IMG/VR virus record: IMGVR_UViG_3300037780_000197
Coordinates: 1 to 28,610 of that record
Origin: a virus
Lineage: Duplodnaviria > Caudoviricetes
Strand: one strand, 5' to 3'
DNA: 28,610 nucleotides
Shown: piece after piece, positions 1-28,610 of the stretch
How positions within the stretch are numbered: position 1 is the first letter of the stretch
Layout: each line of letters begins with the position of its first letter
Program-made: the position numbers and the translations under genes
Notes under the pieces: model-generated
The model's input: the letters and a program-made list of their open reading frames with translations, nothing else
What the model was told of the DNA's origin: nothing
The model's database searches: none

Positions 1-2541
1 GGCGCGTCCGGTGTCGATCCGTTCGCCGGTCCTGCTGACCGACTGCTGGACCACGCGGCCCGGGCCGTCGATCTTGATCGTCGCGTTCACATTGTGCTCG
101 GTCGCGACGTTGACATCGTGCTGCTGCGGCTCGAAGCCGATCGTCACCCCATCGCCTGTCATGCGGGACATGACACCGGCCGGCAGATCGAGCCGCGGCA
201 TCGGATCGTTCTGGTTGGCGGCACCCAGCCGGGCTGCTTTGCCGGCAGCCGTGACGGGTGCGGTCGGATCGGCAAGCACTGTGCCAGGCGGCAGCCTGTT
301 GCCGCCCGCATTGTCGCCAAACAGGCGCTTCCACCAGGTCGGCGGCTCGGGCCATTGGATGGCGTTGCTCCAGTCGAGCGAGAATTCGAAGCCCGACAAG
401 TCTTGCAACAGCTGATCGAGATCGCGCAGCCAGCCCAGCGCGGTTTCGAACACGTCAGCGCCCGAACCAAGCAGCCTTTGCCAGTCGATCGGCTGACCCT
501 GTGCCCAATTGCTCAACGCCGTCACGCCTTCGACCAGGGCTGTCAGCACGGCAAGGGCCGCCTCGACCGAGGCGCCAGTCAGCTTGGCGACGCCGCCGGC
601 CAACCTTCCGAACCATTCACCGAACGCCTCCAGCGATCCCTCGTCGACACCGACGTCGACCAGCGCGATCAGCCCCTTCAGCGAACGCAGCAGCCGGCCG
701 AGCGCGCTGCCCAACTCGCCGAGCTGCTCGCCGGCCGCGCCCCAGCGCTCGAAGATCCCCGGAAGTTGCTCGGCAAAACCCGCCCGGGCACCGCTGCCAA
801 GTTCCGCCAACCCGTCGCGCACATCGGCGGCGATGGACGTCACGCGGTCCGACCAGGTCTGCAGCCGGCTCGTGTCGGTTAGATAGTCGTAAGCCCCGGC
901 AGCGCTGGCCCGGATGCCGTTCCATGCGTCGGCCGTCGTTGCGCGAACCCGGCGCCACTGTGCCCCCAGCATGGGTGCCAGCCGCGTCCACGTGGCACGC
1001 ATCCATCGCCAGGCATCGCCGGCCCGCCGGCGGATGCCGCGCCAGGCATTGCGGCCGGCATCGCTCAACCGGTCCCATTGCTTGGCGAACCAGGGCGCCA
1101 GATCGTCCCAACGCTTGTAGATCTCGACGGCGCCCCACGCGAGCAGGCCGATCGCCAGCCCTACCGGGGACAGGATCAGGGCGGCTGCCGACGCCAGAAG
1201 GCCGAACCCGGCCGTGATCAGCGGCAGCACGAAGCCGAGCGCGCCCAGCCCGGCCGCAGCGATTGATGCCGCTGCGGCAAACGACAGCACCTGTTCGCGC
1301 ACGCCGGGAAATCGGTTGTCGAGCCGCGCAATGTATTCGGTGAACTGCATCAGGAGCCCGTTCACGGTCGGCAGCCAGGCATTGTAGGCATCGCCCAGGT
1401 CCCGGGACCGCTGGGTCATGATCTCGTTGAAAATCAGCCTTTGCCGCTGCGGCCCCGCCATCTGGGTCGCGAAGTCGGCACCGATGACGGACCGGTCACC
1501 CGCCGCTACTGCATCGCGGATGCGCCTGTACTCCTCGAGGTTCGCCATCATCGGGATCAGGAAGTCCAGCACCTGCTGATCACCAAAGAGCTGCGAGAGT
1601 TTTTCGGCGCCGCCGATCTTCTCGAGGCTTTCCCGGACATGGTCGAGCGCGTCAGCCCCCGACAGCCCCATGGCCTCGGCCTGTTCCATGTAACCCTGGA
1701 TCGCATCGGCGCCGACGCCGGTCAGGTCCTGGGTCTTGGCGATCACCGCCTCGACCGGGTTGATGCCCTTGGAGACCGCGTCCTGCATCACGGCGACGAT
1801 ATCGACACCGGCCTCCTTGAACCGCTTGATCGTGTCCGGCGAGGCGATCTTGGCCAGAAAGTTCCGGAAGTTGTTCGCCGCCTGGGCCGGATCGGCAGCG
1901 CCCTTCATGGCGATCTGCAGCCCGGCGCCCAGAACGGCGACCGCCTCATGGCCGGTCACGCCGAGCTTTTGCATCTGCGCGGTGAGGGCAGGGAAGAACT
2001 TGGCCATCTCCTTGAGCTCGAACCGGCCCTCCTTGCCGGCGATCACCAGCTGGCCCAGCGCGTCCTCCATCCGGTCGGCCGGCACTTCCAGCGCGTCCGA
2101 CAGTGCAAAGGCCACGCTGGCAATGTCGGTGATCTCCGAACTGGTGGCGGTCGCAACGCGGCTGATCGGCGCGAGCATCTGGTCGATCAGCGCGTCATCC
2201 ATGCCCGCAGCCTTCAGCTGCCCGGCGGCATCGCCGATCGACCGCGAGAACTGGCCCGTCGCCAGAGCCAGGCTCTCATACAAGGCTGTCGTTGTTTCGA
2301 TGTATGTCGACACCTCTGTCGCGGCGACCCCGGCGGTGACGGCCGTGTCACGCAGCACCTGATCGAACGCCGCCGCCTCATTGGCCGGGCCCGCGAAGGA
2401 CAACCCGGCGAGAAGACCACCCACGGCGCCGACCTGCCGGGCGAACCGGCCGAGCCCGCTCAAACGTTGCTGAAGCCGGCCAAGTCCGCCGGACAGCCGG
2501 TCGCGGAGGCGAACCAGGACGTCCATCGTCATGGTCGACAT
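1..2541 (-). CDS. Tail tape measure protein (3' end truncated by window edge)
   Basis: ATG at 2541 (MSTMTMDVLVRLRDRLSGGLGRLQQRL...). The same frame reads ...GRVVQQSVSRTGERIDTGRA at the left edge; it is absent from the ORF track, consistent with no stop inside the window. Ala/Gly-rich and directly downstream of the tail chaperone. Confidence 0.92.
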   Translation of the reverse strand, partial: MSTMTMDVLVRLRDRLSGGLGRLQQRLSGLGRFARQVGAVGGLLAGLSFAGPANEAAAFDQVLRDTAVTAGVAATEVSTYIETTTALYESLALATGQFSRSIGDAAGQLKAAGMDDALIDQMLAPISRVATATSSEITDIASVAFALSDALEVPADRMEDALGQLVIAGKEGRFELKEMAKFFPALTAQMQKLGVTGHEAVAVLGAGLQIAMKGAADPAQAANNFRNFLAKIASPDTIKRFKEAGVDIVAVMQDAVSKGINPVEAVIAKTQDLTGVGADAIQGYMEQAEAMGLSGADALDHVRESLEKIGGAEKLSQLFGDQQVLDFLIPMMANLEEYRRIRDAVAAGDRSVIGADFATQMAGPQRQRLIFNEIMTQRSRDLGDAYNAWLPTVNGLLMQFTEYIARLDNRFPGVREQVLSFAAAASIAAAGLGALGFVLPLITAGFGLLASAAALILSPVGLAIGLLAWGAVEIYKRWDDLAPWFAKQWDRLSDAGRNAWRGIRRRAGDAWRWMRATWTRLAPMLGAQWRRVRATTADAWNGIRASAAGAYDYLTDTSRLQTWSDRVTSIAADVRDGLAELGSGARAGFAEQLPGIFERWGAAGEQLGELGSALGRLLRSLKGLIALVDVGVDEGSLEAFGEWFGRLAGGVAKLTGASVEAALAVLTALVEGVTALSNWAQGQPIDWQRLLGSGADVFETALGWLRDLDQLLQDLSGFEFSLDWSNAIQWPEPPTWWKRLFGDNAGGNRLPPGTVLADPTAPVTAAGKAARLGAANQNDPMPRLDLPAGVMSRMTGDGVTIGFEPQQHDVNVATEHNVNATIKIDGPGRVVQQSVSRTGERIDTGRA

Positions 2542-2545
2542 GGGC

Positions 2546-2710
2546 CTACCCTTTCCACTCCTTTTGGAGCCTGCGGCCGGCCATCACGCACCCCCACCAG
2601 AAGGCAAGCCGGCCCGGATCGAACGCTTCGATCTCGTCGGCTGAAAAGCCTGTCGCCTCGGCGATCACCCCGAAGCGGGCGTCGTAATCGTCCGGCCACT
2701 GGCCAAAAAA
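2546..2710 (-). CDS. -1 frameshift extension of the tail assembly chaperone (gpGT/E+E'-type)
   Basis: Slippery TTTTTTG (minus strand 2710-2704) in CAT TTT TTG; the -1 frame reads FGQWPDDYDARFGVIAEATGFSADEIEAFDPGRLAFWWGCVMAGRRLQKEWKG* and ends 4 nt before the tape measure ATG. Confidence 0.85.
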   Translation of the reverse strand, partial: FFGQWPDDYDARFGVIAEATGFSADEIEAFDPGRLAFWWGCVMAGRRLQKEWKG

Positions 2711-3147
2711 TGGTTGAGGACCTGCCCGGCCTGCATGATGTCGTAATCGATCATCCGGTCGAACAGACCGTTCATCACCGCCTGGTTGGTCCGCGTCGAC
2801 CGCGCCAGCCCCGTGACCACGCGGTGCTCTTCGGCCACTCCGTTGATGGCGCGAATGTCCGCGCCCGTCATGCGGTGCAGCGTCAGCGTCCCGAAATGCT
2901 TCTCGCGAACCTTGCCCTCTTTCCGGGTCTTCAGCGTCACAGGCCGGGACAGGGTGATGGTGACCGAACCGTCGGCGTTCACGACGGCGCCCTTGGGCAG
3001 CTGGTCGCGAGGGTCGAGATCCTCGTCTATCACATCGTCCTCTGGCTTGGCGTCCTCGGCAATCACCGCATCGCTGGTTGCGATCGGCTCCTCGCGTTCG
3101 TCAATGACCGGCGCGTCATTGGTCAGATCGATCTGTGTCTTGCCCAT
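2665..3147 (-). CDS. Tail assembly chaperone (Mu gp41-like)
   Basis: Between tube and tape measure genes; LHRMTGADIRAI and LARSTRTNQAVMNGLFDRMIDYDI pattern; SD GAGGAG before ATG 3147. Confidence 0.85.
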   Translation of the reverse strand: MGKTQIDLTNDAPVIDEREEPIATSDAVIAEDAKPEDDVIDEDLDPRDQLPKGAVVNADGSVTITLSRPVTLKTRKEGKVREKHFGTLTLHRMTGADIRAINGVAEEHRVVTGLARSTRTNQAVMNGLFDRMIDYDIMQAGQVLNHFLASGRTITTPASG

Positions 3148-3190
3148 CAAAGGCTCCTCATTGCGCGTTCAGGGATGGTTCAGCGGCCGG

Positions 3191-3547
3191 TTAGAGGATC
3201 TCCTCGGGGGCGGACGCCATCCACTTGAGCTCGATCTTGCCTCCTTCGCCGCCGGTGATATCGGGGCGCTCGGTAAGAAATGCGTCGGCCATCACGAACG
3301 TCTGGCCGGTGTCGCACAGGACCTGCAATTCGCCTTCGGCCTCGGTCCACAATTCGGAGAAGCGCTGGCCGCGCTCCAGGTTGGTGGTCGCCGTCACCTC
3401 CGATCCGACGAACTCCTGGGCGCGGCCGACCTTGCGCCCGTAGGTGACACCCGTGTTCTGGATGCCACCCACCTTGATCTTGGCGCCCTTTTCGACGGGA
3501 ACGTTCATGCCCCGCCAAACGATATCGACGATGCCGAGTACCTGCAT
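3191..3547 (-). CDS. Tail tube protein (Mu gpM-like)
   Basis: 118 aa immediately after the sheath gene; CDTGQTFVMADAF...GEGGKIELKW pattern; AAAGGA SD. Confidence 0.88.
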   Translation of the reverse strand: MQVLGIVDIVWRGMNVPVEKGAKIKVGGIQNTGVTYGRKVGRAQEFVGSEVTATTNLERGQRFSELWTEAEGELQVLCDTGQTFVMADAFLTERPDITGGEGGKIELKWMASAPEEIL

Positions 3548-3561
3548 GGGTCAGTCCTTTC

Positions 3562-5064
3562 CTAGACCTGGAATTCCAACGCGCCGGCGAGCACCATCAG
3601 ATTGCCCGCGATCTTCACCTGCTGGCGCGCGTTGAGCCGGTTGTCGTCATCGGGATCGATCTGGAAGACGCTCTCGGCGATCGTCCGCTCGGCCTGCTGT
3701 ATCCAGACGCGGTCGGCATAGAGACGGCAGCGGCCGGCCCAGGAGCCGTACATGCGCTTGGGTGTGACGACGGAATTGCCTTCGCCGGCGTTCCGCTCGC
3801 CCGGTGGCGAGATGAAGGCCGCCGTGTCCTCGTCGGCGATCAGCTTGGCGCGCGGGTAGAGCAGCGACACATAGGCCGCCCAGTCATAGCGGATACGGCT
3901 CATCGTGGCGGGCACCATGATGTCCAGCCAGGCGCGATCGGCGGTTTCCAGATTGGACACCTTGTAGCTGGTGATCATACGGCTGATCGTGGTTGTGCCG
4001 TCCGGCAGATGGTCGAACGTGGAGATCCCGGCCTGCAGAAGCAGGTTCTGCTCCTCTTCGGTGAAGCGGTCGACCTCGTCGGGGGCGGTGATCCCGGGCA
4101 GGGGCAGCGACTTGAGCTGGCGGGCCGGGTCGTTGGTCAGGTGGAACGTGGCCACCGCACAGCAGACCGCCGATAGCGCCCAGGGAGACGACGGTGACCT
4201 GTCGAGGCCGGACTTCGTGATGAACGGCGAGTTGGTCAGCGCGCCGAAGGTGATCTGTTCGCCGAACGTGCCGCGCTTGCCGACGAAGGCATGGCAATCG
4301 AGCTTGCTCATTGCCTGATAACGCCGCGCCATGTCTGTGGCGAGCGCCGTCATGTTGGTCGCGTCGTTCCACGGCCACTGCACTTGCGTGTACCAGTCGT
4401 TGATGACCGCATCGAGCGCCGCCTGGCCGTCCGGGTTGCCGGCGCCGTTCGACATGCCGGCGATCGTGACCGTCAGACCGTCCGGCACCGGCTGCGCCTT
4501 GGTATCGACACGCAGGTCGATCTCGTTGCCCACCTCTCCGCCGTGCCGGCAGGTGACGGTCACCACGGCTGCCGCCGCCGCCGCAGTCACCGGGAGTGCG
4601 GTTTCCGCGTTGATCGCGTCGGCCAGGGCGGAGGCCATGTCGGCGACCGCGTCACCCGTGCCGGCCGTGATCCGCACTTGGCGGTTGTTGATGCGGAAAC
4701 GCAGCACGGTCGCCGCGGGGACCGTGCCTGCGAATGTGACGGTGCCCGCTGCCTTGACCGCACCGGCGGCGTCTTCGAGCGCGGTGACGAAGAGCGGCGT
4801 CACCGTGTTGGCCTTGCGGAAGGCGTTGACCTGTTCAGCGCCGATCGAGCCGGCACCGAAGAGCTGCTCGGCCTCGCCCGCGCGGGTGACCTGACGCACC
4901 TGACCTTCCGCCAACGTGCCGCCCGCCAGCTTCTGGCCAACGATCAGGACACGCGCCGGGTAGGGCAGGATGCCCACATCGGCATAGTTGGGCCGAACCT
5001 CGAGGAAGGTGCCGGGCTCGAGCCAGTCGAACGGGATTTCATCGAAGGTGATCGGGTCCATCAC
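3562..5064 (-). CDS. Tail sheath protein (Mu gpL-like)
   Basis: 500 aa; LIVGQKL...A..LFGAGS N-terminus, DPARQLKSLPLPG, EQNLLLQAGIST and DPDDDNRLN motifs typical of Mu-type sheath. Confidence 0.95.
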   Translation of the reverse strand: MMDPITFDEIPFDWLEPGTFLEVRPNYADVGILPYPARVLIVGQKLAGGTLAEGQVRQVTRAGEAEQLFGAGSIGAEQVNAFRKANTVTPLFVTALEDAAGAVKAAGTVTFAGTVPAATVLRFRINNRQVRITAGTGDAVADMASALADAINAETALPVTAAAAAAVVTVTCRHGGEVGNEIDLRVDTKAQPVPDGLTVTIAGMSNGAGNPDGQAALDAVINDWYTQVQWPWNDATNMTALATDMARRYQAMSKLDCHAFVGKRGTFGEQITFGALTNSPFITKSGLDRSPSSPWALSAVCCAVATFHLTNDPARQLKSLPLPGITAPDEVDRFTEEEQNLLLQAGISTFDHLPDGTTTISRMITSYKVSNLETADRAWLDIMVPATMSRIRYDWAAYVSLLYPRAKLIADEDTAAFISPPGERNAGEGNSVVTPKRMYGSWAGRCRLYADRVWIQQAERTIAESVFQIDPDDDNRLNARQQVKIAGNLMVLAGALEFQV

Positions 5065-5315
5065 TTGCTTCCCTTCTTGTTGTCAGCACCCTCTTGCGCC
5101 TTGGCTTCTCCGGCGCGGTGCGCCGCTTCGGCATCAAGGTCGATGACGTCGCCGACACGAACGCGGCGTCGCCAGTAAGAGCTCGAGACTACGGCGATTT
5201 CGGTGGGCGCTGGGTTGCGGTCGCGACCGCTGGACTTGGTCGGCCATGCCGAGCCGTCCTCGAGCGGCACCGTGCGGCCGGGTGCGGGTTTCAGGCGCAG
5301 TTTGTCTTTGGCCAT
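5061..5315 (-). CDS. Mu gp38-like protein (DUF2635-like)
   Basis: LKPAPGRTVP...YWRRRVRVGDV motif; position just upstream of the sheath gene. Confidence 0.85.
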   Translation of the reverse strand: MAKDKLRLKPAPGRTVPLEDGSAWPTKSSGRDRNPAPTEIAVVSSSYWRRRVRVGDVIDLDAEAAHRAGEAKAQEGADNKKGSK

Positions 5316-5317
5316 GG

Positions 5318-5917
5318 TCAGCCCTCTTGGTTCTGTTCAAGCGTCTGGGTTCCGGTCGCCGGCGGTGTTTCGCTGCCGGCCAGCCATTGAATGTCGATGG
5401 CCGCGAGGTCAGCCGCCGTCTTGAACTGCATGGCCGCCAGCCGCGCCACATAGGCGACGCTGAAATCGACCTGGGCGATGGCGACGTCGTCATCCTCGTT
5501 GCCCTCGGCGAAGACCGCCTTGGCGCCGGTCACCGTCACGGCCCCGATACCTTCGACGGTCCAGCCATTCAGGATCAGCGAGAGCACATCGATCATGGCG
5601 TCCAGTCCGATGTCGCGGGCATCGCCCTTGAAGCGTGCCTCGAGCGTGCGCGCCGAAGTGATCAGGATGGCGCGCCACTGCATCTTCGCTTTCAACTGCC
5701 GGCTGTTGGCGGCGTCGGGATCGAGGCCCAGCCAGGCCAGGCCGATGAACGGCGTGGCGCGCGCATGGCGTTGGAACTCGCGCAGCGTCATCGTCGACGG
5801 CACGCGCTCAATGGTGAAGTTGCGCGGTGGAAAGGCGAGGTGCAGCCGGTCGACGATCGGTTGTTCGATCGTTGCGATCGGTGCGGTCTCCAGCGTTGCG
5901 GGCGTCAGTTCGGCCAT
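5318..5917 (-). CDS. Mu gp37-like tail completion/terminator protein (DUF1834-like)
   Basis: Start MAELTPA at 5917 overlapping the gp36 stop (TGATG); synteny between gp36 and gp38. Confidence 0.8.
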   Translation of the reverse strand: MAELTPATLETAPIATIEQPIVDRLHLAFPPRNFTIERVPSTMTLREFQRHARATPFIGLAWLGLDPDAANSRQLKAKMQWRAILITSARTLEARFKGDARDIGLDAMIDVLSLILNGWTVEGIGAVTVTGAKAVFAEGNEDDDVAIAQVDFSVAYVARLAAMQFKTAADLAAIDIQWLAGSETPPATGTQTLEQNQEG

Positions 5918-6357
5918 CACCAGCGCCCCAACTCGTCGGCCGAGAAGGTCGGCTGCCGGTCTGATGCGCGCGCGCCGGGGCCGGTCGCCGTGTGACCGCT
6001 TGCGTTCCGCCGATCGATCTCGAGCGAGACATGGTTGGCAGCGATACGCTCGAGCCATTTGATCGTGTCGGCGCGGTCCTTGCCCATCTGTTCGGTCGGC
6101 TCCATGCGTGCACCCTGGGACAGATCGTGGCGCGCCAGAATGCAAGCCGCGCGGATCAGAGGCTTGGGCACGGAGGGCTGAACCGGCAGTGCGTAGTGGT
6201 TGCGCAGATAGCTGTCGATCAACGCCGATGCGTCTGTCAGGGCCGTTTCGATCCGGTCGGCATCCACCGTTTCCGCGGTGCGGTCTTCCGGACACGACAG
6301 ACGGATCATCTCGGTCTCACCGAAGCGGTCGATCATGTCATGGGCTGTCGCGTACAT
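5917..6357 (-). CDS. Mu gp36-like head-tail connector (DUF1320/gp436 family)
   Basis: MYAT..DMIDRFGE.E, ALTDASALIDSYL...Y.LP, and IKWLERIA motifs; GAGGT SD. Confidence 0.92.
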   Translation of the reverse strand: MYATAHDMIDRFGETEMIRLSCPEDRTAETVDADRIETALTDASALIDSYLRNHYALPVQPSVPKPLIRAACILARHDLSQGARMEPTEQMGKDRADTIKWLERIAANHVSLEIDRRNASGHTATGPGARASDRQPTFSADELGRW

Positions 6358-6375
6358 GTCTACCTCGAAAGACTT

Positions 6376-6454
6376 GGGGAGGCGGGCTGAACCCCTACGG
6401 TCGGACCGTCCTCAAAGAGTGCTGGGAGCCTTGCGAGCCGTACCAGACCTCCCC
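6376..6454 (-). other. Structured intergenic element (multi-stem junction), possible cis-regulatory RNA
   Basis: GGGGAGG (6376-6382) complements CCTCCCC (6448-6454), enclosing ACGGT-cgg-ACCGT, CTC-aaa-GAG and CTGG...CCAG stems. Confidence 0.45.
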
Positions 6455-6461
6455 CTCGGGG

Positions 6462-6776
6462 TTATTCCTTGGCCGCTTCCAGCGCGGCCTTGATCTCGGC
6501 GCCTGTCACCTTGAACCCGGCGATCTCCGAAACCGTGGCGACCGTGGCATTCTGGCCCTCGGGGACCTTACCGACGGCTGTAGCGATTGCCGCGCGGCGC
6601 TCCTCGCTGCTCGGGACCGGTGCCTGGTCGCTGGCATCGATGACGGCAAAGGCAGGGTCCGCATCGATCGCTTCCCACTGTTCGGCCGTGAACGCATCGT
6701 CGGGATGGTCGGCCCTGGCCGGATGCGCGACGCCCGCGCGGCGCATGCCGGGTCTGCTGCAGATGATCGTTTTCAT
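6462..6776 (-). CDS. HI1506-like Mu-prophage protein (gp35 position)
   Basis: RPGMRRAGVAHP...FTAEQWEAIDADP motif; ATG 6776 after GGAG; follows the major capsid gene. Confidence 0.8.
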   Translation of the reverse strand: MKTIICSRPGMRRAGVAHPARADHPDDAFTAEQWEAIDADPAFAVIDASDQAPVPSSEERRAAIATAVGKVPEGQNATVATVSEIAGFKVTGAEIKAALEAAKE

Positions 6777-6787
6777 CTCCAGCCCCC

Positions 6788-7681
6788 TCACGCCAGGTCC
6801 GGAATGACGACCAGCTCGGCGGTGCCTTTCCAGATGTTGCTGTCTCCGCCGTCGATGAACTCGGCCTCGAGCAGCTTGCGTCCGGCCTGTTCCAGCGTCG
6901 GCGGTACCAGGAGTTTGGTCGGTCGGATCGCATTGGCGCGGCCGTCGCGGCGGCGGATGCCCATCATTGCCGTTCGGGCGGCTGCGTAGTTGTCGGGGGT
7001 CAGCACAGCCTTGGATTTGTGGATCGTCTGCCACAGTCCGTAGCCGGCGCCGGCCCGGCCATCGATGCCGTATTCGAACCGCCCCTTGTGGAAAACGTTC
7101 TCGTCGGTCAACGCATCCATCGCCGTCAGTTTGAAGGGCTTCCGGGTCTGATAGATGAGGGGTTTGACCACCTGGCTGTCGTCGACCAGATACCAGGGCG
7201 TTGCCGCTCCGGCGGTCAGGTTCGAGACGCTGATCTCGGCGCCGTCCTCGTCATAGCCGGGGTGATCTGTGTCGAAGAAATATTGACCGTCGTAGCAGAC
7301 CGAGGTCTCGCCCGCCTTCAGCAGCGGGAACACAAGATCGTCGGGGAAGGTGGCGCTGTCCTGGCCCCAACCGGCAATCGTCTGCGACAGAAAGCCGAGC
7401 TGGTCGTCCTCGATCTGGCTGCGTTTGACGCCGATCGTCTTCTCGTACTCCTTGTTGACGATGATCATCGCCTGCATCGACAGGTCGTGGACGACGCGAT
7501 CGCCGATCCACTCGCGGAAGCCGGGCAGATCGTCCATGCGCGGATACTGGTTGGCGGCCGTCGTCGAGTTCACCGTCATGGCGACATGCTGGTAGTGCGC
7601 CGTCGTCGCCTCGAGACGCGCGTTGAAGGCCGTAGAAAGACCGGTGAACAGCGCGGCCATCGTCGAACGATTGATATCCAT
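6788..7681 (-). CDS. Major capsid protein (Mu gpT-like)
   Basis: PGFREWIGDR, NKEYEKTIGVKRSQIEDD, CYDGQYFFDTDHP, KPLIYQTRK and P.KLLVPPTLE motifs. Confidence 0.96.
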   Translation of the reverse strand: MDINRSTMAALFTGLSTAFNARLEATTAHYQHVAMTVNSTTAANQYPRMDDLPGFREWIGDRVVHDLSMQAMIIVNKEYEKTIGVKRSQIEDDQLGFLSQTIAGWGQDSATFPDDLVFPLLKAGETSVCYDGQYFFDTDHPGYDEDGAEISVSNLTAGAATPWYLVDDSQVVKPLIYQTRKPFKLTAMDALTDENVFHKGRFEYGIDGRAGAGYGLWQTIHKSKAVLTPDNYAAARTAMMGIRRRDGRANAIRPTKLLVPPTLEQAGRKLLEAEFIDGGDSNIWKGTAELVVIPDLA

Positions 7682-7702
7682 GAAAAGGCTCCTTGCGCCT
7701 GG

Positions 7703-8098
7703 TCAGCCCAAATCGACCCAGTGGCCGTCGGCGTCGATCATCTTGAGGATGCCTGCGGGCAGCTCGCCGCCGGCATTGGTCAGTTGCAGCGTGTTGTCGT
7801 CGACTGCGTAGACGGTGGCCCCGATGTCGGCGACCGTTGCGGCAGCAACCGGGATGTTCCAGACGCCGCCCTCGACCTCGACCGTGATGTCGCCGTCGGC
7901 GCCCGTCGAATTGTCGACCCGCTCCTCGGAGAGGCCCACGACGACAGCGGCGTCCGCATGGTCGGGCTTGACCGCCATGCCGGCGGCCGTAATGGCCACA
8001 AGCGTTCGGCCATAGAACAGCTGGCCGGCCAGCACCGGAAAACCGAACCCGGTTCCGGGCTGGCGGCGGCCGATCTTCTGGTCATTGACGGCAGCCAT
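7703..8098 (-). CDS. Capsid decoration/cement protein
   Basis: 131 aa between protease and capsid genes; VDNSTGADGD and DIGATVYAVDDNT motifs. Confidence 0.75.
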   Translation of the reverse strand: MAAVNDQKIGRRQPGTGFGFPVLAGQLFYGRTLVAITAAGMAVKPDHADAAVVVGLSEERVDNSTGADGDITVEVEGGVWNIPVAAATVADIGATVYAVDDNTLQLTNAGGELPAGILKMIDADGHWVDLG

Positions 8099-8655
8099 CA
8101 GCCGTACTCCTTCATGATCTGCTTGTGTGTCTTGGCGTAGGCTTCGGGATCGAGGCCCATCAGCGCGATCACCTCCTGGCCGGCGGCATCGACGGCGCCG
8201 GCTTCGGTTTCGACGGGCGGCTTGGCGATCCCGCCCGCATTGATCGAGACGAATGCGTCGAGCTCCTTGGCAACGCCGTGTGGGTCCTTCATGTGCCGCG
8301 CGATGTAGTGATCGCGCAGCGAGGGCACGAGCTTGCCGGCCGCGATCGCAGCATCGACCACGTCGATGGCGGACTTCTTCGCAGTGGTTTCGGTCAGGCT
8401 CGTCAGCCGGGCGTTGAGCGACGTGATCTGCTCTTCCAGCCCGGCGATGACCTCGTCCTTGCCACCCTCTTCCGGCTTGGCCTTCAGGCGCGCATTGAGC
8501 GCGGTGATCACCGCATCGCCGTCCGCGTCGTCTTCGAGCGCAAGTGCCTTGCGCATGCTGGCAAGGGTCGCCTGAAGACCGCTGATCGCGGCGGTCGCGG
8601 CAGCGAGATCGGCGTCCGGCTTCAGGCCGAGCGCCTTGGCAATGGCTTCATCCAT
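8098..8655 (-). CDS. Internal in-frame scaffolding protein (Mu gpZ-like)
   Basis: AAAGGAG-N8-ATG at 8655 (MDEAIAKALGL...) immediately after the protease domain, as in the Mu I/Z arrangement. Confidence 0.7.
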   Translation of the reverse strand: MDEAIAKALGLKPDADLAAATAAISGLQATLASMRKALALEDDADGDAVITALNARLKAKPEEGGKDEVIAGLEEQITSLNARLTSLTETTAKKSAIDVVDAAIAAGKLVPSLRDHYIARHMKDPHGVAKELDAFVSINAGGIAKPPVETEAGAVDAAGQEVIALMGLDPEAYAKTHKQIMKEYG

Positions 8656-9117
8656 TGGCGCGTCTCCTTTCTTGTGGAGCGATTTCATTGTCAGGTTGGG
8701 ATCGTTGACGAGCGACGCGCGCAGGATCTGCGTGACCCGATGCGGCTTTTTCTCGGACGCCAGGAAAACCGGCGAGATGTAGGCGTAGGCACGGTCCTCG
8801 AGCAGCGCTTGGCCGGATGCGGTCCATTCCACCTGACCCCAGATACCGTCGTCTCGCGCTTCCATGGCGACGATCCAGCCGCGTGCCGGCGAGGGGTCGC
8901 CGTTTTCGCCCTTGATGTCGGTCGAGTGGTTCTCGTCGATCGGCAGTTTCTGCCCCGGTCGCATCGACGCCGCGATGATGGCGTCCATGTCGTCGACAGA
9001 GTAGGGACCGCGCCCGTCAGCGCCGTTGAAAGTGCCGGCCGGGATCAGCTGGACCCAGTCCGGCGCGGAGGCGGCCGTCGAAAGCGCGGTGGAATGAAGA
9101 CAGAGGAGCGTGTCCAT
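8098..9117 (-). CDS. Prohead protease/scaffold (Mu gpI-like)
   Basis: WVQLIPAG.F.G.DGRGP, LPIDENH, PARGWI, VEWT and YISPVF motifs plus a coiled-coil C-terminal half. Confidence 0.95.
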   Translation of the reverse strand: MDTLLCLHSTALSTAASAPDWVQLIPAGTFNGADGRGPYSVDDMDAIIAASMRPGQKLPIDENHSTDIKGENGDPSPARGWIVAMEARDDGIWGQVEWTASGQALLEDRAYAYISPVFLASEKKPHRVTQILRASLVNDPNLTMKSLHKKGDAPMDEAIAKALGLKPDADLAAATAAISGLQATLASMRKALALEDDADGDAVITALNARLKAKPEEGGKDEVIAGLEEQITSLNARLTSLTETTAKKSAIDVVDAAIAAGKLVPSLRDHYIARHMKDPHGVAKELDAFVSINAGGIAKPPVETEAGAVDAAGQEVIALMGLDPEAYAKTHKQIMKEYG

Positions 9118-9152
9118 GACGCCCTGTTTGGGCCATCGCTCCGCCTCTTGTC

Positions 9153-9169
9153 AGAATGGCCGACGCCAG
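9153..9169 (-). promoter_or_regulatory. Putative late-activator binding site upstream of the protease/head operon
   Basis: CTGGC-gtcg-GCCATTCT on the minus strand; identical flanks to the site at 17518-17534. Confidence 0.65.
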
Positions 9170-9174
9170 TGTGT

Positions 9175-9675
9175 TCAGCGGGCCGCGCGTCGCAGGAACC
9201 CGTCAATAACGCGTTCAATCATGCGCTGATCGCCAGCATTGATGCCCAGATACGGCCGTGCGGGTATGTCGACCGAGGTTGGCCGCACCAGCGCATCGCC
9301 CATGCGGAACGCCAGACGTCCGCCGCCCTTGGCCTTGATCGTCCCGCCGCGCTGGTGGATGGCCGCATAGACCTTGTTGGAGCCTATCCTGACCGTGTCC
9401 CGCCCGGCAGCATGGGTCACGCTGTCGCGGAGGGCTCCGCTCTCGGTCAGGATACGCGCATTGCGCTTCGTCGCAGCGTAGACCGGGTTGAGCGCCGTCC
9501 AGGCGGCACCGTCAGGGTCGGTCTGCGTGACGAAACGGCGTTGGGTGGACCGCACCAGGCCGGTGCCGATCGCGTCCATGACAGGTTTGGTGTTGTCCAT
9601 TGCCCGCTCGAGCCGCGCGAAGCGCTCACGCACGGCGCGGTCCTCAAGTGTGACGGTCAGCGTGATCCCGGCCAT
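9175..9675 (-). CDS. Virion morphogenesis protein (Mu gpG/gp31-like)
   Basis: RRF..QTDPDG..W..L, IL..SG.LR.S, GSNKVYAAIHQ.GG and IPARPYLG motifs. Confidence 0.93.
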   Translation of the reverse strand: MAGITLTVTLEDRAVRERFARLERAMDNTKPVMDAIGTGLVRSTQRRFVTQTDPDGAAWTALNPVYAATKRNARILTESGALRDSVTHAAGRDTVRIGSNKVYAAIHQRGGTIKAKGGGRLAFRMGDALVRPTSVDIPARPYLGINAGDQRMIERVIDGFLRRAAR

Positions 9676-9677
9676 GT

Positions 9678-9706
9678 TTGACGTTTACCGCCGCCCCGCC
9701 TATCTT
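9678..9706 (+). promoter_or_regulatory. Sigma70-like promoter pointing back toward the MuF 3' end
   Basis: TTGACG (9678-9683), 17-bp spacer, TATCTT (9701-9706). Confidence 0.65.
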
Positions 9707-9710
9707 GTCG

Positions 9711-9775
9711 AGAGCGCGCCGAGCCATATTCGGATCGCCCTAGACGGGGTTTCTCTCCGGCCCCGCGGCGCGTCT
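9711..9775 (+). ncRNA. Candidate small structured RNA convergent on MuF
   Basis: Begins near the expected +1 of the promoter; outer stem AGA(G)CGCGCCG / CGGCGCGTCT and inner stem CGGGG (9745-9749) / CCCCG (9761-9765). Confidence 0.45.
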
Positions 9776-10853
9776 ATTCCCTCACCAACGGCCAGCCAAG
9801 CACCTTCGAGACCTGTTTCGGGCGCGCCCGATGCACGGTCGTGACCAGGAACTCGGCGTTGCGGGTGCGCTTGAAGCCGACCATGTGGGGCTTGCCGCCG
9901 ATCGTCACGATCGCCGACAGAAGGCCACGGGGCGAACGCCGAATGCCCGCATCCAGTGCACTGACTGCCGCCCGGGCATAGAAGCCGACGCCATGATCTC
10001 GCAGTGCCAGATGGTCCCGGATGGTCTGGGCGCTCACCCGGGCAAAGGCGCCGGGCTCCAGACCGAGCGCGCCGCGCAGTGTATCGCCGGGGTCGGCGAT
10101 CGGCAGCGACGCGCGGGCCGAGATCGACCCGTCCACGGCCGCCCGTTCGAAGGCATCCATCATCGAGCCCGTCGCCAGGCTTTCGCCGGGCCGGCCGCCC
10201 GACAGCCAGGCACGGCCGGGGTTGTAGTCGAAGCTCTGATCGACGCCGCGCGTGCCACCAGCCGGCTGATCGAGGTCGGGCGCGTGATCGGGTCGTGACT
10301 TGCCCTGGCGATCGAGATCGGCATCGTCGGCCGGGATGACGAAACAGCCGCAGCCGAACCCGTTGGGCGGATAAGCAACATCCCAGAACGGATCGTCGGC
10401 ACGGATCGTGAGCCCGTCCCAGGACAGGTGGTCGCGGCGAGGATGGACGGCGCCCGAATGGTTGTATTGCCAGTATGGCCAGACCGCGAGCGTCTCGGGC
10501 AACGTCAGCTGCGCATACCGCCCAGCGGCATAAGCGGTGCGCATGTTGGTCTCGTAGATTACCCGCGCCCGCCAGTCGCGATCGCCGGTGTGCTCCCAGC
10601 CATGTCTGGCGACGATGTCATCGAACGCAGCGCGAAACTCATCCAGCGTCGTGCCTTCGGCCAGCGCCTTGTCGATCTCGGCGCGGAAGTCGGCGACCAG
10701 CGCATCCGATGCCGCGCCGGCCACCGAAAAAGCATGGCTGTGTGCCGCGCCCTGGACGTCGAGCCAGCGTTCGGTCGGGACGTTGACCTTCTCCCGAAAG
10801 AAGTCGATTGCCTCCTCAAACGGCAGGTTCTCGACGCTTTCATCGACCGCCAT
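9774..10853 (-). CDS. MuF/gp30 head morphogenesis protein with C-terminal PBECR-like nuclease extension
   Basis: LPFEEAIDFFREK, IYETNMRTAYAAGRY, HPRRDHLSWDG, PPNGFGCGC and FDYNPG MuF motifs, followed by ~140 extra aa with a T..DH motif and VGFKRTRNAEFLVTTVHR. Confidence 0.9.
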   Translation of the reverse strand: MAVDESVENLPFEEAIDFFREKVNVPTERWLDVQGAAHSHAFSVAGAASDALVADFRAEIDKALAEGTTLDEFRAAFDDIVARHGWEHTGDRDWRARVIYETNMRTAYAAGRYAQLTLPETLAVWPYWQYNHSGAVHPRRDHLSWDGLTIRADDPFWDVAYPPNGFGCGCFVIPADDADLDRQGKSRPDHAPDLDQPAGGTRGVDQSFDYNPGRAWLSGGRPGESLATGSMMDAFERAAVDGSISARASLPIADPGDTLRGALGLEPGAFARVSAQTIRDHLALRDHGVGFYARAAVSALDAGIRRSPRGLLSAIVTIGGKPHMVGFKRTRNAEFLVTTVHRARPKQVSKVLGWPLVRE

Positions 10854-10856
10854 CGC

Positions 10857-10979
10857 TCAAGCGCCCCCGAACGGGCCATTGAAAGCTCTGGAAGCGGGTC
10901 TGGAAGGGGGTCGCGGCACGACCGGGTACATCGGCCCCGGATTGACCTCGCGCGCCTGTGCGGGCTTGTGACGCGTCAT
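10857..10979 (-). other. Portal-MuF spacer: 40-codon coupled mini-ORF and candidate strong gyrase site
   Basis: ATGA overlap with the portal stop; MTRHKPAQAREVNPGPMYPVVPRPPSRPASRAFNGPFGGA*; phased TTGAAAG/TGGAAG/TGGAAG motifs at 10879, 10889 and 10901. Confidence 0.4.
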
Positions 10980-12577
10980 CGCCGTTTCGTTTCCAGATCG
11001 TCGACAAGGCTGGCCTGGCCGGCCAGATGTGCCAGCGCCATGCCGCGCGCCATTGCGATCGACAATTGCGTCGGGTCAAGATCGAGCGCGGCAAGCCCAT
11101 CGGCCGCCTCACGGAGCGTGCGGGCCTCCGTCAGAACCAAGCGCACTTCTTCGGTCAGCCCTGCCAGAGCACCGGCGGCGTCGCGCTGCAGGCGGTCGGA
11201 CAGGCGCGCCACATCTTCGTCGGCCGGATCGGCACGGTGGCGAGAAAGCAGCAGTCGGGCCGATGCATTGGCGATGGTGCCCGGTTCGGCCGCTCCGGGT
11301 GCGGGACCGCCGCCGATCAACTCGTCACTGTCGTCGGGCGCCGGAATGCCCATGCGATCGCGCATCCATCCGGCGGGCGCCGTCAGCCCGAGCGGCGCCA
11401 GCGCGGCGAAGGCCGTGCTGAACTCGCCGAGCGGCACTTCGTCAGGCCGTCCGATCCGGACCCGCGGATAGTGATCCTGGGGTCCGAAGTTGAAGGCAAT
11501 CAGATTGGGCACGAGCTGCATGTTGACCGTGCCCGAGATCATTTTGGCGTCCGACCGCTCGATGTCTTCCTGGACCAGGCGATGTTCCTTGGCGACGGCA
11601 TGGCCGCCCGAGACGGCGTCGGTGGTCGTCGTCTGGCCGAGCACGGCCTTCGAGATCTGTCGGTCGAACCAGTCGGCCCGCTTTTCGTAGAGATCCGATG
11701 TCGAGCTCTTGTCGGTGACGCTGACGAACTCGATCGACATGCCGTTGGGCACGATGGCCGCACAGTCGCCCGCGATCTGCGAGACGGCCCGCCACAGGAT
11801 CGCCTTGTCCTCCTCGGTGGCGTTGCCGTCGTAACGGCCGAGCCGGATAGGCTGACCGTAGTTCTGGCAGAAGATCGCCCAGTCCTTGAGCGTGAACTGC
11901 TTGTACATCCAGGCCCAGCTGGCGACGCGCGCCAGTCCAGATCGGACCGTAAGTCCCGACTTCGAAGGATGCCGGTGTATCAGGAACTTGTGCCCCGCCA
12001 GCGGCACGCCCGTCGCGCCCTCCCGGAGAAGCACGGTCTCGCCATCTTCGCGGTCGAACGTGAACCAGCGCTGCGGCCGGTAGAGGAACCGGCCCGGTTG
12101 CCAGCGACCATGCATGGTCACCCAGTCGATCTCCATGATCGAAAGACCCTTGCCGATGGCATCGAGCATGTCGAACAGCGCGTCTTCAAGAATGCCCTCT
12201 GCGATCCAGTCGCGGACGAATTGGGCGTGTTTCTTGTGCACCGGGCTGTCACTTGCCTCGGTCACCGTGATCGGCAGCTGTGCGACCGATCGTTTGCGCG
12301 TCGCCATCACGCCGGCATAATGCAGATCGCGCTCCTCGATGTCCTCGGCCAGTTCGAAGTAGAGTTCCGGATCACCGGTTGCAGCCGCGCGGTGGATCAT
12401 GGCGAGGCGCGCTGGTGTCAGCCCCTCGGCCGGATGGCCCGAAATCGGCTGGCGAACCGCTCCGACGGTCGGCGTCGCGACTTCGGTGGTAAGCGCTTTG
12501 GGCGGAACTGCCCTGCCGCCTGCATCGCGAGGGCTCTTGATACGCATCAGCTCGGTGAAGGTCTTGGCCATGGTCAC
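10976..12577 (-). CDS. Portal protein (Mu gp29/DUF935-like)
   Basis: GLTPARL, EERDLHY, DAIGKG.S..EI.W, KDWAIFCQNYGQPIRLGRY and QISKAVLGQT motifs; GTGA overlap with the terminase stop (alternative ATG 12571). Confidence 0.95.
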   Translation of the reverse strand: MTMAKTFTELMRIKSPRDAGGRAVPPKALTTEVATPTVGAVRQPISGHPAEGLTPARLAMIHRAAATGDPELYFELAEDIEERDLHYAGVMATRKRSVAQLPITVTEASDSPVHKKHAQFVRDWIAEGILEDALFDMLDAIGKGLSIMEIDWVTMHGRWQPGRFLYRPQRWFTFDREDGETVLLREGATGVPLAGHKFLIHRHPSKSGLTVRSGLARVASWAWMYKQFTLKDWAIFCQNYGQPIRLGRYDGNATEEDKAILWRAVSQIAGDCAAIVPNGMSIEFVSVTDKSSTSDLYEKRADWFDRQISKAVLGQTTTTDAVSGGHAVAKEHRLVQEDIERSDAKMISGTVNMQLVPNLIAFNFGPQDHYPRVRIGRPDEVPLGEFSTAFAALAPLGLTAPAGWMRDRMGIPAPDDSDELIGGGPAPGAAEPGTIANASARLLLSRHRADPADEDVARLSDRLQRDAAGALAGLTEEVRLVLTEARTLREAADGLAALDLDPTQLSIAMARGMALAHLAGQASLVDDLETKRR

Positions 12578-14229
12578 AAGCTCCCGCGAAGACCAGGGTC
12601 GATCGTGCGCGCGGGCCGGTCGCGGTCGTGCGAGGACTGGCGCCGGTTCTTGGCAACGCGATCGACCGCGCTCTCATATCCATACTCGAACTGCGTAGAC
12701 TGGCGCGATGCGAACCAGGCCAGCGCCCCCGCGATGGCCGTATCGCCGTGCCGGTCCAAACCGTCGCTGCCCTTGAACCGGAAATCCTCGGGCACGCGGA
12801 TGTAGCCGTTGGTGTATTGCAGCGCCTGGTGGTCGCGCAGCACGTCGTCGTCCTTCGGCACGACGATGTCCTCGTCCGCAAACGCCGATTGATAGGGCGG
12901 CATCTCGAGACGAAACCACTCCGGTGTGAACTTCACCTCATGGATGCGCTCGCCGAATTCTTGCGCTGCCACTTCGGCCAGATAGGCGCCGTTGCCGCCA
13001 GCATCGAGCGCGCCAGCCAGAAAGCGCGGCAGGCGGTGGATGACATAGAAGACGATCTGGCGCTGCTGCTCGAACGGGATGTTGCGCATCTCGACAATGA
13101 AGCGAACGCGCCGGATCAGATCGAGGCCAATGGCCGGCACGACGATCGCCGACACGTCGCCGGTGCGTGCGAAGTCCTGGCCGAATGCATGCTGCTCCTT
13201 CGGGTCGAGAGCAGTCAGGATGGGCGCCAGTTCTCGCTCGCACCAATCCCTGATGTCGGCCTCGCGGATCTGTTTGGGTGCGTTTTTGAAGTCGTCGTCG
13301 CGGATCAGTCGCAGAACCGGAATGCCGGCGACCATGACGTTTTCGATCTGCACCCGCGTCAGGGCCGCGCCTTCGGCCTCTGACGGGATGGCATCGAGCT
13401 CTTGGCGCATCGCCGCGACGCGTACACCGTAGCTCTTTCGAATGCGTGCCTCCCATCGGGCTTCGGCGTCAGCCGACCATTCTCGCTGGCGGATCAGGCA
13501 AACACGCCGGTAAAGGCCGTTCTCGACGGCTTTGGAGAACGGGATGTGATGCAGCGAGAAGGGAACCTTTTCCGCCTTGGCCTCCTGGATCAGCTCGTTG
13601 AAGGCGTTCAAGACGCCATTGTGTGTCGAGATCACGCGCACCTTTCCGCCCCAGATCAGAAGCGCATTCACCGCGTCGATCACCGCGCGCACATCGCGAT
13701 GGAAAGCGGCCTCGTCCACGACCACGATGCCCTGCAGGCCACGAATGTTGGCCGGGTTGGAAGACAGTGCTTCCACGCGGAAGCCCGAGGCGAAGCGGAC
13801 ACGATAGGCCGAGATGAATTTGGTCGACCCGTCTTCCTGCTCGTCCTCGAACAGGAACTCCTCGATGTTCACGAGCTCCTTGGCGACGATCTTGGCGAAG
13901 TGCGCCACATAGCCGATGAACTCGCGCCCCTTGTCCTTCGTGTCGCCGATGTAGAAGACGTTGTCGCCGCCTGCCGATCGCTTGGAGGCCGCCGTGATCG
14001 TGTCGTCGAGTGCCTCGGCATAGGTGATCCCTGTGCGCCGCCCCTTCTCCGCCGCCTTCATGTCCGACTTGTCCTCGATCCAGTCGAGCTGGTGAGCCAT
14101 GAGGATGCCGTCCGCAAGCGGATCGTGATCGTCCGGCAGGTCGCTGCCGCGCGTGAAGTCCGGACCGAGCGCAGCCGGGTCGCGAGACATGACGGGACGG
14201 GTATTGGGCACCGTGTTTGGCGTGTTCAT
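12574..14229 (-). CDS. terL: Terminase large subunit (Mu gp28-like)
   Basis: EKGRRTGITYAEA (Walker A variant), VVVDEAAFH (Walker B), ISTHNG, GQDFARTGD and HGDTAIA nuclease motifs; ATG 14229 overlaps the upstream stop. Confidence 0.95.
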   Translation of the reverse strand: MNTPNTVPNTRPVMSRDPAALGPDFTRGSDLPDDHDPLADGILMAHQLDWIEDKSDMKAAEKGRRTGITYAEALDDTITAASKRSAGGDNVFYIGDTKDKGREFIGYVAHFAKIVAKELVNIEEFLFEDEQEDGSTKFISAYRVRFASGFRVEALSSNPANIRGLQGIVVVDEAAFHRDVRAVIDAVNALLIWGGKVRVISTHNGVLNAFNELIQEAKAEKVPFSLHHIPFSKAVENGLYRRVCLIRQREWSADAEARWEARIRKSYGVRVAAMRQELDAIPSEAEGAALTRVQIENVMVAGIPVLRLIRDDDFKNAPKQIREADIRDWCERELAPILTALDPKEQHAFGQDFARTGDVSAIVVPAIGLDLIRRVRFIVEMRNIPFEQQRQIVFYVIHRLPRFLAGALDAGGNGAYLAEVAAQEFGERIHEVKFTPEWFRLEMPPYQSAFADEDIVVPKDDDVLRDHQALQYTNGYIRVPEDFRFKGSDGLDRHGDTAIAGALAWFASRQSTQFEYGYESAVDRVAKNRRQSSHDRDRPARTIDPGLRGSL

Positions 14230-14795
14230 GAACGCACCCCCAGGACCTGCCGGCGCAGTTCGGCGGCGCGCTCCTCCGACAGCCCGGCCTCGCGGACCAC
14301 GGCCTCTGTGACCTCTTCCACCTTGTCGGCCATTTCCTGCTCGAGCTTGAGACGCCGTGCCGACGAGACCGATTGTGCTTGGGCGAAAGATCGGGCCGCC
14401 ATGGCCAGTTCCTTGGCGTCTCGCGGCGAGAAGCCTTCTTCGCCGGCCCCTTGCAGAAGTTCGAAAACGAGCGTCTTGCCGAGTTCCGAGACCATGATTG
14501 TCAGATCGTCGGAGGCGTCCTCGTTCAATCGCTCGCCGAGCGCGGAAACGATGCGATGCGTCTCTTCGATCCGCCGGGTCGTTTGCGCCAGCATCATGGA
14601 GTACCGATTGAAGGCGGACTTCGAGATCGGGTCTATGCCGAGTTGGCGTAGCTGTTCGTTGAACTCGGCGAGGATCTCGGTCTGCAGCCGCTCCCGTCTG
14701 CGCAACTCCCCGACCGCCCAAGCGATCGCGGGCTGTGCCTCGTCGGGCAGCTGGTCGATCGTTGACAGGCGGCCCCTGCCACGGCGCGCGCTCAC
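14226..14795 (-). CDS. Mu gp27-like protein (DUF3486), probable terminase small subunit
   Basis: GRGRLSTIDQLP and ISKSAFNRY motifs; immediately upstream of terL. Confidence 0.88.
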   Translation of the reverse strand: MSARRGRGRLSTIDQLPDEAQPAIAWAVGELRRRERLQTEILAEFNEQLRQLGIDPISKSAFNRYSMMLAQTTRRIEETHRIVSALGERLNEDASDDLTIMVSELGKTLVFELLQGAGEEGFSPRDAKELAMAARSFAQAQSVSSARRLKLEQEMADKVEEVTEAVVREAGLSEERAAELRRQVLGVRS

Positions 14796-14800
14796 GGCGG

Positions 14801-15121
14801 CTAGCTCCGCGCCGGCGAAGGTCGCGCAACGCCATGCAGGACCGTGCGACGCTCGACGTGATCAAGGCCGGCCTCCGTCAGTTCCGCAACAATGGCGGTG
14901 CCGGCGCGGATAAGCTTGACCGCGCCGGCATTCTCTTCCAGCCATGTCAGCTGGTTGCGCGTGAAGTCTCGGCCGCGGTTGATGGCGAACTGCTGCAGCA
15001 CCGTGGTCAGCATCTTGTCGTTGAGCCTGTAGTCGTTCTGGTCGGCTAGCGCCTTCAGGATGATCAGGCGTGCCTCGGCCGCATAATGCTCGGCATATCC
15101 TTCGAATTGTTCGGCGTTCAT
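14801..15121 (-). CDS. Mu gp26-like winged-helix protein
   Basis: RLIILKAL, QLTWLEE, and LTEAGLDHV...GVARPS motifs; synteny. Confidence 0.82.
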   Translation of the reverse strand: MNAEQFEGYAEHYAAEARLIILKALADQNDYRLNDKMLTTVLQQFAINRGRDFTRNQLTWLEENAGAVKLIRAGTAIVAELTEAGLDHVERRTVLHGVARPSPARS

Positions 15122-15504
15122 TTGCTTCCTCGCGACAGGCTGATCAGGAAATCCTCGACACGGGTGACCGACGCCTGGATGGCGATCATCTGGTTGGCGC
15201 GCGCCTGGGCCCGTTCCTCAAGCCGCGCCAGCATGGTTTGTATCTCGTGCATCTCCGCCCGCGTCGGGCGGTCTTCGAGGTCGGCCTCGATGTTGCCAAG
15301 CCGGCTTTCCAGGCCATCCAGCTTGTCGTCGATCGTGTCGAGCCGCGCCGATGCGACAACGCGCGTCCTTTCACCGGAGCCGGCCCAGCCCATTGACCGC
15401 AGCACCCAGAACAGGGCGGCACCGAGCAGGCCGAGGCCAGCGAAGACCGGACCGGCCTGATCTGCCAGCATGCGCATCAGCGCTTCGAGGGATTGGACGT
15501 CCAC
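15118..15504 (-). CDS. DUF2730-like membrane-anchored coiled-coil protein (Mu gp25 position)
   Basis: N-terminal hydrophobic segment, then RL..IEADLEDRPT..EMH and V.RVEDFL; start is GTG 15504 (GGAG SD) or ATG 15477 (TGATG overlap). Confidence 0.75.
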   Translation of the reverse strand: MDVQSLEALMRMLADQAGPVFAGLGLLGAALFWVLRSMGWAGSGERTRVVASARLDTIDDKLDGLESRLGNIEADLEDRPTRAEMHEIQTMLARLEERAQARANQMIAIQASVTRVEDFLISLSRGSK

Positions 15505-15923
15505 AGAACGAACACTCCGGCAATAAGGCAGGCCACACATAGGCTCCCGTATGTGCGCGTGGCCGTTGTTGAAAGTCCGGAGGACCCGAAAACGATTGTC
15601 AGCGTTCCGAAGAACGCGAAGCCCACGATCAGGGCCACGAACCGCAGCTCATGGTGTCTGCGGAGGATCGAGACCAGCTGAAGCGCGCTGCCGGCGAACA
15701 GCAATGTTGCCCAGACGCCGGCGCCCCACGCGGTGAAAGGCTGATAGACTTCGCGCTCGAGCAGTTCCGGATGGGTCATCATCTCAAACGCAAACCCGAA
15801 CAGGATGGCCATCGACAGCCACTCAACGAGCCGCGCCTGGTCAAAGAACACAAGGTCGACCATCCGCTGCCAGTTCCGGCCGAAGAATGCCGCGATCCGC
15901 GCCTTCGTTGCGGTACGGATCAT
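15477..15923 (-). CDS. Hypothetical integral membrane protein (~4 TM) in the lysis region
   Basis: Four hydrophobic stretches; ATGA overlap with the holin-like gene stop. Confidence 0.75.
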   Translation of the reverse strand: MIRTATKARIAAFFGRNWQRMVDLVFFDQARLVEWLSMAILFGFAFEMMTHPELLEREVYQPFTAWGAGVWATLLFAGSALQLVSILRRHHELRFVALIVGFAFFGTLTIVFGSSGLSTTATRTYGSLCVACLIAGVFVLWTSNPSKR

Positions 15924-16459
15924 CTAACCGTCCTGTCCCTGGCCAAGGCGGCAACGTTCTTGCCGAGTTCCTTCAGCGTGTGCCCGCCCATGTAAAGCGA
16001 CATGAACCAGCCGGTCAGCGTCAGAAGGATCGACCATTCGACGGCCTCGATCGGAACGACCGCGTAGGCGTTCACGATCGGCAAGATGACGATCCGCCAG
16101 ATCCAGAACCCGGCCAGTAGATACATCCAGCCCCACCGCCAGAAGCCCTTCCAGAAGCCGTCGCGCGTCTCGGCTTCAAGCAAGGCAAACTGTCCCTCAA
16201 GGCCCTTCGACCACAGTTCGAGCAGCTCCGGTGCATCGGCCTCGGCCGCCATAACGGCTTTTTCGACGCGCGTGCGATCCGTGCTCACCAGATCGGGCAA
16301 CTCTCTTGCCGGCACGCCGGCCTTGGAAGCGACGACATCGATGACGGTCCCGGCGATTTCCGCGGCACCCTTGCCGGCACGCTGCTCGATCAGTCGCTTG
16401 ACCGTCGTTGCGCCGATTTCGGCGGCAACCCCGGCGATGATAGTTCCGATCGCGCTCAT
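15920..16459 (-). CDS. Holin-like protein (3TM holin/GTA-holin type)
   Basis: FWRWGWMYLL, ILLTLTGWFMSLYMGGHTLK C-terminal hydrophobic motifs; ATG 16459 overlaps the endolysin stop. Confidence 0.7.
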   Translation of the reverse strand: MSAIGTIIAGVAAEIGATTVKRLIEQRAGKGAAEIAGTVIDVVASKAGVPARELPDLVSTDRTRVEKAVMAAEADAPELLELWSKGLEGQFALLEAETRDGFWKGFWRWGWMYLLAGFWIWRIVILPIVNAYAVVPIEAVEWSILLTLTGWFMSLYMGGHTLKELGKNVAALARDRTVR

Positions 16460-17460
16460 CGGATGCGCCCCTTTCCGGCAATGAGTGAACGGGCACCAAG
16501 GCCCACCTCGTCGCGATAGCGCCAACCCAGCCAGATCAGGGCGACCACAATGACCAGCAGACCGCCCCAGACCAGCCAGTCACCATAGCCGGTCACGTCA
16601 GCGCCGGTGGCCGTATCCGCACCGCCTGCCGCGCTCGTCGCGCCGCCGGAAACCGTGGCGCGTCCAGCCCCGCGCCGCAGATCCATCACGCGCTGGATCT
16701 GGTCGCGCGTTGCCCGACCAAGCACGCCGTCATTGGTGAGATTGGGGTGCTCGAACTGGAACGCCTTGACCGCTTTGCGGAAGTCCTTTGACGAACGCAG
16801 CATCCCGGCACTGTGACGACCGGCCGGTTTCCAGAAACCGAGCGTCTCGAGCCAGCGTGCCGCTTCAAGGAGATCGTCGTCATCAAGCCGCCAGGCCGGC
16901 AGCTTCTCGACCGCCGCGGCAACCGTCACGGTTTTGTCCGCTCCTTTAAGCCACTTCGGCCAGATGTTGTGCTCCATTATGACGGAGCCCTCCTGGCGCC
17001 GTCGAACCAGACCGGCCAGCCGCCGCCCGCCGGCCTTGGTCGCCGTGACCCGGAAACGCCGGGCTGCTTCGGCGATGTTTCCGGCCTTCAAGTGCCGCGC
17101 CCAGCTCCACTTCAGCGAGCCCGGACCGGCATTGAAGCTCATGTCCATGCCGGAGGACATTGCGTGCGGCGAAACCGAAGCATTGGCATTCTCGAAAAAG
17201 CGCCAGACGGGCGGGCCATACTCATCGTCGATCAGCAACTGCTTGACCGCGTAGATTTCGGCGTCGGTCATGGTGGCACCAGGGCCGAACCGTTGGCCCT
17301 TTCGATTGTCGGCCCACCAGCGCTTGAACGCGTGCGATCGCATGGTGAAGCCCATGCCGATGGTCGGCACACCGATCGGGTCGCGGTACCAGCGATTGAC
17401 CTTGCCCTCATTGCCGGCAAGCCAGGGGATGAGACGGAGGTCGTAAACGAGATTGGACAT
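16456..17460 (-). CDS. Endolysin: GH24-like lysozyme + peptidoglycan-binding domain + C-terminal TM helix
   Basis: EG......Y.DP.G.PTIG.G catalytic motif, GLVRRRQE, AVKAFQ..HP.L..DG..G..T PG-binding motif, WLVWGGLLVIVVALIWLGW. Confidence 0.9.
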   Translation of the reverse strand: MSNLVYDLRLIPWLAGNEGKVNRWYRDPIGVPTIGMGFTMRSHAFKRWWADNRKGQRFGPGATMTDAEIYAVKQLLIDDEYGPPVWRFFENANASVSPHAMSSGMDMSFNAGPGSLKWSWARHLKAGNIAEAARRFRVTATKAGGRRLAGLVRRRQEGSVIMEHNIWPKWLKGADKTVTVAAAVEKLPAWRLDDDDLLEAARWLETLGFWKPAGRHSAGMLRSSKDFRKAVKAFQFEHPNLTNDGVLGRATRDQIQRVMDLRRGAGRATVSGGATSAAGGADTATGADVTGYGDWLVWGGLLVIVVALIWLGWRYRDEVGLGARSLIAGKGRIR

Positions 17461-17517
17461 GGCGGATCGGACCCTGTGACGTTGCCGCGAAGCTAGGTTC
17501 GATCCCGGAAATCATTT

Positions 17518-17534
17518 AGAATGGCGCTGGCCAG
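17518..17534 (-). promoter_or_regulatory. Putative late-activator binding site upstream of the lysis operon
   Basis: CTGGC-cagc-GCCATTCT on the minus strand; candidate -10 TAGCTT at 17495-17490; same motif at 9153-9169. Confidence 0.65.
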
Positions 17535-17541
17535 CGCCTGC

Positions 17542-17895
17542 TCACTCGAACAGCGAGAACTGGCGTTGCTGGTGTCCGCGCTTTTTGGCCTCGCGAAACA
17601 GGCGATAGACGCCGCTCTCGCTCATCGTCAAACGCCGCGCGATCTGCTTGAGTGTCATGCCGGCGCGGCGATAAAAATGCGCCCGGAACGCGCGGGAGAC
17701 GGGCACCTGCAGATAATCGCCGCCATACTCCTCCGACAGCGCTCGCGCATGGTCAAGGCCGATCTCATCGGCGAGCTTGGTCTGGTCGACGCGGTGCGGC
17801 ACATAGGTCAGGACGCCGCCATGCGCCTCGAGCAGCCGAATGTAACCCTCCTCGCCGAGCAGCGACAGCAGTTGCGCTTCCAGCCGGTCACTCAT
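17542..17895 (-). CDS. Mor/C-family transcription activator
   Basis: L....GG...YVP and YGG..L.VP repeats, C-terminal HTH (MTLKQIARRLTMSESGVYRLF); directly upstream of the lysis genes. Confidence 0.82.
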   Translation of the reverse strand: MSDRLEAQLLSLLGEEGYIRLLEAHGGVLTYVPHRVDQTKLADEIGLDHARALSEEYGGDYLQVPVSRAFRAHFYRRAGMTLKQIARRLTMSESGVYRLFREAKKRGHQQRQFSLFE

Positions 17896-18193
17896 CGCCA
17901 CACGCCCCGCGGCGCCTCTCGCGCGCGTTGGCTTCGGCGATCGCACCGAGCATGTTGCGCTCGAGCACGGTCGGAATGTGAACATGCCGCGTTCCTGTTG
18001 CATCGGTGTGATCGGGCGAGATCACCAGCTTGATCCGATCGAGCTTCAGACCAACCGCTCCCCTCTCGGCGGCATCCTGTGCCATAGACGCGATGTGCCG
18101 TTTTAATGCGGCCACATCGACGCCAAGTCCGCGCTCGAGATAGCGGATGACGGCGTGGTCGGTGACGCGAATGATGGCGGCACGGCGTTTCAT
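17888..18193 (-). CDS. Hypothetical phage protein (VTDHAVIRYLER motif)
   Basis: ATGA overlap with the gemA stop and overlap with the Mor-like start. Confidence 0.8.
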   Translation of the reverse strand: MKRRAAIIRVTDHAVIRYLERGLGVDVAALKRHIASMAQDAAERGAVGLKLDRIKLVISPDHTDATGTRHVHIPTVLERNMLGAIAEANARERRRGACGDE

Positions 18194-18825
18194 CGATCCG
18201 CCCCTGCGCTCTGCAATCGGATGCGGTCACCCAGCGTGTTCATCACTGCATGCCAATCGCGCTCGGTCCTGAATTGGTTGGGCGCCGCAATGCCGCCCGC
18301 CTCGCAGACGGTCGGCCAGAAGTCGCGCGCGCCAGTGTCTGCATCAAGGATCAGACACTGGGCCATGGCGATCCGGCAGCCGTTATGCGGTTGCCAGTCC
18401 TTCCACTTGCCCCAATCGACGCCGCCGTCGCGTGCAAGCCAGCCCTTTAGTGCCACGATCGCCTTGGTCGCATCGTCGTGATGATGCAGGAAGCGCGTAT
18501 GGTCGAGGCCGGTCTGGCGTTTGACAAAGGCGAGCAGCGCCTGGTCGTCCCGGTTGCGGACCAGGCCGAGGTTCCAGCCGGCGATCCAGAGTGCCTGCAG
18601 TTTCTTGGCATAGGGTCCGGCAAGCGCCTCGCGGCCCTTTCGAGAACCGTTTGAAACCCCTTTGAAGCCGAGCCGGCGTAGCTCCGCGACCACGGCTTCC
18701 CGCTGACCCTCGTCCATGTCGGCCGCCGAGCGATGTCCGGTCACCCGCTGGTAGAGCGCCCGCTTGGCTTCGTTGTCGAGCCCGAGTTGCCGCATTCCGG
18801 CATGGATGGCGCGCAGGGCGGTCAT
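18190..18825 (-). CDS. gemA: Regulatory protein GemA (Mu gp16/DUF1018-like)
   Basis: IH....QLGLD....RA....VTG..S...M, L.RLGF, KLQALW, AL.AFVKRQTG and I.ALK.W motifs; ATG 18825. Confidence 0.9.
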   Translation of the reverse strand: MTALRAIHAGMRQLGLDNEAKRALYQRVTGHRSAADMDEGQREAVVAELRRLGFKGVSNGSRKGREALAGPYAKKLQALWIAGWNLGLVRNRDDQALLAFVKRQTGLDHTRFLHHHDDATKAIVALKGWLARDGGVDWGKWKDWQPHNGCRIAMAQCLILDADTGARDFWPTVCEAGGIAAPNQFRTERDWHAVMNTLGDRIRLQSAGADR

Positions 18826-19358
18826 GACGCGGCGCCTGCGGACGAAAACGCTTTGTGCCTCGCGCCCGTCACGCAATAGTCTTCCGTAAGCCTACGACAC
18901 TGCGGCGATGGGCGCGCGAGAGGATTGTGATGAGACGGCGTGCTTTGACAGCGTTGGCGCTGATGAATTCGTTGGCGGCGCCGGCGAATGCCAGCCAGAT
19001 GGTGCAGATCGTCCAAACGATACCCGACAGGGGTCAGCAGTTCGCCATCAGGGCTTCCCTGATTGCGATGATGAGCGAACAGTCTTGCGAGCAGGCGGTC
19101 ACAGACGTCTTCGCTGTCTGGCAGCTCAACGGCATGCATGACGTCCGCTTCGAACAGTGGGACGAGGGTGGTGAGTTCTTCGATTGGGCCTATGAGGTGG
19201 GCACGACAATTCACCGGACGTGGGAGGCAGACCCTGCCGGCACATGCCAGCAATGGATCGCCGAGTACGGCCCCAACGGAAGCGTGCGCGCGGGTTTGAT
19301 TGATCTCTTGCCGACTGAGTGACTTAGGTTCGACACTTTTGGGACCGAGCGCGCTCAT
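18822..19358 (-). CDS. Antisense bridging ORF B (178 codons), coding status uncertain
   Basis: ATG 19358 overlaps the stop of ORF A and its TGA overlaps the gemA ATG; lies entirely opposite the + strand gene 18930-19322. Confidence 0.35.
   Translation of the reverse strand: MSALGPKSVEPKSLSRQEINQTRAHASVGAVLGDPLLACAGRVCLPRPVNCRAHLIGPIEELTTLVPLFEADVMHAVELPDSEDVCDRLLARLFAHHRNQGSPDGELLTPVGYRLDDLHHLAGIRRRRQRIHQRQRCQSTPSHHNPLARPSPQCRRLTEDYCVTGARHKAFSSAGAAS
18930..19322 (+). CDS. Accessory (moron) secreted/periplasmic protein
   Basis: GAGAGGA SD, ATG 18930; MRRRALTALALMNSLAAPANA signal-peptide-like N-terminus; two Cys; opposite strand to the phage operon. Confidence 0.8.
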   Translation: MRRRALTALALMNSLAAPANASQMVQIVQTIPDRGQQFAIRASLIAMMSEQSCEQAVTDVFAVWQLNGMHDVRFEQWDEGGEFFDWAYEVGTTIHRTWEADPAGTCQQWIAEYGPNGSVRAGLIDLLPTE

Positions 19359-20122
19359 GCTTGCAGGTCCGCCGCATGATTGATTAGCCTGTGGTTCCAC
19401 CGGGCGAGGCCACAATGAAACCGACATACAACTTCTTGGAGCTGGCGATGGCCGGCGCGGTCATGACTGCGTTGGGGTTTTTCTTGTCTGCATCGCTTCA
19501 CCAAGACGGAACGCAGCGCTCGTGGTTCTACGACTATCAGGCCTTTGTCGCCGGTCTTCTGGCGATCGTCGCGGCGCTCCTCACTGTTCGACAGATGCGG
19601 CGAACGGATCGCCGAACGGACTTGCGGCACAGAGAGCAGCTCGTTGTTTCCACTCTGCCAGACCGCCTGGCGATAATTAGGATGCGGGAGTTGCTGTTGC
19701 CGCGGCTGCACGGCTCGGTCGAGCTCATACGCAACTACATCTCGGGTCTGCCCAGCCAATCCCCCGACGACCTTACGCACGGCCACATGGCAAATGGTGC
19801 GCGTGTCCTGCATTATGTTTTGGGCTCTACGGCGGAGCTGCTTGCGTATGCGGGTAAATCCCCGGGAGCGCGGTTCTTCGGTCCAATTCAAGAGCGTTTG
19901 CTGGACGAGTGTATTGGTTGGATTGACGCCTGCCTTAGTGCACACCGGCAAGACGGTTGGTCGGGTGGAGAAACGTTCGAACCAGTTGCGGTCGTGCTTC
20001 TGCTCGATGCAGCAACCGGGCTTGAGGATTTGGCCCAAAGCATCGACTATTGGTCTGCGGACGTTGCGGTTTAGGAGCCATCGCGCTCGCCGCGTCGTCG
20101 GGTTTTTCCTCATCTCGATCAC
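19355..20122 (-). CDS. Antisense bridging ORF A (255 codons), coding status uncertain
   Basis: GTG 20122 overlaps the DUF3164 stop (GTGA) with GAGG upstream; its TGA overlaps the ATG of ORF B; lies entirely opposite the + strand gene 19415-20074. Confidence 0.35.
   Translation of the reverse strand: MIEMRKNPTTRRARWLLNRNVRRPIVDALGQILKPGCCIEQKHDRNWFERFSTRPTVLPVCTKAGVNPTNTLVQQTLLNWTEEPRSRGFTRIRKQLRRRAQNIMQDTRTICHVAVRKVVGGLAGQTRDVVAYELDRAVQPRQQQLPHPNYRQAVWQSGNNELLSVPQVRSAIRSPHLSNSEERRDDRQKTGDKGLIVVEPRALRSVLVKRCRQEKPQRSHDRAGHRQLQEVVCRFHCGLARWNHRLINHAADLQA
19415..20074 (+). CDS. Accessory (moron) membrane protein with two N-terminal TM segments
   Basis: GAGG SD, ATG 19415; hydrophobic LAMAGAVMTALGFFLSA and AFVAGLLAIVAALLTV followed by a helical soluble domain; visibly more A/T-ending codons than neighbours. 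Confidence 0.82.
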   Translation: MKPTYNFLELAMAGAVMTALGFFLSASLHQDGTQRSWFYDYQAFVAGLLAIVAALLTVRQMRRTDRRTDLRHREQLVVSTLPDRLAIIRMRELLLPRLHGSVELIRNYISGLPSQSPDDLTHGHMANGARVLHYVLGSTAELLAYAGKSPGARFFGPIQERLLDECIGWIDACLSAHRQDGWSGGETFEPVAVVLLLDAATGLEDLAQSIDYWSADVAV

Positions 20123-20778
20123 TTTGGAACCCTCGCCAGGTCGATCGTGACCGCGCGCCAGGGATCGGTCACCCGCGCACGACGATAGAAGCGGATGTAC
20201 TCCTTGGACCCGGTGACGCGCATGGCGTCGCGGATCGCCTCCATCGCCTTGACCCACCGTTCGTCGGTGATGTCGAGCCGCAGCAGCATGAAGATGTCCG
20301 ACCGGTTGATCTGGCCCTGTTTCTCGGTCTGGAAGGCCCGCGTGACGAGCGCGCGGATCTCCGGCCGGCTGTCGGCCGCCCATTCGTTCAGGCATTCGTC
20401 GATCAGCGTCTTGGCCACCTGAAGCTGCGGCCCGAAATCGACGAAGTCGGCAACCTGCACCTGCACCTTCATCAGTCCGCCGAAGTCCTGATAGGTCCGG
20501 TTGCCCTTCTTTCCGCCCTTCTTGGCGCCATAGTCCTGTTCGAGCAGTGCGTCGAACTCGCCGAGATCGGCCATTGTGTGGCCCCGGAAACGGGCGATCT
20601 GGGCGGATAGATCAAGCGCATATCCCATGATCTTGCGCACGATCTCGTCTTCCAGCTTGTCCTGCGGCTTGATGTTCTCGACCGGCACAAGCTGGCCCTT
20701 GGCGTCGGCCATGTAATCGCGCCCGTTCACGCGCACGATGCCATTCTGGTCTTCGTCTTCGAGGATCACAGCTTCCAT
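20119..20778 (-). CDS. DUF3164 family protein of Mu-like phages
   Basis: YM.DAKG.LVP...IKP.D.L, GGKKGN, FGP.LQ.AK.LIDECL and W..AM.AI.D......SK.Y.RFY motifs; AAGGAG SD. Confidence 0.92.
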   Translation of the reverse strand: MEAVILEDEDQNGIVRVNGRDYMADAKGQLVPVENIKPQDKLEDEIVRKIMGYALDLSAQIARFRGHTMADLGEFDALLEQDYGAKKGGKKGNRTYQDFGGLMKVQVQVADFVDFGPQLQVAKTLIDECLNEWAADSRPEIRALVTRAFQTEKQGQINRSDIFMLLRLDITDERWVKAMEAIRDAMRVTGSKEYIRFYRRARVTDPWRAVTIDLARVPK

Positions 20779-20780
20779 GA

Positions 20781-21086
20781 TCAGCTCCTTTCGGTTGCGG
20801 GGTTGGGTGCGCGCAGTGCGCCCATCAGATCGCGAACGCGCTGTGCCTGGGTTTCGATGGCATGGGTTTTCAGATCGTCGTCGGGCAGCTGCGACACGGC
20901 GCGGGCGAGCACCTCGCCTTCAAGGGCGATCTCCCAGAAGCGCTCGGTCGCGTGGGCGAGGGCCAGAACGCCTGCCGCGCTGGTCGCCATGGCCCGACGA
21001 TCGGGGTTGGCGATGATCATGCCGGCAAGCTCGATCACATCGATCCGGGCAGCGGCATCCAGCAGAGTTTTGCGGGGATCAGCCAT
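20781..21086 (-). CDS. Hypothetical phage protein
   Basis: GGAG SD; overlaps the upstream stop; ends 2 nt before the DUF3164 ATG. Confidence 0.8.
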   Translation of the reverse strand: MADPRKTLLDAAARIDVIELAGMIIANPDRRAMATSAAGVLALAHATERFWEIALEGEVLARAVSQLPDDDLKTHAIETQAQRVRDLMGALRAPNPATERS

Positions 21087-21534
21087 CGGCGTCTCCCGTC
21101 AACTCGCGGGCTTCGAACTCTTCCCAATTTTGCGGATCGGCGCAGGACCGGGGCGGACCGTCATCAAGCACCGCATCGACCATGCGTTCGCGAGCAATGG
21201 TCAGCAGAAGCCGGCGCTTGAGGGCGCCAACCGACAAGCCGCGCTTCTCGGCCGGCCCGCGCAAGGCGGCATTGATAATGGCGGTTTGGGCCGTCGATTT
21301 GGTGCGCTGTTTGGCCAGCGCGACAAAACCGGAAATCGCACCGAGACTGACCTCAAGTTCGCGGGCGATTTGGCGACGTGTTGCCCCCTCGAGCAGCCGC
21401 CGCGCCACATAGTCGGTCCGCGTCGGCGCGCCGCCGAACGGGCTGCCGGGACGGCCGACATCGGGAGCGCAGACATCGGTCTGCCTGTCCGTTGCCGTCC
21501 GTCCGGCTTCATTTGGTTGACGTTGCCCGGCCAT
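21079..21534 (-). CDS. HTH DNA-binding protein
   Basis: GATRRQIARELEVSLGAISGFV HTH; C-terminal LLLTIARERMVDAVLDDG; ATG 21534 after AAGGAG. Confidence 0.75.
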   Translation of the reverse strand: MAGQRQPNEAGRTATDRQTDVCAPDVGRPGSPFGGAPTRTDYVARRLLEGATRRQIARELEVSLGAISGFVALAKQRTKSTAQTAIINAALRGPAEKRGLSVGALKRRLLLTIARERMVDAVLDDGPPRSCADPQNWEEFEARELTGDADG

Positions 21535-21599
21535 CACACCCGCTCCTTGGTGTCGACGACACGGCGCTGCCGGATGACGTCGCTGATCTGGATAATCAT
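21534..21599 (-). CDS. 21-aa mini-ORF (MIIQISDVIRQRRVVDTKERV)
   Basis: ATGA overlap upstream, TGATG overlap downstream, GGGGGA SD-like; exactly fills the gap. Confidence 0.55.
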   Translation of the reverse strand: MIIQISDVIRQRRVVDTKERV

Positions 21600-21928
21600 C
21601 GGCGTCCCCCTTCACCGAACGGCCGGGGCACGACCGGCAGCAGAGCGACATTGGAGTTGTCTCGCCGCACCGCTGCCAAGACCGTTTCGGTGTCGAGAGC
21701 GTCACGATCGGCACGGGCCTTTTCGTTCCAGCGTCGCGCCGAGATTTCGTTCTCCAGACGCTTGGCCAGACCAGCGAGGTCCGCCAGCTCTTGCATCAGC
21801 GCAACGACATCGCAGGACTGCAGATGGCATCCACCGTGCGCCAGCGGCCCGAGCCGATCGCGAAGGTTGGCGATGCGCGTTGACACCACCCGCAGCTGAT
21901 CTGCCGGAAGGGGCTCGGAGCCGATCAT
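21596..21928 (-). CDS. Hypothetical helical phage protein
   Basis: ATG 21928 in an ATGA overlap with GGAG SD; 110 aa. Confidence 0.72.
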   Translation of the reverse strand: MIGSEPLPADQLRVVSTRIANLRDRLGPLAHGGCHLQSCDVVALMQELADLAGLAKRLENEISARRWNEKARADRDALDTETVLAAVRRDNSNVALLPVVPRPFGEGGRR

Positions 21929-22188
21929 TGCATCGTCTCCGGGCCGCTGGGATTGCCCAGGCGAAGAGCAAGGCGCCGGGCATGGGCTCCATCCATGATC
22001 TGACGGTGGATGGCCACTTCCTTGTCGATGGCGGACGCGAGCGTTGTCAGAAGGTCGATCTGGCGCAGCGCGCCGCTCACGGCCTCGGCTTCGGCTGGCT
22101 GATCCGGACGGAAACGTGCTTCGAACCATTTGCGGAAGTCGGCCAGCTCGGTGGTGACGAGTGGCGGATGTTCGGAGGCTGCGCTCAT
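21925..22188 (-). CDS. Hypothetical helical phage protein
   Basis: ATG 22188 overlaps the MuB stop; GGAGGGG SD; 87 aa. Confidence 0.72.
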   Translation of the reverse strand: MSAASEHPPLVTTELADFRKWFEARFRPDQPAEAEAVSGALRQIDLLTTLASAIDKEVAIHRQIMDGAHARRLALRLGNPSGPETMQ

Positions 22189-23216
22189 CCCAGCCCCTCC
22201 ACGTCCCGGTTCTCCCAGGCCCACTTCAGATGGTCGAGGGTCAGCGCCTTGCGGTCTCCAGCGGCATTGATCATCGCAACCTTGATGGTCATGTCGATCT
22301 GGCCCAGTGCTCCGGGCTTCATGCCAACGCCGGTCAGAAAGGTGATCTGCTCTGTGTCGCTGATGCCCCACGCCTTGATGAAGGCGAGAAGATCGTCCTT
22401 GCGGGGGCGGTCGATCTTGACACGCTTGAAGATGCGTCGGCGCAACTGGCCATACTTCGAACCGTCCATGACGCTGGCCGAAAAGCGGCTATACGTCTCG
22501 GTGTTTCCGAGAATGGCCACGCCACACCTGTATTGATCGACGAAATGGCGCAGCTGGTTGATGGCTTCATCGACGAGGTTCTGTGCCTCATCGACAATCA
22601 GCAGCGTGCCCGCGCCCTTTCGCTCGAGCCGTTCACCGATGGAGCGGACGAGCCGGGTCGGATTGTGAGATCGCACACCGACGGCAAAGGCGATCTCGGT
22701 CAGCATCGCATGGACAGTGCGCGTGTGCGGGCTGATCGTCGCCAAATGGGTGTGCGGCCTGCTTGCGGCGAAATGCTCGGCCGAGGCCGTTTTGCCGACC
22801 CCTGCCGCGCCGGTGACCATGACGAGTGCCGGCATGATCTGCGCGGCAAACAGCGTGTCGGTGATCACCCTGGCGGAGTGCGTCTGCAGAAAATCTGGTG
22901 ATTGGGGAACCGACGGGCCCTCGTCGATCCGGTCGTAGAGCGCAAGGTACTTCCCAACCGCCTCGTTGTGACGATCGAACCGCCCCTGATAGGTGCCTTG
23001 ATACCATCCCGAGAACGTACTTGTGGGCATGCCGATCTGCTCGGCCATCTTGGTCTTCGACCAGCCATTGAGGACCGCGATCTCATAGATCCGCGTGACA
23101 AGCTTGACCCAGTTCTCGAAGTCTTTTGCCGTGCGCCCCGGCCCGTCCTTGAAGGGCACCGAGGTCTCGGGCAATTGCCATTGATGGTCGTGGCTTGTGC
23201 CGTGATGGATGTTCAT
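22185..23216 (-). CDS. MuB-like AAA+ transposition ATPase with N-terminal HTH
   Basis: GAAGVGKT Walker A, LLIVDEAQNL Walker B, WSKTKMAEQIGMPTSTFSGW HTH; AAGGAG SD before ATG 23216. Confidence 0.95.
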   Translation of the reverse strand: MNIHHGTSHDHQWQLPETSVPFKDGPGRTAKDFENWVKLVTRIYEIAVLNGWSKTKMAEQIGMPTSTFSGWYQGTYQGRFDRHNEAVGKYLALYDRIDEGPSVPQSPDFLQTHSARVITDTLFAAQIMPALVMVTGAAGVGKTASAEHFAASRPHTHLATISPHTRTVHAMLTEIAFAVGVRSHNPTRLVRSIGERLERKGAGTLLIVDEAQNLVDEAINQLRHFVDQYRCGVAILGNTETYSRFSASVMDGSKYGQLRRRIFKRVKIDRPRKDDLLAFIKAWGISDTEQITFLTGVGMKPGALGQIDMTIKVAMINAAGDRKALTLDHLKWAWENRDVEGLG

Positions 23217-23262
23217 GCTATCTCCTTGGTGTGAAATGTCCGCTCGCAAGAGCGGCACTGGG

Positions 23263-23296
23263 AACCGGCGGAGGGCAATTCCGCCGGTTTTTCTTT
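23263..23296 (+). terminator. Intrinsic terminator-like hairpin between the transposase and MuB genes
   Basis: AACCGGCGGA-gggcaat-TCCGCCGGTT followed by TTTCTTT on the + strand. Confidence 0.6.
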
Positions 23297-23337
23297 GCGC
23301 GGGCGGGTCGACGAGCCGTCCTGCGCGTGGCGCGGGT

Positions 23338-25248
23338 TCACTCCCTGCCGCCGGCAATCAGCTTCAGTCCGGCCGAAAAACTCCTTTCCTGGTCGATGTC
23401 AGGGTCGGGTGAAGGCTCGATCGCCTTGGCGGAGGCGCCGGCGGCAAGACGTGTCACACTGGGCCGTTCGCGCGGGGGCGCCGATGCCGGTTCGGCGCCG
23501 TCGGCGTAAAGCCGGGCAAGTTCGGCCGCAGAGAGTTCGGTGTGCAGGCGTGCTTGGGCATTGACAGCCTTGATGTAGGCGCTGCGTTTGGCCGCGTGAT
23601 CGCGCGCGGCGTCAGTGTCCGCAAAGCCGTGCGTTCCGACGCACTCGGCTTCGCAGATCAGCCGGTCGGCGCTGTCATAGACGCGAACGGGTTGGTGCAG
23701 CCGGTCTGGATCGAAGCGCACCGTCAGGTGCTTGCCGGCATGGGCCGTCAGCGCCGGCGCCCAATACCGGTTATCGAACAGCCGGACCTCACCGTTGCCC
23801 TTCGAAGCCCGGATGCGTTCGGCCGCGAGCAGCCAGAGCGCCTTCTGTGCGCTCGCAGGCCAGCGCACGATGGTCGTCGGCTCGGCGAGACTGTCGGCGA
23901 ACGCCTTGTCGAAACTGTCCCCGGCTGCGGCTTCGGTCCGCCGGCCAGAGCGTGCATTGTGCGCGGCGACCTGACGGTCGACATGCTCGCGCAGCACATC
24001 GATATTGATGGCGGAATTGCCGTAGTTTTCGGGCTTGGCATCCGGGCGATTGCCCGTGTAGGCGCCGGCGCAAAGCGGGTGCTTGGCGATGTCCTCGGCG
24101 AGATCGCGGAAGGCACGTTCGATCGGTTTGGACTGACCCGCATAGGGCGTCGTCCAGTGCACCTTTACGCCGAGCGCCGTCAACACACCCTGCGGTTCCT
24201 CGACGCGAACCTTGAACCGGTAGCGCGTCGCGGTGCCGCCTGTGATCCACTTGGATGCGAAGGCACGGCCATTGTCGAGATAGACATGATCGGGGATACC
24301 GTACCGATCGACCATGTCGCCGATCGCCAATCGGACGGCGTCCTTGTTTTCAGACAGCGACAGCCGCCATGCAAGGATCTTCCGAGAGTACAGATCCTGC
24401 AGCGCCATCATGTAGACGCGCACGGGTGTCGGCTGACCCGGTACCCGGACGAACAGATCGAGTTTGTGACCGTCCGCGTTGACGGCTTCCATCGCGTGCA
24501 AGGCGGCGATGCTGCGTTTCTGGGCCGGATAAAGCGCCTTGACGGCGTCACGGCCGTTGCGCGCGGCGACGCGCACCTCTTTGCCGACTTCAGCCTCCAA
24601 CCGCCGCCGCAACGACGCTTCCGTCGGCAGCGTCCAGCCCTTGTCGGCGGCCAGCGCCGCGACCCGACGATAGCAGGCCGAGAAAGCCGGAGCTTCCGGA
24701 CGAAGATAGTCCGATTTGAGGGCCGCCCACGCCTCCGGCGAACAGGAACTCCGCTTCGCCGTCGGCCGGTAATTCGGGGCAAGCCGCGCCAGCCAGTGCG
24801 CGCGTGGCCGACCAGCGACCCGTTCACGCCAGCGCAGCACGCTGGCCGGCGAGACGCCGCCAGCCTTTGCGGCCTTGGCGATCGCGGCCGTGAGGGTCAG
24901 GCCACCGGCGCAGTACTCGTCAACGGCATCGAGAACACGAAGCCGCGCGATCGCGCGCTTCTTGTGCCGATCCGGCAGCCGATCGAACGCGCACGCGGTG
25001 TCGACGCTGACACGCGCAGCTTCAGTTTCATTGTCCTGGACCGTGTTCAGTCTCGCCCGCACCGGCCCGGGCAGAAGATCGCGGTGATACTCCCATTGAC
25101 CGCCCCGGCCGGGCCGCTTGCGCGCCTTGCCTGGTTGGGTGCGCCAGCCTTCCTTCGCGACCTTCTTGTTGAGGCCGCGCACGGTGCCGGGCAGATCGCC
25201 GCCCGCAAAGGCCAAAATCTCGTCGACCGTGAAGAATGCCCGCGCCAT
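23338..25248 (-). CDS. MuA-like DDE transposase
   Basis: N-terminal Mu DNA-binding domain (LPGT.RGL......GW...GGQWEYH...LP), DYLRPE.P, NADGH (D), LDNGRAF (D), KPIERAF (E), and VRFDP..LH C-terminal domain. Confidence 0.97.
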   Translation of the reverse strand: MARAFFTVDEILAFAGGDLPGTVRGLNKKVAKEGWRTQPGKARKRPGRGGQWEYHRDLLPGPVRARLNTVQDNETEAARVSVDTACAFDRLPDRHKKRAIARLRVLDAVDEYCAGGLTLTAAIAKAAKAGGVSPASVLRWRERVAGRPRAHWLARLAPNYRPTAKRSSCSPEAWAALKSDYLRPEAPAFSACYRRVAALAADKGWTLPTEASLRRRLEAEVGKEVRVAARNGRDAVKALYPAQKRSIAALHAMEAVNADGHKLDLFVRVPGQPTPVRVYMMALQDLYSRKILAWRLSLSENKDAVRLAIGDMVDRYGIPDHVYLDNGRAFASKWITGGTATRYRFKVRVEEPQGVLTALGVKVHWTTPYAGQSKPIERAFRDLAEDIAKHPLCAGAYTGNRPDAKPENYGNSAINIDVLREHVDRQVAAHNARSGRRTEAAAGDSFDKAFADSLAEPTTIVRWPASAQKALWLLAAERIRASKGNGEVRLFDNRYWAPALTAHAGKHLTVRFDPDRLHQPVRVYDSADRLICEAECVGTHGFADTDAARDHAAKRSAYIKAVNAQARLHTELSAAELARLYADGAEPASAPPRERPSVTRLAAGASAKAIEPSPDPDIDQERSFSAGLKLIAGGRE

Positions 25249-25251
25249 CGG

Positions 25252-25704
25252 CTAGTCGGCTCCTCGTCTGATCTGGACGGGCAGCGACTGAAGGGCCTTC
25301 AGCTTGGCGGCCAGCTTGCGTTGCTCCTGCTGAAGCCGGGCGATCTCGGCAAGGCGTGCTTCGTCACCCTGCAGGACGAGGAGGCCGTCATCGCTGACCG
25401 CAACGTCCCAGAGGCCCGGGGCCTCGGCGGCGCGCGCCAGCGCCTTGAAGCGAACGAGGCTGATGTCCTGCTGCTTGGCGGGGGATGTGTAGGCGTCAAG
25501 CATTGCCTTCGACATGGCGCTGCCGCCGAGCATCCGGCCGATACGCGCGGCGACCGCGTGCCTGTCGCGGCCCTTGAGGGCCTGCGACATGGCGCCCTTG
25601 ATCCGCAACCTGAACCGGTCAAGGTCGAGATCGGTGGCCGGCGTTCGGCTCTCGAAGACGGGTTTGGCGAACATGTCGGCCTGGGCCGGCGAAGCGTTAC
25701 GCAT
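25252..25704 (-). CDS. Conserved Mu-like early protein upstream of the transposase (probable DNA-binding regulator)
   Basis: R..VAA.....LG....SK.MLDAYTS...ISL.RF.AL pattern with a coiled-coil tail; its 3' end carries the GAGGAG SD for the transposase. Confidence 0.8.
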   Translation of the reverse strand: MRNASPAQADMFAKPVFESRTPATDLDLDRFRLRIKGAMSQALKGRDRHAVAARIGRMLGGSAMSKAMLDAYTSPAKQQDISLVRFKALARAAEAPGLWDVAVSDDGLLVLQGDEARLAEIARLQQEQRKLAAKLKALQSLPVQIRRGAD

Positions 25705-25972
25705 GACTGTGCTCCGTTGGACGTTTGAAGGGGCGCCGTCGCTGGCTCGCGACGATCGCGTCGACGACGAATTTCGTATGCTTGCCGGCCTGGTCGGCGT
25801 ACTCGGGCCGGCCGGTGCGCTCCGCCTTGATCTTCATGCGGATCGCCGCGCGCATCCGGTCGGCTGGCGCGCAGAAATAGTGGTCCGCGCAGACGATGGC
25901 GTTCCGGTTCGGCAAGGCGCCGGTGCAGCCCGGCACGGGACAGACGCCGCAATGGGAAGGCAGATCAGTCAT
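25697..25972 (-). CDS. Small Cys/His-rich hypothetical protein
   Basis: CGVCPVPGC...C.DH..C pattern; overlaps both neighbours. Confidence 0.7.
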   Translation of the reverse strand: MTDLPSHCGVCPVPGCTGALPNRNAIVCADHYFCAPADRMRAAIRMKIKAERTGRPEYADQAGKHTKFVVDAIVASQRRRPFKRPTEHSHA

Positions 25973-26780
25973 CGGCTCCGTCCCTTGGCATCAGCCCGGC
26001 CTCTTCCATGAACGTCCGGCGCGTCGCCGGCGACGCCTTCGACCAGCCGGAGATCAGTTGTGAGAGCACCTTCTTCTGTTTGTTCGGCTTCGGCTTGGGC
26101 GCGATCAGATCCATGATCGCGCCAAAGTCGGCGCCGCGCTCATCGATGGCGCGGGCCGCGATGGCCCGCTTGTCCTCGGGTAGCTTGGCCAGCGCCAAGA
26201 GCTGCGACTGGTTGTCGGCGATCGCCGTGCCCGAAAGCCGCTTTTTGAGCTCTGGAGGGAGGTTGACGGCAATCCGCTGCAGCCGTTCGACTGATGCTTT
26301 GGAAACGCCGAGCCGGTCCGCGCACGTCTGCGCAAAGCCGCGCTGGGCTTCTTCCTGGAGAACGTCGATGGGGCAAACCGTCAACTTGACGGTTTGGTCG
26401 CCGCCGCGCCTGATGTCGCCATGTTTGCGCTGCCAGACATCGCGATAGGTCTCAATGAACACCGCTCGATCGAGCGTCGATAGATCGTTGCGGAATAGGT
26501 TCTCTTCGATCTCGAGCAAAACGGCCGACAGTGCGTCCGCCTTGACGATGATCGCGTCGATCGTGGGCTCATCGAGAAGCTCGATCGCCCGCAAACGGTG
26601 CGCGCCTGCCACGAGCGTGTGCTTCCGGTCGCCGTTCGGCGTGAACCGGAGCGTGATTGGGTTTAGAAGCCCATGCTGCACGATGCTGGTCTGGATCGCG
26701 AGCGCATGGTCGTCATCAACGGCGCGTAGTCGATCGGGCACATGAATGTCGGTCAGGCTGATCTGCTTGATCTCGCTCAT
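25965..26780 (-). CDS. ParB N-terminal domain protein
   Basis: I.VPDRLR, GLLNPITLR, LVAGAHRL.A, EIEENL.R.DLS.LDRA motifs and an HTH (ADRLGVSKASVER). Confidence 0.92.
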   Translation of the reverse strand: MSEIKQISLTDIHVPDRLRAVDDDHALAIQTSIVQHGLLNPITLRFTPNGDRKHTLVAGAHRLRAIELLDEPTIDAIIVKADALSAVLLEIEENLFRNDLSTLDRAVFIETYRDVWQRKHGDIRRGGDQTVKLTVCPIDVLQEEAQRGFAQTCADRLGVSKASVERLQRIAVNLPPELKKRLSGTAIADNQSQLLALAKLPEDKRAIAARAIDERGADFGAIMDLIAPKPKPNKQKKVLSQLISGWSKASPATRRTFMEEAGLMPRDGADD

Positions 26781-27250
26781 CGCTCCAGCCTCGTCTTGCG
26801 GCGGGCCGACTTGATCGCGTGGCGTTTGATCGCCGAATAGCTGGAGGCGAACGCCTCATCCTGCAGCCGCTCGTCCACGGTACGCAGCGCACGGTTCACA
26901 GCCTCGCGCGAACGCACGATCTCGCCGGCCAATGCTCTCTTGGGAACGTCGAACTCGCGGTGCAGAAGGTGCAGCGCGATCTGCCGGGCGAGCGCCGCGT
27001 CGAACCATTGGTGCGGCGGCGCGATAATGTCATCTTTCGAAAGGTGCTTGAAACGCAGTTGAACGCCCGTAACGGCCGCTTCGAACAGCGGGCTGATCGG
27101 CAGCCCGATATCTGCAAGAGCCGGCCCCGTCTCGCTGCTCGTGGCGCGCGGGCGGTCGCCATTGGCGGCGTCGGGGGCCGGCTCTGAAGCATCCGGCTGG
27201 GAGGGAACCGGAAGCGGAATGCGGGAGAAGATGAACTCGTCTCCGGTCAT
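26777..27250 (-). CDS. DnaA domain IV-like HTH protein
   Basis: ALARQIALHLLHREFDVPKRALAGEIVRSREAVNRALRTVDERL resembles the DnaA C-terminal RQIAMYL...R....V..A...I pattern. Confidence 0.7.
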   Translation of the reverse strand: MTGDEFIFSRIPLPVPSQPDASEPAPDAANGDRPRATSSETGPALADIGLPISPLFEAAVTGVQLRFKHLSKDDIIAPPHQWFDAALARQIALHLLHREFDVPKRALAGEIVRSREAVNRALRTVDERLQDEAFASSYSAIKRHAIKSARRKTRLER

Positions 27251-27256
27251 GATCGC

Positions 27257-27388
27257 TCACCCCGCGACCTGGGCGACGAGCGCCAGCACACCGATCAGGA
27301 CGGCCAGGGCTGAAACGCCGGCAATCAGCGCGTCGGTGGACCGATCCGCGCGATCTCCGCGCCGCGTGAAAGGATTGACCGCCATCAT
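27257..27388 (-). CDS. Small membrane protein (43 aa)
   Basis: ATGA overlap with the ner stop, AGGAG SD, C-terminal hydrophobic ALIAGVSALAVLIGVLALVAQVAG. Confidence 0.7.
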   Translation of the reverse strand: MMAVNPFTRRGDRADRSTDALIAGVSALAVLIGVLALVAQVAG

Positions 27389-27705
27389 GTCTGCGCTCCT
27401 GCGCGCTTTGGAGTGGACCCTGTGAGCCGGATCTTGTTCCAGTCGAGTTGCGATCGCCGCTGACCGGACGGGCGATAACGGCTCGGCCAAAGAAGATGTG
27501 GCTTGGTTCCGAGAGCAGCGGCGATCGCACGCTCACCGGCAGGGTTCGGTTCGCGCAGCGCCTGCCGTGCGGTACCTGCGGAGAGTTTGTAAGTACGGTC
27601 GATCTGGGCAAACGAGAGCCCGGCCTGAACGACCTTGGCCTTGATCGTGCGCGCCTCTGCGACGCGGTCGAATACGGGATTGGCCTTCGGCGATGGGCGG
27701 GTCAT
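27385..27705 (-). CDS. ner: Ner-like transcriptional regulator
   Basis: IKA.....G.S, AL..P...GERAIAAALG..P..LWPSRY Ner signature; divergent from the repressor. Confidence 0.92.
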   Translation of the reverse strand: MTRPSPKANPVFDRVAEARTIKAKVVQAGLSFAQIDRTYKLSAGTARQALREPNPAGERAIAAALGTKPHLLWPSRYRPSGQRRSQLDWNKIRLTGSTPKRAGAQT

Positions 27706-27774
27706 AGTGTTCGCTCGACTGGTGACGATGGCGTTGCAGCGCCATTGGTGTGGGCAGAAAGCCCGCGATTGAGG

Positions 27775-27804
27775 GAGTAAGGTCGAAAAATATCGACGTG
27801 TCAA
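27775..27804 (-). promoter_or_regulatory. Putative early lytic promoter for the ner operon
   Basis: TTGACA (27804-27799) followed after 17 bp by CTTACT; operator copy 1 occupies the spacer; the -10 match is weak. Confidence 0.55.
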
Positions 27805-27870
27805 TCAATATGGCGAAAAAAGTAGACTTAATTCATCAAGCCGTTGATAGATCGGTAGAAAAATTTCGAC
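27782..27870. promoter_or_regulatory. Three 16-bp putative repressor operators
   Basis: GTCGAAAAATATCGAC (27782-27797), GGCGAAAAAAGTAGAC (27812-27827), GTAGAAAAATTTCGAC (27855-27870). Confidence 0.72.
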
Positions 27871-28610
27871 CTTTCTGGGCGAAGTTGGACGACGACGCGG
27901 CTCAGTTGGCGGCCAACATCACTGAAGCAGTTGAGTGGGTTGGGGGGCGAAAGGCCGCTGCGGAAGTGATGCAGGTCAACGCCACCAGCATCGACAATTA
28001 TCGTGCTGGCAGGACCCAGCCAAAGAGCCTTGAATACATGCGATTGTTGGCAGCTCGGGCAAAGGACGTGGCCGGGACGTTTGACGCCGAAAAAATGGGG
28101 CTGGTGAAGCAATTGGAGGAGAGCCGAACCTCCACTGAAAGAGCATTGGCGGCAGAACCAGCGCGCGAACGAGTGTCGATCCCGCGTTATGCGGTGCAGG
28201 CCTCCGCCGGCGATGGCGCGGCGACGATAGCCGAGGACGTTGCCGATTACATGATCGTCAGCCGCAGCTGGCTGTCCGCCATCGCGCCCGCAGGCGCGCG
28301 GCTTGGCATCGTCGAGGGGCGCGGCGACAGCATGGCCGACACGATCCAGGACGGCGACCTGCTGATCGTCAGCTTCGATGTCACGCGCGAGGACATCAAC
28401 GCCGGTGGCGTCTTCGTTTTCACCTACGAAGGCGACGTCTTCCTCAAGCGCCTGGCGCTCGATCTGAACGACGGATCGGTCGAGGTGATCTCCGACAATC
28501 CCGCCTACCGGACCCAGACGATTAGCCGCGAAATGGCAGACGAAAAGATGCACGTCCATGCCAAGGTGCTGCGGGCAATCGCACCGCTGCGGCAGCGCCT
28601 GCAGCGCTAA
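27810..28610 (+). CDS. CI/LexA-like phage repressor: N-terminal HTH + S24 autopeptidase
   Basis: GGRKAAAEVMQVNATSIDNYRAGRTQP HTH, ASAG cleavage site, GDSM (Ser) and KRL (Lys). Start uncertain: ATG 27810 or TTG 27885. Confidence 0.93.
   Translation: MAKKVDLIHQAVDRSVEKFRPFWAKLDDDAAQLAANITEAVEWVGGRKAAAEVMQVNATSIDNYRAGRTQPKSLEYMRLLAARAKDVAGTFDAEKMGLVKQLEESRTSTERALAAEPARERVSIPRYAVQASAGDGAATIAEDVADYMIVSRSWLSAIAPAGARLGIVEGRGDSMADTIQDGDLLIVSFDVTREDINAGGVFVFTYEGDVFLKRLALDLNDGSVEVISDNPAYRTQTISREMADEKMHVHAKVLRAIAPLRQRLQR

Follow-up and report, generated by a model that had tools for sequence, protein, structure and literature searches.

A conserved RNA element convergent to muF genes is a candidate RNA immunity gene for virion-borne PBECR nucleases

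In the systems described so far, it is a protein that gives immunity to a polymorphic toxin. In type III toxin–antitoxin systems (ToxIN, CptIN, TenpIN), the antitoxin is an RNA that is encoded upstream of the toxin, co-transcribed with it and separated from it by a terminator, and its tandem repeats are processed to monomers. These antitoxins adopt pseudoknot-type folds, each RNA binds and blocks the RNase for which it is specific, and the toxins process their own RNA. The type I systems txpA/RatA and bsrG/SR4 have an antitoxin RNA that is 3'-convergent to the toxin gene. Phages also use tRNAs against tRNA-cutting defences. Allo-tRNAs have been reported near toxin–antitoxin genes (Mukai et al., PMC5389517).

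For MuF proteins, Jamet et al. (2017, PMC5576092) counted a small downstream ORF beside 89.4% of 191 MuF toxin genes; the part of that paper covered here leaves the C-terminal extensions of proteobacterial MuF proteins unexplained and makes no mention of an RNA beside MuF. Likewise, the covered parts of PMC5512222 and of bioRxiv 10.64898/2026.08.28.747851 link no RNA to PBECR domains, and the word 'noncoding' occurs zero times in the covered text of the preprint. Our literature search found no description of an RNA beside MuF or PBECR genes; it covered part of the PMC10690425 supplements, and a matching unnamed motif may be contained in the rest of these or in the PMC5737381 supplement. The locus analyzed here resembles the MuF polymorphic toxins of PMC5576092 in having a MuF domain encoded after the portal, a variable C-terminal domain and a temperate phage as carrier, but it differs in that a convergent non-coding element takes the place of the ORF. 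We regard the RNA element as real, widespread and, it appears, not described before; its most likely role is that of an RNA immunity gene directed at PBECR nucleases carried in the virion.

The muF gene and its C-terminal domain

The window, meaning the whole 28,610-nt stretch of DNA that was analyzed, is a Mu-like transposable phage with its genes on the minus strand, a set comprising transposase, MuB, GemA, Mor, lysozyme, portal, MuF, G, protease I, major head protein T and sheath. An exact-pattern scan of viral contigs returned two identical copies of the window and nothing else. Since a near-identical copy (L207) is found in a genome that belongs to the same family as a Rhizobium ruizarguesonis genome, the phage host likely belongs to the Rhizobiaceae. 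A 763-aa ORF (12574–14865, minus strand) occupies the terminase position before the portal, with no Pfam match at E 0.1. Two other motifs occur at chance level, namely a terminator-like hairpin overlapping the start of protease gene I (9106–9124, minus strand) and a promoter-like site inside the lysozyme gene (16976–17005, minus strand). The genes of interest are as follows.

9774–10853, minus strand: muF, minor head/DNA pilot protein of 359 aa, long form, with a PF04233 match, between portal and G
9777–10190, minus strand: C-terminal BECR-fold (PBECR-like) predicted RNase domain, aa 222–359, from structure comparison, with His281/Thr339
9175–9675, minus strand: gene G (virion morphogenesis, Phage_tail_S; Pfam PF05069, E 1.6e-37), the far edge of the gap

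The Phage_Mu_F domain (PF04233) spans aa 56–173 of MuF (E 2e-14) and, with its position after the portal and an exchangeable C-terminal domain, the protein has the layout of a polymorphic toxin. The initial annotation of this DNA assigned MuF ~140 aa beyond an FDYNPG motif and a PBECR-like toxin domain. We count 146 aa beyond that motif, and the peptide quoted as the end of MuF proved not to be terminal, as 17 residues come after it. What kind of domain do these residues form? An AF2 model built from a seven-sequence alignment (pLDDT 92.5) contains helices H54–64 and H68–81 followed by strands, which fits the BECR fold, in which a sheet of 4–5 strands comes after an N-terminal helix. A VIA search with the domain placed the RelE-like BrnT on top (Z 6.4), followed by CdiA-CT NC101 (5.9), a Salmonella TA toxin (5.9), two more CdiA toxins (4.7 and 4.5, the latter being CdiA-CT Kp342) and colicin D (4.4). 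These top six rows are RNase toxins or toxin complexes and, while Z values of 4.4–6.4 are modest, the list is coherent. Comparison against the Atlas gave TM values of 0.64–0.76 to the PBECR2, PBECR3 and MuF_C clusters. The PBECR-like assignment is thus borne out by VIA, the Atlas and the AF2 model. Foldseek against pdb gave zero matches at E ≤0.001. The Pfam models of PBECR1–5 and MuF_C gave zero matches to the domain, and neighboring domain clusters weakly match PBECR3 or MuF_C.

The catalytic pattern of BECR nucleases, a helix His with a Ser or Thr in the last strand, is found here as His281 and Thr339; His281 is present in 63 of 88 homologs, and position 339 is Ser or Thr in 81 of 88. Homologs were retrieved chiefly by an alignment query (84 matches), as compared with 1 and 4 matches for single-sequence queries. 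The closest solved structures include several tRNases (PMC9086364), and the domain would be an active toxic RNase, probably a tRNase. Iyer et al. (PMC5512222) suggested mRNA or crRNA, in place of tRNA, as the possible target of PBECRs, and called the phage Mu domain inactive.

The convergent promoter motif and the tRNA-like element

The muF–G gap (9676–9773) is 98 nt long and contains, or abuts, the following features.

9678–9706, plus strand: sigma70-like promoter motif convergent to muF, with –35 TTGACG (9678–9683), a 17-nt spacer and –10 TATCTT (9701–9706)
9712–9776, plus strand: predicted small tRNA-like RNA of ~62–65 nt with inferred ends, a comparative fold with no anticodon arm
9715–9721 with 9766–9772, plus strand: acceptor-like closing stem, 7 bp, CGCGCCG/CGGCGCG, with two double-changed pairs and one G-U change among 7 loci
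9723–9724 with 9737–9738, plus strand: mini D-like arm (span 9723–9738), whose loop contains GGA (9732–9734)
9745–9749 with 9761–9765, plus strand: T-like arm, 5 bp, CGGGG/CCCCG, abutting the 3' acceptor strand
9732–9734 (GGA) with 9756–9758 (UCC), plus strand: predicted loop–loop pairing, tRNA elbow-like, in which pair 9732–9758 covaries

No immunity ORF directly follows muF in the window, and no sense ORF of at least 20 aa is closed inside the gap, in agreement with the earlier description of a gap of ~100 nt to G without an immunity ORF. The near-consensus plus-strand promoter described there (TTGACG-N17-TATCTT) is present and conserved across relatives, and an antisense promoter lies at the same position and in the same orientation in 23 of the 27 loci of the window's domain cluster. 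The motif occurs once in 2.5 kb where 0.2 are expected, and promoter-like sites in 20 kb number two, including this one, against 2.2 expected from shuffles. As a single sequence the element folds with z –0.39, and 64 of 200 shuffles fold equally well. The window alone proves nothing, because the fold and the promoter are each at chance level there, and the evidence for the element is comparative.

When the named structure is imposed on the 7 loci of the window's RNA subtype, 96% of cells pair and four pairs are double-changed, as compared with 36–50% pairing for slid controls. A sister subtype of 16 loci has an extra middle arm and nine double-changed pairs, which include the D-like stem and a loop–loop pair of its own; the covariation counts for both sets refer to sequences and not to independent events. 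The second pair of the T-like arm is G-C in 4/7 loci, A-U in 2/7 and U-A in 1/7, and two U-G pairs lie beyond the 5 bp. The mini D-like arm is invariant in the 7 window-subtype loci and changes from G-C to C-G in 2/16 sister-subtype loci. The elbow-like pair 9732–9758 is G-C in five of the seven loci and C-G in two (L243 and L244, possibly one event), and these two were fetched after the pair had been written down, while it was still invariant. The acceptor-like and T-like stems stack to 12 bp, and an outer stem extension reaches into the muF stop codon (9774–9776). The 7-bp and abutting 5-bp stems first drawn from the window therefore hold and covary; the outer AGA/TCT pairs drawn with them are not conserved. 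RNAalifold prefers a local pairing of columns 17–18 with 25–26, which was rejected since it is broken in 2/7 sequences that keep the loop–loop pair.

A covariance model of the sister subtype, built without the window sequence, finds a sole match in the window at 9708–9780 on the plus strand (22.2 bits, E 0.002) and also recovers five further loci of the cluster and L009 at the expected place. It returns one match per locus there, consistent with the single copy of the element in the 98-nt gap, and it misses most other RNA classes described below. Is the element a tRNA gene? ARAGORN predicts none in the window and none in 60 loci, Rfam at E up to 10 on 9500–10000 gives two chance matches and nothing else, and at the gathering level two sets of 20 loci give none at the element, the sole match being a regular tRNA that lies 1.9 kb from it in L210. 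A cloverleaf with an anticodon arm (ARAGORN, RF00005) is thus not seen, and what is present, at the level of secondary structure, is the 7+5 bp acceptor/T stack with a D-loop/T-loop contact.

Which strand carries the signal? The complement of the element is also foldable (z –0.5 to –1.0), which would fit a sense-strand or DNA signal for processing or translation of the F–G late mRNA. The same alternative extends to coding capacity, in the form of a small peptide or an antisense-encoded immunity protein: a 155-aa plus-strand ORF begins at 9831, and many gaps in other clusters contain open frames of 35–60 aa. However, we place the fold on the promoter strand because G-U cells outnumber A-C cells there by 18:3 and 13:1 in the two counts made. 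Moreover, the antisense ORF was rejected as an immunity gene, as its start, frame and length vary across 21 loci and one locus is without any, and the window's gap has no sense ORF. We consider a sense-strand signal or an encoded peptide very unlikely.

Contigs from RNA libraries (four runs, at most three samples from two studies) cover the region in a patchy way, at a depth of ~2–8 that is alike over G, gap and muF; the element is covered in two of the four runs, by contigs that are strandless and carry no RNA ends.

Distribution of the element and its link to the nuclease domain

A survey of MuF loci began with 178 loci fetched by the MuF N-terminal domain (the best 80 of 182 and the best 80 of 556 relatives), of which 172 have the stop inside the locus and 142 are distinct. 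Loci from the C-terminal alignment were then added, and removal of near-copies and of loci with <200 nt downstream gave a final set of 157. Promoters were scored with a rough sigma70 matrix and a cut-off of 4.5 picked after the data had been seen. With these settings, an antisense promoter 55–135 nt from the stop is found in 75 of 98 BECR-type loci (sense strand 34/98), in 1/13 loci with an ADP-ribosyltransferase (ART) domain, in 4/39 with a short MuF, in 2/2 of CdiA_C type and in 0/5 others. Downstream of homologous muF genes, the check proposed by the initial annotation, both promoter and fold proved to be conserved and covarying. Short MuF genes overlap or nearly touch G, with a gap of ≤17 nt in 33 of the 36 loci where G was located.

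What occupies the slot in the other classes? An ORF of 44–107 aa follows muF in 12 of 13 ART loci and in none of seven tested in the window's cluster; the ART-type relatives match the small downstream ORF of PMC5576092, as far as that paper was covered. These unannotated ORFs (L006, L045, L062, L115, L127, L128, L131 and others) are candidate immunity proteins. Open frames of at least 35 aa, counted without regard to conservation, are present in 28 of 70 BECR loci whose gap is long or of unmeasured length, and in L155, L163, L157 and L142 a BECR-type MuF is followed by an ORF of 68–82 aa. L155 and L163 lack both the His and the promoter yet have the ORF, so a protein partner may be in use, or may have been acquired, in some BECR MuF lineages. 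A CdiA-like locus, L236, has a small immunity-like ORF in the same slot, and a CdiA_C search in 301 genomes found a single large CdiA-like gene, with a 129-aa ORF after it.

The status of the catalytic His was read by eye from alignments, with 15 loci without a located G excluded. A gap of at least 60 nt is present in 64 of 67 loci that keep the His and in 9 of 16 that do not (Fisher p 2e-4, a value that overstates independence because of kinship). The gapless loci without His span three domain clusters (L101, L103, L211; L087, L088, L173; L121). Within the window's cluster, the five loci without His form one nested, long-branched clade and are therefore counted as one loss. Among the nine loci that lack the His and keep the gap, several have Arg or Lys at the position with promoter and fold kept (L129, L174, L154, L162, L169), and L155 and L163 are without a promoter and have an ORF of 82 aa. 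Seven loci fetched later follow the same division, five having His and element and two having neither His nor gap (a 4-nt overlap, –4).

Named phages can be placed on the same axis. A gap is missing, and no His is visible, in Mu, D3112, phiSHP3 and JBD25; YPCBV-1 combines a short MuF with a gap of 3 nt. Phage B3 keeps the His and has a 123-nt gap, promoter and closed stem; promoter and fold are both present in RR1-B, and Lsp-JY19 has a gap in which the rough matrix detects no promoter. In B3 (L228:2558–2680), the annotated 32-aa ORF34 between F and G overlaps the element with its convergent promoter and closed stem, and this ORF may have been miscalled as a gene. The counter-cases are L136 and L146, which keep the His without a gap, and a third gapless locus with His, L138, in which the muF frame reads on into the element (around 3000–3100) through decay or assembly error. 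In L184 (1410–1483, minus strand) the His is kept, the gap is ~24 nt shorter and the –10 box and 5' stem are lost, again by decay or assembly error. Overall, the element is essentially absent beside short MuF and ART MuF and is lost with most His-less domains, so that the refuting pattern named at the outset, equal presence beside toxin-less MuF, did not appear.

These distributions bear on two further explanations. The element could be unrelated to MuF, parked in the gap, and serve as a decoy for host nucleases that cut anticodons or acceptor stems (PrrC, RloC, PARIS-type), which would account for the tRNA shape and would fit the use of phage tRNAs against tRNA-cutting defences. We regard it as extremely improbable, as such a decoy should not be missing beside short MuF and ART MuF or vanish together with the His, and the window subtype has no anticodon arm. 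Alternatively, the RNA could be the partner of the nuclease, either a substrate matured by it or a cofactor in a head ribonucleoprotein that acts on the host, such as by mimicking a tRNA. A tie to the catalytic His would be just as expected of a substrate or cofactor, and type III toxins do process their own RNA. However, the slot is that of the immunity-like ORF in ART MuF and in CdiA-like L236, and a sigma70 promoter uncoupled from the late operon would suggest early or constitutive synthesis. We judge a partner role unlikely.

The RNAs fall into classes. For 59 loci chosen for having promoter and gap, a closing stem of at least 7 bp is present in 38 of 43 elements not linked to PBECR2 (5.7 expected) and in 2 of 16 that are. 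The PBECR2-linked RNA instead consists of two hairpins with loops complementary over 6–9 nt, a kissing loop of pseudoknot type, and all six counted pairs are double-changed in 12 loci picked for alignment from 17 examined. Loci with this RNA are L122 (2971–3064, minus strand), L141, L149, L165, L170, L171, L172, L076, L096, L175 and others. The nearest neighbor of an RNA lies in the same domain class in 56 of 59 cases, the partial correlation of the RNA is 0.29 with the domain, 0.14 with G and 0.20 with MuF-N, and the window's RNA subtype (7 loci) is confined to one domain clade. In these alignments the RNA type follows the nuclease subfamily, and adjacency or linkage can explain part of this. 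Four elements (L083, L086, L148, L151) contain canonical T-arm text, which suggests that the cloverleaf-like classes had a tRNA origin; L219 and L221 are also canonical or near-canonical, and ARAGORN and Rfam are silent on the T-arm-bearing elements where run.

For PBECR3, 9 of 13 matches have enough downstream DNA, and all nine show an antisense promoter motif and a folded region, a count made with no composition control. C-terminal PBECR3 domains (L216–L223, L226), one of them in a protein of >600 aa, have antisense promoter motifs and multi-stem folds. In MuF proteins with a CdiA_C-like domain, another nuclease fold, L017 (3745–3860, minus strand) and L019 (3649–3735, minus strand) each combine a strong convergent promoter with a long closed stem whose end coincides with the stop, and the L017 element contains a T-loop-like GGTTCGA. 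Generality for the CdiA_C fold extends to these two loci only.

The initial annotation had left two routes open, a structural decoy or antisense transcription running into the toxin-coding region. In the second, which is type I-like, run-on into the muF 3' end would silence leaky toxin by pairing or polymerase collision, and the fold would be the stable processed 5' leader. The convergent orientation fits this, as does a 3' end that abuts or overlaps the stop. There is also no intrinsic terminator on the plus strand between 9000 and 11500, and the element ends in a short pyrimidine tail (2–7 T per 10 nt among 17 loci). However, silencing of this kind needs no loop–loop pairing, yet the pairing covaries; ART MuF genes, with an equal need of leak control, have no such promoter (1/13); and the RNA fold type follows the nuclease subfamily. 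Antisense silencing would also be no help against a protein delivered by the virion. We rate antisense control as unlikely, and the decoy is better supported by the comparisons because the loop–loop pairing is conserved and the RNA fold type follows the nuclease subfamily.

Proposed function and comparison with known systems

At the sequence level, the comparisons show a conserved, strand-specific and covarying predicted structure behind a promoter motif, located in the immunity slot and tied to intact-looking BECR domains. We hypothesize, with slightly more than even credence, that the RNA is a substrate-mimic antitoxin that binds and blocks the RNase domain of its own MuF and replaces a protein immunity gene. 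In this model, the RNase domain, probably a tRNase, would be packaged in the head and delivered along with the DNA. Host sigma70 polymerase would transcribe the RNA both from the prophage and from incoming DNA and, with the promoter pointing away from the late genes, these would stay off. The 12-bp acceptor/T stack and the elbow-like pairing would present the outer shape of a tRNA, to be bound as a decoy that has neither an anticodon arm nor a regular CCA end. Such a translation-free antidote would suit a toxin directed against translation. Protection would extend to lysogens and to cells with a productive infection, but not to cells that received the protein and destroyed or silenced the DNA.

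Against the antitoxin reading stand the three gapless loci with His, the exceptions L184 and Lsp-JY19, the nine His-less loci that keep a gap, the open frames in 28 of 70 BECR loci, the modest Z values (best 6.4) with the empty Foldseek search, and the mRNA or crRNA targets suggested in PMC5512222. A single origin for all RNA classes is unsupported, as the sister-subtype model misses most of the other classes. A broader proposal, which we advance tentatively and hold at somewhat less than even, is that virion-borne RNases of several folds (PBECR subfamilies, MuF_C and possibly the CdiA_C type) use widespread convergent RNA immunity genes, tRNA-derived or kissing-loop and each matched to its nuclease, so that an injected nuclease would poison cells that destroy the phage DNA and the antidote would come only from a surviving genome.

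An RNA in the immunity slot would explain many proteobacterial long MuF genes without an immunity ORF and would give a first functional handle on PBECR domains. The analysis defines several new structured RNA families with covariation and would add a tRNA-mimic route to the known RNA antitoxins. What MuF extensions do once injected, a long-standing question, becomes directly testable, and cultured phages provide natural pairs, B3 and RR1-B with the element and Mu, D3112, JBD25 and phiSHP3 without it.

How does the element compare with described systems? Measured against the PBECR domains of PMC5512222 and bioRxiv 10.64898/2026.08.28.747851, as far as those sources were covered, the window's domain differs in fitting no Pfam PBECR model. 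The proposed logic, a folded RNA blocking its RNase, is that of type III systems and of AbiF with its RNA, and the PBECR2-linked RNA is likewise of pseudoknot type. In contrast to type III, the RNA here is a single copy rather than a tandem repeat, and it lies downstream in convergent orientation with its own promoter rather than upstream in one transcript with the toxin. Moreover, it is tRNA-shaped, and the toxin is fused to a virion protein and has a different fold. A convergent promoter just past the toxin stop is shared with the type I systems txpA/RatA and bsrG/SR4, but the toxin here is the 359-aa product of an operon gene rather than a membrane peptide of <60 aa, and the RNA has a conserved predicted tertiary pairing and no terminator of its own was seen. 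With tRNA mimics (the tRNA-like domain of tmRNA, YrlA and allo-tRNAs) the element has in common the 12-bp acceptor/T stack, the D/T-loop contact and the lack of a standard anticodon arm; it differs in its ~62-nt size, in having no Rfam or ARAGORN match and in its fixed place against one nuclease class. The element would thus work like a type III antitoxin with a layout that is not type III; its geometry is that of type I although the toxin is not, it falls outside the tRNA genes, and a directly binding antitoxin is the function that we consider marginally more probable than its absence.

Follow-up and report, generated by a model that had tools for sequence, protein, structure and literature searches.

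Two genes of this phage read backward inside an operon carried by the other strand, and over both of them the operon strand is open from one operon gene to the next. This raises the question of what these antisense frames are for: whether they are accidents of GC-rich DNA, protein genes in their own right, or stretches whose translation matters irrespective of the product.

Inverted genes and bridge frames in the early operon

The window, i.e., the whole 28,610-nucleotide stretch that was analyzed, codes on its - strand for a MuA transposase (23338-25248) and for MuB (22185-23357), which together mark the early operon of a transposable phage (22185..25248; PF02914, PF09039, PF09299, PF09077). 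They are followed on the same strand by the DUF3164 gene of Mu-like early operons (20119..20778; PF11363, E 1e-69; phrog_846), gemA (18190..18825; PF06252, E 7e-29), a conserved small phage gene (17888..18193; phrog_8252, E 3e-13) and a Mor/C-type late transcription activator (17542..17895; PF08765, E 8e-8; phrog_836, E 4e-22), which is the final gene ahead of the endolysin. MuA, MuB, gemA and the Mor-type activator are thus co-oriented, with Mu-type head genes after them, as in the early operon of a Mu-like transposable phage. Between DUF3164 and gemA lie two + strand genes, cargo 1 (19415..20074, 219 aa) and cargo 2 (18930..19322, 130 aa), and this nesting of antisense genes among co-oriented operon genes is the layout of a noncontiguous operon.

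Cargo 1 was analyzed using blastp, alignments and AlphaFold. It is predicted to be all-helical, with two hydrophobic helices at its N terminus (hydropathy; AlphaFold pLDDT 88), and it belongs to a diverse, nameless protein family (blastp E values of 1e-3 to 2e-9 to members). Cargo 2 is an orphan whose N terminus, judged by eye, resembles a signal peptide; its Atlas model has a pTM of 0.77 and a pLDDT of 0.80, and a separate single-sequence model was poor (pLDDT 54). Either gene alone, used as a homologue query, retrieved only itself. The cargo 1 family was recognized only via related loci, and a profile search contributed four further unnamed proteins. Neither cargo gene has a family in Pfam, PHROG or PADLOC or matches a known anti-phage defense gene in the PADLOC and Pfam defense models, and fold searches started from the cargo 1 model had no hit with E<=0.001. 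The Retron_Ec48 effector, an Atlas neighbor at 0.80, is a lead only. No consensus promoter for the cargo was found in the window. Promoter-motif signals for cargo were weak (consensus score of 10.55 vs 10.18 for shuffled sequence) or confounded, the EM motif being mixed up with the gemA start, which is conserved on the opposite strand.

The three 4-nt junctions described in the original prediction were reproduced on the - strand. The DUF3164 stop overlaps the start of bridge frame A (ORF A, 19355..20122, 255 codons) as GTGA at 20122-20119, the ORF A stop overlaps the start of bridge frame B (ORF B, 18822..19358, 178 codons) as ATGA at 19358-19355, and the ORF B stop overlaps the gemA start as ATGA at 18825-18822. 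Each frame is, as had been stated, codon-aligned with a single + strand gene, ORF A with cargo 1 and ORF B with cargo 2. The other two phage-strand frames contain nine and seven stops over cargo 1 and three each over cargo 2. ORF A starts with a GTG preceded by a Shine-Dalgarno (SD)-like GAGG, with an in-frame ATG at 20113 as the alternative. SD-like sequences had been proposed upstream of all three starts; that of the ORF A GTG is good (-6.9 kcal/mol), that of ORF B moderate (-5.0) and that of gemA weak (-2.6 kcal/mol).

It had also been argued that three exact couplings are hard to explain by chance. This argument was overstated, and we rejected the couplings as proof of design: gemA starts with NTGA in 114 of 122 distinct related intervals and DUF3164 ends with RTGA in 71 of 122, so that two of these 4-mers are for the most part present anyway. 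The first 12 nt of ORF B are identical to the gemA 5' end that occurs most often in relatives (6/122 gemA genes). Arginine, glutamine, histidine, cysteine and proline make up 35% of the ORF A peptide vs 20% of cargo 1, and ORFs A and B have no Pfam family, no PHROG match with E below 0.008 and no PADLOC hit.

The three codons complementary to stops (TTA, CTA and TCA) are absent from cargo 1 (32 Leu and 14 Ser codons) and from cargo 2 (9 Leu and 6 Ser codons). The caveat that this antisense register is often open by chance proved justified, with GC3-matched codon rates giving probabilities of an open frame of ~0.08 for cargo 1 and ~0.67 for cargo 2, and 12 of the 28 phage-strand genes of the window itself having an open antisense frame. 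The window alone is therefore weak evidence, and the excess over chance rests on comparative data.

A survey of inverted genes in related Mu-like phages

From related Mu-like phages we collected the inverted genes that lie between MuB/DUF3164 and the Mor-like activator. They were recognized by an amino-acid score with approximate background frequencies, since a codon model based on core genes overlooked cargo of low GC. This score also picks shadows of truncated core genes before MuB or after mor, which were judged by eye and left uncounted. One of 77 candidates (L019, 100 aa, 0 stops) is probably a shadow and was not kept in the early-operon set. The remaining 76 genes represent 15 protein families; they are not independent, because 53 belong to one family and some loci were found via that family's motif.

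The codon-aligned frame on the operon strand was free of stops in 72 of the 76 genes, against 7.5 expected to be open, and 14 of the 15 families have at least one open member. TTA, CTA and TCA together occurred 8 times vs 280.6 expected in 16,795 codons, and other A-ending codons were freely used (GCA for 0.21 of Ala, GTA for 0.14 of Val, ACA for 0.18 of Thr). Both proposed checks thus came out in favor of the prediction: unrelated inverted cargo genes keep an open, coupled frame, and the three codons are rarer than in homologues from elsewhere (0.05 against 2.42 per 100 codons). Homologues of cargo 1 outside the early-operon setting contained stops (1 to 16) in 15 of 16 cases, and the unbridged L213 and L217 sit among bridged members in the family tree (the tree omits the truncated L210, and the rate omits L244, an identical copy of L213). 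The purging of the three codons is limited to the early-operon position. Across diverged members, TTA, CTA and TCA are avoided opposite a codon-aligned antisense frame, as in ambigrammatic (narnavirus-type) reverse ORFs. Two other origins were considered and rejected. If the phage strand avoided stop trinucleotides in general, its two remaining frames would not hold 1417 stops, and birth of the cargo de novo from an old phage gene is at odds with stop-bearing homologues elsewhere and with the bridging of unrelated families.

The ends of the bridge frames also differed from those of other frames. They were ATGA or GTGA in 65/76 cases vs 309 of the 1417 stops outside the codon-aligned frame, and 68/76 ended in an exact overlap with a downstream start codon. 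Upstream, 70/76 were coupled within 12 nt, 30 of them exactly, a count without a null that is given no weight here. The bridges reach 21 to 933 nt beyond the cargo start. Nine pairs of cargo genes were directly in tandem; seven of them were spanned by a single bridge in one shared frame, and the remaining two had an ATGA hand-over into the frame of the second gene.

Open antisense frames are frequent at high GC, being present in 500 of 1030 co-oriented genes with GC3>=0.75. The mean GC3 of cargo is 0.59, however, and only 8 of 93 co-oriented genes with GC3 of 0.55 to 0.65 were open; the open cargo include a gene with a GC3 of 0.45 (L038) and one of 414 codons (L110). At other positions, two inverted genes directly after mor had 10 stops each (L067, a control consisting of one locus) and repressor-side genes had 2 to 5; one late-region inverted gene was bridged (L125). 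Within the survey the exceptions were L042 (five stops) and L025, L112 and L175, in which a single stop lies close to the 5' end. The rule is broken in AT-rich gamma-proteobacterial Mu-like phages, as their early-region inverted genes L255 (6 stops) and L294 (11 stops) are unbridged. The cultured Sinorhizobium phage Aussie (OR786373) has the same layout, with bridges at 10169-11053 and 11050-11700 over AUSSIE_16/17. Over cargo, the phage strand had more C than G in 70/76 cases vs 595/1640 co-oriented genes; this skew is mild (mean 0.066) and would be expected for any antisense strand.

A proposed role of the bridges: translation for its own sake

Rho acts on untranslated and antisense RNA, causing polarity, and translation shields nascent RNA from it (available text of PMC12360218). 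The cargo genes would be morons that are expressed in lysogeny from promoters of their own, some of them probably for defense or exclusion, and an untranslated, C-rich antisense stretch of 0.4 to 1.6 kb in the early transcript would presumably be polar. Since the backward genes lack the three codons complementary to stops, an unbroken chain of frames crosses them on the operon strand. Overlapping stop and start codons of the NTGA type pass ribosomes on by translational coupling. Ribosomes could thus enter a bridge by termination-reinitiation or at the inherited SD of the gene slot, remain on the mRNA through stop-free frames joined start to stop from DUF3164 to gemA, and be handed to gemA, so that downstream genes would stay on. 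The codon-aligned frame would be the one used because it alone, of the antisense frames, can always be freed of stops by synonymous changes (as set out in the available text of PMC6884476). On these comparative grounds we lean, by a little, toward bridges translated for translation alone. Rho would then be kept from ending the early transcript short of gemA and of the Mor-like activator; the latter is likely the essential beneficiary. The original polarity interpretation is partly supported, by the open, coupled frames over unrelated cargo and by the codon depletion but not by the three exact couplings.

Bridges might instead be a re-initiation relay only, bringing ribosomes to coupling-dependent downstream starts with no role for Rho. 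The exact -4/-1 overlap at 68/76 bridge ends, finer than Rho protection alone requires, and the weak gemA SD of the window point that way, as does the SD of bridged gemA genes, which is weaker on average (-5.7 kcal/mol, n=18) than that of the others (-7.0, n=101). Nevertheless, this difference is not significant (p=0.098), and an SD-like match of at least 4 bases was present at 26/65 restart codons. Improving an SD should also be cheaper than clearing stops from 200 to 500 codons, and we consider this explanation unlikely.

The second alternative, raised in the original prediction, is that of true overlapping gene pairs with functional bridge products, e.g., lytic-phase cargo inhibitors such as Ith and anti-Tab or exclusion factors such as Fc02 Gp10. 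It has precedents in the available accounts: Tha is inhibited by Ith (PMC11087260), Tab is bound by anti-Tab (PMC10884400), and Fc02 ORF10, antisense to olg1, excludes phages, an activity lost in stop mutants (PMC9936078). Substitutions were compared in bridged pairs. The antisense peptide was less conserved than the cargo protein in all non-identical bridged pairs (identities of 0.66 vs 0.82, 0.38 vs 0.59 and 0.43 vs 0.63), and divergence was highest at cargo third positions. Doubly silent sites (Gln, 27/80 differing) showed no excess over sites at which a change alters the bridge (Glu and Lys, 64/157). C/T-ending two-fold sites differed less in bridged (78/297) than in unbridged pairs (66/166), a mild constraint without explanation, with no such reduction at four-fold sites (254/557 vs 185/387). 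Apart from that mild contrary signal, purifying selection on the second-frame amino-acid sequence was not detected. The cargo genes are conserved protein genes, and the bridge peptide appears to drift, with no detectable conservation. The extension of bridges beyond the cargo start, their fusion over seven of nine tandem pairs, the recurrence of the pattern in 14 unrelated families and the lack of Pfam or good PHROG matches for ORFs A and B also speak against functional products, and this reading, too, is disfavored and seems rather improbable.

Third, ribosome cover might shield the lytic mRNA from duplex formation with the cis-antisense transcript of the cargo and RNase cleavage, or help the early RNA polymerase overrun the cargo promoter, silencing the cargo on induction. 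In noncontiguous operons opposing transcription regulates both sides (PMC11087260), and ribosome protection has been proposed for the narnavirus reverse ORF (PMC8316113), as far as the available text of these papers goes. By itself, however, this explanation does not call for bridges that overlap the next start exactly, RNase III is described as not the main route in 80alpha (PMC11087260), and we regard it as doubtful. Last, the bridges might be accidental shadow ORFs such as GC-rich DNA produces, their junction 4-mers coming from the neighboring genes. The codon counts, frame ends and closed homologues refute this for the group as a whole, and it is very improbable as an explanation of the locus, even though ORF B by itself may be such a frame.

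Relation to known systems

The closest analogue of the bridges appears to be the narnavirus reverse ORF. According to the available text of PMC6884476 and PMC8316113, ambigrammatic narnaviruses likewise keep a codon-aligned antisense frame stop-free by avoiding UUA, CUA and UCA, and translation rather than the product has been proposed to matter. They are eukaryotic RNA viruses with one genome-length reverse frame over the RdRp, whereas here many unrelated cargo genes of a dsDNA phage operon are crossed by frames coupled start to stop to both neighbors. In the B3-like transposable phage Fc02, a lysogeny-transcribed gene also lies backward in the early lytic operon and is overlapped by a lytic-strand ORF (gene 10/olg1), which is active in its own right when expressed. 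Both products have exclusion activity, and the available account (PMC9936078) concerns one conserved pair with no rule across cargo. In its relative Fc22, the counterpart ORFs were assigned from their position and size; they are not codon-aligned, and ~100 nt separate the end of gene 10 from the next gene. For the noncontiguous operons tha/ith of Staphylococcus aureus (PMC11087260) and tab/atab of the Pseudomonas aeruginosa Mu-like phage JBD26 (PMC10884400), the available text describes a protein inhibitor and transcriptional interference, and no stop-free frame across the inverted gene. Antiterminators (Q, Psu) are the known phage answers to polarity (available text of PMC12360218), whereas here the codon usage of the cargo itself has apparently been reshaped. 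Genomes of high GC have shadow ORFs, or long antisense ORFs (PMC3454372, PMC8850804, available text), which use the same reading frame and are common in the core genes of the window; the bridges differ from them in being open far beyond the GC3-matched rate, in depending on operon position and in ending on a start codon.

In the literature searched (full text, few subscription journals), coupled stop-free frames across inverted DNA-phage genes were not found described. We think it fairly probable that they reflect an undescribed general rule among temperate phages of GC-rich hosts, by which a backward gene in the lytic operon must be ambigrammatic. The coupled, sequence-indifferent bridge would then be an element of its own, serving as a substitute for an antiterminator, allowing Mu-like phages to exchange lysogeny cargo in the early operon as drop-in cassettes and steadily providing long translated antisense ORFs from which new genes could arise. 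It would give a selective reason for long antisense ORFs with non-conserved peptides, a long-argued class, and this reason is testable by one silent codon change in Aussie, a cultured phage of a model symbiont. The rule would predict, for phage accessory regions, the strand on which the true gene lies; automated gene calls there may pick the bridge. To those who engineer phages it suggests that a gene inserted backward in an early operon may need its antisense stops cleared. Lysogeny-expressed cargo, candidate defense genes among it, may also be recognizable in sequence by an open, doubly coupled antisense frame. This marker already singles out an unnamed membrane-protein family (53/76 cases) and a small secreted-type family (9/76), and one of 25 cargo proteins (that of L110) matched AbiZ (E 2e-7).

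Inverted genes and their bridges in the window

Pfam and PHROG matches place the window in a Mu-like transposable phage with its genes on the - strand. They comprise MuA (23338-25248, -), MuB, a DUF3164 gene (20119-20778, -), GemA (18190-18825, -), a Mor-type activator (mor; 17542-17895, -), an endolysin (16456-17460, -; lysozyme and peptidoglycan-binding domains, then, by eye, a hydrophobic C-terminal stretch), and Mu-type portal, protease and head genes. A 763-aa gene (12574-14865) is likely the terminase. Of those window genes that were scanned against Pfam and PHROG, none was recognised as an antiterminator. The host is likely alphaproteobacterial, as the nearest relatives with named hosts are phages of Rhizobiales and Rhodobacterales.

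Two genes lie backwards in the early operon, cargo 1 (19415-20074, +, 219 aa) and cargo 2 (18930-19322, +, 130 aa). The predicted chain of frames across them was reproduced: DUF3164 is linked by GTGA to ORF A (19355-20122, -, 255 codons), ORF A by ATGA to ORF B (18822-19358, -, 178 codons), and ORF B by ATGA to gemA. Both bridges, as we call these stop-free operon-strand frames, are codon-aligned with the cargo genes, neither of which contains TTA, CTA or TCA, the codons that read as antisense stops. The three exact couplings had been taken as hard to explain by chance. They are present, but as evidence from the window alone they are modest, since such 4-mers are common in relatives: among 122 distinct intervals (146 with the window's, recovered from the 160 loci that searches for DUF3164 or GemA turned up), gemA starts with NTGA in 114 and DUF3164 ends in RTGA in 71. 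The caveat that the antisense register is often open by chance was well founded, with an expected probability of openness of 0.08 for cargo 1 and 0.67 for cargo 2, and open chance frames ("shadows") over 12 of 28 window core genes. The very long + strand shadows over the transposase, 763-aa, portal and protease genes (23542-25728, 13402-14913, 10958-12805 and 8125-9681) are expected at a GC3 of about 0.8.

The protein genes are the + strand ones, cargo 1 and cargo 2. Divergence in homologous pairs peaks at cargo third positions (for instance 0.12/0.07/0.30 for the related loci L194/L197). ORF A and ORF B are rich in R, Q, H, C and P, as shadows are, and match no Pfam or PHROG family. Aligned members of the cargo 1 family have 210-280 aa, N-terminal hydrophobic helices and one conserved motif. 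The model of cargo 1 itself, from a 46-row alignment, is confidently predicted as all-helical (pLDDT 88), with no fold match at E<=0.001 among solved or viral structures. Cargo 2 is an orphan in homologue searches, with a confident predicted model in the Atlas.

Openness by operon position and by cargo family

Of 26 inverted genes first picked by score, 25 were stop-free in the aligned phage-strand frame, each other frame having 2-26 stops. When inverted genes were then called by rule over 214 oriented loci, 77 lay in the stretch from MuB or DUF3164 to the activator; one of them was dropped as a probable shadow. The comparison across relatives suggested with the original prediction came out in its favour: 72 of the remaining 76 are open, and so is at least one member in 14 of their 15 blastp families (sizes 53, 9, 2 and twelve singletons), so that unrelated cargo behaves alike. 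Over 16,795 codons, TTA, CTA and TCA occur 8 times, where GC3-matched co-oriented genes of the same loci would predict 280.6; other A-ending codons are not depleted. With these figures, it is highly improbable that the bridges are chance shadow frames. ATGA or GTGA ends 65 of the 76 bridges, versus 309 of 1417 stops of the other two frames, and in 68 the end overlaps the start of a following ORF (at least 40 codons), often gemA or mor itself.

The cargo includes a pentapeptide-repeat protein and an AbiZ-like protein with DUF6161 (L110:3374-4618, inverted, 414 aa, PADLOC E 2e-7), bridged throughout. A second unnamed family of nine genes, about 100-130 aa long with signal-peptide-like N-termini (L074:5636-5959, L097:6494-6817, L135:5714-6115, L156:5711-6031 and five more), is inverted mostly in the gemA-mor interval; all nine are bridged, one at GC3 0.41. 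Among the exceptions, L042 has five stops in the aligned frame, in place of which a chain of other frames spans the gene; L025 and L112 have one stop each, in 5' ends that are probably over-extended; and L175 has one stop followed by an ATG 3 nt on, which looks like an intermediate patched through re-initiation.

Nine cargo pairs have no gene between them. In seven, both genes share one frame and one bridge, about 400-550 codons long; in the other two, the window and the cultured Sinorhizobium meliloti phage Aussie (L248, OR786373), ATGA hands over exactly into the frame of the second gene. Aussie has the window's layout, its bridges (10169-11053 and 11050-11700) running from DUF3164 by GTGA, from first to second by ATGA, and to gemA by ATGA over annotated genes 16 and 17. 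Its two tandem cargo 1 family genes span 10184-11619, and the handover lies within gene 17.

Searching viral contigs with the cargo motif only returned 48 genes at 43 loci, some identical to one another or already counted, of which 46 were stop-free. In bacterial genomes, a degenerate pattern admitting TTA and CTA gave 43 matches, 25 of them family members. Seven of the eight in Mu early operons have no stops and one has a single stop. The proposed codon-depletion test gave the anticipated result, as 15 of 16 homologues in other settings are interrupted by 1-16 stops (2.42 per 100 codons; GC3 equal, at 0.60). The 25th member (L239, the L196 gene) is open in a non-Mu prophage, flanked by repressor and RuvC/DnaB genes, and L178 is a second open and coupled case in a non-Mu prophage. 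The design is therefore not limited to transposable phages, these bridged genes lying in a repressor-RuvC-DnaB operon (L196:5893-6666) and a methyltransferase/Gam cluster (L178:5800-6699). In other phages, two members that sit backwards next to tape-measure genes are closed (L226:3749-4675, 8 stops; L242:3851-4663, 6 stops); there, a late operon under antitermination might do without a bridge. A FastTree tree (65 proteins, 208 columns), whose deep nodes are poorly resolved, nests closed L213 within a clade of open members (local supports 0.86-0.94) and pairs closed L217 with open L196 as sisters (0.91). We conclude from these gene comparisons that openness goes with context rather than ancestry.

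Selection on the bridges and their possible origin

The comparative data argue that bridging is real and strongly selected; the reason for it we infer. Protection from polarity, the Rho cut-off of downstream genes, is an explanation we hold somewhat better than even. RNA without translation exposes Rho sites and downstream genes are silenced, and Rho holds down antisense transcription inside genes, according to an excerpt of PMC12360218. C exceeds G on the phage strand over 70 of 76 cargo genes, a skew preferred by Rho in the extracts of PMC6797219 and PMC13650167. A re-initiation relay alone, which the bridge ends would suit, is unlikely.

Slightly less probable still is that the bridge peptides are functional. 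In 15 bridged pairs (50-97% identity), 27 of 80 conserved Gln codons differ, a change that is silent in both frames; for Glu/Lys codons, where it alters the bridge residue, the figure is 64 of 157. Four-fold sites diverge alike (254/557 bridged, 185/387 unbridged), whereas C/T-ending two-fold sites diverge less when bridged (78/297 versus 66/166), which counts against a peptide-neutral reading. Bridges extend 21 to 933 nt beyond the cargo start. On balance, the frame appears conserved and the peptide not.

Shielding from, or silencing of, an antisense transcript is doubtful, a shade more so than functional peptides. Polarity protection, relay and shielding or silencing are mutually compatible, and jointly would mean that translation itself is selected.

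The 12 nt that open ORF B (19347-19358, -) match the gemA 5' end most often seen in relatives (6/122), which suggests that the cassette was inserted just behind the gemA start, which stayed on as the bridge start. After entry, selection would filter for open inserts or strip stops by synonymous change, a clearance that is always possible in the aligned frame only (PMC6884476, in part).

Known systems and limits of the rule

The feature is assembled from known parts: an ambigrammatic frame, coupling and a noncontiguous operon. It most resembles the reverse ORF of narnaviruses, which is needed for persistence and for which translation itself is proposed as the mode of action (excerpt of PMC8316113). 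Among phages, Fc02 gene 10/olg1 comes closest; both of its products exclude phages, according to PMC9936078. For Tha/Ith (PMC11087260) and Tab/anti-Tab (PMC10884400), partial texts describe a defence gene placed backwards in a phage operon, together with a protein that inhibits it. The full-text literature searched yielded no account of coupled bridges of this kind in DNA phages.

Early inverted genes were rare in a further survey of 158 Mu-like loci seeded with Mannheimia, Vibrio and Pseudomonas phages, and AT-rich ones were closed (L255, L294). B3-type olg1-like genes have patchy cover: L337 and L304 are open in the aligned frame, L387 and L389 are broken, and L382 is crossed in another frame too. 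In phage Fc22 (L249:9971-10496), ORFs matching Fc02 olg1 and gene 10 by position and size have no codon alignment. On the repressor side, inverted genes contain 2-5 stops, and two immediately after mor in L067, the one locus serving as after-mor control, have 10 each, as expected if the transcript must reach only the activator. One late-region gene, L125:6721-7041 (inverted, 106 aa, acidic), is an exception, lying about 2.7 kb past mor with an open aligned frame and an ATGA end.
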